DNA from: a virus
Direction: 5' to 3' (one strand)
IMG/VR virus record: IMGVR_UViG_3300044898_000015
Span: 1-43,766 of that record
DNA: 43,766 nt
In this document: positions 1 through 43,766 of the stretch, in pieces
Position numbering within the stretch: the first letter of the stretch is position 1
Layout: the number at the start of each line of letters is the position of its first letter
The notes under the pieces: generated by a model
The model's input: only the letters and a program-made list of their open reading frames with translations
Told to the model about the DNA's origin: nothing
Database searches by the model: none
Position numbers and translations under genes: made by a program

Positions 1-17
1 GCTCGGTTCTCGGCCCG
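1..17 (-). repeat. 17-nt conserved block GCTCGGTTCTCGGCCCG, copy a (= 43500-43516)
   Basis: Exact copy. On the minus strand it reads CGGGCCGAGAACCGAGC and encodes GPRTE at codons 4-8 of ORF 43324..43524. Confidence 0.9.
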
Positions 18-278
18 CTAGACACGCGCTCTCCCGATAGGACGCAACGTGGCGTCCTCCTGAATCTCGAACTGCATGGGGAAGTTGCCGAGCTGCCAGA
101 CAGCCCACACGCCGCCCTTCGGAACGTCCTCTTCGTCCTTCACACGAGAGAGGAGAGCGCCCACGCCGCTCGCTGCGCGGACAGTCTTCGGGTGCTTCCC
201 ATCAGCCGTGCAGACGAGCCAGAGACTCATGTTCGTCGCTGCGTTGGCCTGCTCGGTTCTCGGCCCGTCAGGAAGCAT
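18..278 (-). CDS. Hypothetical small protein; start ambiguous (ATG 230 = 70 aa, ATG 278 = 86 aa, GTG 347 = 109 aa)
   Basis: The ORF is open over 18..347. The body SLWLVCTADGKHPKTVRAASGVGALLSRVKDEEDVPKGGVWAVWQLGNFPMQFEIQ looks like real protein. The ATG 278 start includes the GPRTE block shared with neighbouring small genes. Confidence 0.55.
   Translation of the reverse strand: MLPDGPRTEQANAATNMSLWLVCTADGKHPKTVRAASGVGALLSRVKDEEDVPKGGVWAVWQLGNFPMQFEIQEDATLRPIGRARV
251..267 (-). repeat. 17-nt conserved block, copy b (= 43750-43766)
   Basis: Exact copy. It lies 20 nt upstream of ATG 230 and is read as GPRTE if the gene starts at ATG 278. Confidence 0.9.
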
Positions 279-366
279 CGGCGGCAGTGCCGCTTGAACG
301 CCCAAAGGTGGTAGAACGCCCACAGCGCGTGCCACCGCTGGAACCACTTACGCAGCCAAACGCGCG

Positions 367-383
367 GCTCGTTTCTCGGCCCG
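367..383 (-). repeat. 17-nt conserved block, copy c (16/17 match)
   Basis: GCTCGTTTCTCGGCCCG. It lies 19 nt upstream of GTG 347. Confidence 0.8.
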
Positions 384-461
384 CCGTGTCTGCCTTCTTG
401 GGTATCCGGCAGCGACCCCACTTCTGAGGACGCACGAACCCGGCGGGCCGAACTTGAGTGC

Positions 462-617
462 CTAGGCGTCATCGCTGACCTCTTCCATCCCAACCGCCCC
501 GCCGCCGACAGCCTTGAACTCGGGCAACTCCAAGATCGCCCCAGCGAGCGCGTCACGCTCCTCCTCGGAGCACGGGCCGATGAAGAGAGACAACTCGTAA
601 CGGTGCTCGGTTCTCAT
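462..617 (-). CDS. Hypothetical 51-aa protein (below the ORF-track cutoff), probable paralog of 43324..43524
   Basis: Hand translation gives MRTEHRYELSLFIGPCSEEERDALAGAILELPEFKAVGGGAVGMEEVSDDA. Its ATG overlaps the TGA of the upstream methylase (ATGA), and third-position GC is high. Confidence 0.5.
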   Translation of the reverse strand: MRTEHRYELSLFIGPCSEEERDALAGAILELPEFKAVGGGAVGMEEVSDDA

Positions 618-621
618 GCCG
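605..621 (-). repeat. 17-nt conserved block, copy d (14/17 match)
   Basis: GCTCGGTTCTCATGCCG. It spans the ATGA stop/start junction between the C5 methylase and the 51-aa ORF, which begins MRTEH. Confidence 0.7.
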
Positions 622-1291
622 CTATCCGTGTCTCGATGTGGGCCAAAAGCTGCCCGCCGATCAGTTCCGTGTACGCCGGCGGAATCGCCTGGGTCGCCGT
701 CTTCCGATCAGCCCACGGCATCCCCATCACCTCGAGCACCTCCGCCTCGGTCGAGGCTTTCTTGCCGCGCTTCTGACCCTTGCTCGAGCCCTCCCCGTAG
801 ACGCCGACAGGCTGTCCTTGGGCGGCGTGCATACACGGCGGGGCCATGAGCGGCCAGTTGGTCTCAAAGAGGCGATGCCGGCGCACACGCAAGCCGAGGC
901 TCGAACCGCAGATCGTCACCGGGTCGATGAGCGGCGCGCCAGGCACGTTCTCGATCACGTACGGCAGCCCGGTAGCGATCAGGAGCTCGCGCACGGCCGC
1001 GACGAGATCGGGGTGACCGCTCTTGTCGCGCGTGACGACGGAATACGCCTGACAGGGCGGCGAAGCGTGGATCGCGTCGAAGAACTCCAGCCGCAAGTTG
1101 TGAGCGAAGCCGAAGTAGAGCAATCCCTCCATGAACCCGAGAGCGTCCGCCTGGATGAACCGATCGCCGCAATATCTGGGCTGCGCCTTGACATCGACTC
1201 CGATGACCTCGAATCCGGCCCGCTGGTAGCCCTTCGCGCATCCGCCAGCACCACAGAACAGGTCAAGGAGGAGCGGCCGCCAGTCAGTCAC
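614..1291 (-). CDS. DNA (cytosine-5) methyltransferase, compact 225 aa
   Basis: Motif I LLDLFCGAGG, motif IV HASPPCQAYS, motif VI YVIENVPG, RRHRLFETNW, and a motif X-like QAIPPAYTE. Confidence 0.85.
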   Translation of the reverse strand: MTDWRPLLLDLFCGAGGCAKGYQRAGFEVIGVDVKAQPRYCGDRFIQADALGFMEGLLYFGFAHNLRLEFFDAIHASPPCQAYSVVTRDKSGHPDLVAAVRELLIATGLPYVIENVPGAPLIDPVTICGSSLGLRVRRHRLFETNWPLMAPPCMHAAQGQPVGVYGEGSSKGQKRGKKASTEAEVLEVMGMPWADRKTATQAIPPAYTELIGGQLLAHIETRIAA

Positions 1292-1334
1292 AAAGTCCTC
1301 CCGATACGGGCCTGTAACAGCACTTCCCGTTCGC

Positions 1335-2480
1335 TCATGACGCGACCGCCTGCAAGAACTCCGACAACCGGACAGCAGCCTCCCGGCCGCTAGCCGGGTA
1401 AAGGTGGCCGTACCGTTTCCAGATCAGCGACGCGTCCGGCTGACCCTTCCCATCCGTATGCCCCAACGCAGCCGCGATCTGTAACGGGTTCGCGGATGCA
1501 GCAACCATCAACGACGCGTAGCTATGACGCAGGTCGTGAACGTGCAACCGTGCGAGGTCGTCAGCGCGCGCACCCTTCGCTTCCTTAGCGAGCCGCGTAA
1601 CCGCCGGCCGCCACACTCTGGCCCGGAAGTTGTTGGGGTTCCACATGAGGCCGGTGGCGGTGGGGAAGATGAGGCCACGCTCGTTCGGCGACCGCGCAAG
1701 CAACTGTTCGCGGGCGATGTGTACGGCTTCGGGGCAGAGATCGACACGCCGCCGTTTCCGGCTTTTGGTGCGGCCGGTGAAGCTGCGTTGTACGAGCACG
1801 GATCCGTCGCCCAAATCGAGGTCGGTGTCGAGCAGGCCGAGCAGCTCGCCGAGACGCAAACCGGACAGGCCGCCGAACAACGGGAACCGGCGGATCGTCT
1901 CCGGTATCCACCCGCGCGACTCCTCCAACGTCATCTCGCGCCGCACACGGTCGGCAGGCATCGCCGCAGACAACGCGACAAGCTCCGGGTAGGTGAGGAA
2001 CACCGGCTCCCGCTCCTCATAGCCGGGTGCAGCCACGTTCAACAGCAACGGGTCGAACCTTTGCCCGCGCTTCTGCGCGTCCCTCAAAACCTGTTTGACG
2101 AGGCCGAGCCCCATCTGCGCCTGCCTCGGCGCGACCTTCGCGGCCGCGACCGTGGTGTCCTCGAGGACGGCGGGCCTTAGCGCGACCAGCGGCACCTGCT
2201 CCAGCACGGCGAAGTGCGGCCACGCGGCCTTCTTTCGGGTCGCCGTCGACGAGGACACGCCGAGCTCCCACCGCTCCAGGAACGACGCCATCGCCTCCCC
2301 CACAGTGATCGCCGCTTCCTCGTACAGCGTGCCGAGCTGGGCTTTCCGGGTGATGTCTGTCCGGAACCGTTGCGCGTCTTTCTCACGGATGAACGTGCGT
2401 GACCGTGTCTGGTTGTGTTCACGCCAGATAACGTCGTAGCGTGCTTCTTTGCGGACCGTTCGTTTGTTGATGTGGGCCAT
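1335..2480 (-). CDS. int: Tyrosine integrase
   Basis: Catalytic signature GLRLGELLGL (Arg), HDLRHSYASLM (H-x-x-R), LGHTD, and YGHLY (Tyr). The N-terminal segment RYDVIWRE...SRTF resembles an arm-binding domain. GGAGG lies 5 nt upstream of the ATG, and the junction with xis is TAATG. Confidence 0.9.
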   Translation of the reverse strand: MAHINKRTVRKEARYDVIWREHNQTRSRTFIREKDAQRFRTDITRKAQLGTLYEEAAITVGEAMASFLERWELGVSSSTATRKKAAWPHFAVLEQVPLVALRPAVLEDTTVAAAKVAPRQAQMGLGLVKQVLRDAQKRGQRFDPLLLNVAAPGYEEREPVFLTYPELVALSAAMPADRVRREMTLEESRGWIPETIRRFPLFGGLSGLRLGELLGLLDTDLDLGDGSVLVQRSFTGRTKSRKRRRVDLCPEAVHIAREQLLARSPNERGLIFPTATGLMWNPNNFRARVWRPAVTRLAKEAKGARADDLARLHVHDLRHSYASLMVAASANPLQIAAALGHTDGKGQPDASLIWKRYGHLYPASGREAAVRLSEFLQAVAS

Positions 2481-2710
2481 TACCGCCTCCTAGAGATAGG
2501 TGTGACGGCGGCCATTCTCGGCCCTTCCGCATGACCCCGCACCCACGCCCTCAACTCGCCAGGGTTGAACTTCCAATACTTCCCCCACCGGTACGCAGGC
2601 AGCCGACCAGCACGCGCTTCCGCGCGGACCCACTCGACGCCCATCCCGAGGATGTCTGCGGCCTCGTCAGCGCCGATCAACGGCTCGATGTGGCGGGCGG
2701 GCTCGGTCAC
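2480..2710 (-). CDS. xis: Excisionase-family HTH DNA-binding protein (Xis-like); the ORF is open to 2812 but GTG 2710 is the preferred start
   Basis: LIGADEAADILGMGVEWVRAEARAGRLPAYRWGKYWKFNPGELRAWV is a typical excisionase/MerR-like winged helix. It sits directly upstream of int. Third-position GC is poor upstream of 2710. Confidence 0.7.
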   Translation of the reverse strand: MTEPARHIEPLIGADEAADILGMGVEWVRAEARAGRLPAYRWGKYWKFNPGELRAWVRGHAEGPRMAAVTPISRRR

Positions 2711-2844
2711 AGGATTTCCAGCCAGTAGGCGCGGCGATAGAGACGGACGCGGATGCAGAGCAGTGGCCCACTGCCGGGAGGCCCGTAGGTCGCCCGCTTG
2801 ACGCGGAACCAACGCCGCCTTGCGCCCTCTCTGCTCTCAGGCAT
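2707..2844 (-). CDS. Possible 45-aa basic protein
   Basis: The ATG overlaps the end of the upstream gene and the TGA overlaps the GTG of xis (GTGA). Third-position GC is higher than in the alternative xis-extension frame. Confidence 0.35.
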   Translation of the reverse strand: MPESREGARRRWFRVKRATYGPPGSGPLLCIRVRLYRRAYWLEIL

Positions 2845-3112
2845 GGATCTGGCCTCCGTCCGGTTTCGGCTTCGGCGGATGGGCCAAGCGAACCGCGTAC
2901 TGGCCGTCAGGCAACGACGCCGGGTCTTGCGTCTGCCCCCATTCCAGGAACATCGCCTTCGCAACCTCGGGCGACGGAGCGAAGCAGCGGTAGACGATCT
3001 CGCCCGCCTCGTTCTCGATCACGACCTGTCGGGACGGCTTCTCGCCGTGAATCACGACCGGGATGCTCAACGGATCTGCCAAAGCGCCCTCGTGGTTGTC
3101 AGTCGAATTCAC
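2837..3112 (-). CDS. Hypothetical protein (91 aa from GTG 3112; ORF open to 3193)
   Basis: GAGGAGG lies 7 nt upstream of GTG 3112. The body reads PLSIPVVIHGEKPSRQVVIENEAGEIVYRCFAPSPEVAKAMFLEW. Confidence 0.55.
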   Translation of the reverse strand: MNSTDNHEGALADPLSIPVVIHGEKPSRQVVIENEAGEIVYRCFAPSPEVAKAMFLEWGQTQDPASLPDGQYAVRLAHPPKPKPDGGQIHA

Positions 3113-3350
3113 GGCGAGCCTCCTCGTCCTGCACATCGTCAATAGCCCGTTCAAGAACGCGGCTGATCTCGTCAGCCGAGCGGCCGTACTCATCCATCAG
3201 GAGCGCGCAGGCATAGCCGATGCCTTCCTCGATGTGGCGGGCGCGCACGTCAGGGTCGTCGGTCACGTTGACCTTGATGATGGCCTCCCAGGTCACGCTT
3301 GCGCCCTTGGGTGGTTGGACGGTCACGCGCTCGTATTCCTCAGCGCCCAC
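3099..3350 (-). CDS. Hypothetical acidic protein, 83 aa
   Basis: GTG start with GGAGG 5 nt upstream. The composition is clean and protein-like. Confidence 0.6.
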   Translation of the reverse strand: MGAEEYERVTVQPPKGASVTWEAIIKVNVTDDPDVRARHIEEGIGYACALLMDEYGRSADEISRVLERAIDDVQDEEARREFD

Positions 3351-4036
3351 GACGCCTCCGGGTCGGGTAGGCGGTCGAGCGGGTTGTAGATGTGGTCGAG
3401 CAACTGCCGGCCGATGTACTCGGTGTACGCGGGCGGGATCGCCTGCGCGAGCTCGCCTTGCGTCATCCAGTCGATCCCCATCGCGGCTCTGCCGGCGGGC
3501 ACGTCGGAGAAGTGGCCGACGATCTGCATCGCTTCACCAGGCACGGGGGGACGGCCCATCTTCGTTTGGCGCGGCGGCGGAGGGATCAGCGTGGGAACCT
3601 CGACCCACCAGTTCGTCTCAAACAGACGCGGACGGTGGACGTTGAGTCCCTCGAACATCTGGCCTTCGAGCATGAATGGATCGCGGAGCGGGGCACCCTT
3701 GACGTTCTCGATGACGTACGGCAGGCCCGTAGCGATCAGGAGCTCGCGCGTCTCTGTGATGAGGTCCTCGTGCTCGTTGCCTTGAAGCTTGCGGGCCTTC
3801 GTGTACGCCTGGCACGGCGGACTCGCGTGGATCGCCGCAAAACGGTCGAGGTCGAGCCGCCGAAGGATCGAGCGCGCGTCACGCTGGATAAACAAGAACG
3901 GGTAGTGCGGCTGCGCGCGAATGTCCACGCCCGTCACCTCGAAGCCTGCGCGCTCGTAGCCAGCCGAGCAGCCGCCGGCGCCGCAGAACAGGTCGAGCAG
4001 CCTCGGACGTTCACGAGCGCCCTTGTCAGTCGGCAT
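3323..4036 (-). CDS. DNA (cytosine-5) methyltransferase, compact 237 aa, paralog of 614..1291
   Basis: LLDLFCGAGG, HASPPCQAYT, YVIENVKG, HRPRLFETNW, QAIPPAYTE. ATG 4036 has GGAGG 6 nt upstream. The longer 308-aa ORF has an Arg-rich N-terminus that looks spurious. Confidence 0.85.
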   Translation of the reverse strand: MPTDKGARERPRLLDLFCGAGGCSAGYERAGFEVTGVDIRAQPHYPFLFIQRDARSILRRLDLDRFAAIHASPPCQAYTKARKLQGNEHEDLITETRELLIATGLPYVIENVKGAPLRDPFMLEGQMFEGLNVHRPRLFETNWWVEVPTLIPPPPRQTKMGRPPVPGEAMQIVGHFSDVPAGRAAMGIDWMTQGELAQAIPPAYTEYIGRQLLDHIYNPLDRLPDPEASWALRNTSA

Positions 4037-4325
4037 CGAGAGCCTCCGGTGCTTCGCGCCGCGTGACGTACATCGTTCCTTCCGTCCAGTCGCCCTCGAC
4101 CTCGCGGTCGAAGTACGGCTCGCGCCACGACACGATCTCTGAGCCGCGCCATGCCTGCGTGTAGCCCCGGAACGCGATCTCCTGGCAGACGACCCCGATG
4201 CCTGCGCTCGGGCGACCGAGGCGCGAGAGCCGTGCTGGAATGTCGGCATACGCGACCGTCTCGCCGGGCTCGACCACCGCGAGCAGATCGTCCAACGTAG
4301 CGCCCTTGCGGGTTCCGTCGGTCAT
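4026..4325 (-). CDS. Hypothetical protein, 99 aa
   Basis: ATGA junction with the upstream MT-A70 gene. It lies between two methylase genes. Confidence 0.55.
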   Translation of the reverse strand: MTDGTRKGATLDDLLAVVEPGETVAYADIPARLSRLGRPSAGIGVVCQEIAFRGYTQAWRGSEIVSWREPYFDREVEGDWTEGTMYVTRREAPEALDAD

Positions 4326-4984
4326 ACGACCATCGCCTCCGTCCCGTGTAGAGCCTCGTCGCCCCAGGTGTCCCACCCGAGTCGCGCCGAGCGCGAGAAC
4401 AGCTCGAGGTACGGGCCAGGGCTCGCCTGCCGGATCAGGTCATAGGAACCCTCCGGCTTTGCCGAGTGGATCCGGCCACCGTTGCCCTTCGCGCGCGGCG
4501 CGTGCCACCGCTGGACGCTCGGCGCGTTGTTGACCTGGAACGGCAGCTTGCCGCGACGGCAGACGAGGAGGATCTCGTGCTGTGGCCGGGGGAACTTGCC
4601 GAGGCCGAAGTTGATCTTGTCCCAGACGATCTCGGAGACGACGCCGAACCCCCACGCGCGGACGACCTGTGCGCCGATGCCCTCGCGGTTGAAGCTCGCG
4701 GGCACCCACAGGTACAGGTGCGCGTCCGGCATCGCGAGGTCGGCGACGGGCAGCGCCTCGATCCATTCGAGCGTCTGGGTCTCGTACGGGAAGAACGTGT
4801 CCCTTGAGCGTCGACCGCCTTTCGACGCCCACGGCCGGGAGCGCGCCTTCGCATCCCCCACGAGCCGCCACGGCGGATCGGCGACGATCGTCCGGTAACG
4901 CACCGAAGTAGATCCCGCACCTTGAGAAGCGCCCAACCTTGCGTCGCTACTCGCACCATCGCTCCTGCGGTTCGTCTCGTTCAC
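4322..4984 (-). CDS. MT-A70-family DNA N6-adenine methyltransferase
   Basis: Catalytic IVADPPW motif, HLYLWVP, and EILLVCRRG, consistent with the MT-A70 layout. Confidence 0.8.
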   Translation of the reverse strand: MNETNRRSDGASSDARLGASQGAGSTSVRYRTIVADPPWRLVGDAKARSRPWASKGGRRSRDTFFPYETQTLEWIEALPVADLAMPDAHLYLWVPASFNREGIGAQVVRAWGFGVVSEIVWDKINFGLGKFPRPQHEILLVCRRGKLPFQVNNAPSVQRWHAPRAKGNGGRIHSAKPEGSYDLIRQASPGPYLELFSRSARLGWDTWGDEALHGTEAMVV

Positions 4985-5154
4985 GCCGCGTCAATCTCCT
5001 GGTCGTATGGCCGGCTGTTCGTGGTGACCCATTCGCGCGGGAAGGTGTCGGGGTACCCGGTGTTGTGGTTGTCGATGAGGTTGAGGATTCCGCACCATGC
5101 GCGGACGGCGAGGCAGATGGCGGCGAGGAGGAGGAACCACTGCGGCACCGTCAT
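4981..5154 (-). CDS. Small membrane protein, 57 aa
   Basis: ATGA junction. One predicted TM segment, VPQWFLLLAAICLAVRAWCGIL. Confidence 0.5.
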   Translation of the reverse strand: MTVPQWFLLLAAICLAVRAWCGILNLIDNHNTGYPDTFPREWVTTNSRPYDQEIDAA

Positions 5155-5402
5155 CGCAGCCACCAAGGGACGCGTTTGCCTTGAGCGATGTAGTCCATCG
5201 CGATCAGGTCGGCCTTCGGAATCCCGGCCCAAATGTCGTAGAGATCGCAGATCGGCCGCATCAGCCGACTGGGAAGGTTGAGTCGATGGCCGATCGCGTC
5301 AACGAAGCCGAGCCACCCGCCTCTCCAAGCAACCGGCCGATGGGAGATTCGGGTCGTCCAGGTGACTGATACGTTGTGCAGGCTCGACGTCAGGCGATTC
5401 AT
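5151..5402 (-). CDS. Hypothetical protein, 83 aa
   Basis: ORF with ATGA junctions at both ends. Confidence 0.5.
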   Translation of the reverse strand: MNRLTSSLHNVSVTWTTRISHRPVAWRGGWLGFVDAIGHRLNLPSRLMRPICDLYDIWAGIPKADLIAMDYIAQGKRVPWWLR

Positions 5403-5527
5403 CGGCGTTCTTTCCGTGACAGCGGGAACCCCTGAGCCTTCACGTCTGGCGGATACCTGCGACCATGCGCTACGAAAGCCATCGCGAGGCCGACAGTGAC
5501 TGCGAGGGCGGCGAGCAGCCAGATCAC
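5399..5527 (-). CDS. Possible 42-aa membrane peptide
   Basis: Hand translation gives VIWLLAALAVTVGLAMAFVAHGRRYPPDVKAQGFPLSRKERR. The GTG start overlaps an upstream TGA, and its TGA overlaps the next ATG. Confidence 0.4.
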   Translation of the reverse strand: MIWLLAALAVTVGLAMAFVAHGRRYPPDVKAQGFPLSRKERR

Positions 5528-5733
5528 GACGACCGCCTACTGTCGAGAAGGATTACGGAGCAGCCCGGCGCCCTACCAGCCCTTACTGGTGGCGTCGATG
5601 CGGTGCGCGAATGATCCGAGACACCGAATTCCAGTTCGGTTTCGTCGGTCGCGTCTGCCGCCTTTGGTGGCTGCCCCGCAAGCACGAATCTCGCCCACTG
5701 TGCCGTTTGTTTGCGGCGAAGGTGAGCGTTCAC
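5524..5733 (-). CDS. Possible 69-aa protein
   Basis: GTGA junctions at both ends, but third-position GC is only moderate. Confidence 0.3.
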   Translation of the reverse strand: MNAHLRRKQTAQWARFVLAGQPPKAADATDETELEFGVSDHSRTASTPPVRAGRAPGCSVILLDSRRSS

Positions 5734-5918
5734 GCCGCCAGCTCGCGTTCGTACCGGTCGATCCATCTGTCCGCCGCGTCAACCTGCCACTGCAACTTCG
5801 CGTCGCCGGGACAGTTTTTTTGTGCCGCCAAATATTTGAGGCGAAGCCGTCTGCATTCTTGGAGGTCGTCGAGGGTGGCCTGACGCTCATCGGTGACGAG
5901 GTTGCAGAGGGCAGCCAT
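5730..5918 (-). CDS. Hypothetical protein, 62 aa
   Basis: ORF with a TAGATG junction to the upstream gene. The sequence is helical and charged. Confidence 0.5.
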   Translation of the reverse strand: MAALCNLVTDERQATLDDLQECRRLRLKYLAAQKNCPGDAKLQWQVDAADRWIDRYERELAA

Positions 5919-6113
5919 CTACGCGGCCGTCGCTTCCGACTCGTCACGATTCAACCGTGCGCAGAACGCGTCAGCCTTCGGACGCCAAGATCCGCGCGTC
6001 CCTCCTGATTGACCGGCCGAGTAGAACGTCTGCACGACCTGATGGCAGTAGAAGCGGTCCATGACGAGGATCTGCCAGCCGTCCTCAAGAACATAGAAAC
6101 GCTCGTCGGTCAT
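5919..6113 (-). CDS. Hypothetical protein, 64 aa
   Basis: ATGA junction with the upstream gene. Confidence 0.5.
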   Translation of the reverse strand: MTDERFYVLEDGWQILVMDRFYCHQVVQTFYSAGQSGGTRGSWRPKADAFCARLNRDESEATAA

Positions 6114-7117
6114 GCGGCCACCAGCGAGTCCTGAAACTTCTGCAGGCGCTCGATCAAGGCACTGGCCTCGTCTTTAGTGAGCGACTCCCGCAACTCCGAC
6201 CAATGCAACTCCCCATCCGACCCGAACACATGCGCCCGACCGAGGCTGTCCCACAGTTGCTTCGTCGTGAGATGCCCACCGTCACGCAGTTGCCCTACGA
6301 GTACGTCGAGCTTCTTAGCCTGCGCGCTCGTCAGAGAAGGGGCGGGCGGCCCCTCTTTCTCAACCGGGGGGACGGGAGTCGGAGGAGCCGCAGCTTCGCG
6401 TTCTGCATCCGCAGCGACGTGACTATCCTCAACGTCCTGCGTGAAAATGTCTGACGCCGCAGTCCCGTTCAACACCGCAGCAACAAGCGCACGCTTATCC
6501 GCCATCTTCAAGACCGTGTTCCAAGTGTCGGCGAGATCGGGGTTTGTGATCTTCCCCGTCGCTTGACCCTCGATCTCGGTGTCGCCGTCCTGGAACTTCG
6601 TGCCGCAACCCGGATTCGTCTTGTGGTTCTTCCAACAAAGCCAGCCGCCGCCGTATTCCTGCTTTCCCTTGATGATCGCCTCCGCGCCACACACCGGGCA
6701 CGATCGCGCAGCAGCACGCCACGCATACTTCATCTCCCGGCTCGAACACATGCCCTCGCCCTCAGCGAGCACCATCCCCGACGGCGCATGAGTCAGCACG
6801 CACTTCGCGATCACCGTCAGGTGGCCGTCGTCGTGGAAGATCCGCTCCGACACATACGAAGGCGCAAGCCGGAACGTCGTGTTCAAAACCTCCGCACCCG
6901 ACTTAAACAGCGTCGGCTTCGACACACCAGGGATACGGCCGTAATGGACACCGTCAGCCATGACCTGCGCCATGACCGCCTTAATCTTGTCGCGCTGCGC
7001 GATCACGTCCTCGACGCTGACCTCGGCGCGCGTCACCATCGCCTCATGCGCACGGACGGCGGGGAGATGGCGTGTTTCTTCGCGGATGATCTCGCCCTCA
7101 ATCTCGGTGTTGGTCAT
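6110..7117 (-). CDS. Putative single-strand annealing / recombination protein (Erf/Rad52-like layout) with an inserted zinc ribbon
   Basis: ATG 7117 forms an ATGA junction. The core reads KPTLFKSGAEVLNTTFRL ... MCSSREMKY ... NTVLKMADKRALVAAVLNGTAASDIFTQD, interrupted by CPVCG-x24-NPGCG. The family assignment is by resemblance only. Confidence 0.4.
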   Translation of the reverse strand: MTNTEIEGEIIREETRHLPAVRAHEAMVTRAEVSVEDVIAQRDKIKAVMAQVMADGVHYGRIPGVSKPTLFKSGAEVLNTTFRLAPSYVSERIFHDDGHLTVIAKCVLTHAPSGMVLAEGEGMCSSREMKYAWRAAARSCPVCGAEAIIKGKQEYGGGWLCWKNHKTNPGCGTKFQDGDTEIEGQATGKITNPDLADTWNTVLKMADKRALVAAVLNGTAASDIFTQDVEDSHVAADAEREAAAPPTPVPPVEKEGPPAPSLTSAQAKKLDVLVGQLRDGGHLTTKQLWDSLGRAHVFGSDGELHWSELRESLTKDEASALIERLQKFQDSLVAA

Positions 7118-7560
7118 CGGACGCTCACCCGCCAAGGCTTCTCGATGGTCCGCTCCGCGAGGTCGATAGCGGCCTTGTAGTCAGGGTTCGCACCCGCGAG
7201 CTGGCGTAGCACCGAACGGTTGACCTTGTAGGTGATCTCTGCGACAACAGCGGCCTCGATCCTGTCCTCGGGGCAGCCCGCGACACGGAGCGCTTCCATC
7301 AGGTCGGCGGCGTCGTACTCGATGCTCGCGCCGCCGCTGAGCGACACTGTGCCGCTACCAACGTTGAACGTCTTGATGCCCTGATGCGTACTCTCAGACG
7401 CGAGGTAGTCCGTCGCGGAACGGATGACCGTGTCGATCTTCTGCTTAATCACCCTGGCCGACGCAAGTACGACGGCCGCGTTCTCAACCGACGCGGGCAA
7501 TACCTCGCCGCTCTCAACGTCGAGCAGTTCGGTGATGACGCTGAGCGCGGTCTCGGTCAT
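7114..7560 (-). CDS. Hypothetical protein, 148 aa (recombination-module neighbour)
   Basis: Clean ORF, tightly coupled to its neighbours. Confidence 0.55.
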   Translation of the reverse strand: MTETALSVITELLDVESGEVLPASVENAAVVLASARVIKQKIDTVIRSATDYLASESTHQGIKTFNVGSGTVSLSGGASIEYDAADLMEALRVAGCPEDRIEAAVVAEITYKVNRSVLRQLAGANPDYKAAIDLAERTIEKPWRVSVR

Positions 7561-7775
7561 GCCGCTGCGTCCCGGTGTTTGTCGACAGCCTCAAGGAAAA
7601 GCCAGCCCAGCGACGACAACCGGCGGCAAGCCCTCGACGCGACCTCCACATCGTCAAGCAGCAACGCAGCGGCAAGTTCATCCTGCGCGTCGGCGAGCAC
7701 GTCCATCAGCACGGCGCACCGCTGCAGCAACAACTCGTCGGTCGACGGGACTACGCGTACAAGCTCGACAGTCAC
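7557..7775 (-). CDS. Hypothetical protein, 72 aa
   Basis: GTGA junction with the upstream gene. Confidence 0.5.
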   Translation of the reverse strand: MTVELVRVVPSTDELLLQRCAVLMDVLADAQDELAAALLLDDVEVASRACRRLSSLGWLFLEAVDKHRDAAA

Positions 7776-7957
7776 GCCGCTACCCAGTACACGGTGTCGG
7801 AAGGGAAAAGCGCCGCATGAAGCAGCTCAAGCTTGGCCTGGTCGTCGCGTTCTTCCTGGCTGACCTCACGCGCCGCACGCAACCTGCGGTCGAGGTCGAT
7901 GTCGCAAAGCCTGACCGGGCGGATGCGGCGACGGTCACTCTCGGAACTGGTGAGCAA
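7772..7957 (-). CDS. Possible 61-aa protein (TTG start; ORF open to 8083)
   Basis: Its 3' end is coupled (GTGA) to the next gene. The upstream part overlaps the Cro-like gene, so a late TTG start after GAGGCGG is preferred. Confidence 0.35.
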   Translation of the reverse strand: MLTSSESDRRRIRPVRLCDIDLDRRLRAAREVSQEERDDQAKLELLHAALFPSDTVYWVAA

Positions 7958-7961
7958 GGGC

Positions 7962-8195
7962 TCATGCCGCCTCGAGGAAGTACGAAGGGGGCTTCTGGAG
8001 CAGCCCTGCCAGCTCCACAAGGCGCTCGTAGGACGGCCTGGAGCGCCCTGACTGCCACCCGTTGACGGTGCGGGAGTTGACACCCATTTCGCGGGCGAGA
8101 CCCTCTACGGTCACTCCAGCGTCCCTACGGGCCGTTTTGATCCGGTCGCCGATAGGCAATTCGAGGGACTTGCGCGTGGGGACAGGTTGTGCCAT
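7962..8195 (-). CDS. Cro-like XRE-family HTH regulator, 77 aa, first gene of the early-left operon
   Basis: IGDRIKTARRDAGVTVEGLAREMGVNSRTVNGWQSGRSRPSYERLVELAGLL. It is divergent from the repressor gene. Confidence 0.8.
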   Translation of the reverse strand: MAQPVPTRKSLELPIGDRIKTARRDAGVTVEGLAREMGVNSRTVNGWQSGRSRPSYERLVELAGLLQKPPSYFLEAA

Positions 8196-8224
8196 GGTTC
8201 TACCGAGGCACTCTAAACCATGGC
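8191..8224. promoter_or_regulatory. 9-bp inverted repeat GCCATGGTT-N16-AACCATGGC, candidate operator
   Basis: The arms lie at 8191-8199 and 8216-8224. The left arm covers the Cro-like start codon, and the right arm lies in the spacer of the predicted promoter. Confidence 0.45.
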
Positions 8225-8237
8225 ACAACAAAGTCAA
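8210..8237 (-). promoter_or_regulatory. Candidate early promoter for the Cro-like operon (TTGACT-16 nt-TAGAGT)
   Basis: On the minus strand the sequence reads TTGACTttgttgtgccatggttTAGAGT, ending about 14 nt before ATG 8195. Confidence 0.45.
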
Positions 8238-8282
8238 GTCGCGCCGACGACAAAACGCCCGCACTTTGCGACGCTTCTTCTT

Positions 8283-8669
8283 ATGGCACTCGCTCCGGCA
8301 GAAGTTGGTGGCCGGATCAAGGCGGCCAGACTCGCCAAGGGCTGGACGCACCAGCAGCTCCGCGACGCCTACGAAGCCCACACGGGCAAGACCGTCGACC
8401 TACGAACGGTGCAACGGTGGCAGCGCGGCTACGACGAAAAGAAGAAGAAGGGGCTGCTACCGAGGCTGGGGACGCTCATGGATCTCGCTGACGTGCTGGA
8501 CGTGCCTAGGGCATTTTTTGTGGAGCAGGAACAACCCGAAGGTCCGGACGCGCTCCTTGCCCGGATCGTTGAGATCGAAGAATCACAAGGACGGAACACA
8601 GAGATGCTCGTTGAGCTTCTGAGGATCGTTCGAGCCGATCAAGCGCCGCCTGAAAGCGCAGAGTCGTAA
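8283..8669 (+). CDS. CI-like XRE-family HTH repressor (128 aa from ATG 8283; ORF open from 8220)
   Basis: VGGRIKAARLAKGWTHQQLRDAYEAHTGKTVDLRTVQRWQRG followed by a C-terminal helical tail. It is one of only two plus-strand genes. Codons 8220-8282 have low third-position GC. No SD precedes 8283, so the transcript may be leaderless. Confidence 0.75.
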   Translation: MALAPAEVGGRIKAARLAKGWTHQQLRDAYEAHTGKTVDLRTVQRWQRGYDEKKKKGLLPRLGTLMDLADVLDVPRAFFVEQEQPEGPDALLARIVEIEESQGRNTEMLVELLRIVRADQAPPESAES

Positions 8670-8785
8670 AGTCGACAGGCTCCTCGCGGGGCATCATGGC
8701 GTGGCTCTCTCCCTGGGCCGCAGAGTTCAAGCGTTACCGGGCCGTACGCCATTTGCCCGCCTGTCGCGGACTTTAGACAATCCGG

Positions 8786-8836
8786 GGACAAAAGAAAAGC
8801 CCCTCCCGATTCCCCTTGCGGGAGACCGAGAGGGGC
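8786..8836 (-). terminator. Intrinsic terminator at the end of the late/lysis operon
   Basis: On the minus strand, a GC-rich stem (GCCCCTC/GAGGGGC with inner CTCCCG/CGGGAG) is followed by TTTTCTTTTGT. It lies about 30 nt after the stop of 8868..9143. Confidence 0.6.
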
Positions 8837-8867
8837 ACTTGCTGGCTAGCCGGAATGTTCGACGGGC

Positions 8868-9143
8868 CTAGCCAGGCGGCGGAGGCGCGGGTGGCTGCAA
8901 GACGGTGGGCGGCACGGTGGGCGGGCTGGTCTTGCCGCCGTGCATGATGAGGTTCCAGACCCCCGCGAGCCCGTTCCGGCCGAGGAACAAGACCGCGTAG
9001 CTGACGCCGGCCGCGATCGTGATTCCCCAACCCGTACTGATGTGCTGGTGGAACAGCTTGGCGATGTTGACGACGATTTCGCCGCCCGCGACACCGCTGA
9101 TGCCACCGACTAGCGCGTTCGGGTTACCGGATAAAGGGTTCAT
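8868..9143 (-). CDS. Membrane protein with Pro-rich tail (lysis cassette)
   Basis: Hydrophobic segment GWGITIAAGVSYAVLFL and C-terminal PPTVPPTVLQPPAPPPPG. Confidence 0.55.
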   Translation of the reverse strand: MNPLSGNPNALVGGISGVAGGEIVVNIAKLFHQHISTGWGITIAAGVSYAVLFLGRNGLAGVWNLIMHGGKTSPPTVPPTVLQPPAPPPPG

Positions 9144-9153
9144 ATGCCTCCGA

Positions 9154-9621
9154 TTAGGGGGTCGTGGGGACGGTCACGGTGATGATCTGTGGGCCGGTGT
9201 GGCGGGTCAGCAGGTAGCTGACGACGACGGTTACGAGCGGGATCACGACCAGAACGAGTCCGAGCGCGCCGAGCATCCTCGACTGGAATCCCTCGAGCTT
9301 CTGGATCGACTCGTTGACGTGGTGGACGTCGCTCTGTGTGGCGTAGGTCGCGTCCCTGTCCCTTGACTGGCGGATCAGGTCGTTATGCGATTTCAGCGTC
9401 TCCTTCGCGGCCTCCTCGGCCTTCTGGACGGCTTCCTTCGCCGCTGTCAGGGCAGCGTTCACCGCTTTTTCACGTTCGGTGAGGGCGAACTGGACGGCGG
9501 TCTCCTGCGCTTGGAAGCGTTCGTCGAGGCGTTTGTCGCGTTCGTCGTCGCGTTTGTCGCGCTCTTTGAGGATCAGCTCGAAGTAGGCGCGCTGCTCGTG
9601 CCGCTCCTCCACCTCGTTCAT
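9154..9621 (-). CDS. Coiled-coil protein with C-terminal TM anchor (lysis cassette)
   Basis: A long charged helical region is followed by LGALGLVLVVIPLVTVVVSYLL. Confidence 0.55.
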   Translation of the reverse strand: MNEVEERHEQRAYFELILKERDKRDDERDKRLDERFQAQETAVQFALTEREKAVNAALTAAKEAVQKAEEAAKETLKSHNDLIRQSRDRDATYATQSDVHHVNESIQKLEGFQSRMLGALGLVLVVIPLVTVVVSYLLTRHTGPQIITVTVPTTP

Positions 9622-9774
9622 CTAGGGAAGGAAGCTGAGGGCGAGCGACAGGAGGCCGCCGTCGACCCATGCCGCCTGGTTGCCGCCCGAGAAGACGGCC
9701 AAAGCGAGGAGGAGGGCGACGATGAAGCAGACGATGGCGCCGATGATGAAGAGGAGGTGCCGGTTGAGCGTCAT
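9622..9774 (-). CDS. Holin-like 50-aa protein with two TM segments (below the ORF-track cutoff)
   Basis: Hand translation gives MTLNRHLLFIIGAIVCFIVALLLALAVFSGGNQAAWVDGGLLSLALSFLP. AAGGAG lies 7 nt upstream, and the junction with the next gene is TAGATG. Confidence 0.55.
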   Translation of the reverse strand: MTLNRHLLFIIGAIVCFIVALLLALAVFSGGNQAAWVDGGLLSLALSFLP

Positions 9775-10160
9775 GGTGGGTCTCCTTTCACGGAAGGGGT
9801 TGAAGCCCAGGCCCGCTTGCCACTGCGGGGACCTCCTGGTGAGGGCGCTCTTTCGCTCCCCGGTCGCGCTCTAGAAACGCGGAGCCGGATCAATGCTGGA
9901 CTCTGAGCTACCTGGGCGAGCGCTTCTAGCCGTGATTCAACGGCCAGCCAGTGCCGAGCTAGCCGAGCAATACGTGGCGTTACTTGACGTGTCCTGCCAG
10001 ACCACGTTCGCGGTGCCCGGAGAGACAACCGTGTTGTTGGCTGCCTGCTGGTTCCAGTAATGACTCGCGGGTGAAGCAATCATCACGCTTGTCGCGTATT
10101 GCTTGATCGCCCCAGGAGTGTTGAGTGAGGCTTTCGCCGTCTCTGGTAGAGCGGCGCGTC

Positions 10161-10370
10161 CTAGAAAGGGCGCACCACCACCGTCAACCGGTCAAGCTTC
10201 CCGTTCTTCAGGAACTCCTCCGGGATCGACCGTGCAGCGATCAACTGCGCCTGCGCGTCGTCACGGGCCAGAGCCGCGGTGACGGGAACGACGACAAGCG
10301 CTTCCTCGGTGATGTCGTCGTCCTTGTCGCGCTTCTCGTCCAGCACGACTGCGTACTCGTAGAGCTTCAT
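10161..10370 (-). CDS. Hypothetical acidic protein, 69 aa
   Basis: Clean ORF MKLYEYAVVLDEKRDKDDDITEE... Confidence 0.55.
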   Translation of the reverse strand: MKLYEYAVVLDEKRDKDDDITEEALVVVPVTAALARDDAQAQLIAARSIPEEFLKNGKLDRLTVVVRPF

Positions 10371-10432
10371 TGTGTTGCTCCTTTCCTTGCGTTGTGTTAC
10401 GGGGTGTTGCAGGCTTTGCGGGTGTTGCTAAA

Positions 10433-11005
10433 TCAAGGCAGGAAGGTGAGGTAGCGGACGGGCTGCCGGTTGTCCCGCGACACATGGACGTATTCGGGGC
10501 CGCCTTCGGTCCCGTGGCTGACGGTGAGCGGGTCAGGTCCGGCCTGCACGACCACAGCCGTATGCACACCCGTCCCCGGCCCGTACACCACAACATCGCC
10601 GGGACGGACGTCAGCCTCAGCAACAGGCTTCCCGTGCTCGAGCAGCGTCCCCGTGAACCCGAGCCGCGCATACCCGAGCCCGTTCGGGTCCGGCAGCTCC
10701 GACCACCTGTAGCACGCCGTCACGAAACCGGAGCAGTCCGTCGTCAACGGCAACACGCCCGAATGCTTCGTCAGCCACTCCGACCTGACCGCCCCCTCGC
10801 TGTAATGGATCTGCGGCTCATGCTGCACACCCCACCTAGCCCACTCCACAACCTTCTCGCGTGCAGACAGGACAGGCGGTGGAGCAGGGGTAACGCTCAC
10901 CTTCTTGAACCTGGCGACCAACTTCGGAAGGATGCGGACCAGCCTCGCCGCCTTCGCACGACGCACAAGCAGGCCACCCTTCGGGCCACGCAACGTAAAC
11001 GGCAT
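10433..11005 (-). CDS. NlpC/P60-family cell-wall peptidase (endolysin)
   Basis: Catalytic Cys context TTDCSGFVTACY and His context GTGVHTAVVV. It lies at the head of the lysis cassette. Confidence 0.75.
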   Translation of the reverse strand: MPFTLRGPKGGLLVRRAKAARLVRILPKLVARFKKVSVTPAPPPVLSAREKVVEWARWGVQHEPQIHYSEGAVRSEWLTKHSGVLPLTTDCSGFVTACYRWSELPDPNGLGYARLGFTGTLLEHGKPVAEADVRPGDVVVYGPGTGVHTAVVVQAGPDPLTVSHGTEGGPEYVHVSRDNRQPVRYLTFLP

Positions 11006-11022
11006 CCCTGCCTCCTCTGACG

Positions 11023-11343
11023 CTACGCGAGCGTCACTCGTTTTACGGTGGCCCCGTCAATGCAGACACAAAACTGTGAAGTGTCCGCCCTGTACCAGAA
11101 CTGCCCTTGGCGTAACGAAGACGGATCAGCGGTGACAACCGCTAGAAAACTGACGACGACCGCGAGCCTGCCAGCAGCATCAAGCGCGACACCCTGACCC
11201 GCACCCGGGGTCGAAGACACGGTGGGGGCAGTACCAAGCGTCGGCGGCGCGACCGGCGGCGCAGGCGGCGGCGAAGGGATCCCAAACACCTGCTCGAAGC
11301 CGCCCGAAGGTGCCGCCGCTCCCTCTTCAGTACGGATCGGCAC
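11023..11343 (-). CDS. Hypothetical virion/tail-associated protein, 106 aa
   Basis: Pro/Ala-rich N-terminus. It lies directly downstream of the 613-aa tail-like gene. Confidence 0.45.
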   Translation of the reverse strand: MPIRTEEGAAAPSGGFEQVFGIPSPPPAPPVAPPTLGTAPTVSSTPGAGQGVALDAAGRLAVVVSFLAVVTADPSSLRQGQFWYRADTSQFCVCIDGATVKRVTLA

Positions 11344-11344
11344 C

Positions 11345-13186
11345 TCACACCTCCCGGATACGGATCCGCGCGTAATACTGCGCTGGACGGTTCGTGTCGA
11401 ACTCGCAGTTCGCAGGCTCGAGGATCCCCGTGTAGGTGCCGGTCACATCCGTGACTGTGAGCGGTGACTGGCTGGTGACGGAAGCGGCGAGATTCGCTCG
11501 CATCTGTTCGCCGGTCAGGTTGTGGTCGCTGTCGTCGCGACGCCGGACAGGGTTCGAGTAGCCGCCGCCGAGGTCGAGGATGAACTCGTTGATCCGGTAC
11601 GAAGTAAGAACCGGGGCGCCACGTACCGAACAGCTTCTAAGCGTCGGCCCCGCCGTCGACGTGCCTTTGTTGATTGTGATCTTGATCGCGACCGCGTGGC
11701 CGCTGATGTTCGTGAACGTGTACTCGGTTCCCGACACCGCCCCTGTGTGGAGCGTCGTCCACGACCCGGTAAGGCTTTCAAGCTGGTAGGCGATGTCGAC
11801 CGACCCTCCGTCACCGTCCGACGCCGGGGTCCATTCGATCTTTACACCGCGGAACTGTTTCGGCAGCGACGACTCGAAATCGATGAGCGACGAGATCACA
11901 TAGCCCGAAGCCGGATACGTCGACGCTGGCAGGTAGTAGCCTGTCGTCTGGTTCCGGATGTGGACAGCGTGGGTGCCGACGGTGATCACGCGGGCGGAGT
12001 CACCGCCGACCGCGTACGACCCGATCGTCGACACCCCGCCGAGAGCCGGGTTGTAAGCCATCAGGTTGCCGGTGGTGTCATCGGTGAAGATCAGCTTCCC
12101 GTCGAACACGCCGATCGCGGGGTGCGGCCCCTTAACGATCGTCTGCGCGGCACTCGAGATGGTGGTCGTCGAATAGGCGTTCGCTTCCCACAGGATCCCG
12201 ATCTGCGACCCGTCAAAGAACAAGATCGCCGGCCTCGTGTAGACGGTGGTGGACGAAGCTGGCCGGAAGAACGACCCCGAGATGTAGGCGACGCCGTAGA
12301 GAACTTCGATGTCGTACGCGACAAAGTTCGCGGGGAACACTTCGAGGCGGCTAGCACCGCTCCCGTCGTAGATCCATAGTTCGCCGCCCGCCTCCTGACC
12401 GTACGCCAGAAGTATCAGGAGTTTCCCGCCGAACGGTTCCAGGCGAGCTGGCACCATTCCTTGCGCGACCCCGGCAGCGTCCTTCCAGGTGAACAAGCTG
12501 GTGAGGACTCCGCCGGAGTCCCATCGGACGAGATCGTTGTTGTTGCCTCTGATCCCGTACAGGGTGTTGTTCAGGAACGCGAGGACGGAAGCCACTGACG
12601 CGCTAAACGTCGAGAATGATGCGCCGTCCCATTTTCGGACACCTACCCCACCCGTGTTCGTGAGGTACGTGTTCGCACCGTCGGTACACATCGCGAAATA
12701 GTTCGGGATTATCCCGAGCCCGTGCGCGCCGAGGCTTGTGATCGCGCCGACGGGGCTAACCCGGTAAAGGTTGGTGACGTCGGCGACGACAATGTTTTGG
12801 GTCGCGGCCTCACGTGCCCCTGACAGGACGGTGCCGGAGAACGCGAGCGACGGCGTCTGCGGGAACAGCACGACCTGGCCGGGGGTTCCTACATCGACGT
12901 TGGAGCCCATCCAGTAGCGGCCGTCGTTGCCTGTCCGGAAAAACTTTTGCTGCTCGCCGAGCGACCAGTCGCGTTCGCGGCTGGTGAGGAAGAAGTCCTG
13001 AGCGTTGTCGCCGTACGCGTTGCTGACGTTCTGGCGTTCGACAAACGTTGGGCTGTAGGCGAGCGACTGTTGCTGCACCCGGAACGGCAGATTCGGATCC
13101 ACCGCCCGCGAGGTGACGTAGCCGTACCCGTCGATTACGACGTCATAGACGTCGGGACACATCGCCGCGGTGTCAGTGCCGGACAC
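11345..13186 (-). CDS. Large structural protein, probable tail component (613 aa)
   Basis: It lies between the head-completion genes and the lysis cassette and has a repetitive, beta-rich composition. No specific motif was recognised. Confidence 0.4.
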   Translation of the reverse strand: MSGTDTAAMCPDVYDVVIDGYGYVTSRAVDPNLPFRVQQQSLAYSPTFVERQNVSNAYGDNAQDFFLTSRERDWSLGEQQKFFRTGNDGRYWMGSNVDVGTPGQVVLFPQTPSLAFSGTVLSGAREAATQNIVVADVTNLYRVSPVGAITSLGAHGLGIIPNYFAMCTDGANTYLTNTGGVGVRKWDGASFSTFSASVASVLAFLNNTLYGIRGNNNDLVRWDSGGVLTSLFTWKDAAGVAQGMVPARLEPFGGKLLILLAYGQEAGGELWIYDGSGASRLEVFPANFVAYDIEVLYGVAYISGSFFRPASSTTVYTRPAILFFDGSQIGILWEANAYSTTTISSAAQTIVKGPHPAIGVFDGKLIFTDDTTGNLMAYNPALGGVSTIGSYAVGGDSARVITVGTHAVHIRNQTTGYYLPASTYPASGYVISSLIDFESSLPKQFRGVKIEWTPASDGDGGSVDIAYQLESLTGSWTTLHTGAVSGTEYTFTNISGHAVAIKITINKGTSTAGPTLRSCSVRGAPVLTSYRINEFILDLGGGYSNPVRRRDDSDHNLTGEQMRANLAASVTSQSPLTVTDVTGTYTGILEPANCEFDTNRPAQYYARIRIREV

Positions 13187-13189
13187 CGG

Positions 13190-13441
13190 CTACGGCTCCC
13201 GGATAACCTGTGCGACCCGGATGACAGCCCAGCCTGGTCCGTCGCTCATCGCGAGCGACACCTCGACCGTATCCGTATCCGCGAGACCGGCTGCAGGAAG
13301 AAGAACGGCAGCAGCAGCACGGAGCGCGACAAGCCGCGGATCATCGACCGTCACAGCCACTACAGCCGTTGCTGCGTCAACTGGTGTAGCGGCGATCACG
13401 GCAGCAGCCCCGCCAGGAGTCGTTTCAAAACTGATGTCCAT
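13190..13441 (-). CDS. Hypothetical structural-module protein, 83 aa
   Basis: ATG 13441 has GAGGAGG upstream. The longer 192-aa ORF has an Arg-rich, spurious-looking N-terminus. Confidence 0.5.
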   Translation of the reverse strand: MDISFETTPGGAAAVIAATPVDAATAVVAVTVDDPRLVALRAAAAVLLPAAGLADTDTVEVSLAMSDGPGWAVIRVAQVIREP

Positions 13442-13451
13442 CGAGCCTCCT

Positions 13452-14321
13452 CTAGAACACGGACACGAGGTTCTTCGGCATCGGCGGCATCGACACCCGC
13501 GATAGATCCTTCTCGAACCTCCGCTCCAACTGGTTTGCGAGAGCGATCGAGCTACCTGCCCGGTTCGCCGCCTCCCGGTCGTCGCGCGCGCCCACGTCGA
13601 ACCGTGACCGTCCAGTCTCACCCGACGCGAGTAGCGCCACCGCTGCCCCCAACGGAAGCATCCGCTCCGCGTTCTTCGGGAACAACGGATCCACCGTGTC
13701 AGACGCCGACGCAAGATCAGGGAACGGCCCAAACCCGTGCACCCGCAACACGCCGCCGACGGGCGCACGACGAAACACGATCTTCGGAGTAGCAGCCCGC
13801 CTGACCGTCCAATCCCTGAGCGGCCTATACGCGAGATCGCCCGTGATCAGGATCTCGATCTTCGAGATGAACGGGATCGGCACCGTGTCGCCGCCATAGG
13901 TGCCGGGCATGTTCGGCACCGTGAACTCATAGGTCGCCGAGTTCGTGACAACACTGGTGTCGTTGACGGGCCTGTAAACGTACGGGTACATCTCGTCCTT
14001 CGCCCCGTTAAGCGCGTCGATGATCTCCACGCTGAAGAAGCCGGGACGGATCAGAACCGTCGCACTCGTACCATGCGACACCGCCGTCGACCCGGCCCAG
14101 CCGCGCCTCACCGTCAAGTTGTTCCCGACCGGGTCAGCCGAACAAAGCATCAGCTCGTAGTCGACCTCGAACACCCTGTTCTTCTTGAACTGTGTCCCGT
14201 CGCTGACCGGCACCGTCGTCACCGACGACGTCAGAGAAGCCGACGTGATGTCGGCCGGTGCCGGATAGTCACGCAGGAACCGTCTAGTCCGTTGGACGAG
14301 AATGTCGAGCGTCGTCGCCAA
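13452..14321 (-). CDS. Structural protein, possible head-tail adaptor (289 aa)
   Basis: Assigned from its position downstream of the capsid gene. It has a TTG start. Confidence 0.4.
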   Translation of the reverse strand: MATTLDILVQRTRRFLRDYPAPADITSASLTSSVTTVPVSDGTQFKKNRVFEVDYELMLCSADPVGNNLTVRRGWAGSTAVSHGTSATVLIRPGFFSVEIIDALNGAKDEMYPYVYRPVNDTSVVTNSATYEFTVPNMPGTYGGDTVPIPFISKIEILITGDLAYRPLRDWTVRRAATPKIVFRRAPVGGVLRVHGFGPFPDLASASDTVDPLFPKNAERMLPLGAAVALLASGETGRSRFDVGARDDREAANRAGSSIALANQLERRFEKDLSRVSMPPMPKNLVSVF

Positions 14322-14322
14322 G

Positions 14323-14496
14323 TTACGGCTTCCGGCCCTCGGGCATGTTGTTCGACGTCATCGCCCTCGTCTCGCTCAAGCTGATCTTGTCGACCTTCGG
14401 CCGTACAGGGTCGGCCGAGGTGACGACGTCGAGGTTGATACCGGTGTTCTTCTCGTTCGGGACGCCAACAGTCGCGATTTTGATTTGGGCAGCCAT
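14323..14496 (-). CDS. Hypothetical 57-aa protein (below the ORF-track cutoff)
   Basis: Hand translation gives MAAQIKIATVGVPNEKNTGINLDVVTSADPVRPKVDKISLSETRAMTSNNMPEGRKP. It has a TAAATG junction. Confidence 0.45.
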   Translation of the reverse strand: MAAQIKIATVGVPNEKNTGINLDVVTSADPVRPKVDKISLSETRAMTSNNMPEGRKP

Positions 14497-14742
14497 TTAC
14501 GCCTTTCTGTATTTGCCGGGAGCGATCTGTACGTAGGTCGGTTTGTGGTCTGTGGCGCGCGCGAACTTGTTGGGGCCGACCCGGACGTAGCCTGGCGGCG
14601 GTTTCGCTTCGGGCCTGACTTTCAGCCGTTCGGCCTCGATGGCCTGCTCGAGCTCGCGGGCGGCAAGCGCCGGCGCTTCCGCGCAATCCGCGAACCGCCA
14701 GTGCGGCTGGTTGCATTTCAAGCACGTCGGCATTTCCGACAT
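14497..14742 (-). CDS. Hypothetical protein, 81 aa, Cys-containing N-terminus
   Basis: N-terminus reads MSEMPTCLKCNQPHWRFADC. AAAGGA RBS upstream. Confidence 0.5.
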   Translation of the reverse strand: MSEMPTCLKCNQPHWRFADCAEAPALAARELEQAIEAERLKVRPEAKPPPGYVRVGPNKFARATDHKPTYVQIAPGKYRKA

Positions 14743-14764
14743 TCGGTTGTCCTTTCAGAGAGGT

Positions 14765-14790
14765 GGGAGGGGAGCCGAAGCCCCCCTCCC
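14765..14790 (-). terminator. Stable hairpin with a UUCG tetraloop just after the capsid gene stop
   Basis: The minus-strand RNA would read GGGAGGGGGGC-UUCG-GCUCCCCUCCC (10 of 11 bp paired). There is no U-tract, so it is more likely an attenuator or stabiliser than a full terminator. Confidence 0.5.
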
Positions 14791-14803
14791 CGCACGGATG
14801 CGC

Positions 14804-15943
14804 CTAGCTCTTGTTCGAGACGTAGGCGTGCACCGACGGCTGGCGGAACTCGAGGCCCCACTCGCCGAGGATCCGGCGCTTCTTCGCGTCGACCCAGTCC
14901 TGCCCGGCGATCGTGATCAGCGCACGCCCGTTCAACGGGCGAGGCTTGATCCGGTCGCTGGTGAGCAGGAAAGCGTCACCGCTGTTGATGCGGTTGTCGA
15001 TGACAACCTTCACGTCGTTCCCCTGGCCGAGGGTGATGACGTTGACGAAGTAGCCGACCTTGTTGTCGGACTCGAGGAGGCGACGGTTCGTTGAATCGAA
15101 GCCGTTGATCGAGCCGACGAGGTCGGTACCGCAGACCAGCAGATCCGGGTACACGCCCTGGTCCACGATCAGTTTGTTGACCGTGTTCAGGTGCGCGATC
15201 GTCAGAGCTGCCGCTGTCGACTCCGTCTGCCCGGACGCTGTGCGGATCCAGTAGCGGAAGCCGCCGAACGAACGGAGCTGCGTGTCGGAGCCGGGGCCGA
15301 TCAGCGTCGAGTACAGGAGTTTCCGAGTGAAGTCTCGCTTCCACTCGAGGAGCCTGTTCTGGAGCTGATGGGCGACCTGGTCCTGCATCGCCGAGGTCGA
15401 CATCTGGCGCGCGAGCTGCGAGCCAGAAATCTGCAGGTCACGGCCAGGACAGATACCGGTGTAGTTCGACCTGACCGTCGGGTTCCCCGACGCGTCCGAA
15501 CCGATGTCGGATCCTTCCTGCTCGTACCGCATGAGGGCCACCGTCCCGGCGGACGCGATCGACGCCGCCGTGCTGTTGAAGCCACGCGAAACCGTCGCGT
15601 TCGTCGAACTGTTGACCGTCGTTACCTGCATGATCTCCTGGTTCGTTCCGCCACCCGTCGCGACGAAGTAGTCGCCGACGTGGGGGGCAGACGAAGCCGT
15701 GAACGTCACCGACGTGTCGGCTGTGCCGAGCGAGATGGTGAGCGTCAGGATGTCCGAGTTGAGGGTGTCCTCAACCCAGTAGTGAATGATGTCATTCACC
15801 GGGTTGTCCGTCGACGTGCCGATGGCGCCGAGCAGGTGGAAGTCGTAGATCAGCGCTTCCGAGAGGAAGGGGCTGATGTCGAGGACGTTGACCTGTGCGG
15901 ACTGGTCGAAGGACGCGAATGGTGATGCTGACGGGAGAGCCAT
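14804..15943 (-). CDS. Major capsid protein (SU10/DUF5309-like pattern)
   Basis: The N-terminal pattern VLDISPFLSEAL...HYWVEDTLNS resembles the ISP..TPF...W.eD.L signature. A strong RBS GAGAGGAGG precedes an A-rich spacer, and the gene follows a scaffold-like gene. Confidence 0.6.
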   Translation of the reverse strand: MALPSASPFASFDQSAQVNVLDISPFLSEALIYDFHLLGAIGTSTDNPVNDIIHYWVEDTLNSDILTLTISLGTADTSVTFTASSAPHVGDYFVATGGGTNQEIMQVTTVNSSTNATVSRGFNSTAASIASAGTVALMRYEQEGSDIGSDASGNPTVRSNYTGICPGRDLQISGSQLARQMSTSAMQDQVAHQLQNRLLEWKRDFTRKLLYSTLIGPGSDTQLRSFGGFRYWIRTASGQTESTAAALTIAHLNTVNKLIVDQGVYPDLLVCGTDLVGSINGFDSTNRRLLESDNKVGYFVNVITLGQGNDVKVVIDNRINSGDAFLLTSDRIKPRPLNGRALITIAGQDWVDAKKRRILGEWGLEFRQPSVHAYVSNKS

Positions 15944-16181
15944 GTTTTTACCTCCTCTCTCATGTGTTGGCCCTTTTTGGCTCTCGCCCGCTGTCCCCGC
16001 ATACGCCTCTGGTTCCGGGGTCCCGTTCTTGCGCGATCCGCGACCGGACAGCCGCTAAGCCGTCGGGTGTGTGCGTGCCACAAGTGGTGGGTCCCGTCCC
16101 TGTTGGGGCGGTGTGAGGGGCGAAGAGGCCCGGCTGCGGTCTCGAACCGCCTGAAGGGGCCTGTCCCGCCGGGTTACCTTG

Positions 16182-16403
16182 CTATTCGATGCCGGGAGTG
16201 AGCCCCGGTAGCCAACCTCCGAAGCCGTCCTGGAACCGCTGGTCACGGTTCGGGCCGCCTTCGCGGACATCGTCGCCGTCTTCGCTGGTCGCCATCGAGA
16301 GAGGCGTGTGATTGTCGCCGCCCGTCTGGACGCCGTCGAGGACGTTGTCGGGGTAGTTGCTGACGACGCCGACTTTCTGGTTGTCGTTTCCTGGCTGTGC
16401 CAT
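16182..16403 (-). CDS. Hypothetical acidic Gly/Asp-rich protein, 73 aa
   Basis: GGAGGGGG RBS upstream. It lies between the scaffold and capsid genes. Confidence 0.5.
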   Translation of the reverse strand: MAQPGNDNQKVGVVSNYPDNVLDGVQTGGDNHTPLSMATSEDGDDVREGGPNRDQRFQDGFGGWLPGLTPGIE

Positions 16404-16416
16404 GTTTCACCCCCTC

Positions 16417-17250
16417 CTAGAGGACGGGTGTGTCCTGCATCAGGACCTTGATCTGTTCTTCGAGCTTCCCTGTCGCCCGCGCCTTGGCTAGAGCGTCTGC
16501 TTGTGCGGCAGCCATCGGCGGCAACGTGTCCGCGGCCGGCCGACCCCACGCGTTCGCGACTTCTTCGCGCGCGGTGGCTACCGCGCCGGACGCGATCGCG
16601 ACACGTTCGGCTTCGAGCTTCGCGAGCGTAGGACCGAGCACCGTCGCGTACTTCGTGTTGGTCGCATCCGCTGCCCGCATGAACGACCTGCGTGACGTCG
16701 CAGCGATCGCCTCGATCTCGCCCGGTAGCAAGCGTGCAAGGTCGGGGTAGGCGCGCTTGGCCTCTTCGACCCAGCCCTTCTTGCTTTTCGCGACGAGCTG
16801 ACCCTCGAGGAACTGTGTGCGCTTCTCCAAGGCCCGCACCTTCGCGGTCGTTTCGGGGTCGGCGTATTCGTACTCTTCCGACTCGATCTCGTCTGCGACT
16901 TCTGCCCGTGCTTCTTCGTCGAAGTCGGGTTCGTCGAGTAGCGCCCGGAGGTCGTCGTCGATCTTCGGCTTGAACGTCGGGACGTTCTCCGGTGCCGCGA
17001 CGGGCTCGGGTGCTGGCGCTGGTGTCTCCACCGTTGCGGGTACCGGCGAGGGTGCGGCAGGCTGTGGCTCCACGGCCGGTGGTGCGGGCGGAGCGTGGGC
17101 CGGTGCCGGTGCTTCCGGCGGGTCGGCCACGACGACCTCGCCTTCTGCAATCGCCGAGGCGAACATCCGCGCTGCTAGCTCCGCAACAGTCGGATCGCTC
17201 GAGTCGATGCGTACTTCTCTGTCTGGCGTGAGTCCTGCTGTTCCGTCCAT
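16417..17250 (-). CDS. Scaffolding-like protein (277 aa)
   Basis: Acidic and Ala/Pro/Glu-rich with helical segments. It lies immediately upstream of the capsid region. Confidence 0.5.
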   Translation of the reverse strand: MDGTAGLTPDREVRIDSSDPTVAELAARMFASAIAEGEVVVADPPEAPAPAHAPPAPPAVEPQPAAPSPVPATVETPAPAPEPVAAPENVPTFKPKIDDDLRALLDEPDFDEEARAEVADEIESEEYEYADPETTAKVRALEKRTQFLEGQLVAKSKKGWVEEAKRAYPDLARLLPGEIEAIAATSRRSFMRAADATNTKYATVLGPTLAKLEAERVAIASGAVATAREEVANAWGRPAADTLPPMAAAQADALAKARATGKLEEQIKVLMQDTPVL

Positions 17251-17297
17251 CCGGACGTTCCTTTCGTCGAGTTACCTACACCAGAAACGCCAACTCC

Positions 17298-17501
17298 TCA
17301 CACGGCGGCGTCCGGCGGGGGAGGGGGGGCGAGAACCGCCTGCGCGGACGCGGTCGCGGCGTTGAGGGTGTCGACCTCGGCCTGGTAGTCAGCCTCGGCC
17401 GGTGCTGGCGCGTCAGCGTGAGCCTGGACGGCCGCGACCAAGTCATTCATCGTCTGAGAGGCCGCCGTGACGGCTGCCTGGAGTTCCTCGATGGTTGCCA
17501 T
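17298..17501 (-). CDS. Hypothetical helical protein, 67 aa
   Basis: ATG 17501 has AAAGGAAAGGAA upstream. The longer ORF has an Arg-rich N-terminus. Confidence 0.5.
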   Translation of the reverse strand: MATIEELQAAVTAASQTMNDLVAAVQAHADAPAPAEADYQAEVDTLNAATASAQAVLAPPPPPDAAV

Positions 17502-17520
17502 TCCGTTCCTTTCCTTTCGG

Positions 17521-18330
17521 TTATGCCGCCACATCAGACGGCGGGCCAGAAGCAAGACCCGGAGCCGACAGACGGCCGCTTGCAAGAGACAAACCTGGTG
17601 TCGCGAGCGTCCCACGGAACACGCCCGCCATACGCTGCTGCGCCAAATCGAGGCGACGCTTAACCTGCTGACCCACCGGGCTATCAAGCCCCGCGTTCTC
17701 CTCACCCAACGCCTTCACCTCAGCATCAGTAGGCGCCGCATCGAACGCGCCAAGCTGATACCGCCAATCACTCCCGTACGTCCCCGCCAACGCAGCACCC
17801 TGCAACCGGCCGCCGATCGTCGACAACGGGACACCCTCACCCAGATTCGCAGCGAACTCACCAGCCGTCACATCCCGGCCGAGATACTGCTTATACAACT
17901 GCGACTGGTCGTTCAGTTTGGCACGGTAGTCAGCCTCGTTCGACACGACGCCGTTCTGGATGCCTTCCGCGATCCCCGGATACGTCTGCGCGTACCACGG
18001 CGTCCCACGGATGTAGCCGAGCGCCGCAGCCGACGCAGCATTCGTGTCGCTGTACTGGCTGAAAATCTGGTTGACCTTCTCGACGACATCGGGCGGCAGC
18101 CCCAGGCTGGCGAAAAACGTGGTGGCCCAGTCGAGCTCGGGAAGCTTCACGTCGCCACCGCCGGGCGGGGTCGACGTGTCAGGAGCGGGGCCGAGGTTCC
18201 CGTGGAGGCCCTCCTCCTGCGTCAGAAAGTCCTGGATGGTCGCGGGGTGGTTCGCGAGCCTTAACCCAGCCGCGGCAGATAGAGGGGGCGGCGGAGGAAT
18301 GTAGGGCTTTGGGGGGAGCGCTGCTGCCAT
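17521..18330 (-). CDS. Hypothetical virion-module protein, 269 aa
   Basis: Clean ORF downstream of the SLT gene. Confidence 0.5.
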   Translation of the reverse strand: MAAALPPKPYIPPPPPLSAAAGLRLANHPATIQDFLTQEEGLHGNLGPAPDTSTPPGGGDVKLPELDWATTFFASLGLPPDVVEKVNQIFSQYSDTNAASAAALGYIRGTPWYAQTYPGIAEGIQNGVVSNEADYRAKLNDQSQLYKQYLGRDVTAGEFAANLGEGVPLSTIGGRLQGAALAGTYGSDWRYQLGAFDAAPTDAEVKALGEENAGLDSPVGQQVKRRLDLAQQRMAGVFRGTLATPGLSLASGRLSAPGLASGPPSDVAA

Positions 18331-18344
18331 CTAGCCTCCTGGCC

Positions 18345-19721
18345 TTACGGCCGCGGGTTCACGATCCCGGTAGCGATCGCACCAACATTCGCGGGGCCTG
18401 GCGGTGTCACTGCCGGAGCAGGTATCGGCGGCGCAGCCGGAGCGCCACCAAGCAACGCCTGATCAGCCGTAAGCGTCTGCTGTTTACCCGTGATCAGCCC
18501 GAGCTGCTGCGCAAACGAGAACGCCTTCGTCTTGAACTCCTGGCTGTTTCGGTACTGCGGCTGGGTACGCAGCCACGCCGCGAACTGGTCGGTCGTCCAC
18601 CCGTTCCGTGCGACATGGTCGATCACGGTCTGCGTATCCGGGTCGGTCGACGTCCCGTAGATCGACTGGTAGACGTTGTCCATCTTCGCCTTGGCGTCCT
18701 TGAACTGCGGCCCCTGAAAATATTCGGGGCGCGACTTCAAGTTCTCGAGCAGCGTCGCCTGATCCCAGTTCTGCGAGATCGCCTGGCTGACAAGCGACTT
18801 GTCGACCTTCCAATCCTCACCGTACGCCTGCTTCGCGATAGCGATAATCCCCGGCGCGTGCGCCTTATACGTCGGCGACGTAGTGAAGCTGTTGGTCGTC
18901 GCGAGCGTCGTAGCAAGCGTGTACAGCGACGGCGCGTTCAACAGGATGTTCGCGATCTCTTTCCCCGACGCCTGCCGCCCGGTGTAGGAGAAGAACGTGT
19001 CCTGGTAGTTCTGCTTCCACGTCGCCAAAAACTGTGTCTGCGTCAAAGGCGTCGGCCCGTACTTCAACACGTTGCTCGGCGGCTGCGTCGCGTCCGTGAT
19101 CTTCACGAACTTCACGCGGCCGTCCGCGCCAAGCACAGCCCACCGGTCAAACAAGACGGCCTTACCCTGCTGGTTCGCCGCCGACTGCTGCGCCGCCGCC
19201 GACCCCGCCTCGGTCGGAGTTAGTCCCGACTTCGGCACATACCCGTGCGGCAACCCCGACGACAGCGTGAAGTTCGCGCCGCCCGAGTAGCGCGCGTACT
19301 TCTGGTCGATGTTGCCCGGCAACGAAGCGAAATAGGTGAGGCTGAACCGGATGTTGAACTCCGGGTCAATCAGATCCTTCTGCTTGATCACCTGACCCCA
19401 CGGCGTCGTCTTCCCAACCCACACCTTCGGGTTGATCTGGCCGATCCCGACACCCTCACCCGTAGGCGACGTGATCGTGTTCGGATCCACACCACGCCTG
19501 GCAGCCTCAGCGAACCCCTCATGCCACAGCAACGTCGCCGCCACAACCTTGTCGACGCCGGCCTTATCAGCCCACTTCCAGATGATGTCCGCGTACGGGC
19601 GCATCGTCGGGTGGGCGTTGATGAATGCGTTGAACGCTGCGCCGGTGCTGGTACTGGTCTTGGCTGGGACGGGGGGAGGAGCGCCGAACGATGGGCCGGG
19701 CTTCTGCTTAGTGGTCGCCAA
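18345..19721 (-). CDS. Lytic transglycosylase (SLT-domain) virion-associated protein, 458 aa
   Basis: LLWHEGFAEA...SPTGEGVGIGQINPKVW fits the SLT E...S..GA.G..Q pattern. TTG start with GGAGG upstream. Confidence 0.6.
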   Translation of the reverse strand: MATTKQKPGPSFGAPPPVPAKTSTSTGAAFNAFINAHPTMRPYADIIWKWADKAGVDKVVAATLLWHEGFAEAARRGVDPNTITSPTGEGVGIGQINPKVWVGKTTPWGQVIKQKDLIDPEFNIRFSLTYFASLPGNIDQKYARYSGGANFTLSSGLPHGYVPKSGLTPTEAGSAAAQQSAANQQGKAVLFDRWAVLGADGRVKFVKITDATQPPSNVLKYGPTPLTQTQFLATWKQNYQDTFFSYTGRQASGKEIANILLNAPSLYTLATTLATTNSFTTSPTYKAHAPGIIAIAKQAYGEDWKVDKSLVSQAISQNWDQATLLENLKSRPEYFQGPQFKDAKAKMDNVYQSIYGTSTDPDTQTVIDHVARNGWTTDQFAAWLRTQPQYRNSQEFKTKAFSFAQQLGLITGKQQTLTADQALLGGAPAAPPIPAPAVTPPGPANVGAIATGIVNPRP

Positions 19722-19841
19722 ATCGAGTTCAGCCTCCTATGCTTCCGGCTAGATGGATAAGGCGATCCTCGTCATCGTCGTACTGATTTTCGTTGGCGCG
19801 CTCGGTTACGCGATCGGCTGGGGCCACCGTGGCGGACGCAG

Positions 19842-22800
19842 TTAGCTGCGTACAAGCGATGCGAGAAACGATGCACCGTAAGTAGCGACTTCTTTCGCGA
19901 AACCAGGATGTTCGGCAACCCACGTTTGTAGTTGCGGAACATCGTTGCGTCGCCACTGGTCAGCGGCTTGGGACTTCGACCAGCCTGCACCAACCAACTG
20001 CTTGTACCGAGTCGATGCGGCCGAAAGAAGCTGCGTCCATAGTCCCGAGTTAGGTGACTCCTTCACGGGCTTTAGTTGCTGCAACCTGTCCGCGAGAATT
20101 TGTCGGGACAACTGGAGGTCGCGCTTGAACGCCGGTACGCGCTTCGCGAGTACGTCAGCCCAGAACGGGCGGGCATTTCCAGGGAGATGCTGTCCGACCG
20201 GAAGCTGAGCCTGCGCGTCAGCTACCCACTTGTCGAGAGTCGACCACACTTCAGAGACAACCGGATCAGGTTTCGCACCAAGCAGCGTTTTGTCGAAGTT
20301 CGAGAGTGTTCCCCACGATTTCGTCGATGCTGACCGGAGATGCTGCGCCTGTTCGGTGGGGGTGCTGTTCGCCCACGCCATCCTGACAGGAGACGGGAAC
20401 GTGTGGCCGTTGATGACGGCTGGCTTATCCTGCTGATCAGCCCACGCGCGCAAAGCCGCGTCGGCAGCCGAACGCTCGGACGGGAGCGTGTACGTCGTGA
20501 TCGCAATCGTGTGCGCCCGCTGCTTCGCCTCCGTATAGAACGCGAGCGACTTGCGACCCCACGCGTACAACGTTTCCTGATCCGCCGGCAACTTGATCGC
20601 CGGGGCCAAACCTTGTACGCGAAGATCGAAGAGTTTGCCTTTGAGGATCTCCGGTCGGAACGAGAACACGAACCTAACCTGCTCATCCCACAGCCGTAGA
20701 TCCTTCGCGGCCGCGTACTTGTCGTACAAGCCAGCCCGGAATCGGTCGAGTTCGATCGGGTCGGTGAGCTTCCCGAGCTTCTTCAACAGCAGTGCGGCGT
20801 CGTCACCGTTCAGTTTCGCCTTATCCGCGAACAATGCGATGTCGGCCTGTAGCTGCTCCTTCACTGTCGGTGTACGGCCGAGTTGATGCTTCATCGCGTC
20901 ATAGGCAACCTGGCGGGCACCGGAAAGGTTCACGGCCTCCGTTACCGCGGCAGGAAGCGGCTGCTTGACGAGGTCGGCCTGCAAGCCGAGCGCGCGACGG
21001 ATGAGTCCCATCTCGACCTTGTGCTTCTCCGCGAATGAGAGATCCCTGTACCAGCGCGCCTCAAGCGCCTGCGGATTCACACCGCGCGGCGACAACCCGC
21101 CAGCGATCAAGCCGCCATACCCGCTCAGCCAGCCCGGTGTAAACACCGTCTCCTTAAGCGCGCTATTCAACTGCGTGACGAGCGTGGTCCTGTTGGCGAG
21201 GTTCAGTCCCTTTAGCGGCTGGCTCTGCTTACGGTTCAGATTGCGGAGCTGCGGTAGCTGCGTCCATACCTCTTTCGCAGCACCGAGCCACTGCGAGCCC
21301 GGATACGTGTTTCCGAACTGGTCCTTCCCAGTCGCGCCATGCACAAGGAACGTCGCGCCGGGGCCGAAAAGATCGGACAGGCTCGAATACTTCGACGACG
21401 TAAACCCTGCCTCGAGCGGGTAGAGCAGTTGTGCGAACGTCGAGAACGTGTTGATGCTCGAAGGGTTAACGACGGTCGGGCTGCCGTCCTTGTTGTAGCC
21501 GAGCGGGACGTACCCGATCTGCTTGAACCACTGCGGCACGTTCTTTAGGACAGCGGGGAACTCTTCCTCGGCCTGCTGCCCGATCTGGTCGAGAAGCGCG
21601 GCCTGCGTCGGATGCTCGACAATCGAACGGATCGACCAAACCAAGGCGCGCGACTGCCACGGATACACGAAGATGAGATGGCGGAGGGCTTCGCGTTCGA
21701 GCCAGGTCTGGTTGTCGAACTCGACCATCGCCTTGTTGCCGCGACGGACAGCCTCGTTCCGGGCGGACTTCAGTGCGTCGTCGAAGAGGATGCCGTTGAG
21801 ATCGTTCGGATCCTTGCCAGCATCGACGAGTTGGCGGCGGAGTTCGTGGATGATCGCTGCGCGGCGAAGATGCTGATCGGTGACGGTGTTCCACGCTCGG
21901 GCGAGGACGCGTCCTGGTGTGGTTGCGATCTTGCCGACGCCTTCGCCGAGGTTAGAGACTGCGTAGCTGGCGGACCTTCCGGATGCGCCTCCGAGCGCGT
22001 CGAGCGTCTGGGCGACCTTTTGCCCGTACAGGCTCTCCGCTCTCAATGCGCGCAGGATGTTTGGCGGTAGAAGGATGCCTTGATGAATGAGTCCCATGCC
22101 GACGTTGCCGAGCAGGTTCAGGATGTACGCAGGCCGCAAGAACAGCGCGAAGTCGCGGAACGGCTCGTTCAGCAGTTGGAAGGTGGTCCGGAACGCTGCG
22201 GGGAGCGGCTGCCGGTACCGGTCGAGTAGGCGCGAGTCGACCCATTTGACGTGGCTGATCGATGCGTCGAGTCGCCACCGTCCGTTGATCAACTCGCCAG
22301 GGAAGAGGAACCGTTCGAGTTCTTGAATGTCGGCGGGATGGAGGGACAGCGCTTCTTCGCCGGTTAGTTCGGCGTCGAGTGCTTTGTTGACGATGCCGCG
22401 TAGCTCGTCGGGAAAGTCTTTGATGTCGCGGACAGGCCTGTCGAACCGCAAGTTCTTCGGCGTGTCTGTGCCTGCGCTCCAGAGCCTGCGCCACTCGTTC
22501 ATCTTGGTTGCGGCCTTGACGGTGCGAGCGAACGTTTCCCCGGCGAGGGATGTAGCGTCAATGCGATAGTCCCCCGCGTGAATGCTCGACCCCGTGAGTT
22601 CGTGTTGAAGTTCAGGCGGTGTAGACGGCATCGGAATACCGCCAAGACCGGCCTGGGGGCTGAATGCTTCGAGACGTTCGCTTGTCGCGCGACGCGGTTT
22701 CCCTTTGGGAATTAACGGGAGATAGAACGCGCCGGGGTTCTGTATCCCGCCAATCTCGTCGCCGAGCAACCCCGGACGCGGAATCGCCGCCAACTCCTCC

Positions 22801-24485
22801 TTCGATCCAGCCATTGAGGCACGTTGAACGTACTCACCTAGACCAGAAACCCGCGACGTGGCGGTAATGGCTGAGAGCCCGAGTTCGTCGATCTTGATCC
22901 GCTGCTGCTCCGCGATCACCTGACGCGTCAACTCGAGCGCCTTCACAAACCGAGGACGCGGATCCGCAACAACCCGCTCCGCAAGCTTCAACGCCGCCAA
23001 CTGCGCACGATGCGCCGCCGGATCACCAACCTCCAAATCGATCATGTTCTGATGGAAAGACCGCCACGCCCCAAACGGGTTAGGGTCATCCGTCGCAAGA
23101 ACCTGGATCGCCTTCTGCTCACCAACCGTCAACCCGCGCACCCGTTCCGGCAACTGCTTATTGATCCGCTGGAACGCTGTCGCGGCCGTCTGCGTCCACC
23201 CCGCGACCTGATCGAGGTCGCGCTTCACCGTCATCTGGATCGTCGTTTCAATCCGTCGGCGTGCTTTCGCTTCGCGGCCGAGCTTGTTCTCGCTCGAGAA
23301 GTTCGCCTTGATCGGGTCTAGCGCGAGGTCGATGGCATCCTGGATTCTTCCCGGCCGAACAATCGACAGCAACCCCGCGGGTTCGTCGGTCCGTTCCGCC
23401 ATCCGCACGTTACGGGCGTTCACCAGCTTCCGCTGCGCCCACCTGAGCGACGGATTCTCGGTGAGCAACTGCTCCTCCGCGAAGCCTTGCTTGTCGAGTG
23501 TCGCGGTACCACCGACCGGGCGACGCGCCAACGCCTTCGCCGCCGCGAGACCGCCCTCATCAGCGAGCGCACGACCAGCCGCAGACACTCTTGCGACCGC
23601 GCCAGCACCCAACGACACCAGCCCGAGCGCGTCAAGGAACAAGTTCCCAGGGTTCTCTGCCGGATGCGTCACATCACGGACGACACCCTTTACAACGCCC
23701 TTGCCGATCTTCACGTTCGTCGAAACGATCGGCTTCAACGACCCCTGCTTGAAGGCTTCACCAATCGCGCGACCCTCAGCAATAGCGAGAGTCGGCGGGC
23801 CGAGCACCAAACCTGTAGCGGCCTGCTCACCCGCTAGCGCCAGTTCGCCGACAGCCTTCGACAAGAGCCCTGACGGGTTAGCGGACAGGCCCTGCTCAGC
23901 GAGCGTCACATGTGGTGCCACCCGACGCTGCGCCCTTACATACGCAGCCTGCACAAGCCGCGAATCCGGCCCATTCAACGCCGCGTCAATCATCTTGTGG
24001 TTAGCTGGGTCGAGGAACGCATACAACGAGTCATAGGTGCTGACATGGTTGAGAGCTTTGACGAGCAGTTGGGCTTGTTCGCGGTCAGGGTCAGGGTGCG
24101 GGTTCAGTGACGGTAGAACCGTTGGCCCATCAGTCGTTAGTGCTGTCCGTGCGCGCGCTTGCACCATCGTCCGTGGTGTCGCGGCGAGTAGTGGCCCGAA
24201 TCCCTCGACGGGTACGGGACTGCGGACGAGGTCAAGTGCAAGTCCTGGCGTGGGTCTCGTTCCTGTCGCGGCTGTGTGCGCGTCGGCTACGGCGTCGAGC
24301 CGGTCGTTGAAGTCTGTGATGGATCCGTTGAATCCGACGGCTTGCAACGCGGGGTGGGGTGGCCCGGTGGGGAGGGGGGCGGGTCCTTGCGGTGACCGGC
24401 CAGGCTGCTCTCGTGTCGGTGGTGTGACGGGCGGCGGTGACGGTCGTGGGGCTGGGGCGATCGCTACACCGGGATCGACAGGCAC
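19842..24485 (-). CDS. Giant 1547-aa virion-module protein (internal/ejection-protein candidate)
   Basis: A single uninterrupted ORF between the M23 peptidase and SLT genes and upstream of scaffold/capsid. No motif was recognised. Confidence 0.35.
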   Translation of the reverse strand: MPVDPGVAIAPAPRPSPPPVTPPTREQPGRSPQGPAPLPTGPPHPALQAVGFNGSITDFNDRLDAVADAHTAATGTRPTPGLALDLVRSPVPVEGFGPLLAATPRTMVQARARTALTTDGPTVLPSLNPHPDPDREQAQLLVKALNHVSTYDSLYAFLDPANHKMIDAALNGPDSRLVQAAYVRAQRRVAPHVTLAEQGLSANPSGLLSKAVGELALAGEQAATGLVLGPPTLAIAEGRAIGEAFKQGSLKPIVSTNVKIGKGVVKGVVRDVTHPAENPGNLFLDALGLVSLGAGAVARVSAAGRALADEGGLAAAKALARRPVGGTATLDKQGFAEEQLLTENPSLRWAQRKLVNARNVRMAERTDEPAGLLSIVRPGRIQDAIDLALDPIKANFSSENKLGREAKARRRIETTIQMTVKRDLDQVAGWTQTAATAFQRINKQLPERVRGLTVGEQKAIQVLATDDPNPFGAWRSFHQNMIDLEVGDPAAHRAQLAALKLAERVVADPRPRFVKALELTRQVIAEQQRIKIDELGLSAITATSRVSGLGEYVQRASMAGSKEELAAIPRPGLLGDEIGGIQNPGAFYLPLIPKGKPRRATSERLEAFSPQAGLGGIPMPSTPPELQHELTGSSIHAGDYRIDATSLAGETFARTVKAATKMNEWRRLWSAGTDTPKNLRFDRPVRDIKDFPDELRGIVNKALDAELTGEEALSLHPADIQELERFLFPGELINGRWRLDASISHVKWVDSRLLDRYRQPLPAAFRTTFQLLNEPFRDFALFLRPAYILNLLGNVGMGLIHQGILLPPNILRALRAESLYGQKVAQTLDALGGASGRSASYAVSNLGEGVGKIATTPGRVLARAWNTVTDQHLRRAAIIHELRRQLVDAGKDPNDLNGILFDDALKSARNEAVRRGNKAMVEFDNQTWLEREALRHLIFVYPWQSRALVWSIRSIVEHPTQAALLDQIGQQAEEEFPAVLKNVPQWFKQIGYVPLGYNKDGSPTVVNPSSINTFSTFAQLLYPLEAGFTSSKYSSLSDLFGPGATFLVHGATGKDQFGNTYPGSQWLGAAKEVWTQLPQLRNLNRKQSQPLKGLNLANRTTLVTQLNSALKETVFTPGWLSGYGGLIAGGLSPRGVNPQALEARWYRDLSFAEKHKVEMGLIRRALGLQADLVKQPLPAAVTEAVNLSGARQVAYDAMKHQLGRTPTVKEQLQADIALFADKAKLNGDDAALLLKKLGKLTDPIELDRFRAGLYDKYAAAKDLRLWDEQVRFVFSFRPEILKGKLFDLRVQGLAPAIKLPADQETLYAWGRKSLAFYTEAKQRAHTIAITTYTLPSERSAADAALRAWADQQDKPAVINGHTFPSPVRMAWANSTPTEQAQHLRSASTKSWGTLSNFDKTLLGAKPDPVVSEVWSTLDKWVADAQAQLPVGQHLPGNARPFWADVLAKRVPAFKRDLQLSRQILADRLQQLKPVKESPNSGLWTQLLSAASTRYKQLVGAGWSKSQAADQWRRNDVPQLQTWVAEHPGFAKEVATYGASFLASLVRS

Positions 24486-24487
24486 GT

Positions 24488-25162
24488 CTAGCCTCCGCTC
24501 GAGAGCGCGATAAGCCTCTGCGTATCCGGCGACAAGTTAGGGAGCGCCGCGATCGACTGCCACGAATCAGCGACGGTGCCCGAGCCGGGAAGGTAGTGCT
24601 GCGCGGTACCGGGCATCTCGACCGATGGGTCAGCAGCCCCGACCGGTGTGCCTAGCGACGGAGGTGCGAGCTGCTGCTGCGACGTATCCACAGGCGCGCT
24701 GACCGCAGACGTCACAGGAGCCACCGCGCCAGCAGCCGTATCCGGTGTCTTCGCCGCACCAACAAGAAACTGCGAGAACATCGGGCCGCCCTGATCATGC
24801 GAAAACTGTGGCGCACCATTCTTCGCCAAACCGATCTCGACCCAGCCGACAAGCGCATGAGCGTTCCCGCCCGACACCTTCTGCAACGTCGCGACCGTGT
24901 CACCAGCCGCCAGCTTCTGGCCCGGCCTCAAGTTCGCCGGACGCGCGTGACCGACATAGATCTGCTGCCCCTTATGAGGGCCGTCCGTCAGCGTGTAGTA
25001 GACGGCCCACCCGAATCCGCCGGGGTTTGGCTTAACCGCGTCTACGACGGCGTCACCGATCGCGACGACGTTCTGGCCGGGGTTGCCCTGGTAGTCGATG
25101 CCCTGGTCGAAGTGTTTCACTTTGACGTTAGACGGGACAGGGTTGACGTACTGGCTAGCCAC
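24488..25162 (-). CDS. M23/LytM-family peptidase, 224 aa
   Basis: HFDQGIDYQG, YVGHA and NAHALVGWVEIG fit the M23 H-x3-D ... H-x-H layout. The GTG 25162 start is preferred, because the 396-aa ORF has an Arg-rich, spurious-looking N-terminus. Confidence 0.6.
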   Translation of the reverse strand: MASQYVNPVPSNVKVKHFDQGIDYQGNPGQNVVAIGDAVVDAVKPNPGGFGWAVYYTLTDGPHKGQQIYVGHARPANLRPGQKLAAGDTVATLQKVSGGNAHALVGWVEIGLAKNGAPQFSHDQGGPMFSQFLVGAAKTPDTAAGAVAPVTSAVSAPVDTSQQQLAPPSLGTPVGAADPSVEMPGTAQHYLPGSGTVADSWQSIAALPNLSPDTQRLIALSSGG

Positions 25163-25520
25163 CGACGAGCCTTTGCGTCGCAACCTGCGCATACGTTTTA
25201 ACCAAGTCGGAAGCGCCAGGGATGGAGGCGATGCCTTGCCACCACTGCGCGAGCCTCGCGTCATACGGGAGTTCTTCCGGCTGCGGCTGCGCAGGCTGCG
25301 CGACGGCTGCAGCAGGCTGAGGAGCGTGCGTACCACGCTGCGCCTTCCGGCTGTCACGCTTCGGCGCCGCGATCGGACCGGCCGCGACAGCAGCACCCGC
25401 CATCGGCGCGGCCCGAGCGAGTGACGCGTCCTTGGTCGCTTGACCGTACGGCTCCTCATCGCCCCAGCCCGACCACGAATTGACGCCATCTGGATTGTTC
25501 GCAACACCAGGCCTCGGCAT
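25155..25520 (-). CDS. Hypothetical Ala/Pro-rich protein, 121 aa
   Basis: The ORF lies directly downstream of the portal gene. Confidence 0.5.
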   Translation of the reverse strand: MPRPGVANNPDGVNSWSGWGDEEPYGQATKDASLARAAPMAGAAVAAGPIAAPKRDSRKAQRGTHAPQPAAAVAQPAQPQPEELPYDARLAQWWQGIASIPGASDLVKTYAQVATQRLVGG

Positions 25521-27596
25521 CTAGGACGCCTGTCCGAGTAGCGACTCCGGTGTCGGCGGCGCACCACCCGACTGACCAGTACCGATCTCGGCGAACTGCT
25601 CCTTCGGCTCACCATCAACCGTGTGAAACACAACCGGGAACGTCGCAGCATCCTGCAACGGCTGACGGTCAACGTCATCGGTCACAGCGATCTCGACCGC
25701 GTCCGCCGTCGACCCCTTCACGACAATCTCGCCGATCAGATACGCCTTCCCTTGCAACTGCACGTTCTGGAACGCCGCCAACGCGTCCTGAAGAGAGACC
25801 CCGGCCGAAGGAGCGGCAACGGCCGGGGCACCGGGCGCAGCCTGTGTGGGCGCGCCAGCCTGCGGTACCGGGGCACCAGCGGGGAGCGGAAGCGCCGGCA
25901 CCTTGAACTGTCCGCCCGCGCCTGGCCCGGCGAAGTTACCGATCGGCTGGCCGCCCGGCCCTGCGGCGGGCGGGCCTGCGCCGAGCGCGAGCAAAGGATG
26001 AGGAGCAGCCGCGGGCAACGGCGTCGCCTCAATATACGACGTCGCCTTCCCAACCGCCACATCAGCAGCCTCCGGCGACGGATCCTGCTGCAACGCCGCA
26101 ACAATCGCACCGATCACCGCATCATCGATCACCTCCGTGACGATCTCCTCGTTCATCGCCTCCGAATCGCTAATCCCGATCTGCTCACGGCCCCAACCCT
26201 TCGACGTCAACCCAGCACCCTGAGCCTGCAACGCCATCACAAGCTTCCCGTGCATATCGATGTACGGCGAGAACACAACCTCGTTCCTGGGCGAACCGAT
26301 GATCTCCTTACCCTTAAACGACACCGAGAACTGGCGCGGATTCAAGTCGAGCATCGACTGCGGCTGCACACCCTGCAAATAAACCTGGTCGTTCGTGTAC
26401 ATCCGCTGGTAGATCGTAAGCGCCTTCTCGTTCCACGACTCCAATGCGCGACCGATGCCGCCGCCCTGCACCATCTCCACCAAACTCCCCGTACCGGCGC
26501 CCTGCAAAGCGTTCACGGCCTTACCCGTGATCACCGACGCATCGAACTGTCCGAAACTGACGTCCGGCATCGACGTGTCCTGCTTGATCGCCCGCTCGTT
26601 CTCCTGCAACATCGCGACGGCCTCACCCATCGTCGCCGTCGGCGGCGCAAGAAAATACGCCTTACCGCCAGGGTTCACACCGATCGTCGCGCCCGCACCG
26701 AAATCGATCGTCTCATCGAACTTCATCGGATCCTCAAGAATCAGCCGAGGGAACACGTTCTCGATCATCGCCTGCATCATCAGCGAGTAGAGCGCGTTCC
26801 CGGCCTCGACAAGGTTCACCGACTGCTCAACCGCACCATGATTCCACGGCTCACCCGGAATCTCGATGAACGGCACCTGGTCGAACAAGTTGAAGTTCAG
26901 GTCGTGCTCGACACCGTTGACGAGCTCCTCGTCGACCCACCGGTAGAAGCACTTGTCGTCGCTGTACTCAAGAATCTCGGCTTGTTTCGACTGGCCTCCC
27001 TCCTCGCCCTTCCCCGACCAGTTCGGGAACTGCCGTTTCGCGCGTGCGGCCGGCACCTTCCACGAAAAGATCACCGCGTCCATCCGTGACCCATCGAACG
27101 ACGGGACCGGGAACGCCCACTCCGGCGAACGGATCACCGACATCACTGTGTTCCGGTCGAAGTCGGGCCAGATGCCGTGGAAGCAGTCGCCCATCAGCGG
27201 GCCGAACCAGCCGATCTGGGTGAGGCTGCGGTTCATGTTCGCTTGCGCCCACGTCGCGTACAGCACCCGCTCCTTCAGTGCTGCTTGCGCTTTCGCGCGC
27301 CGCGAATCGGGTCTTTCCGTGAACGTCCGGATCATCGGCAGCGACGACAGATACGACTGGTACTTGACGCACACTTCGAAGACGAGGTTGCGGACGAGCT
27401 TGATGTCGGGGCCGACATCGGAGACGGGCCGTGAAATGTCGCGGAAGATGCTGGCTACGCCGCGGGCAGTGGAGTCGACCTCGTTCCAGTAGCGGCCATG
27501 GTAAAAATCGCGGAGTCTCCGATGGCTGTTGTGGCGTTCCTGGTAGTCGGGTTCGAGCTCTTGTTTTAGCGCTTTCGCGTCGGCGTATGAGATCAA
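25521..27596 (-). CDS. Portal protein (691 aa)
   Basis: Supported by size, position in the head module, and an N-terminal RRLRDFYHGRYW-type segment. The C-terminus is Ala/Pro-rich. Confidence 0.6.
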   Translation of the reverse strand: MISYADAKALKQELEPDYQERHNSHRRLRDFYHGRYWNEVDSTARGVASIFRDISRPVSDVGPDIKLVRNLVFEVCVKYQSYLSSLPMIRTFTERPDSRRAKAQAALKERVLYATWAQANMNRSLTQIGWFGPLMGDCFHGIWPDFDRNTVMSVIRSPEWAFPVPSFDGSRMDAVIFSWKVPAARAKRQFPNWSGKGEEGGQSKQAEILEYSDDKCFYRWVDEELVNGVEHDLNFNLFDQVPFIEIPGEPWNHGAVEQSVNLVEAGNALYSLMMQAMIENVFPRLILEDPMKFDETIDFGAGATIGVNPGGKAYFLAPPTATMGEAVAMLQENERAIKQDTSMPDVSFGQFDASVITGKAVNALQGAGTGSLVEMVQGGGIGRALESWNEKALTIYQRMYTNDQVYLQGVQPQSMLDLNPRQFSVSFKGKEIIGSPRNEVVFSPYIDMHGKLVMALQAQGAGLTSKGWGREQIGISDSEAMNEEIVTEVIDDAVIGAIVAALQQDPSPEAADVAVGKATSYIEATPLPAAAPHPLLALGAGPPAAGPGGQPIGNFAGPGAGGQFKVPALPLPAGAPVPQAGAPTQAAPGAPAVAAPSAGVSLQDALAAFQNVQLQGKAYLIGEIVVKGSTADAVEIAVTDDVDRQPLQDAATFPVVFHTVDGEPKEQFAEIGTGQSGGAPPTPESLLGQAS

Positions 27597-27610
27597 GGGG
27601 CTCCGATCCG

Positions 27611-28132
27611 TTAGCCGTTGTTGACGATCCGCGGGACGAACGCGGACGCGGCGGGCGTGTAGGTGATGTAGACCGCGTACTCGTTCGCGGTCGCCGACCC
27701 GGATCCGAACGGGTCAGGTGCCGCCCCCGTCGTGTACGTGATGCCTCGCGTATAGACCCCGGGGCCCGACAGGTTGTAGTAGACGAGCATCGAGTTCGAA
27801 CTGACCCAGAACGTGATCCAGTATTTAGCCGCGTTGGTGAGCGAACCCGTGACGGTGAAGTCGACCCAGGCACCGTTTGGTGAGCCGGTGCCGTCAGCGA
27901 CGGACACTTCCGACGACATCGAAACAAGCGCACCCGGAACGCCCGCGTTGTCGGCGTAGATGCCGCAACGATGGCCGATCGCCGACCCTGACGTGTTCTT
28001 GATGAACGCCGAGACCTTGGTCACGGTCCCCGCTTCTGTCATCGTGTACGGCCCGGAAGCAATCAGGTTGTTGGCGATCCCGTTGAGAACGTTGCCCGCG
28101 CCTGGGGTAGAGGTAGTGCCGAGGGTCGCCAT
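27611..28132 (-). CDS. Hypothetical beta-rich protein, 173 aa
   Basis: Clean ORF. Its Gly/Ser/Thr/Asn-rich composition is suggestive of a jelly-roll or lectin fold. Confidence 0.5.
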   Translation of the reverse strand: MATLGTTSTPGAGNVLNGIANNLIASGPYTMTEAGTVTKVSAFIKNTSGSAIGHRCGIYADNAGVPGALVSMSSEVSVADGTGSPNGAWVDFTVTGSLTNAAKYWITFWVSSNSMLVYYNLSGPGVYTRGITYTTGAAPDPFGSGSATANEYAVYITYTPAASAFVPRIVNNG

Positions 28133-28165
28133 CTAGCCGCTCACCCTTTCTCGTCGTATGCTTCG

Positions 28166-28885
28166 TTGGTGATTCAATCTGTGAAGGCCCCGCTGCGGCC
28201 CCTCTACAGGCGGCTCGTTGCTCGCAAAGCGGTCAACACCGTGAAACGTCGGCGGCCCGCCTCGATCGTCGACGAAGTAGACTTCGCGCTCAGCTTCCAG
28301 ATCCGGGGCGTCCCGATCATGCCGTTCCAGATCCGCGCCGAGATCGCGCACCTTTTGAAGCTCGTCGCTGCGGAGCAGCCTCGGACGGTGCTCGAGATCG
28401 GGACGATGCGCGGCGGAACCCTTCTGCTATTCACTCGTGTCGCGGCCGACGACGCTCTGCTTGTCACCGTCGACCTTTCGGACGAGACGCGCCGGGAGTT
28501 CGGCGGCGACAACCACGCCGCGAACGCACCCCTGTACCGAGCATTCGCGCGCGGCACGCAGCGCGTCGAATTCATCGCAGGCGACTCCCACGAACCCGAC
28601 ACAACCAAGCGCATCACCGACACGCTCGAAGGACGACCCGTCGACTTCCTGTTCATCGACGGCGACCACACCTACGACGGCGTCCGCTCCGACTACGAGA
28701 TGTATTCGCCGCTCGTCCGGCCCGGCGGCCTGATCGCGTTCCACGACATCGTTGACGGGCCGGAGGACGCTGTCGGTGGTGTCCCCAAGTTCTGGCGTGA
28801 GATCAAGACCGAGTCAACCTGCGAACTAGTCCAAGACTGGGGACAGGGCGGCTACGGGATCGGCGTACTACGAGCCGCGAGCTAG
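28166..28885 (+). CDS. Class I SAM-dependent methyltransferase (Methyltransf_24/CmcI-like, O-methyltransferase type)
   Basis: SAM motif VLEIGTMRGGT and FIDGDHTYDGVRSDYEMYSPLVRPGGLIAFHDI. It is on the plus strand inside the minus-strand late operon. Its TAG shares a CTAG with the TAG of the convergent gene. Confidence 0.75.
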   Translation: MVIQSVKAPLRPLYRRLVARKAVNTVKRRRPASIVDEVDFALSFQIRGVPIMPFQIRAEIAHLLKLVAAEQPRTVLEIGTMRGGTLLLFTRVAADDALLVTVDLSDETRREFGGDNHAANAPLYRAFARGTQRVEFIAGDSHEPDTTKRITDTLEGRPVDFLFIDGDHTYDGVRSDYEMYSPLVRPGGLIAFHDIVDGPEDAVGGVPKFWREIKTESTCELVQDWGQGGYGIGVLRAAS

Positions 28886-30570
28886 CCAGCCTTGTCTGCC
28901 CCGATGTCGGGGACCGATGTCCGCGTGACACCGTGGATGTCAGTAGCCGGGAAGGTCACGGGGTCGCCGTGGGCTTTCGCGCACGTATCCGAAGCGGAGA
29001 GGTCGTAGTTCCCGGTTGTATCACGCGACGCGTCCGTAAACGTCGGATTGCAAACCTGCGCACCAGTCGAGCCACTACAGCCGGTGTCGGAGGTTGATCC
29101 AAACGAGTTATAGGTATAGGTCAGGTTCCGGTTGACGTTCCCGCAGGTGTAGCTTCCGGCCCGGTAGATGACCCCTCGCGAGATACCGGGTGTTCCGCCG
29201 CACGACACATTGATCGCGCTCACGGTGTCGTAGTCGAAGACGAAGTCGTTGGTGCTTCCGCACGACGCTCCCGCAGTACCTACCGGGAAGATCGTAATGT
29301 CGTTTCCGCCCGCCTCAAGGTTTAGCCCCGTCATGGTGTTTTCGATCTGGATGTGGTCGAGTGGTGCGCCGCCGACGTTCGAGGCGAGGATGTTGCTGGT
29401 CGCGTTCCGGTAGAAGTGCGAGTTCTTGATGACGATGTTCGTGCCACCCGCGAGCTGCATCCCGTCCGTGTGCGGAACGGCACCGTTCGTGCAAGTCGTC
29501 CCCGAAGCAGCTCCAACGCTTGGGTCACGCCAACGATCGACGTCGTGGACGGTCAGATTGTCGAACGTCACATGGTCAGCCGCCCGCGAGGTCCCGTTCC
29601 CGAGGTCGAGCCGGTTCACCTGGACCCCGTCCTCCCACGTCCCCGGCGGGAACCCACCCACCGCGAGGCACGCGTGGAGGCCGCTCACCGTCACGTTCTG
29701 GATCAGGATGTTGTCGCCCTTGATGTCGAGCTTCTCAAGCCCGGTCGAGTTCTTCAACGTCACATTCGTGATCCACGGCGCATTAATGCTCGGCGTCTCG
29801 AGGTCAGCGCCGCCCCCGTCGTTCGCGTTCGCGCTAGACGCCGGGAAGTTGATTCCATCGAAGGTCACGTAGCTCGTATTGACGGTGAGCCCGGCGACCG
29901 TCAAAGATGCGCCCCCGTCCGGCTTGAACGAGACGACGCTCGTCCCCTTATTCACGTACGGGATCGTCTGGACGCCGTAGGTGCCCGACTCGACGAGGAC
30001 GAGGTCGCCGCCCGACGCCGCCACATACGCAGCGTTCAAGTCCGAGCAAGCAGCGGCATCGACGTAGGCGACCGGGGTAGCGCTCCGGGTGCAGGTGCCG
30101 CCGTTCGAGTCGACAAAGATGTTGCCAACCGGCGGGCCGCCGCCCTGTCCTGAGGTGACCGTTACAGACTCAGACGCCACGTTATGGTTGCCCGCCGCGT
30201 CGCGGCAATCAGCCGAAAGGGTGTAAGTGCCGTTCCCTGACGAGCTCGAATCCCAAGTGATCGCGTAAGGGAACACGGTGTCGTCGAGCAGGTTCGCACC
30301 GTTCAGCTTAAACTGCACCCCTGCGACACCGATGTTGTCGGTACACGTAGCGGCCACGTTGACGGAAGACCCGGAAACCGTCGCACCCGAGGACGGGTCG
30401 GTGATCGCAACGATTGGAGGAGTGCTGTCTCTTCCACCGGGAGATCCCACCGGGACCCCCTGCCCCCAACCATAGTAGCCACCCACAGTCGCGCCAGCAG
30501 CGGCGATAACAGCGGCCGTTACTTTCAGCTTCCGACCCCGAGTCCACGGGTTGAACGCGGATGGGCTCAC
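28882..30570 (-). CDS. Exported or anchored protein with an Ig-like domain and a right-handed parallel beta-helix (polysaccharide lyase/depolymerase-like)
   Basis: N-terminal signal/anchor RGRKLKVTAAVIAAAGATVGGYYGWG and an Ig-like segment VNVAATCTDNIGVAGVQFKLNG...YTLSADCRDAAGN. It also has repeated beta-helix rungs such as NVTLKNSTGL, ILIQNVTVSGLH and IVIKNSHFYRN. Confidence 0.6.
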   Translation of the reverse strand: MSPSAFNPWTRGRKLKVTAAVIAAAGATVGGYYGWGQGVPVGSPGGRDSTPPIVAITDPSSGATVSGSSVNVAATCTDNIGVAGVQFKLNGANLLDDTVFPYAITWDSSSSGNGTYTLSADCRDAAGNHNVASESVTVTSGQGGGPPVGNIFVDSNGGTCTRSATPVAYVDAAACSDLNAAYVAASGGDLVLVESGTYGVQTIPYVNKGTSVVSFKPDGGASLTVAGLTVNTSYVTFDGINFPASSANANDGGGADLETPSINAPWITNVTLKNSTGLEKLDIKGDNILIQNVTVSGLHACLAVGGFPPGTWEDGVQVNRLDLGNGTSRAADHVTFDNLTVHDVDRWRDPSVGAASGTTCTNGAVPHTDGMQLAGGTNIVIKNSHFYRNATSNILASNVGGAPLDHIQIENTMTGLNLEAGGNDITIFPVGTAGASCGSTNDFVFDYDTVSAINVSCGGTPGISRGVIYRAGSYTCGNVNRNLTYTYNSFGSTSDTGCSGSTGAQVCNPTFTDASRDTTGNYDLSASDTCAKAHGDPVTFPATDIHGVTRTSVPDIGADKAG

Positions 30571-31430
30571 GGAGACGTCCAGGTCGTACGCACCTCGGAC
30601 CCCTTCGTCCCGGTCCCAGCGACATCACAGTCGAAGTGGAGCTTGTCTCCCGCCGCAACCGTCTGCGAACCGTCACTCTTGATGACAGCCGGAGTCGCAG
30701 CAGTACGAGACGACGTCTCGTTCGCGTCGATGGTGATGTTCGTCGTCAGCATCTCCGTCGAGTTCTTACGAAGACCGAGTGACGGCAGCCCCGACGACGA
30801 AACGGTCTTAACCGTCCAAACGGCGCCGGTGAGTGACCATCCGTCGAGGTCGGCCCCGACCTCGTACGTGTAGGAGGCGAAGTCCTCGGCGACCGCGAGC
30901 GCAGTACCGTCAGCGATCAGCACGAACTCTTTCGTGATCGTCGCCGCAGCCGGAATGACGAGTCCTCGCATGTTTAGCAGGTAGCCCGAAACGCTTGAGT
31001 CCGCGTGCAGCAACGGATGCGAAACCTGACCCGCCGTCGTCGGCTCAGTCGCCGTCAACGCGCCCGCCGTAACCGGGTCGAGGAAGTAGTCGCTCCCCGG
31101 CGTCAACCCCGTCAGACCGGTGAAGTAACCGCCGATCTGGATCGTGAACGCGTTCATGCCGCCGACAGCGGAAACGAGCCCGTCAACGTCCGAGTCGGCC
31201 GCGACATCCGCCTTCGCGGTGACGTACTTCGCCTGGCCGTTGTCGAAGCGTACGGCCTGGCCGACTGTGAACCCGTGCGCGGTCTGCGTGACCGCGTGCG
31301 TGATCGCGGTACCAGACGTCGCGCTCGCGTTCGAGATCGTCTGCAGCTCCGCGACCGCGTCAGCAAGCCGGTTCAGAAACTGGGTGCTCCAGTCAGACCT
31401 GTCAGTCGGAGACTCAACCGCGGTCGCCAT
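30567..31430 (-). CDS. Tail-fibre / receptor-binding-like protein, 287 aa
   Basis: AHGFTVGQAVRFDNGQ.YVTAKAD...VDGLVSAV...GSDYFLD resembles a fibre-domain pattern seen in prophage tail-fibre proteins. Confidence 0.4.
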   Translation of the reverse strand: MATAVESPTDRSDWSTQFLNRLADAVAELQTISNASATSGTAITHAVTQTAHGFTVGQAVRFDNGQAKYVTAKADVAADSDVDGLVSAVGGMNAFTIQIGGYFTGLTGLTPGSDYFLDPVTAGALTATEPTTAGQVSHPLLHADSSVSGYLLNMRGLVIPAAATITKEFVLIADGTALAVAEDFASYTYEVGADLDGWSLTGAVWTVKTVSSSGLPSLGLRKNSTEMLTTNITIDANETSSRTAATPAVIKSDGSQTVAAGDKLHFDCDVAGTGTKGSEVRTTWTSP

Positions 31431-32980
31431 CAGACCGGCCCCTGCTGCGCGTACGCCGGGTTACGAATCACCCGGCGCGAAATACGACGATTCCACATCG
31501 GCGCGTCCTTCTGTAGACGGTTCAAAGACCCGAACTTCGGCATCGACTCCTGCAAGGCCCGATAGGCGAACCACATAGCCATGACCGTGTCCGTAGTCCG
31601 GCCGGGATACTGAACAAGCTCGTCAACGAGCACAGCCATCTTCCGCTGCGAGTGCGCGTCCGCCCACGGGATATGCACCGCGCCACGCTCAAACCACGGC
31701 GACATCGACTGCACCCCCAGCTCCGGGTCAGGCTTGTTCACGCGCGTGGTGTAGTGCGGCTCGATCCGAAGCGCCTTGTCCTGCGCCTTCAGCTTCGACT
31801 CAACCTCCTGGGCGAGCCCCGCCTGGAACGAGTTAGCCTCGATCTTCGAGATCAGAAGCTGGTACTCCTCATGCTTCGAGATGATCGTGTCCACCTGCTG
31901 CGGCAACGTCCACTGGTCCCGCTCAAGATCGACCACCCAGAAGCAGCGGTCATGCAGAACACAAGAGCCGGCCGCAAGCACCAGGTGCGCGCAGAACTTC
32001 GCTGACCGCGTCAACCCCACAGCCGGGTCGAAACCGCCTACACGCTTCCAGTGCGTCTCGTAGCCGCCCACGGAGTAGCTGCGATCCAGGCAGCCGGGAA
32101 ACTCGACCGGCCCGATCGTCCCGCCCTTCACGTACTCCTCCTTGAACACCATCCGCGACGCGTCAACGGCGATGTTCCGGTACCGCTTGTTGAAGTTCAA
32201 AGTTCCCTGCTTCGCCTTCTGCTGCATCAGACGCTTCCACGGCCACCGCTCCGGCCACAACGTCTTGTGCTCCTCCTCGTCAACGATCGCGTCCTCGAGC
32301 TGCAGCTTCCAGAGGTTGCCGCCCTCGAACTGCATCCGCTCCAAATCCGCGTACAAGTCAGCAGGGTCGAACCGTGTGCCAACAACGATCAGTTGCGAGT
32401 CCTGATGCTCCGGCCCCGTCTCGACGCACAAGTCGAACCAGTCGCGCAGCTTCCGCCTCTGCTCCGGTGTCGCGCTGTTCTTGTCGGTGACGACGTCGTC
32501 GCAGATCGTCAGATCGGTGCGGTAACCGAGAACCGTTTTCGCGCCGGAACCGAACACCGTGATCGTCGGCTCCTTCGCCCTCCGCGTCCGCTTCTGCACC
32601 GACATACGACCCAACGCCCACGGCTTATCGTCCTGCGAGTCCGGCTTGAACGGGCCGAAATCACGGATCAGCTCCGTGTTGTCGGTCAACTCCGACTGGA
32701 TCACCGCCATGATCCCTTCGGTCTCCGTGTCGTTCTTACCGATGATCACGATCCGGACGTTCGGGTCCTTGCAGATCCGCCAGATCGGAAGCAGCGTCGA
32801 CACAATCGTCGTCTTGCCGTGCGTCGCGGGATAGAGGATGAGCGCGCGCACGTCCGTGCTCGCGGTGTGGATCAGTCGAAGGTGGAACTCTTCAAGCTTC
32901 GTGATCCGGTGCGGAAAGTAGCGCACTATGAACAATGCGGGGTTGTCGAGTAGTAGCTGGCGTTGCGCCTCGTCGATCAC
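31430..32980 (-). CDS. terL: Terminase large subunit
   Basis: Walker A-like YPATHGKTT, Walker B LTICDDV, coupling motif VVGTRFDPADLY, and a C-terminal nuclease-like half with GGFDPAVG. Confidence 0.85.
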   Translation of the reverse strand: MIDEAQRQLLLDNPALFIVRYFPHRITKLEEFHLRLIHTASTDVRALILYPATHGKTTIVSTLLPIWRICKDPNVRIVIIGKNDTETEGIMAVIQSELTDNTELIRDFGPFKPDSQDDKPWALGRMSVQKRTRRAKEPTITVFGSGAKTVLGYRTDLTICDDVVTDKNSATPEQRRKLRDWFDLCVETGPEHQDSQLIVVGTRFDPADLYADLERMQFEGGNLWKLQLEDAIVDEEEHKTLWPERWPWKRLMQQKAKQGTLNFNKRYRNIAVDASRMVFKEEYVKGGTIGPVEFPGCLDRSYSVGGYETHWKRVGGFDPAVGLTRSAKFCAHLVLAAGSCVLHDRCFWVVDLERDQWTLPQQVDTIISKHEEYQLLISKIEANSFQAGLAQEVESKLKAQDKALRIEPHYTTRVNKPDPELGVQSMSPWFERGAVHIPWADAHSQRKMAVLVDELVQYPGRTTDTVMAMWFAYRALQESMPKFGSLNRLQKDAPMWNRRISRRVIRNPAYAQQGPV

Positions 32981-33180
32981 TTAGCAGGCTTCTTGGTTCC
33001 GACCCTCACGATCGCCGGAGGAGCCTCGCCGAGCCACCGCTCGTTCTGCATCTTCAATGCTTCCTCCATCTGCGGCATGACGTTCGGCGGCCCATCACGT
33101 TTCACGACGGGCGACGGGTTGTCGTGCGCTTGGACGTGCGGGGGTGTCGGGTTTTTACGCCCGTATTTCGGAATCGCCAT
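32977..33180 (-). CDS. Hypothetical basic protein, 67 aa
   Basis: GGAGG RBS upstream. GTGA junction with terL. Confidence 0.5.
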   Translation of the reverse strand: MAIPKYGRKNPTPPHVQAHDNPSPVVKRDGPPNVMPQMEEALKMQNERWLGEAPPAIVRVGTKKPAK

Positions 33181-33189
33181 TCCGGCCTC

Positions 33190-33354
33190 CTAGCTGTGCT
33201 GGACCGCGTGAGCGGCGTGCGCGTTCAAGTTCGACTCCCACCGCGAGTTGACAAGCGCGATGTTCACGCCACGCTTCAAGGTGCCGCAGTCAGGACACGC
33301 CGCAAGCTTCTTGTCGAAGAACAGCGAGCACACCTGACAGCGAAGAAACGTCAC
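33190..33354 (-). CDS. Possible 54-aa zinc-ribbon protein (below the ORF-track cutoff)
   Basis: Hand translation gives VTFLRCQVCSLFFDKKLAACPDCGTLKRGVNIALVNSRWESNLNAHAAHAVQHS (CxxC...CxxC). Confidence 0.4.
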   Translation of the reverse strand: MTFLRCQVCSLFFDKKLAACPDCGTLKRGVNIALVNSRWESNLNAHAAHAVQHS

Positions 33355-33358
33355 CGGT

Positions 33359-33553
33359 CTACGTCACCGAAATCTTGTCGAACGTAGCCGCGGTAACACC
33401 AGTCCGCGGCGCCGCGATCTTGCTGTCGTTCCGCTTCAACGCGCCACGCGCAAGCCACACGTCAGCATCAGCCGACGACGCGAACACCAGCGTCCGCCCG
33501 CTCACATGGACAACATCCTGTTCGTCACGGTTCCAAAGGATCGTCTTCGCCAT
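33359..33553 (-). CDS. Hypothetical protein, 64 aa
   Basis: Clean ORF. Confidence 0.5.
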   Translation of the reverse strand: MAKTILWNRDEQDVVHVSGRTLVFASSADADVWLARGALKRNDSKIAAPRTGVTAATFDKISVT

Positions 33554-33562
33554 AGGTGTCTC

Positions 33563-33865
33563 CTAGTCCGCAGTAGCTATGAGCGCGGCCTCGAGCGCCG
33601 CTACTTCTTCGCGTAGACGCGTGATCTCTTGCCGCAGCAGCCGTTGACCTTCCGCTTTCGGGAGCGCGTCAAGCTGGTCGATCACGCTGAACGGTTTGCT
33701 GTCGTCTTCGTCGTCGGGTGACGCGGGTGGCACGAGCGCGGCGAGCGCCTTCAACGCCTGGACGAGCGCTATCCCTTTGAGGCCGCTGCGGTTGTCGTAG
33801 AGCTGCTTGAGCAGCCCGTCACGCATCTCCTCCGGCGTGACAGCAACGTCAGCGTCGCTTTCCAT
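33563..33865 (-). CDS. Hypothetical helical protein, 100 aa (small-terminase candidate by position only)
   Basis: ATG 33865. The protein has a coiled-coil C-terminus, and the longer ORF has an Arg-rich, spurious-looking N-terminus. Confidence 0.45.
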   Translation of the reverse strand: MESDADVAVTPEEMRDGLLKQLYDNRSGLKGIALVQALKALAALVPPASPDDEDDSKPFSVIDQLDALPKAEGQRLLRQEITRLREEVAALEAALIATAD

Positions 33866-34034
33866 CGTCCTTGATCCGCGCCGACACGTCTTTCGCCGTG
33901 CGTGCTTGTTCGGTGTAGAAGCTGCCGGTGAGTTCTTCGAGTAGCGTCGGGTCGCGCGGGATGACGGGTAGTTCGACTTTCGGCATGATGCGGCGGAGCA
34001 CGTCCAGCGGGATCTTCTCGTCTCTAGGCGGCAT
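33849..34034 (-). CDS. Hypothetical protein, 61 aa
   Basis: The ORF begins MPPRDEKIPLDVLRRIMPKVELPVIPRD... Confidence 0.4.
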   Translation of the reverse strand: MPPRDEKIPLDVLRRIMPKVELPVIPRDPTLLEELTGSFYTEQARTAKDVSARIKDDGKRR

Positions 34035-34314
34035 CGGCCCTCCGCGCGCCTGCAATGGCGATGCCCTTCTTGTCGTCGCGCGAGCATCCGAGAATGAAGT
34101 CGTAATTGTCCTCGATTCTGGCTAGCGCGATGAAGCTGGGGCGGACCGTTTTACTGCTATCCGTCAGCCAGTCTGTTTCGACGAACTCGCGCGTCCGACG
34201 TATTTCGTCGAACTCTTCCTCCGAGATAAGACGAATCTCGCCGCTACTAGCAATCGGCGTCTTGAAGTAACCACCCTGCTCGGTGGTGTAGATGAGCATG
34301 TGCGTACCGTTCAT
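34024..34314 (-). CDS. Hypothetical 96-aa protein in a visibly lower-GC segment
   Basis: Clean ORF. A hand count of four 60-nt lines gives about 50-60% GC, below the surrounding sequence. Confidence 0.55.
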   Translation of the reverse strand: MNGTHMLIYTTEQGGYFKTPIASSGEIRLISEEEFDEIRRTREFVETDWLTDSSKTVRPSFIALARIEDNYDFILGCSRDDKKGIAIAGARRADAA

Positions 34315-34961
34315 GCCGCGCTCCTAACTCGCTGTGTTGCATCCGCTTGCCGCTCCTGATTCACAACAGAATCCGTCGAGTCGTGAGCCGTGTAGATGTA
34401 CAAGACGTCGCGCGTCCTGGCAGGCTCCGAATGCTTCAGAAACCGCGTGTACAGGTCGAAGTCGGCAGCACCATCGAAGCTGGAATCGAAGCCCCCAAGA
34501 GCATCGGTGAGAGACTTACGCCAGTAGACGGCGCCGCCAAGCATGTACTGGCCGTGCCTGGTCGCCTCAACGTCAGCCCAAGTACCGCCGCGCAACGCGA
34601 CCGGCATCCCGGACGGATCAACGAGGACAGTCCTGCCGCACAACCAGTCCGCGTCACCGATCGTACGGTCTACGGTTTGAAGCGCCCGTCTAGAAAGGCG
34701 GTCGTCGTCTGAGAGCGGGTGTACGAACTCGCCGTTCGCCAGATCGAGCGCAGCTTGAAAGTCGGCTGCCGGGCCGTGCGACTCGCCGCGGACATACCGG
34801 ACACGCGGATCAACCGGGACCAGATCCTCGACCGGCTCCTCGCCGCAGTCGTAGACGATCTGCTCCCAATCAGTGAACGACTGGTCGAGCACCGAACGGA
34901 TGCAACGACCGATCCACTCCGGCCTGTCCCGCGTCGGCGTCAGCAACGAGAATCTTGGCAA
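34311..34961 (-). CDS. Family-2 (GT-A) glycosyltransferase
   Basis: FSLLTPTRDRPEWIGRCIRSVLDQSFTDWEQIVYD and the DxD region HPLSDDDRL. TTG start with GAGGAG upstream. Confidence 0.75.
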   Translation of the reverse strand: MPRFSLLTPTRDRPEWIGRCIRSVLDQSFTDWEQIVYDCGEEPVEDLVPVDPRVRYVRGESHGPAADFQAALDLANGEFVHPLSDDDRLSRRALQTVDRTIGDADWLCGRTVLVDPSGMPVALRGGTWADVEATRHGQYMLGGAVYWRKSLTDALGGFDSSFDGAADFDLYTRFLKHSEPARTRDVLYIYTAHDSTDSVVNQERQADATQRVRSAA

Positions 34962-35811
34962 GTTCTTCTCCTCGTCCGGAAGCGTCGAAGTTTTCGAGGT
35001 GGCGCGTCAACGCCTGCCCATTCATCCCCGGCTTCCAATGCGCGTTCGCGTAATCGTCACGCAGCTTCTGCACCGCCCGCGCAACCTGCCGGCCGGTTAC
35101 CGGCTGCCGCGGAACCACACCACCCAACCGGCCAAGAATGTCGAGAAGCTCCCGCGACCCCAGCCACTGATAACCGACCTCAATGTCACGGCCGACATAG
35201 TCGTCGCCGTCACGCGACCAGTCGTCGATCGCGTCCATCGGCCGCTTACCCGTCCGATAATTCAAATGCTCGACCGTCACATGGCCCATGTACCGGTGCA
35301 GGTTGTGCGGCTCAACGATCCGGCACCACGCGACATCGATGAACGCCTGACGGACACCCGGAAGCGCCCACCAGCCGACAGTCCTGACGAGCTCGCCGCC
35401 CCAGCAAAGCCCGGACGACAGATTCGTCCCGTCCTCGAGCTCTGCGAGCAGACTCGGCGATTCGCTCAACCACATGTCTCGCGCGTACGAGAGACACCAG
35501 TCGGCCGCCGCGTCCTCCAGCAGTTTGTCCCATCCCGTTGTCCGCGGCCTCACGTCGTCGGCGAGCCACCCGTACTGGGCCGCGTCCGGATAGTTGTCGT
35601 AGCACCACGACATCGACGCCTGCAACGATCCCCACACGGGTTCGTAATGGATGCTCCAGTTCGCGGGTAGCCGGATGTCCTGGTACTCGTCGACCGTTTC
35701 GTCAACGTAGACGACGCCGGGCGACGTCATCCCGGTTGCTTCGCACGCGTCCAGCGTCTCCTGGCACTCCTTCGGCCGTCCCCGCGTCGATAGAAGCCAG
35801 ATCGCGTCCAC
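34870..35811 (-). CDS. Divergent glycosyltransferase-like protein, 313 aa
   Basis: The N-terminus AIWLLSTRGRPKECQETLDACEATGMTSPGVVYVDE resembles a GT-A beta1-alpha1-beta2 unit. LADDVRP is a possible DxD. Its 3' end runs 92 nt into the next gene. Confidence 0.4.
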   Translation of the reverse strand: MDAIWLLSTRGRPKECQETLDACEATGMTSPGVVYVDETVDEYQDIRLPANWSIHYEPVWGSLQASMSWCYDNYPDAAQYGWLADDVRPRTTGWDKLLEDAAADWCLSYARDMWLSESPSLLAELEDGTNLSSGLCWGGELVRTVGWWALPGVRQAFIDVAWCRIVEPHNLHRYMGHVTVEHLNYRTGKRPMDAIDDWSRDGDDYVGRDIEVGYQWLGSRELLDILGRLGGVVPRQPVTGRQVARAVQKLRDDYANAHWKPGMNGQALTRHLENFDASGRGEELAKILVADADAGQAGVDRSLHPFGARPVVH

Positions 35812-35923
35812 CAGACTTGTACTTCCTTTCGCATTTGTGGCGGATGATCGCGAGGTTCACGTCGATCGGGGTGGCGCCGTCGCACTCGAAATCGCAGAAC
35901 AGACACGACCCCGAGTAGGTCAT
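35702..35923 (-). CDS. Small Cys-rich ORF (CxxC...C...H..C)
   Basis: ATGA junction with the upstream GT2 gene. The first ~37 codons have high third-position GC. The remainder runs 110 nt into the next gene with poor codon bias. Confidence 0.4.
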   Translation of the reverse strand: MTYSGSCLFCDFECDGATPIDVNLAIIRHKCERKYKSGGRDLASIDAGTAEGVPGDAGRVRSNRDDVARRRLR

Positions 35924-36495
35924 GCTGCTGCAAGGTGGCGGTTACGCGAACCAGGCTGCACCCGGTACGACCAGAGCACTTCAGGCACAAGCTTGAACAC
36001 CGCGGCCGCTCCCAAACACAGCTTCCAGAGCTCCCAGTCCTCGCCCGGCTGTAGTCGCTCCGGCGGCTCCGGCCAGCCACCCAACTCCTCCACCAACGAC
36101 TTACGCACGCACGCTGTCACCGGGATGAAGTTCCCCCTGAGCAGCAACGCGTCGTTGAACAACCGGTTCGGCGTCCAATCCGGCAGCCCCTCAACCCGGC
36201 ACCACGAATACACCACATCAACATCGGCCGTCAGGTACGGCGCGATCGTTTCGACGTAGTCGGGGTCGAGCGTGTCGTCGTCATCGACGGGAAGGACCCA
36301 GTCGCCCTTGGCACGTCCGACCATCCGGTTCCGAAGAACACTCGGGCCGGACCCGTTGACGTCCGTCTCGACAAGGTGCTCACAGACTGGGACGGTTTGT
36401 GCCGCCACCGACGCCTTGCACTCATCAAGCAGCCCCGACCGCGACACGACTGTCGGCGTGATCACCGAGATGCTCGTACGCGTCGCTCCACTCAT
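35920..36495 (-). CDS. Family-2 (GT-A) glycosyltransferase
   Basis: ISVITPTVVSRSGLLDECKASVAAQT...EHLV and WVLPVDDDDTLDPD. AAGGAG lies 9 nt upstream of ATG 36495. It overlaps the upstream gene by 71 nt. Confidence 0.75.
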   Translation of the reverse strand: MSGATRTSISVITPTVVSRSGLLDECKASVAAQTVPVCEHLVETDVNGSGPSVLRNRMVGRAKGDWVLPVDDDDTLDPDYVETIAPYLTADVDVVYSWCRVEGLPDWTPNRLFNDALLLRGNFIPVTACVRKSLVEELGGWPEPPERLQPGEDWELWKLCLGAAAVFKLVPEVLWSYRVQPGSRNRHLAAA

Positions 36496-37543
36496 CCGCC
36501 CCAACTCCTTGAATGACATGCTCCGCAGCTTTCGCTCGCGCGTTCTCGCCCATCTCCCGCCACGACACCAACATGTCGTCCAACGCGTTACGCCACTCCC
36601 GCGGCTTATCGCACCTAGCAAGCAGCCCATTCACGCCAGGCTCAACCCACCACCGGTACGACTCCGACGGCCCCGCAACACACGGGATCCCACACGCCGC
36701 ATACTCAAGCCCCTTCAAATGCGACTTCGCCTCCGTAAACCTAGACTGCTCCAACGGCACCAGGCCGATGTCCATCACCGCCGTGATGTCAGCCAGATCG
36801 AGCTCGTGGAAATGCGTCGGCATCACCGACACCCGCTGACCGGGAGGGACACCGATCATGTCGTGCACCAACGGGTCGCCGGCAGCAACGAACTCCACCT
36901 CCGGATGCTGTACGAGCCACGGGCCGATCACGCCGCGCAACACCGCAAGATCGCCGCGACGCCACCGCGAATCACCCATCCAGCCGACACGCACCCTCCG
37001 CGTCTCGCGTTCGTACGCCAACGGCGCGTCAACCCACATCCCCCAATCCAGACGATTCCGGATCACCTGAACGTTCTCCTGGTACGGCGCGTACAGGTCC
37101 GCGAGTTCCGGTGTCGCGACCGTCAACCCGTCCGCCGCTCCAAGCATCGCAAGCATGTTCGCCCGCATCTCCGGCGACTTCCGCGCACCCGGATTCGACA
37201 AAGGCAACCTAAGCCAGTCATCGTCGGAATCGACCAGCACACGCTTCCCCTGCTCACGCAACCGGCCGATCACATCCGCCCAGCCCGGCTCCTCACGCTG
37301 ATTCAAAACCAGCAGATCAAACTCCTCATCGAGGAGCCACTGGTCGATCCCCTTCACCAACCGCACACCATCCGGCGCACGCTGGAACACCCCGTAATGC
37401 ACCTTCAGCCCGCCCTGCAACGGCTCCACTAGCCGCGGCACCTGCGCGACGGTGTGACCACGAAGGGCCATCTCACTCGCTGGAAACAAGACCCTGTAAA
37501 AACCCGAGCCGTCGAAGTTCGAGGGGAGAGCAACGATCCTCAC
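36425..37543 (-). CDS. GT-B fold glycosyltransferase (GT1/GT4-like)
   Basis: MRIVALPSNFDGSGFYRV and the C-terminal TEAKSHLKGLEYAACGIPCVAG...EPGVNGLLA (E-x7-E-like region). Confidence 0.7.
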   Translation of the reverse strand: MRIVALPSNFDGSGFYRVLFPASEMALRGHTVAQVPRLVEPLQGGLKVHYGVFQRAPDGVRLVKGIDQWLLDEEFDLLVLNQREEPGWADVIGRLREQGKRVLVDSDDDWLRLPLSNPGARKSPEMRANMLAMLGAADGLTVATPELADLYAPYQENVQVIRNRLDWGMWVDAPLAYERETRRVRVGWMGDSRWRRGDLAVLRGVIGPWLVQHPEVEFVAAGDPLVHDMIGVPPGQRVSVMPTHFHELDLADITAVMDIGLVPLEQSRFTEAKSHLKGLEYAACGIPCVAGPSESYRWWVEPGVNGLLARCDKPREWRNALDDMLVSWREMGENARAKAAEHVIQGVGADEWSDAYEHLGDHADSRVAVGAA

Positions 37544-37944
37544 GCGTTAGCCCAGTCGATCAGCGGCATGTGCGGGGCGATCGTCTTCGAGAGCGCGTCC
37601 ACGCTGTATTCCATCGCCCGCCGATAGCCGTCACAGAAGACGTAGTAGACGGGCTTCCCGAGTGCGTCCCCGAGATCGGTCTGAACCATCTTCCAGCAAA
37701 CGTCGAGATGCGCATGGACAAGCTCGTGCACGACCGTCTCACGCTGATCCTCAGGATCTCGGTCGCGGAAACGGTCGTTAAACGCGATCCCGACGTGCCG
37801 CTGACCGACGGTGCAATGCGCGTATGCCTCCAAGTGGCTCTCGCAAGATTCATCGCCGATCGTGACCGTCCAGTCCCGAAGCTCCATCGCGTCCGCGACC
37901 CAGCGCACGTACTTGGCAAGCGCCTTCCGTTCTCGCTTCGTCAC
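37540..37944 (-). CDS. HExxH-motif protein, putative zinc metallopeptidase-like, 134 aa
   Basis: Contains VVHELVHAHLD. Confidence 0.45.
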   Translation of the reverse strand: MTKRERKALAKYVRWVADAMELRDWTVTIGDESCESHLEAYAHCTVGQRHVGIAFNDRFRDRDPEDQRETVVHELVHAHLDVCWKMVQTDLGDALGKPVYYVFCDGYRRAMEYSVDALSKTIAPHMPLIDWANA

Positions 37945-38534
37945 GCGACCACCCGCAGCTCCTCGGGCAACATCGGCTCGCTATCGAGTCCCCATTCGAC
38001 AGCGACCCACTCGAGCGCCTGCTTCGCCAACGACTCCCTCGGCATCCGCGGCTTACCCGTCTCAGGATCGATGCCGCCCGTCCGCCGCGTCCACACCAGT
38101 ACCCGCTTGCACTTCACCGGCACAACCTTCCCAACGTTCCGCCGCGACTGATGATCATGCGACGGCTGATGACAGATCCCGCAACGCGGACAGTGGTAGA
38201 CCGTCCTCGAGCTAGCCGACAACCACCAGCCGTCAAGGTGCCACCACAACGAACGCTCCTCCAAACGAAGCAACACCACCAGCCGCTCAAACTCCCTGAC
38301 CGAAGCCGTATACGTCCGAGGCATCGACGGGCCAGAACCACCATCACCCCGCAACCCATCAGGGCCGCCAAGCGGATCCGACAACTCCGCAAACCGCTCA
38401 GCAAACTGAACCAACACCTTCACCCGCGACTCAATAACACGATCGCGCTCCCTAGATTTGGGCGCGCCAGTGGCGGTAGGCGACAAGACCCTAGCACGAA
38501 CCACCGGACGACTCAACGACATCACAACCATCAC
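37941..38534 (-). CDS. Hypothetical protein with a CPRCGICH zinc-finger-like motif, 197 aa
   Basis: Clean ORF with GTGA junctions on both sides. It lies at the head of the long late transcription unit. Confidence 0.5.
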   Translation of the reverse strand: MMVVMSLSRPVVRARVLSPTATGAPKSRERDRVIESRVKVLVQFAERFAELSDPLGGPDGLRGDGGSGPSMPRTYTASVREFERLVVLLRLEERSLWWHLDGWWLSASSRTVYHCPRCGICHQPSHDHQSRRNVGKVVPVKCKRVLVWTRRTGGIDPETGKPRMPRESLAKQALEWVAVEWGLDSEPMLPEELRVVA

Positions 38535-38755
38535 GACTCCAGTCCCGGCGCAAAGCCGGCCTCGGGATCCAACAACTCGCGCTCCCGCAGAAGCGCCAAA
38601 TCAAGCTCCGCCTGCTCATTCAACGCACGCCTCGCCCACCGGTTAAACGGCAAACCAAGACGGCCAGCCACCGACTTCCACACCGCGTACTCAGACGCCT
38701 GAGCCCGCAAACTCTGCGTCACCGACCCCAAACCCCCACCTCCGTGACACAACAA
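38531..38755 (-). CDS. Ribbon-helix-helix-like DNA-binding protein (start probably TTG 38731)
   Basis: SLRAQASEYAVWKSVAGRLGLPFNRWARRALNEQAE fits a strand-helix-turn-helix RHH layout. GGAGG lies 7 nt before TTG 38731. Confidence 0.4.
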   Translation of the reverse strand: MLCHGGGGLGSVTQSLRAQASEYAVWKSVAGRLGLPFNRWARRALNEQAELDLALLRERELLDPEAGFAPGLES

Positions 38756-38969
38756 GACAAGACCGACCGGTCTAGCCAGTTAAAAACACGAAACACATAC
38801 CCAGGGATGGATAGCGCATGGTGAGGAAGGCGGCCGTTAACAACCCCGGTCGGCCCGAGAAGGCAGCGGCGACCGCGTGATCCTGCCGGCTCTCCGGCTA
38901 CCCAAGCCAGGGGTCGTGTTGGCCTGCGTGTGCCGTATTGCACGGTGCGAGGGTGGGTGAGCTCGGTTG

Positions 38970-38987
38970 ATCCCGCGTCTATCCCGC
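38970..38987 (-). repeat. Paired GCGGGAT repeat with 11-bp register, third locus
   Basis: The minus strand reads TGCGGGATagaCGCGGGAT. This is the same architecture as the two attP-flanking pairs but in the opposite orientation. Confidence 0.7.
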
Positions 38988-39074
38988 ATTGAGGCTGGAA
39001 TACGGCCTTGGATGGGGCGATACAGACCTGTTTTGTCCTGGTTGGGGGTGAATCGCGAGTCGGTGCGTTCATGG

Positions 39075-40412
39075 TCATTCGGTGTCTTCGGTGTCGTTGA
39101 TGAGCTCGAGGTATGCGAGGTGGTCGTGTGGCTCGTCCGGTGGCTCGTCCGGCCTGTCCCCCCTTAAGGGGTGGGACGAGGCACGGAGCCACGGTGCATT
39201 TGTAAGTGATATGTCGTGGGTCGTCCCGTACTCGGGCGCTGCCACGTCTTCTCTGGATTCGTGCTGGTTGATTGGTTTGGTGTTTGTGCGGTTTGTGGCT
39301 CGTCCTGGGTTGTCCGGGGTGTGGGCGCTGCCATCGTGGCTCGTCCCGTGGGTCGTCCGGGGGGTGTCTGGGAAGAGGGGTTGGGCGCTGCCACCGGAGG
39401 GGTTGTAGACGACGTCTTTGACGGGTCTGCCGAGCTTGTCGGTGCGGCCTGATGGGCCTCGGGTGAGGGCGCCTTCGGCGACGAGTAGGGCGAGTTCGCG
39501 GTCTGCGGCGGTGGCGCGTACTCCGAGTCCTTTGGCGATGTCGCGGGCTTTGCTGTCGCGGTGTTCGTCGACCCATTCGATGATGCGTTGCCGTAGCGGT
39601 GGCATGTCGGGCTCGTTGTTAGCGACGGTGAACCGCATGGAGCGTGTCTGGGTGTCCCAGGCGATCCGGTAGTCGAGCGGGGTGGCGGCTTCGGCTTCGC
39701 GGTGTTCGGATTCGATGGTGACGAGGGGTGATTGGCCGTCGCGGCGCCAGCGGAGCCGTGTCTCCCACACGGACTCGAGGTCGGAGCTGCCGCGCATGTG
39801 TTCGCCGGCGTGTCCGGTGTGGTGGACGAAGCTAACGGCGGCTTTCGTTTCGTCGCGTAGCTGGCGTATGAAGTCGATGAGGGGGGCCATCCCGGATTGT
39901 TCGTTCTCTTCGCGTCCTGGGTCTTTCATGCGGGCGAGCGGGTCGAAGACGTAGAGGCGCGGCTGGACGTGGACGCCGAGCTCGAGGAGTTCGAGCTGGG
40001 ATGCTTCGTCGTCGAGTTTGATGCGGGCGTTGGCGCCGAGGAGGAGCCGTCCGCGTAGCCGTTCGGGGTTGATGGCGCGGCCTCTACAGAGGGCGTCGAG
40101 GCGTCGCCAGAGCGCGGCCCGTCCGGACTCTTCGTTGACGAAGATGACGGGTCCGGGGTTCGGGATCTCGAGTACGCCGAACGCGGGCTCGCCTGTCGCG
40201 ATGCTGATACACAGGTCGAGGAGGCCGTAGGACTTGGTGGTTTTCCAGCGGCCGACGGCGGCGATGATGGCCTGGTCGACGATGAGGTCTTGGACGAGCC
40301 AGGCTGTCGGGCCTGGGTCGGGTTCGGCTAGCAGGTCGGCGGCGTCGACTAGCCAAGCAGGCTGGCTGGATGGGAGGTCGGCAGCGTGGAGCGGGTGCAG
40401 CTCGACTGTCAT
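39075..40412 (-). CDS. RecA-fold ATPase, RepA/DnaB-like replicative helicase candidate with a C-terminal winged-helix domain
   Basis: WLVQDLIVDQAIIAAVGRWKTTKSYGLLDL is an AAA_25-like layout, and the Walker A is atypical (GRWKTTKS). LYVFDPLARM is Walker B-like. The C-terminal ARDIAKGLGVRATAADRELALLVAEG is wHTH-like. ATG 40412 forms an ATGA junction. Confidence 0.55.
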   Translation of the reverse strand: MTVELHPLHAADLPSSQPAWLVDAADLLAEPDPGPTAWLVQDLIVDQAIIAAVGRWKTTKSYGLLDLCISIATGEPAFGVLEIPNPGPVIFVNEESGRAALWRRLDALCRGRAINPERLRGRLLLGANARIKLDDEASQLELLELGVHVQPRLYVFDPLARMKDPGREENEQSGMAPLIDFIRQLRDETKAAVSFVHHTGHAGEHMRGSSDLESVWETRLRWRRDGQSPLVTIESEHREAEAATPLDYRIAWDTQTRSMRFTVANNEPDMPPLRQRIIEWVDEHRDSKARDIAKGLGVRATAADRELALLVAEGALTRGPSGRTDKLGRPVKDVVYNPSGGSAQPLFPDTPRTTHGTSHDGSAHTPDNPGRATNRTNTKPINQHESREDVAAPEYGTTHDISLTNAPWLRASSHPLRGDRPDEPPDEPHDHLAYLELINDTEDTE

Positions 40413-40699
40413 GCGGCGACCGTGTCGCGTACCGTCTCCGCCCGCCGCAACCAGACGGCGAGCGACCACGCCGCCCTGTGGTCACGCCAATCGATCACGG
40501 CCCCGATCACGACCGCGAACGGGTAGCAGTATCCGAGGTCGCCGCCGCAACACGCGGGCTTGCGGGCTTTGTGTTTGTCGGCTGCTTCGACGAGTTCGAG
40601 GAGGAGCAGGTGGAACTCTGCGTTGTCGGCCGGGGTCCACCACGGCTGCTCGTCGAGGTTGTGTCTAGTCGGCGTCTCGGTTGCGGTGGCTGCGGTCAA
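40409..40699 (-). CDS. Hypothetical protein, 96 aa
   Basis: Clean ORF. Confidence 0.5.
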   Translation of the reverse strand: MTAATATETPTRHNLDEQPWWTPADNAEFHLLLLELVEAADKHKARKPACCGGDLGYCYPFAVVIGAVIDWRDHRAAWSLAVWLRRAETVRDTVAA

Positions 40700-40777
40700 A
40701 CGGTTTGCCCTCTCATGGTGGTGTTCGTCCCAGCGCGAAGCTGGCCTTGAACGGGCTCGGGGTGACGGTGCGGAGGG

Positions 40778-41659
40778 CTACTTGGCCGCTGGCACCTTCC
40801 CAACCTCGATCAGCCTGTCGAGCAGCCCGAGCGCCGACGTGCGGAGGCCGAGGTCGCCGAACGCTTCGCGGTATCGCTCGTCGTAGTACGGACGAAACAC
40901 CCAGTACGCACCGTCACGGCGGTTCCAGTAAATCGACCCGGCTTGTTTCGCTGCTTCGAGCGCCTTCGCGTAAACGTCCTTGAAGGCATCCGCATCCGCA
41001 ACCGCCGCAGCCGCCGCAGCCGCAGCCGCATCCGCAACCGCATCCGCAACCGCAGCCGCCGCATCCGCATCCGCAGCCGCCGCATCCGCAGCCGCATCCG
41101 CATCCGCATCCGCATCCGCAACCGCCGCAGCCGCCGCATCCGCAGCCGCATCCGCAACCGCAACCGCAACCGCAACCGCAACCGCAACCGCGCCATACTT
41201 CTTCCAAGCTGCCTGTCGCTTGGCCCACATCGCGTCACGGACGCTACGAATCGTCTTGCGCGCAGATGCCCACTCGGCCGGGCCGGTGATCGCAGCGAGC
41301 TGCTCGAACTGTTCCGCCTGCTCTGTAGCGCCTACCGCGCGGAACGCAGCCGGCGCGTATTCGTGGACGAGCCAGTCGGCGCACATCCAGCGTCGGACCT
41401 CGTCGTCTGCCGTGTTGGTGTTGGTGCCGACAACCTGTGGGATGTACGGCTTGAGGAGCTGCCGGGCGTCGTCTGGCCAGCGGTCGTTGAGCGACATCGT
41501 GAACCGGCGGATCACGGGAGATACGCATTTGGGGGTGTCGCTGAAGGGTTGGTGGTTGAAGTAGGCGACGGCTTCGTTGAAGCACATGCCTTCTTCGGGT
41601 GTTTTGTGGGAGCCGCTGTCGAGGTGGAGTGTGTCGAGGTCGAGTGATGCGGTGCTCAT
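40778..41659 (-). CDS. Hypothetical 293-aa protein with an internal Ala/Val/Asp low-complexity array
   Basis: Clean N- and C-terminal domains flank 69 codons of AV/AD/AA repeats. Confidence 0.6.
   Translation of the reverse strand: MSTASLDLDTLHLDSGSHKTPEEGMCFNEAVAYFNHQPFSDTPKCVSPVIRRFTMSLNDRWPDDARQLLKPYIPQVVGTNTNTADDEVRRWMCADWLVHEYAPAAFRAVGATEQAEQFEQLAAITGPAEWASARKTIRSVRDAMWAKRQAAWKKYGAVAVAVAVAVAVADAAADAAAAAVADADADADAAADAAAADADAAAAVADAVADAAAAAAAAAVADADAFKDVYAKALEAAKQAGSIYWNRRDGAYWVFRPYYDERYREAFGDLGLRTSALGLLDRLIEVGKVPAAK
40986..41192 (-). repeat. 207-nt cryptically simple triplet/hexamer array (GCAACC, GCATCC, GCAGCC, GCCGCC units)
   Basis: Read directly from the sequence. It includes (GCAACC)x6 at the 3' side of the plus strand and runs of GCATCC. 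It stays in frame within the CDS. Confidence 0.9.
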
Positions 41660-42048
41660 GCGGCTTGTGCCTCCTTCGCGGCCTCAATGGGCCGGTCGAG
41701 TTCGGTATAGGTCGATGCTTCGAGCGCGTGCCCCGACGGCTGCTGACGGCACGTCAACACATAGGCGAGGAACTCCAGATCGCGCGGCCTAGCGACATAG
41801 GCTTCGGCTCCGGCGTCGAGTAACGCCGTCAGCCACGACCGCTGGGCGTCGGACACCTTCCCGGTCTCCGTCTTCAACTCGAGGAAGATCACGCGGTCGC
41901 GTACTAGCGTCTCGTCGGGGAAACCCGGCTGGGACCGTTCGGACCGGAAGGTGTGGTAGCGGCGCCAGCCGAGCTGCAGGGCGAGCTGGGCGACTTGTTT
42001 CGACCAGTCTTTCTCGGTGTACATTGCGAGGGGGAGCGCGGCCTTCAC
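41656..42048 (-). CDS. VRR-NUC domain nuclease, about 130 aa
   Basis: GFPDETLVRDRVIFLELKTETGKVSDAQRSWL matches the D...ExK core of VRR-NUC. GTG 42048 is preferred, because the longer ORF has an Arg-rich N-terminus. Confidence 0.7.
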   Translation of the reverse strand: MKAALPLAMYTEKDWSKQVAQLALQLGWRRYHTFRSERSQPGFPDETLVRDRVIFLELKTETGKVSDAQRSWLTALLDAGAEAYVARPRDLEFLAYVLTCRQQPSGHALEASTYTELDRPIEAAKEAQAA

Positions 42049-42052
42049 GCGG

Positions 42053-42394
42053 CTACCTGAGTCCGCACGCGCCTGCGGTTCCCCATTCGCGAAACGACCC
42101 GCCGTCTTGCCGCACGATGATCCACATGCGGTAGATCTGTTCGCGCGGCGACACCGTGAACGGATACCGACGCTGGTCGCCGGGATGGTCGAACGCCATA
42201 TGGTGCGCGCCACCAGCCCGCTTCCACGTCGACTCGAGGAACTGCAAGCCGCCGAAGTACGTGTTGCCGGTGTTGTCGTTCCATGCGCCCTCGTGCTGAT
42301 GCACGCAGGTGGCTGCACGGAGGAACCATGGTGCGGCGTGCCAGTGTCGCGGCATGGGTGCGGCGCGGACTACCGTTGCCGCCCAGCCGATCAC
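42053..42394 (-). CDS. Rpf-like (transglycosylase-like, PF06737-type) domain protein; its 5' end is apparently frame-disrupted
   Basis: CVHQHEGAWNDNTGNTYFGGLQFLESTWKRAGG...SPREQI...REWGTAGACG follows the Rpf pattern CES.G.W..NTGNG.YGGLQF...W...GG...Q...W..C. Confidence 0.6.
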   Translation of the reverse strand: MIGWAATVVRAAPMPRHWHAAPWFLRAATCVHQHEGAWNDNTGNTYFGGLQFLESTWKRAGGAHHMAFDHPGDQRRYPFTVSPREQIYRMWIIVRQDGGSFREWGTAGACGLR

Positions 42395-42426
42395 GCAGAT
42401 AAGCGCTACAGGTACGAGAAGTTGTT

Positions 42427-42747
42427 TTAGGCATCTGATTGCTCTGCTCTCCTTGACGGGGACGGGGCAGCCGCGGTCACGGCCGCGGGCTTGGTGATCG
42501 GTGTGACTCGATAGGTGGCGATGCTTTCGCTAATCGTGCGAAGCGCCTGGCCGAGCGGTGTCTCCAGTTGCCAACGGCAGGCGTCGCCGTGGCGTGAGCA
42601 GATGCGTTTGCCGCTCCCGGTGTACGGCGTGTCGTAGAGAAACGCCCCGCATTCGTGGCCGCCGAACATGCGGCCGCAGACCGCGCACGGGATCCAGAAG
42701 TAGCCCGCCACGAACGCGTAAATCTGGTGCAACCAACGCGGGATCAC
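42427..42747 (-). CDS. Hypothetical Cys-rich protein, 106 aa
   Basis: Clean ORF with a hydrophobic N-terminus IYAFVAGYFWIPCAVC. Confidence 0.5.
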   Translation of the reverse strand: MIPRWLHQIYAFVAGYFWIPCAVCGRMFGGHECGAFLYDTPYTGSGKRICSRHGDACRWQLETPLGQALRTISESIATYRVTPITKPAAVTAAAPSPSRRAEQSDA

Positions 42748-43049
42748 GCGTGCCAGCCTTCTTCGACCAGCGTCAGCAGCCGATCGCGGATAGCCAGCGC
42801 ATCCTTGAGATGGACAACGGTCGCCTCGGCGGCCGGGACGTGCATCCCGAGTTCCTTCGCAAGAGCTTCGATGACGTCGGCGCGGAGCTTCAGGAAAGCG
42901 GGGATCTGCGCGCTCTCGTCCCTCTGCGCCCAGATGATCTGGCCGTCAATGTCGACCCCTGATGCGTAGAAGCCGTACTTTCCGGCCGTGTAGCCGAGCC
43001 GCAACTCGAACGTGTCGCTCCACGGCTCACGAGTCAGGAACGCCCTCAC
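42744..43049 (-). CDS. Hypothetical protein, 101 aa; first gene downstream of attP
   Basis: Clean ORF with a GTGA junction to the next gene. Confidence 0.55.
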   Translation of the reverse strand: MRAFLTREPWSDTFELRLGYTAGKYGFYASGVDIDGQIIWAQRDESAQIPAFLKLRADVIEALAKELGMHVPAAEATVVHLKDALAIRDRLLTLVEEGWHA

Positions 43050-43060
43050 GACGCATCCTG

Positions 43061-43083
43061 TTGCGGGATCAGCGCGGGATCAG
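43061..43083 (+). repeat. Paired GCGGGAT repeat (TTGCGGGATcagCGCGGGATcag), candidate arm-type integrase/Xis site
   Basis: The heptamers lie at 43063-43069 and 43074-43080, an 11-bp register. Confidence 0.7.
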
Positions 43084-43108
43084 AAACCCCGAAACCGCTG
43101 AAAACCAA

Positions 43109-43155
43109 TGGAGCGTGCGAGATTTGAACTCGCGACCTCTGGCTTGCAAAGCCGA
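43109..43155 (-). other. Mimic of the 3' half of tRNA-Ala(UGC) = putative attP common core
   Basis: The minus strand reads TCGGC-TTTGCAA-GCCAG-AGGTC-GCGAG-TTCAAAT-CTCGC-ACGCTCC-A. That gives an anticodon loop with TGC, a perfect T-arm, and an acceptor 3' strand with U70 and discriminator A. No D-arm or 5' acceptor strand lies upstream. Confidence 0.7.
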
Positions 43156-43269
43156 ATGACGGTACGTGCGCGTGCGCGATGGTGCGGCGTGATTCGTGTC
43201 GGTTGCAGGGTGAAAGTTGTCCCGGATGGGCGCCCGTTGTGGTGGTGCGTGACGGTGTGTGGGCGTGTG

Positions 43270-43292
43270 TTGCGGGATGGGCGCGGGATGAC
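43270..43292 (+). repeat. Paired GCGGGAT repeat (TTGCGGGATgggCGCGGGATgac), candidate arm-type site on the other side of the core
   Basis: The heptamers lie at 43272-43278 and 43283-43289, an 11-bp register. A related single GGATGGGCGC lies at 43224-43233. Confidence 0.7.
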
Positions 43293-43323
43293 GACAGGCC
43301 AGGAAGCTCGGTGAGATGCCCGC

Positions 43324-43524
43324 TCACGACTCGCCCCGGTAGGTCGGGTCTCCTGGAAATGGGCCGTCCCCAGCGTCCTGGACGTACACCAAACTCCCGT
43401 CCTCAACGAGCGCCTGGATGAACTCAGCGCGCGCCTCGTCTTCCGTGCGGGCGTGGATGAAGTCGGACTCCACCCGGACGAAGAACCGCTTGGTGAGGCG
43501 CTCGGTTCTCGGCCCGCTAGACAC
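43324..43524 (-). CDS. Hypothetical 66-aa protein, probable paralog of 462..617
   Basis: MSSGPRTERLTKRFFVRVESDFIHARTEDEARAEFIQALVEDG... carries the 17-nt block at codons 4-9. The GTG start overlaps the upstream TAG. Confidence 0.5.
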   Translation of the reverse strand: MSSGPRTERLTKRFFVRVESDFIHARTEDEARAEFIQALVEDGSLVYVQDAGDGPFPGDPTYRGES

Positions 43525-43766
43525 GCGCTCTCCCGATAGGACGCAACGTGGCGTCCTCCTGAATCTCGAACTGCATGGGGAAGTTGCCGAGCTGCCAGAC
43601 AGCCCACACGCCGCCCTTCGGAACGTCCTCTTCGTCCTTCACACGAGAGAGGAGAGCGCCCACGCCGCTCGCTGCGCGGACAGTCTTCGGGTGCTTCCCA
43701 TCAGCCGTGCAGACGAGCCAGAGACTCATGTTCGTCGCTGCGTTGGCCTGCTCGGTTCTCGGCCCG
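43500..43766. repeat. Right copy of the exact 267-bp terminal duplication (= 1-267)
   Basis: Identical to 1-267. The window ends exactly at the last base of a 17-mer copy. Confidence 0.95.
43517..43729 (-). CDS. Second copy of gene 18..230/278 inside the terminal duplication (the upstream part runs off the window)
   Basis: The sequence is identical to 18..230. Confidence 0.55.
   Translation of the reverse strand: MSLWLVCTADGKHPKTVRAASGVGALLSRVKDEEDVPKGGVWAVWQLGNFPMQFEIQEDATLRPIGRARV

Follow-up and report, generated by a model that had tools for sequence, protein, structure and literature searches.

Why should four genes part those for the large terminase subunit (TerL) and the portal protein in a phage three of whose relatives keep the two adjacent, and what might their products do together? 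The window considered here is the whole 43,766-nt stretch of viral DNA, a temperate, SU10-capsid-type, podophage-like genome, and its 3.8-kb region between these genes is a mosaic glycan-recognition and degradation cassette, placed at a hot spot beside the portal gene. On the whole the locus is a rather unremarkable mosaic for host recognition, though it has a few unusual details. All four open reading frames lie where an earlier sequence-only reading had placed them (Table 1), and their coding signal (GC1>GC2<<GC3, with GC3 of 0.78-0.83) matches that of the rest of the genome. TerL and p287 overlap by 1 nt and p287 and p562 by 4 nt (GTGA), with p562 translationally coupled to p287. The p562 and methyltransferase genes converge with a 4-nt overlap, and reading the sequence bears out the claim that both stop codons share a CTAG; since the stops overlap there, no room is left for a terminator between the two. 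A gap of 33 nt leads from the methyltransferase to the p173 start, and 14 nt from p173 to the portal gene. Apart from the methyltransferase, no plus-strand open reading frame in the window has any domain support.

Table 1. Features of the TerL-portal region and of other genes in the window.
Feature	Coordinates	Strand	Basis or remark
TerL, large terminase	31430..32980	-	upstream boundary of insertion; phrog_38, E 6.5e-69
Portal protein	25521..27596	-	downstream boundary of insertion; phrog_64, E 6e-13; SPP1_portal match weak
p287, tail-fibre-like, 287 aa	30567..31430	-	homologues and module position
p562, Ig and beta-helix, 562 aa	28882..30570	-	Pfam, AlphaFold model, Foldseek
p562 codons 11-35, candidate signal peptide or SAR-type anchor	30466..30540	-	basic cluster and uncharged stretch
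p562 Big_7 Ig-like domain, residues 52-120	30211..30417	-	Pfam PF17957, E 7.9e-16
p562 beta-helix domain, about residues 150-500	29071..30123	-	AF2 core, Foldseek
Class I SAM-dependent O-methyltransferase, 239 aa	28166..28885	+	Methyltransf_24 / CmcI-rhamnosyl-OMT type; antisense to surrounding operon
CTAG, overlapping convergent stops of p562 and methyltransferase	28882..28885	.	read from sequence
33-nt spacer, divergent starts of p173 and methyltransferase	28133..28165	.	read from sequence
p173, beta-sandwich protein, 173 aa, third module gene	27611..28132	-	large unnamed family
Glycosyltransferase cluster: GT2, phrog_14945 GT, GT2, GT1	34311..37543	-	lineage homologues
Integrase	1335..2480		
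Xre-type HTH regulator (HTH_3)	7962..8381		

The relatives of this phage (TerL and portal identity 62% and 68% in L001, 61% and 49% in L002, 58% and 51% in L180, and 49% and 49% in L130) bear out the earlier view of the split as an insertion, for in L001, L130 and L180 the portal gene adjoins or overlaps TerL with no island between. In L002 the slot is filled by a different cassette of 192-aa and 526-aa Beta_helix proteins, in L179/L180 a homologous Big_7 beta-helix cassette directly follows the portal gene, and in L130 the portal gene is followed by genes for a putative lyase and a LamG-like protein, functions guessed from sequence motifs only. Of the other five lineage contigs, four (L002, L130, L179 and L180, which have enough sequence to judge) thus carry some glycan-acting cassette beside the portal gene. 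No fibre or spike gene was recognised in the window outside the island, which may therefore simply be the ordinary, hypervariable locus for host recognition in this phage. The term "accessory island" therefore holds as regards insertion relative to close relatives but is too strong as a label. Across the wider clade, the gene found between TerL and portal encodes an Amidase_2-type endolysin (L003, L005, L006, L024, L027 and Streptomyces phage Immanuel3).

The core of the island, in which fibre-like p287 is followed by an Ig/PL9-like beta-helix protein and a beta-sandwich protein, recurs among unrelated metagenomic phage contigs as a unit whose junctions are conserved and whose specificity domains are exchangeable. 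The complete trio occurs in L039/L040 and L128/L129; L038, L041 and L127 carry the fibre and beta-helix genes with a different third gene, and p173 homologues come after the beta-helix gene in L039, L043 and L128. The first module gene in L038, L039, L041, L127 and L128 is 51-74% identical to p287. At the junction, the C-terminal 245 aa of p287 are 75% identical to the L039 protein, and p562 shares 65% identity with L039_507 over its first 52 aa, beyond which there is no homology. In L041, L127 and L128 the module has Collar-domain fibre genes and lysis cassettes as neighbours, with GH25 or amidase genes and genes for small transmembrane (holin-like) proteins directly beside it. Because a trio with conserved junctions is the pattern of receptor-binding complexes, the earlier assertion that the beta-helix protein is not a tailspike stays unestablished.

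The description of the 287-aa protein as fibre-like fared better. Its 145 homologues are variable over the N-terminal ~40 aa and conserved in a central domain (~40-150) and a C-terminal beta-sandwich-like domain (~165-287), and the domains that partner them are Collagen, Collar, DUF2793, Mtd_N, Phage_fiber_2, K1-lyase_C and CBM_5_12. The Big_7 domain of p562 is 45-63% identical to those of secreted bacterial proteins (subtilases, chitodextrinase), and its AlphaFold model (mean pLDDT 69.7, core 80-94) combines an Ig domain with a right-handed beta-helix whose nearest solved fold by Foldseek is the PL9 pectate lyase Pel9A (1ru4, E 7e-5), with further matches to RG lyase 5olq, GH87 and phage depolymerases. 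The model thus predicts for p562 a polysaccharide lyase or hydrolase fold. Many of its BFVD matches are annotated as tailspike or structural protein. In its beta-helix domain an HTD motif (H367) and a C-terminal D..G..R..D.GAD signature are conserved, and the closest full-length relative is P0008 / L037_538 (39% identity, 99% coverage). Domain and profile searches of p562 found no known particle-binding domain, and p562 carries no muralytic domain. The p173 family comprises 1411 clusters, standalone or in 2-5 tandem copies, the latter alongside AIR9-type Ig, Polysacc_lyase and GDSL domains. The p173 model (pLDDT 57) bears a faint resemblance to carbohydrate-binding modules, its best Foldseek matches (CBM6/35, gingipain adhesin, phage fibre CBD) all having E >5e-3, below significance.

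The N-terminus of p562 consists of a basic cluster, RGRKLK (R11-K16), and an uncharged, Gly/Ala-rich stretch, V17-W35 (VTAAVIAAAGATVGGYYGW), with 61% G/A/S/T, three K/R and no D/E ahead of the segment, and pLDDT <35 in the model. A basic cluster with a weakly hydrophobic Gly/Ala-rich segment is present in all 12 beta-helix relatives and absent from control beta-helix proteins. Across these 12 the property is kept and the sequence is not, and it persists where both the upstream gene and the sequence differ (L037, L043, P0038 and P0060). Conservation of the property and not of the sequence is more in keeping with a signal peptide or SAR-type anchor than with a docking peptide. In one contig of 32% GC, a p287-type fibre gene is followed by one for a 501-aa beta-helix-type protein with a classical signal peptide (MFKRLLLIIVFLLFSVNCFA, then AD). 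The motif SAFNPW at the extreme N-terminus of p562 is kept only in proteins encoded behind a p287-like gene, a co-occurrence that would fit a docking interface or linkage equally well. With a KD18 of 1.33 and an additive Hessa dG of about +5, the segment shows no more than weak hydrophobicity. Of the earlier description of the 562-aa protein, the Ig domain, the beta-helix and an export-like N-terminus stand, and the signal or anchor is, at this hydrophobicity, plausible rather than established. Such a value is too low for a stable transmembrane helix and counts against export.

The plus-strand gene was rightly called a class I SAM methyltransferase (Methyltransf_24, E 4e-19, 69.8 bits, cutoff 26.3; RMNT_CmcI, E 3e-11; Methyltransf_3, E 3e-6). 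By its profile matches it is of the sugar O-methyltransferase (Methyltransf_24/CmcI) type. All its PDB sequence matches are O-methyltransferases, among them a local match of 49 residues to MeT1 (6G7D, E 2e-5); the NCBIfam rhamnosyl-OMT equivalog cutoff was far from reached (20.5 versus 400 bits). Gene order marks it as a secondary antisense insertion between module genes 2 and 3, which elsewhere are adjacent or nearly so (overlapping in L128 and L039, 250 nt apart in L043). It was not found in the parts of L001, L002 and L130 covered, nor did it give a tblastn match to mycobacteriophages at E<=1e-5. The 33-nt spacer holds the p173 Shine-Dalgarno sequence GAAAGGGTGAG on the minus strand and a -10-like hexamer, TATGCT, 6 nt ahead of the GTG at 28169; since no Shine-Dalgarno sequence precedes the methyltransferase, a leaderless start is possible. 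Expression independent of the late operon is plausible. A sigma-70 scan across 27000-33600 found no promoter, no terminator was detected around the methyltransferase, its GC3 of 0.81 equals that of its neighbours, with no compositional difference, and 52 of 64 relatives in other phages have the same orientation as their neighbours; these observations speak against independent expression. A further point against it is that the late transcript must pass the methyltransferase in antisense before reaching p173 and the portal gene.

The glycosyltransferase cluster has homologues in L001 (54-68%), L002 (39-45%) and L130 (37%), and its GT1 matches only glycosyltransferases of Arthrobacter and Streptomyces phages. 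IMG/VR holds 232 methyltransferase relatives, and among the best 80 of these, 10 have a homologue of the window's GT1 in the same orientation and no more than 500 nt away. In the window, 7.5 kb and opposite strands separate the methyltransferase from the glycosyltransferases. Because the cluster is kept in L001 and L130, which lack the island cassette, we tie it to the methyltransferase and not to the beta-helix protein, and it is likely, on these gene neighbourhoods, to be the methyltransferase's functional partner. The suggestion that all three act together thus keeps its methyltransferase-glycosyltransferase half and loses the link to the beta-helix. The integrase and Xre-type regulator uphold the temperate lifestyle assumed earlier. 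One relative is a prophage inside a 192-kb MAG contig, which as the sole basis for a host suggests Alphaproteobacteria. Other lysin candidates in the window are of the M23 and NlpC/P60 types.

The reading that we prefer, tentatively and at a little short of an even chance, is a swappable recognition cassette with an exported beta-helix protein and a methyltransferase acting with the phage's own glycosyltransferases. Here p287 would be the virion receptor-binding protein for a host surface polysaccharide; p562 would use the signal-peptide or SAR-like segment at its N-terminus to leave the cytoplasm, an exit towards which we lean slightly, and would then cut, in the envelope of the infected cell, the polysaccharide bound by p287. 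Such cutting, if true, would aid release, or would destroy receptors that might otherwise trap progeny and superinfecting phages. The p173 protein would bind glycan, and the methyltransferase would O-methylate a sugar in a glycan built by the phage's glycosyltransferase cluster. Expression of the methyltransferase from the prophage, with a host envelope glycan as substrate, is favoured because the phage is temperate and the gene runs opposite to the late operon, though we would put it somewhat below evens; a virion glycan as its target seems less probable still. An ordinary virion receptor-binding complex, which we regard as rather unlikely, would have all three module proteins structural and none exported: p287 would be an adaptor fibre, p562 an enzymatic tailspike docking through its conserved N-terminal ~45 residues, with the hydrophobic segment buried in the trimer interface, and p173 the distal adhesin of a branched tail appendage like those of branched tailspike systems. 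The conserved junctions and swapped specificity domains of the trio argue for it, as do the tight coupling of p562 to the fibre gene, typical of such complexes, the canonical tail-fibre position of the module in L041, L127 and L128 by Collar-domain fibres and lysis cassettes, the window's want of a second recognised fibre or spike, the SAFNPW motif that accompanies p287-type upstream genes, the many tailspike or structural labels in BFVD, and a portal-side cassette in all lineage members with enough sequence, which suggests essential receptor-binding proteins. It accords poorly with an N-terminal property kept, as targeting signals are, despite differing upstream genes and sequences, with the distant analogue bearing a textbook Sec signal peptide, and with the failure to detect a known particle-binding domain.

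For the methyltransferase, the competing account is that it and the four glycosyltransferases make a methylated O-glycan on capsid or fibre-cassette proteins during lytic growth, its antisense orientation being incidental. The 7.5 kb between the genes and a position antisense to the late transcript would be unfavourable for late co-expression, the methyltransferase was not found in the covered parts of L001, L002 and L130 and has no mycobacteriophage match at E<=1e-5, and GT1 matches only Arthrobacter and Streptomyces phages; we consider this account a minority prospect. It has a precedent in cluster O/F mycobacteriophages, of which those of cluster O are described, in a passage of PMC11600133 citing Freeman 2023, as modifying capsid and tail tube with an O-methyltransferase and three glycosyltransferases. 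A further precedent is MeT1/'MepM', a sugar O-methyltransferase of the same superfamily, matched by the methyltransferase as PDB 6g7d, on which the methyl/HexNAc modification of a mycobacteriophage tail protein depends (PMC13445384, PMC9883506). The cluster itself looks lytic, being conserved, co-oriented and just upstream of the packaging genes in the window, L001, L002 and L130; methyltransferase relatives adjoin GT1 homologues in other phages, and in L039 a second, unrelated FkbM methyltransferase lies antisense by the same module. Improbable, in our view, is that p562 serves lysis as a SAR-type membrane-tethered depolymerase, freed when holin collapses the membrane potential and clearing wall or capsule polysaccharide, the slot being the lineage's place for an envelope enzyme. 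The wider clade's Amidase_2-type endolysin in this slot, the SAR-like composition of the weakly hydrophobic segment and the GH25/amidase and holin-like neighbours in L041, L127 and L128 point that way, but p562 has a lyase/hydrolase-like fold and no muralytic domain, its segment is less hydrophobic than the SAR domains it was compared with, lysin candidates are already present in the window, and the coupling to the fibre gene is left unexplained.

Phages are known to carry receptor-modifying or receptor-blocking genes by their receptor-binding genes, as with Llp next to pb5 in T5 and, in P22-like phages, the genes for O-antigen conversion that lie near tailspikes. The island shares with these a temperate phage, one gene running against the late operon, and a predicted exported protein or glycan-modifying enzyme encoded by a receptor-binding gene, but its genes are without homology to Llp, GtrABC or Oac, the exported candidate has a depolymerase fold and the modifier is an O-methyltransferase. 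Modular or branched receptor-binding and depolymerase cassettes, whose tailspikes join a conserved N-terminal anchor to an exchangeable beta-helix, offer the same right-handed beta-helix with a polysaccharide-lyase-like fold, N-terminal ~50 aa that stay conserved while the catalytic parts are swapped, coupling to an adjoining fibre gene and replacement between close relatives; here, however, the p562 N-terminus resembles a membrane-targeting signal and not a folded particle-binding domain, and the island lies beside terminase and portal and not at the end of the tail genes. The mycobacteriophage glycosylation loci, as outlined in PMC11600133 from Freeman et al. 2023, likewise pair a phage-encoded O-methyltransferase with several soluble glycosyltransferases, whereas here the genes are non-contiguous and on opposite strands, and the methyltransferase has no detectable similarity to mycobacteriophage sequences. 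MeT1/'MepM' (MSMEG_6482, a sugar 1-O-methyltransferase of the methylmannose polysaccharide pathway) is a host enzyme, unlike the phage-encoded gene, and their match is local, yet the two are class I O-methyltransferases of one superfamily and share the D-x-x-H and the acidic motifs (FIDGDH, HD). The SAR endolysins P1 Lyz and phage 21 R carry lysozyme domains where p562 has an Ig domain and a beta-helix, and their hydrophobicity is higher; p562 resembles them in its N-terminal basic cluster and the weakly hydrophobic Gly/Ala-rich segment that follows.

The genome that carries this locus is 43.8 kb long at 63% GC, with nearly all of its genes on the minus strand, and an exact 17-nt direct repeat (GCTCGGTTCTCGGCCCG) at positions 1-17 and 43750-43766 suggests a circular assembly and thus a complete phage genome of about 43.75 kb. 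Its recognisable gene content, including an integrase, an HTH_3 regulator and an SU10-type capsid protein, makes it a temperate, podophage-like genome. Rfam and tRNA scans of the window gave no match, nor did a DNA similarity search against 50,697 phage records.

Features of the window discussed in the text
Feature	Position	Strand	Basis or context
Three DNA methyltransferases (two C5-type, one MT-A70 N6-type)	614-1291, 3323-4249, 4322-4984		cluster adjoining integrase
Tyrosine integrase	1335-2480		domain searches
HTH_3 regulator	7962-8381		domain searches
SU10-type major capsid protein	14804-15943		
M23 peptidase, then 1547-aa protein	within 19842-25678		
Portal	25521-27596	-	border of slot
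p173	27611-28132	-	third gene of module
Methyltransferase, 239 aa	28166-28885	+	
p562, beta-helix protein	28882-30570	-	
p287, fibre-like protein	30567-31430	-	
TerL	31430-32980	-	border of slot
Four glycosyltransferases (GTs)	34311-37543	-	
GT1	36425-37543		one of the four GTs

The four ORFs that the sequence-only reading had placed between TerL and portal are real, at the positions tabulated here and with normal coding composition, and the stop codons of p562 and the methyltransferase do have CTAG at 28882-28885 in common. TerL and p287 overlap by 1 nt and p287 and p562 by GTGA, while 33 nt separate the divergent methyltransferase and p173 starts and 14 nt lie between p173 and portal. That the island is an insertion is borne out by relatives of the same lineage, in which TerL and portal overlap by 4 nt (L001; TerL 62% and portal 68% identity) or are adjacent, both in L180 (58% and 51%) and in L130 (49% and 49%), a prophage within a 192-kb contig that belongs to the MAG of an uncultured alphaproteobacterium. 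In L002 (61% and 49%), the slot holds a non-homologous 192-aa protein and a 526-aa Beta_helix protein; homology of the former to p173 is not established, the match being borderline at E 0.016, and an IMG/VR search with the major capsid protein for the remainder of that contig returned no match. The cassette of L179/L180 instead lies directly after portal and includes a Big_7 beta-helix protein 41% identical to p562 residues 48-240, and in L130 portal is followed by two genes whose products are guessed, from sequence motifs only, to be a polysaccharide lyase and a LamG-like protein. Further away, at about 27% TerL identity, a wider clade carries an Amidase_2-type endolysin gene in the slot (L003, L005, L006, L024, L027 and Streptomyces phage Immanuel3, 2661-3425), which makes the slot a general cargo site in this clade; for the metagenomic loci the assignment was made by eye on an HHTAG motif, and for Immanuel3 it comes from the record annotation. 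Because the cassettes beside portal differ among L002, L130 and L179/L180, and because the wider clade carries endolysins there, the portal flanks of this lineage are a locus with a varying set of genes that act on the envelope or on glycans.

The three minus-strand genes in the slot form a module that recurs elsewhere. The complete trio of fibre, beta-helix and p173-family genes is also found in the metagenomic phage contigs L039/L040 and L128/L129, fibre and beta-helix genes with another third gene occur in L038, L041 and L127, and a beta-helix gene followed by a p173 homologue occurs in L043. Since the closest relative differs for each window gene, the module is a mosaic. Its junctions are conserved: the C-terminal 245 residues of p287 are 75% identical to L039, and p562 residues 1-52 are 65% identical to L039_507, with homology ending beyond them. 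The predicted fibre-like protein p287 has 145 homologues, in which the shared central domain appears alongside domains of annotated tail fibres, namely Collar, Phage_fiber_2, Collagen, DUF2793, Mtd_N and K1-lyase_C. The protein itself has no Pfam or PHROG match, its sole match among the phage records covers 70 residues in cyanophages, and a PDB sequence search with p287, a 613-aa protein and a 458-aa protein yielded nothing significant; a profile of p287 homologues reached only E 0.08 with its best match, the PNGase sugar-binding domain. Its N-terminal 40 or so residues differ among phages, as expected of a virion-attachment end.

The family of the third gene, p173, comprises 1411 sequence clusters at E<=1e-3, or 290 at E<=1e-10 (including the relatives P0184-P0331). 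No Pfam family matches p173, and a scan of ten multi-domain relatives found none that covers the p173 domain. The domain either makes up a standalone protein of about 170 aa or is repeated as 2-5 tandem copies in proteins of 500-1800 aa that have AIR9-type Ig, Polysacc_lyase or GDSL lipase domains. The structure model of p173 is a low-confidence beta-sandwich whose likeness to CBM6/35, adhesin domains and phage fibre tips falls below significance. With some 1,400 clusters and no matched Pfam model, this family is a sizeable unnamed domain of extracellular glycan-acting proteins. Third-gene products of at least two unrelated families share the C-terminal motif FVP[KRE]I[LVI]x[YN] (for example SAFVPRIVNNG, GLFVPKILNYRTA and AVFVPEIVTYG), seen at the C-termini of window p173, L039:10233-10760, L128:4968-5495, L038:3699-4409 and L127:5746-6444; it may serve for docking. 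The module shows every hallmark of a receptor-binding complex. Calling the island accessory, as had been done, is apt only in part: it is an insertion, but a search of the window recognised no further fibre or spike gene.

The beta-helix protein p562 consists of a Big_7 Ig domain (residues 52-120) and a right-handed parallel beta-helix of the polysaccharide lyase/hydrolase fold (AF2 and Foldseek), nearest among solved folds to the PL9 pectate lyase Pel9A and then to rhamnogalacturonan lyase, GH87 and phage depolymerases. A tblastn search against phages returned no match. A public gene call (P0001) starts 71 codons downstream, and the resulting 491-aa form would truncate the Big_7 domain and drop residues 1-52, which are conserved in homologues; this conserved N-terminus shows the long form to be right. 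Residues 1-46 comprise a basic and then an uncharged segment with pLDDT <35, the basic cluster and the uncharged stretch, which is 61% Gly/Ala/Ser/Thr, falling within residues 11-35. The KD18 of this segment, 1.33, is too weak for a stable membrane helix.

The same basic and uncharged pattern is kept in all 12 of the 12 relatives examined, at marginal KD18 values of 1.3-2.1, and persists where the upstream gene differs and where the region has no sequence similarity; it is absent from two control beta-helix proteins, from p287 and from p173. A property that persists while the sequence changes is the behaviour of a targeting signal. If p562 is exported, as had been proposed, this pattern would be the signal, and two further observations point the same way: its Big_7 domain finds its nearest counterparts in secreted bacterial enzymes, and on a 32% GC contig (L173:123-1628) a 501-aa beta-helix-type protein with a classical Sec signal peptide (MFKRLLLIIVFLLFSVNCFA/AD) directly follows the C-terminus of a p287-type fibre. 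On the other hand, the segment is weakly hydrophobic, the motif SAFNPW at the extreme N-terminus of p562-type proteins is found only where the upstream gene is p287-like, and the module looks like a receptor-binding complex, all of which speaks against export. The companion claim that p562 is not a tailspike meets mixed evidence: Pfam, PHROGs and NCBIfam recognise no particle-binding domain before Big_7, but phage depolymerases are among the Foldseek hits to the fold. On balance, we lean slightly toward export of p562. Should export truly hold for the beta-helix proteins of this family, these phage depolymerases would act from inside the infected cell and not from the virion, which would change the annotation of genes routinely called tailspikes and also their mining as enzymes. 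The match of the L173 protein to the p562 family is not significant (E 1.1), though the protein does match L037_502, from another phage contig, at E 1e-7. Small signal-peptide proteins occupy the position after the p287-type fibre in three further contigs (L140, L156, L166).

The plus-strand gene exceeds the Pfam gathering thresholds of PF13578 (69.8 bits versus 26.3), PF04989 (43.9 versus 23.2) and PF01596 (26.9 versus 22), and its Gly-rich SAM-binding motif I, VLEIGTMRGGT (75-85), and the acidic residue that follows strand 2, in VDL (D103), line up with their counterparts in PDB 2gpy. It is thus assigned as a class I SAM-dependent O-methyltransferase of the Methyltransf_24/CmcI type. It also has a local match to PDB 6G7D (entry name 'Methyltransferase domain protein'), which we take to be the structure of MeT1 from M. 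hassiacum. Against the rhamnosyl O-methyltransferase equivalog NF045824, it scores 20.5 bits where the cutoff is 400, so its substrate cannot be named. The label of phrog_2675 would make it a DNA methyltransferase, a reading we reject since all Pfam and PDB matches are O-methyltransferases and three other genes of the phage already encode bona fide DNA methyltransferases. Its relatives in IMG/VR number 232, none above 41% identity, and tblastn against the 50,697 phage records matched only cyanophages and uncultured phages.

The counterparts of its two neighbours, the beta-helix and p173-family genes, overlap each other in L128 and in L039, and 250 nt separate them in L043; because it fills exactly the gap between these two, the methyltransferase is a secondary insertion. 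The gap in L043 (3240-3490) has a small opposite-strand ORF for a one-helix membrane peptide (MVIAVVVLATVGGVIALTLAWWIWKKDWPTL), so the same slot carries an antisense insert in another phage. Antisense placement is not a trait of the methyltransferase family: 52 of 64 IMG/VR relatives are co-oriented with both neighbours, and the antisense arrangement is found in only one lineage (4 contigs). A recent foreign origin finds no basis in composition, as GC and GC3 equal those of the neighbours (GC1/2/3 of 0.69/0.44/0.81, inside the flanking-gene range). A scan of 27000-33600 found no sigma-70 promoter-like site, although the sigma-70 consensus may not be the host's promoter type, and terminator-like sites around the gene are not above chance. 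Apart from a TATGCT hexamer 6 nt upstream of GTG 28169, nothing hints at a start signal, and since no Shine-Dalgarno sequence precedes the gene, its mRNA may be leaderless. From this layout, the late transcript would have to cross the methyltransferase in antisense to reach p173 and portal, barring an undetected internal promoter. The description of the gene as moron-like holds for its insertion between genes that are adjacent elsewhere, but not for a distinct composition. In L039, an unrelated FkbM/Methyltransf_21-type methyltransferase gene (10747-11484, minus strand; E 3e-18) is likewise antisense, overlaps the p173-family gene by 14 nt and faintly resembles V. cholerae RfbT; the fibre gene of that contig is closely preceded by PIG-L, Methyltransf_23 and WbqC genes.

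Ten of the best 80 of the 232 methyltransferase relatives lie <500 nt from a GT1 homologue on the same strand, several of these contigs being near-duplicates, and this recurrent adjacency links the methyltransferase to the GT cluster. It is also the only support, an indirect one, for predicting methyl transfer to a sugar hydroxyl. The GT cluster is kept in L001, L002 and L130 whatever cassette flanks portal, which argues that the beta-helix protein is not tied to the GTs. Of the proposed joint action of beta-helix protein, methyltransferase and GT cluster, it is therefore the link between the latter two that survives, and an antisense sugar methyltransferase with a conserved GT cluster would be a testable case of phage-directed glycan methylation outside actinobacteriophages.

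Among known systems, the closest kinds are modular tailspike/fibre cassettes, mycobacteriophage virion glycosylation loci, genes of temperate phages that modify receptors and are linked to those that bind them, and SAR endolysins. Unlike the last, p562 has no muralytic (lysozyme-type) domain, its catalytic part being Ig plus beta-helix. The mycobacteriophage loci combine an O-methyltransferase with GTs (PMC11600133); a locus of that type would have these genes contiguous and co-oriented, whereas here the methyltransferase (28166-28885) is on the plus strand and the GTs (34311-37543) on the minus strand. The phages matched in a search with GT1 were confined to those of Arthrobacter and Streptomyces plus a single uncultured one, with no mycobacteriophage among them. 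The host methyltransferase 'MepM' is reported to be needed for mycobacteriophage tail protein modification (PMC13445384), and MSMEG_6482 is listed as the orthologue of the sugar 1-O-methyltransferase MeT1 in the methylmannose polysaccharide pathway (PMC9883506); as MepM is MSMEG_6482, that dependence may run via a methylated sugar and not via direct protein methylation. The locus is no member of any of these kinds, since it lacks at least one defining feature of each.

Most likely, then, the locus is a hypervariable cassette for glycan recognition, whose depolymerase is possibly exported and whose moron-like sugar methyltransferase works with the phage GT cluster. A far more specific model would be a recurrent, undescribed module that joins a virion fibre gene, by translational coupling, to a beta-helix glycanase that is exported by Sec or tethered by a SAR segment, and to a new domain of carbohydrate-binding-like type; the glycanase would remove from the infected cell the polysaccharide that the fibre uses as its receptor, as a receptor-destroying or release function, and the antisense, prophage-expressed sugar O-methyltransferase would methylate the same glycan, shielding lysogens from the enzyme and from related phages. 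We consider this whole chain improbable. If none of the readings for export, methylation and p173 holds, what is left is a hypervariable receptor-binding cassette with a moron, common in temperate phages. What makes the locus interesting is mainly the export-like N-terminus kept throughout a phage beta-helix family, together with the unnamed p173 family.

Downstream of portal, an M23 peptidase followed by a 1500-1650-aa protein without known domain is kept in the window, L002 (19087-21531) and L179 (6577-12202) at 37-40% identity, and the pair probably act as internal or ejection proteins. Since ORF 24488-25678 (396 aa) overlaps ORF 25155-25520, the M23 gene probably starts internally.

Follow-up and report, generated by a model that had tools for sequence, protein, structure and literature searches.

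A cassette of four soluble glycosyltransferases was identified on the minus strand of the window (the whole stretch of 43,766 nt analysed here), just ahead of small genes and the large terminase gene terL. It is a clade-wide locus, in which a GT-B enzyme is constant and the tailoring enzymes vary. Virion-protein glycosylation is the best-supported reading of its function, and we favour it tentatively.

The window has a 267-nt terminal repeat and holds the complete 43.5-kb genome of an uncultured temperate phage from a metagenome, with integrase, excisionase-like and repressor-like genes (Table 1). Nearly all genes lie on the minus strand, so the location of the cassette on the "late strand", taken as a clue in the sequence-only reading, is uninformative. 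The best cultured-phage matches come from Streptomyces, Arthrobacter and Actinoplanes phages at 24–31% identity, and a search of 185,579 reference genomes found no relative of the phage. An actinophage, as had been assumed, is only weakly indicated.

Table 1. Features of the window, with positions counted from its first letter.
Feature	Position	Strand	Size	Evidence or remark
Integrase (int)	1335-2480			
Excisionase-like gene	2480-2812			
Large gene near the DNA methylases	6110-7135			resembles ssDNA-annealing protein
Repressor-like gene	7962-8381			
SU10-type major capsid protein	14804-15943	-		PF17236 2e-38; C-terminus ...VSNKS; candidate acceptor
SAM-dependent O-methyltransferase (Methyltransf_24 / CmcI / rhamnosyl-O-methyltransferase type)	28166-28885	+	239 aa	PF13578 4e-19; PF04989 (RMNT_CmcI) 3e-11; PF01596 3e-6
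Large terminase terL	31430-32980	-		phrog_38 6.5e-69; fixed anchor downstream of the cassette
96-aa protein	34024-34314	-	96 aa	ATGA overlap with GT2a
GT2a, GT2 (GT-A fold)	34311-34961	-	216 aa	TTG start; PF00535 E = 1.4e-11, 45 bits (cutoff 23.3 bits)
GT-A fold glycosyltransferase	34870-35811	-	313 aa	phrog_14945 "glycosyltransferase" 4e-16; AF2 model; conserved motifs
Cys-rich ORF, doubtful significance	35702-35923	-	73 codons	ATG overlaps GT2b stop as ATGA
GT2b, GT2 (GT-A fold)	35920-36495	-	191 aa	PF00535 5.6e-9, 36.6 bits, and PF13641 9e-7, both above cutoff; phrog_14775 "glycosyltransferase" 4e-17
GT-B fold, GT4-type (retaining-type) glycosyltransferase	36425-37543	-	372 aa	PF13692 Glyco_trans_1_4 34.1 bits (cutoff 27 bits); phrog_7162 1e-25; AF2 model
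HExxH (HELVH) protein	37540-37944	-		weak SprT-like match, PF10263 E = 0.0046, sub-threshold
RepA-like helicase (replication)	39075-40469			
VRR-NUC (replication)	41656-42318			

Pfam and PHROG profiles, together with AF2/Foldseek models, bear out the four glycosyltransferases proposed at about these positions. Their order on the minus strand is GT-B, GT2b, the 73-codon ORF, GT-A and GT2a, followed by the small genes and terL, so the two GT2 genes are not back to back as described before. The AF2 model of GT-B (pLDDT 93.7) finds GT4 enzymes as its top Foldseek matches in PDB (MshA, BshA, PimA and PglA; also SdgB and TarM), a similarity that is generic to GT4 at 12–19% identity, and 216 metagenome homologs of this enzyme were found. 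GT2b, which would be 181 aa long if the next ATG is the start, has a DDDD motif and is 26% identical to part of gene 176 of Arthrobacter phage Mimi. Its orthologs (45–51% identical) follow GT-B in four relatives (L004, L005, L018 and L019), and another occurs in L001. GT2a shares 92 nt with the gene before it, and its PDB sequence matches are chondroitin synthase and the PglI-like AvpGT. Orthologs of GT2a (62–70% identical, matching from residue 1–5) come after the GT-A gene in L001, L004, L005 and L006, and P0091 is a fusion of GT2a with the GT-A family. The GT4 and GT2 folds are uninformative on the acceptor.

The protein at 34870-35811 has no match in Pfam and NCBIfam profile searches, and PHROG alone among the profile sets assigns it to glycosyltransferases. 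It belongs to an undescribed GT-A family, and this predicted fold rests on a confident structure model (pLDDT 89.2) and on conserved DD/EH motifs. The top PDB matches of this model are all GT-A (WrtF, hyaluronan synthase, K4CP, ArnC and GalNAc-T2), its viral matches include Pas34 of Actinoplanes phage phiAsp2, and 31 homologs all share D85-D86 (in "GWLADD") and E181-H182. The catalytic domain spans some 230 aa and is combined with a variable helical tail. Residues 1–27 are conserved and make up the first strand-helix unit of the model, therefore the 313-aa form is correct rather than a 286-aa call. In metagenomes 171 homologs were found, and in P0022 the family is fused to a methyltransferase.

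Start-stop overlaps (GTGA/ATGA) at 37540-37543, 35920-35923, 34311-34314 and 32977-32980 couple the cassette translationally to its lytic-operon neighbours on both sides, through terL; GT-B itself starts with a GTG that overlaps the stop codon of the gene upstream as GTGA. The GC content of the cassette equals that of the remaining genome, and int/xis lie several kb away. Two further members of the combination described before did not hold up. The Cys-rich mini-ORF is among the genes called by Logan's gene caller, but its last 37 codons (110 nt) coincide with the part of the GT-A gene that encodes the conserved N-terminus, and its sole tblastn match is this overlap, out of frame. It is not conserved in relatives, where small ORFs at its position are unrelated and the same slot holds epimerase and AsnB-like genes. 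The HExxH protein is an upstream neighbour with no tblastn match in any relative compared. The 96-aa protein, which has no match in Pfam, PHROG or NCBIfam, accompanies the cassette in some relatives: in L018 and L019, ORFs 41–42% identical to it lie immediately upstream of GT-B.

The O-methyltransferase-type gene noted before is supported by its Pfam matches (Table 1). It is the sole convincing plus-strand gene of the genome and has the codon-position GC pattern typical of a real gene. Its product is encoded 7.5 kb from the cassette and is 41–42% identical to the C-terminal domain of P0192 and P0177, which are fusions of GT-B with Methyltransf_24, while a 26% identical homolog directly follows GT-B in L017. 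Since members of its family are joined to GT-B or adjoin it in relatives, the O-methyltransferase is part of the glycan system, and the suggested association of the two enzyme types is supported.

In its minimal form the cassette consists of GT-B and O-methyltransferase, sometimes fused (L017, P0177 and P0192). This recalls the way in which a mannosyltransferase and a methyltransferase together make methylmannose polysaccharide, and it would suit a different cytoplasmic target. Such a target could be a free methylated oligo- or polysaccharide of the kind known from mycobacteria as polymethylated polysaccharides, or else a small molecule or a non-structural protein of host or phage. The function could then be metabolic takeover or counter-defence. 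Methylmannose polysaccharide transferase 7qsg is among the GT-B structural matches (rank 23), the top GT4 matches MshA and BshA act on small-molecule acceptors, and homologs in large Arthrobacter/Streptomyces phages stand beside nucleotidyltransferase and RNA-repair genes. However, the GT4 likeness is generic, we know of no phage precedent, and such a target leaves unexplained the consistent siting beside packaging/structural genes in several unrelated phage backbones. We regard it as possible, if unlikely.

Searching with TerL alone gave five informative relatives (L006, L017, L018, L019 and L020). A glycan cassette lies directly upstream of terL in all five, and terL is 58–68% identical in the relatives, all with such a cassette upstream. 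GT-B precedes terL in L004, L005, L017, L018, L019 and L022, and every relative with sequence reaching far enough upstream has it. The remaining content differs and includes an SDR epimerase, an AsnB-like amidotransferase, a class-I methyltransferase, an NDP-hexose C-methyltransferase-type enzyme and a GT17-like enzyme. The arrangement, seen before as unfamiliar, is therefore a clade-wide locus of variable content, and a GT-B/GT2/GT-A trio recurs in Arthrobacter phages. In more distant phages the GT-A gene is likewise linked to structural genes. It is found just upstream of terL in L010 and L016 (different terminase type), its neighbours in L009 are an MptE/Maf-type gene and an SU10-type adaptor gene, and in L015 it lies downstream of a Big_7 protein and a 513-aa protein, the latter possibly TerL although neither Pfam nor tblastn supports this. 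In Streptomyces BE and Arthrobacter phages, by contrast, distant homologs are surrounded by genes of nucleotide metabolism and RNA repair rather than by structural genes.

Loci for surface glycans are typically hypervariable in content, and the cassette could modify a glycopolymer of the host envelope (teichoic acid, arabinogalactan, capsule or a lipid-linked precursor) at the inner membrane face, like prophage TarP or TarM/TarS, which glycosylate wall teichoic acid. This would mean receptor masking, superinfection exclusion, or less progeny loss on cell debris. The temperate lifestyle suits such a role; the GT4/GT2 relatives PimA, PglA, TarM, WcaA, TuaG and PglI lack membrane helices and yet act on acceptors linked to lipids or polymers, homologs carry the JGI name "glycosyltransferase involved in cell wall biosynthesis", and a beta-helix, depolymerase-like protein in L018 hints at glycan receptors. 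However, none of the four glycosyltransferases has a transmembrane segment (maximal 19-residue hydropathy 0.65–1.48, against 2.8–3.3 in holin candidates), and the genome lacks a priming phosphoglycosyltransferase, flippase, GT-C enzyme and ligase, which weakens the Gtr-type version of the idea. Coupled on both sides, distant from int/xis and genome-like in GC, the cassette lacks the structure of an autonomous moron, so expression from a repressed prophage is not expected, and it is clade-wide rather than sporadic cargo. Building and exporting a multi-sugar chain late in the lytic cycle is also less economical. From the above, envelope modification is rather unlikely.

The location of the cassette between replication genes and terL would also suit a step just before packaging, such as glycosylation of phage DNA to evade restriction, with mono- to oligosaccharides put on a hydroxylated base as in T-even phages and in MT/5mYOX- or ThyS-dependent clusters. 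Known DNA glycosyltransferase clusters contain GT-A and GT-B enzymes, second glycosyltransferases and epimerases and may neighbour terminase genes (bioRxiv 10.1101/2023.12.21.572611). "TET-associated glycosyltransferase" models occur among the weaker viral structure matches (ranks 15 and 48), the distant Streptomyces BE phage homologs are near ThyX and ribonucleotide reductase genes, and the phage has genes for MT-A70 and two C5-cytosine-methyltransferase-like proteins. These methylases, however, are beside int, roughly 30 kb from the cassette in window coordinates. No ORF of the complete genome matches thymidylate-synthase/dNMP-hydroxymethylase or a TET/JBP (5mYOX) dioxygenase, leaving DNA glycosylation without its precursor step, and in L001, L004, L005, L015, L016 and L022 the 10 kb around the cassette have no record of one either, whereas intact DNA-hypermodification pathways usually cluster (Pyle et al.). 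Sugar O-/C-methylation and amidation typify surface glycans rather than the DNA glycans known so far. This third function put forward by the sequence-only reading is accordingly weakened, and we consider it quite improbable.

Virion-protein glycosylation is the best fit of the three functions. In mycobacteriophages Che8, Corndog and Myrna, capsid and tail-tube subunits are O-glycosylated, and in Corndog one methyltransferase and three glycosyltransferase genes separate the portal gene from the capsid gene. The glycans are found at the C-termini of these subunits (as summarised in PMC12619734). BLASTP against the Corndog methyltransferase and glycosyltransferases gave no similarity, nor does the GT-A family show profile similarity to the essential Corndog gp38 (hhalign probability 0.2%), so the Corndog parallel is an analogy only.

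Besides the non-structural setting of the distant homologs in Streptomyces BE and Arthrobacter phages, two observations on location count against a virion target: the boundary of replication and packaging modules is also a collecting place for accessory cargo, and DNA-modification clusters too can neighbour terminase genes (Pyle et al.).

As for the acceptor, the last residue of the capsid protein is Thr or Ser in 96% of its best homologs (115 of 120), usually within N-[K/Q]-[T/S], and the proteins reported to be C-terminally glycosylated in Che8 and Corndog likewise end in Ser. The controls on this lead are ambiguous. Across the SU10-type capsid family at large, Ser/Thr is the last residue in 38%, and many members have N-L-[T/S] near the end, so the lead is not specific and the residue could be structural. 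Moreover, L010 and L016 have the GT-A family, yet the last capsid residue in these phages is Asn or Ala.

In the proposed mechanism, a cytoplasmic glycan-assembly cassette of a GT4-type GT-B, two GT2 enzymes and GT-A would act in sequence, helped by the sugar O-methyltransferase, and would use nucleotide sugars of the host to build a short oligosaccharide that is methylated in part. As co-transcription and translational coupling tie the genes to the lytic genes leading into terL, the enzymes would be made during progeny assembly. The most likely acceptor would be a virion protein, as in Che8, Corndog and Myrna. The constant GT-B, a candidate initiating enzyme, may add the first sugar at a constant site, for which the Ser/Thr conserved at the C-terminus of the SU10-type capsid protein is the leading candidate. 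The variable downstream enzymes would lengthen and modify the chain, so that every phage lineage would have a surface glycan of its own, and we infer that the benefit may be shielding, stability or host interaction.

The first 267 bases of the window (1-267) are identical to its last 267 (43500-43766; 100% identity in the end comparison), and this direct repeat indicates that the contig is a complete phage genome of 43,499 bp, circular or terminally redundant. The genome is represented by a single metagenome contig at JGI and by a 12-kb copy in one Logan assembly; the phage is known from metagenomes only. It is temperate, its head is of the SU10 type (podovirus-like), and it has no close relative in culture. 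Megablast of the 5.1-kb block against 50,697 phage records gave no match, and the identity of TerL to Streptomyces phage terminases does not exceed 28%. Scans of the window for tRNA genes and Rfam families found none, and thus give no attP/tRNA clue to the host. The minus strand carries nearly all genes, so the placement of the glycosyltransferase (GT) cluster on a "late strand" in the sequence-only reading is uninformative.

Main features of the phage genome, in transcription order (minus strand, from high to low coordinates)
Feature	Coordinates	Strand	Remark
VRR-NUC	41656-42318	-	preceded by small early genes
Ala/Asp-repeat protein	40778-41659	-	293 aa
RepA-like AAA_25 helicase	39075-40469	-	
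Zinc-ribbon protein		-	between helicase and GTs
HExxH protein	37540-37944	-	between helicase and GTs
GT-B	36425-37543	-	cassette
GT2b	35920-36495	-	cassette
Cys-rich mini-ORF	35702-35923		73 codons
GT-A protein	34870-35811	-	cassette
GT2a	34311-34961	-	cassette
Five small genes		-	after the GT genes
CxxC...CxxC protein	33190-33354	-	54 aa; close upstream of terL
TerL	31430-32980	-	
TerL-portal insert	27611-31430		3.8 kb
O-methyltransferase	28166-28885	+	Methyltransf_24/CmcI type; inside the insert
Portal	25521-27596	-	
M23 peptidase, 1547-aa protein, SLT-like protein			after portal; probably ejection proteins
Major capsid protein	14804-15943	-	SU10 type; adaptor beside it
NlpC/P60 lysin and holin candidates			after capsid and adaptor
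Repressor-like protein			genome end
ssDNA-annealing-like protein	6110-7135	-	341 aa; genome end
MT-A70 methylase	4322-4984		genome end
Two C5-methyltransferase-like ORFs	3323-4249; 614-1291		genome end
Excisionase, integrase			genome end

Two further proteins of this layout deserve description. The Ala/Asp-repeat protein, encoded between the VRR-NUC and RepA-like genes, contains in its middle an Ala/Asp/Val run of about 70 residues, which is encoded by imperfect 6/12-nt GCNGCN repeats (40950-41215); the ORF has no family match, and its N-terminal part is 33% identical to a match in L017, one of the related metagenome loci. The CxxC...CxxC protein is conserved in six relatives with 36-52% identity, and may be a zinc-ribbon packaging accessory protein.

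All four cluster genes read as glycosyltransferases are borne out by Pfam, PHROG, structure models and motifs. GT2a and GT2b match PF00535 with 45.0 and 36.6 bits (gathering cutoff 23.3 bits), and both have an acidic DxD-type motif after the fourth strand, '...HPLSDDDRLS...' (DDD) in GT2a and '...VLPVDDDDTLDP...' (DDDD) in GT2b. PF00535 enzymes have the GT-A fold and are inverting, and the DxD-type motif of GT2 enzymes binds the metal and the nucleotide sugar. The two genes had been described as back to back; they are not neighbours. GT-B matches PF13692 (Glyco_trans_1_4) with 34.1 bits against a cutoff of 27, and its AF2 model (pLDDT 93.7) has the GT-B fold of two Rossmann domains, with MshA, BA1558, BshA, PimA and PglA as top Foldseek matches (E 4e-15 to 1e-12, TM 0.6-0.7). 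Against the NCBIfam equivalog models, however, GT-B scores far below every cutoff and no specific enzyme can be assigned; the NCBIfam scan gave far-sub-threshold equivalog matches only, so no donor sugar can be assigned either. The cassette enzymes are generic members of the GT2, GT4 and GT-A groups, without equivalog assignment.

The protein previously called "divergent GT-A-like" is a GT-A glycosyltransferase, as its model, structure matches and motifs agree. No Pfam or NCBIfam family matches it and PHROG 14945 is its only match, but 171 metagenome homologs were found. Its AF2 model (pLDDT 89.2) has 249 PDB matches at E<=1e-3, of which the leading ones are all GT-A enzymes, and D85-D86 (GWLADD) and E181-H182 (EH) are invariant in the family. 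The protein thus has what defines the GT-A superfamily: the Rossmann-like GT-A fold, a DxD-type motif and a C-terminal metal-ligand His. Residues 1-27 are conserved and make up the opening strand-helix unit of the fold, indicating that the reading of 313 aa is right and the database call of 286 aa is too short. The gene overlaps GT2a by 92 nt (34870-34961) in a different frame, and both frames are conserved in relatives.

Two other genes had been counted with the cluster. The HExxH protein has at best a SprT-like match below threshold, and the relatives lack it, so it is not a cassette member; the Cys-rich mini-ORF shares 110 nt with the conserved start of the GT-A gene, and nothing corresponding to it is present elsewhere. 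As neither is conserved with the cassette, both were rejected as members.

In none of the four GTs does any hydrophobic 19-residue window exceed 1.5 in hydropathy. Without a hydrophobic segment able to span the membrane, the four enzymes are taken as soluble, with no membrane helix. GTGA/ATGA start-stop overlaps occur at four junctions (HExxH/GT-B, GT2b/mini-ORF, GT2a/34024-34314 and 32977-33180/TerL), and the GC content of the cassette is 0.605-0.643 compared with about 0.63 for the genome, which together place the cassette inside a translationally coupled lytic chain running into terL. A promoter and terminator scan, which is ill-suited to high-GC hosts, returned sites at chance level. A moron or lysogenic-conversion gene would be expected to have its own promoter and terminator, deviant composition and proximity to att/int, whereas the cassette has overlaps on both sides and genome-like GC, and it is not a self-contained moron. 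Its enzymes would be made together with the packaging genes.

Six relatives were retrieved by TerL alignment alone, a choice with no bias toward GTs, and five of them have informative upstream sequence. In all five (5 of 5), a glycan cassette lies directly upstream of the small genes and terL, and relatives retrieved via the GT proteins have the same layout. The content differs among loci. L017 contains GT-B and an O-methyltransferase only, while L004 and L005 contain GT-B, GT2b, an SDR epimerase, an AsnB-like amidotransferase, GT-A and GT2a. L001 resembles them with an additional class-I methyltransferase; its GT-B is unmatched in the fetched stretch, but the contig has the GT-B homolog P0170. 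GT-B, GT2b, a GT17-like enzyme and an epimerase are found in L018 and L019, with another GT2 in L018, and L022 has GT-B, GT2b and an NDP-hexose C-methyltransferase-type enzyme. GT-B was found in relatives wherever enough upstream sequence is available. Judging from this synteny, the gene block is broader than the sequence-only reading had assumed, and appears to be a hypervariable locus that keeps its fixed place upstream of terL throughout a clade of uncultured phages. The gene-level facts on the cassette are solid.

The GT-A family also occurs outside this arrangement. In L010 and L016, which have a different terminase family, a GT-A gene lies just upstream of terL, in two tandem copies in L016. 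In L015 it is downstream of a 513-aa protein and a Big_7 protein; the former is possibly TerL, without Pfam or tblastn support. In L009, an MptE-like (PF01973) gene at 8470-9444 is located one ORF upstream of the GT-A homolog, and an SU10-type head-tail adaptor one ORF downstream. We take PF01973 to be the domain family of Maf flagellin glycosyltransferases, in which case protein glycosylation would be hinted at in L009. At 10001-10732 of L003 (ENA ERZ25039477 contig_104793, 77 kb), a GT-A homolog with 60% identity is surrounded only by fragmented genes of cellular metabolism, and neither another GT nor a phage gene is in its vicinity; a remnant, a misassembly and a rare copy in a cellular genome are all conceivable. 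The GT-A family and the TerL alignment, each run against 185,579 reference genomes, yielded no relative. In IMG/VR, queries with GT-B, the GT-A protein or the capsid protein singly returned no match, and alignment-based scans were required.

The O-methyltransferase mentioned along with the cluster is real, but lies on the plus strand. Two GT-B homologs, P0177 and P0192 (44-49% identical to GT-B of the window), carry a C-terminal Methyltransf_24 domain that is 41-42% identical to this methyltransferase, and in L017 a homologous methyltransferase directly follows GT-B. Moreover, P0022 joins a GT-A family protein to a class-I methyltransferase, and P0091 joins one to GT2a. Through these fusions the five enzymes (four GTs and the methyltransferase) are tied into one pathway, and by this gene evidence the methyltransferase belongs to the cassette system.

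At 28132-28885, the methyltransferase gene runs antisense to the operon around it: its stop overlaps that of a Big_7 gene (convergent), and its start is 33 nt from that of 27611-28132 (divergent), so minus-strand transcripts must read through it in antisense. TerL and portal genes are adjacent in most relatives and 3.8 kb apart here. Besides the methyltransferase, the insert encodes three Ser/Thr-rich proteins (287 aa at 30567-31430, 562 aa at 28882-30570 and 173 aa at 27611-28132); the 562-aa one contains a Big_7 Ig domain and 10 N-x-S/T sequons. In L018 this junction is occupied by a beta-helix protein, which gives the gap the appearance of a second hot spot for genes of the fibre or decoration type.

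In phages, the known acceptors for glycosylation are DNA, the host envelope and virion proteins. The cassette most likely represents a soluble five-enzyme set that uses nucleotide sugars and SAM to build a short methylated oligosaccharide on a cytoplasmic acceptor; the assignment of that acceptor is a hypothesis. Virion glycosylation, as in mycobacteriophages Che8, Corndog and Myrna, needs soluble transferases only, and for this reason our analysis tentatively ranks virion proteins first, at a little below an even chance. Some other cytoplasmic target is unlikely.

Modification of the host envelope seems slightly less likely again. The phage resembles carriers of the Gtr (GtrA/B/C) and TarP systems in being temperate and in having GT2-family enzymes with a diversity like that of surface glycans. 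However, Gtr-type modification needs membrane components, and the Pfam scan of the genome gave no GtrA flippase, membrane-anchored GtrB or GT-C enzyme. TarP-like decoration depends on one prophage-expressed enzyme, while here four are encoded in a lytic operon and kept clade-wide, and the cassette is not an independently expressed moron near att.

As for phage DNA, clusters for its glycosylation share with the cassette tandem GT-A and GT-B genes, sometimes with an epimerase, and they are known from phage contigs of metagenomes, at times close to terminase genes; the window genome likewise encodes DNA methyltransferases. Such clusters depend on MT/5mYOX or ThyS, since the sugar is attached to a hydroxylated base made by a TET/JBP dioxygenase or a thymidylate-synthase homolog (Pyle et al., bioRxiv 10.1101/2023.12.21.572611; Lee et al., NAR 2026, PMC13326640). 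In contrast, a Tet_JBP or Thymidylat_synt match (5mYOX/ThyS) is absent from every scanned ORF of this complete genome, and the cassette neighbourhoods of six relatives have no base-hydroxylating enzyme on record. Clustering of GT genes with a C5 methyltransferase would mark DNA hypermodification, but the C5-methyltransferase-like genes adjoin int, about 30 kb from the cassette in window coordinates, and are not adjacent to the GTs. DNA as the acceptor is thus improbable.

The two C5-cytosine-methyltransferase-like ORFs flank int/xis and share an 89-nt stretch (921-1009 and 3678-3766) with 78% identity. Each matches only part of the Pfam model; the pair could be paralogs that have diverged, or one enzyme that is split. 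The neighbouring gene at 6110-7135 was considered as a hidden dioxygenase near the DNA methylases and rejected, as its protein belongs to phrog_10048 (unknown function; 4.5e-37), is ssDNA-annealing-like and has no meaningful PDB match. From its 'YGRIPGVSKPTLFKSGAEVL' segment and CxxC...C zinc ribbon, it looks like a phage ssDNA-annealing/recombination protein.

Returning to virion proteins, a candidate acceptor site is the C-terminus of the capsid protein. In mycobacteriophages, the glycans are at the C-termini of capsid and tail-tube subunits, as summarised in later papers that cite the work (PMC12619734). Read from sequence, the Che8 capsid and tail tube end in ...NKTGS and ...YSDGS, and the Corndog capsid and gp49 in ...PLVGS and ...IKGDS (gp49 is unnamed in the record and taken here as the tail-tube protein), so that all the candidate glycosylated proteins of the two phages (4 of 4) end in Ser. 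The capsid protein of the window ends in ...HAYVSNKS, with Ser379 as its last residue, and is encoded about 18 kb from the cassette. Among its best 120 homologs (49-92% identity), the last residue is Thr in 84 and Ser in 31 (96%; 115 of 120), usually as N-[K/Q]-[T/S]-COOH, which is also an N-x-S/T sequon at the extreme C-terminus. As to whether a terminal Ser/Thr is specific for GT-bearing phages, the controls are ambiguous: in the wider SU10-type capsid family 38% end in Ser/Thr, and many members carry N-L-[T/S] near the end; the SU10 and phBC6A51 capsids have no terminal Ser/Thr; and L010 and L016 carry the GT-A family, yet their capsids end in Asn or Ala. Nine of the 61 window proteins end in Ser.

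Our working hypothesis is that the C-terminal Ser/Thr of the capsid protein serves as the glycan acceptor. The constant GT-B would act on the constant C-terminal hydroxyl and the variable enzymes would then extend the glycan, which would fit the observed gene pattern. In its fullest form, a clade-wide glycotype locus would have its GT4 enzyme O-glycosylate the capsid C-terminal Thr/Ser, with swappable transferases and tailoring enzymes diversifying the glycan; the tailoring would consist of O- and C-methylation, epimerisation and amidation, and vary between lineages. Taken as a whole, this picture is rather doubtful.

The functionally closest system is virion glycosylation in mycobacteriophages, described for the Che8 gp107-110 region, Corndog gp35-38 and Myrna, with the glycosyltransferases Che8 gp110 and Corndog gp38 shown to be essential there, according to papers that cite the original study (Freeman et al. 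2023, Cell Host Microbe 31:1216). The likeness lies in tandem genes for soluble phage GTs, joined in Corndog by one for an O-methyltransferase, that are part of the packaging and structural operon or lie next to it; in several enzymes that vary between phage clusters; and in glycosylated proteins that end in Ser, an ending which the window capsid protein has too, although the controls for it are ambiguous. Homology, however, is not detectable in the comparison, which was made with Corndog enzymes only: when Corndog gp35-39 were compared with all window proteins by BLASTP, no match fell below E=0.3, and hhalign of the GT-A family profile with Corndog gp38 gave a probability of 0.2%. Corndog has a methyltransferase and three GT genes (gp35-38) between portal and capsid, an architecture that is analogous only. 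The cassette here is upstream of terL, unlike the portal-capsid gap in Corndog or the site near the genome 3' end in the related F1 phage Maravista, and the methyltransferase is detached and on the opposite strand, unlike in Corndog. The window phage is SU10-type and podovirus-like, without a tail tube, while the mycobacteriophages are siphoviruses or myoviruses. The cassette and its phage thus differ from the mycobacteriophage system in enzyme set, virion type and locus position.

A second likeness is to chlorovirus PBCV-1, whose A064R protein combines two rhamnosyltransferase domains with a methyltransferase domain. PBCV-1 enzymes assemble a methylated oligosaccharide on the major capsid protein and do not depend on the membrane pathways of the host for it. 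In both cases virus-encoded cytoplasmic GT-A-type transferases are combined or fused with a sugar O-methyltransferase, and the fusions P0022, P0177 and P0192 mirror this domain logic. The likeness is one of domain logic; PBCV-1 is a eukaryotic giant virus with atypical N-linked glycans and another capsid architecture.

The only homologs in cultured phages are from Arthrobacter phages (Mimi, Racecar and Atuin, genes ~173-177) and Streptomyces BE phages (Jay2Jay gp38-39, 'Pas34-like'). Mimi has GT-B, a GT2b-like region and the GT-A family within 4 kb (25-27% identity), and in Jay2Jay the GT-A family gene is beside another GT; BE phages have a GT pair and a nucleotidyltransferase. In these phages of 130-194 kb, however, the GT genes stand amid nucleotide-metabolism, tRNA and RNA-repair genes, and precede a nucleotidyltransferase, not terL. 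Nothing relevant was found in the literature on Streptomyces BE-phage glycosyltransferases.

What the analysis adds is the definition of the GT-A family, with its 171 homologs, GWLADD and EH motifs and confident structure model, and the fusions joining a GT4 enzyme to a CmcI-type O-methyltransferase. To our knowledge, glycosylated phage particles have been shown so far only in a few mycobacteriophages (2023). If the virions are indeed decorated, particle glycosylation would reach as far as temperate, podovirus-like phages whose hosts are uncultured, and would have an independent origin there, with enzymes lacking detectable homology to the mycobacteriophage (Corndog) ones. A fixed locus with rapidly exchanged content would then indicate diversifying selection on the phage surface, for which host receptors, defence systems, grazers and antibodies are candidate agents. 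Were the glycotype locus to hold as well, it would be a viral counterpart of bacterial O-antigen and capsule serotype diversification, and would include a phage-associated GT-A family that has no Pfam or NCBIfam model. Should DNA or the host envelope prove to be the acceptor instead, the locus would nonetheless establish a new accessory pathway that a phage clade has conserved.
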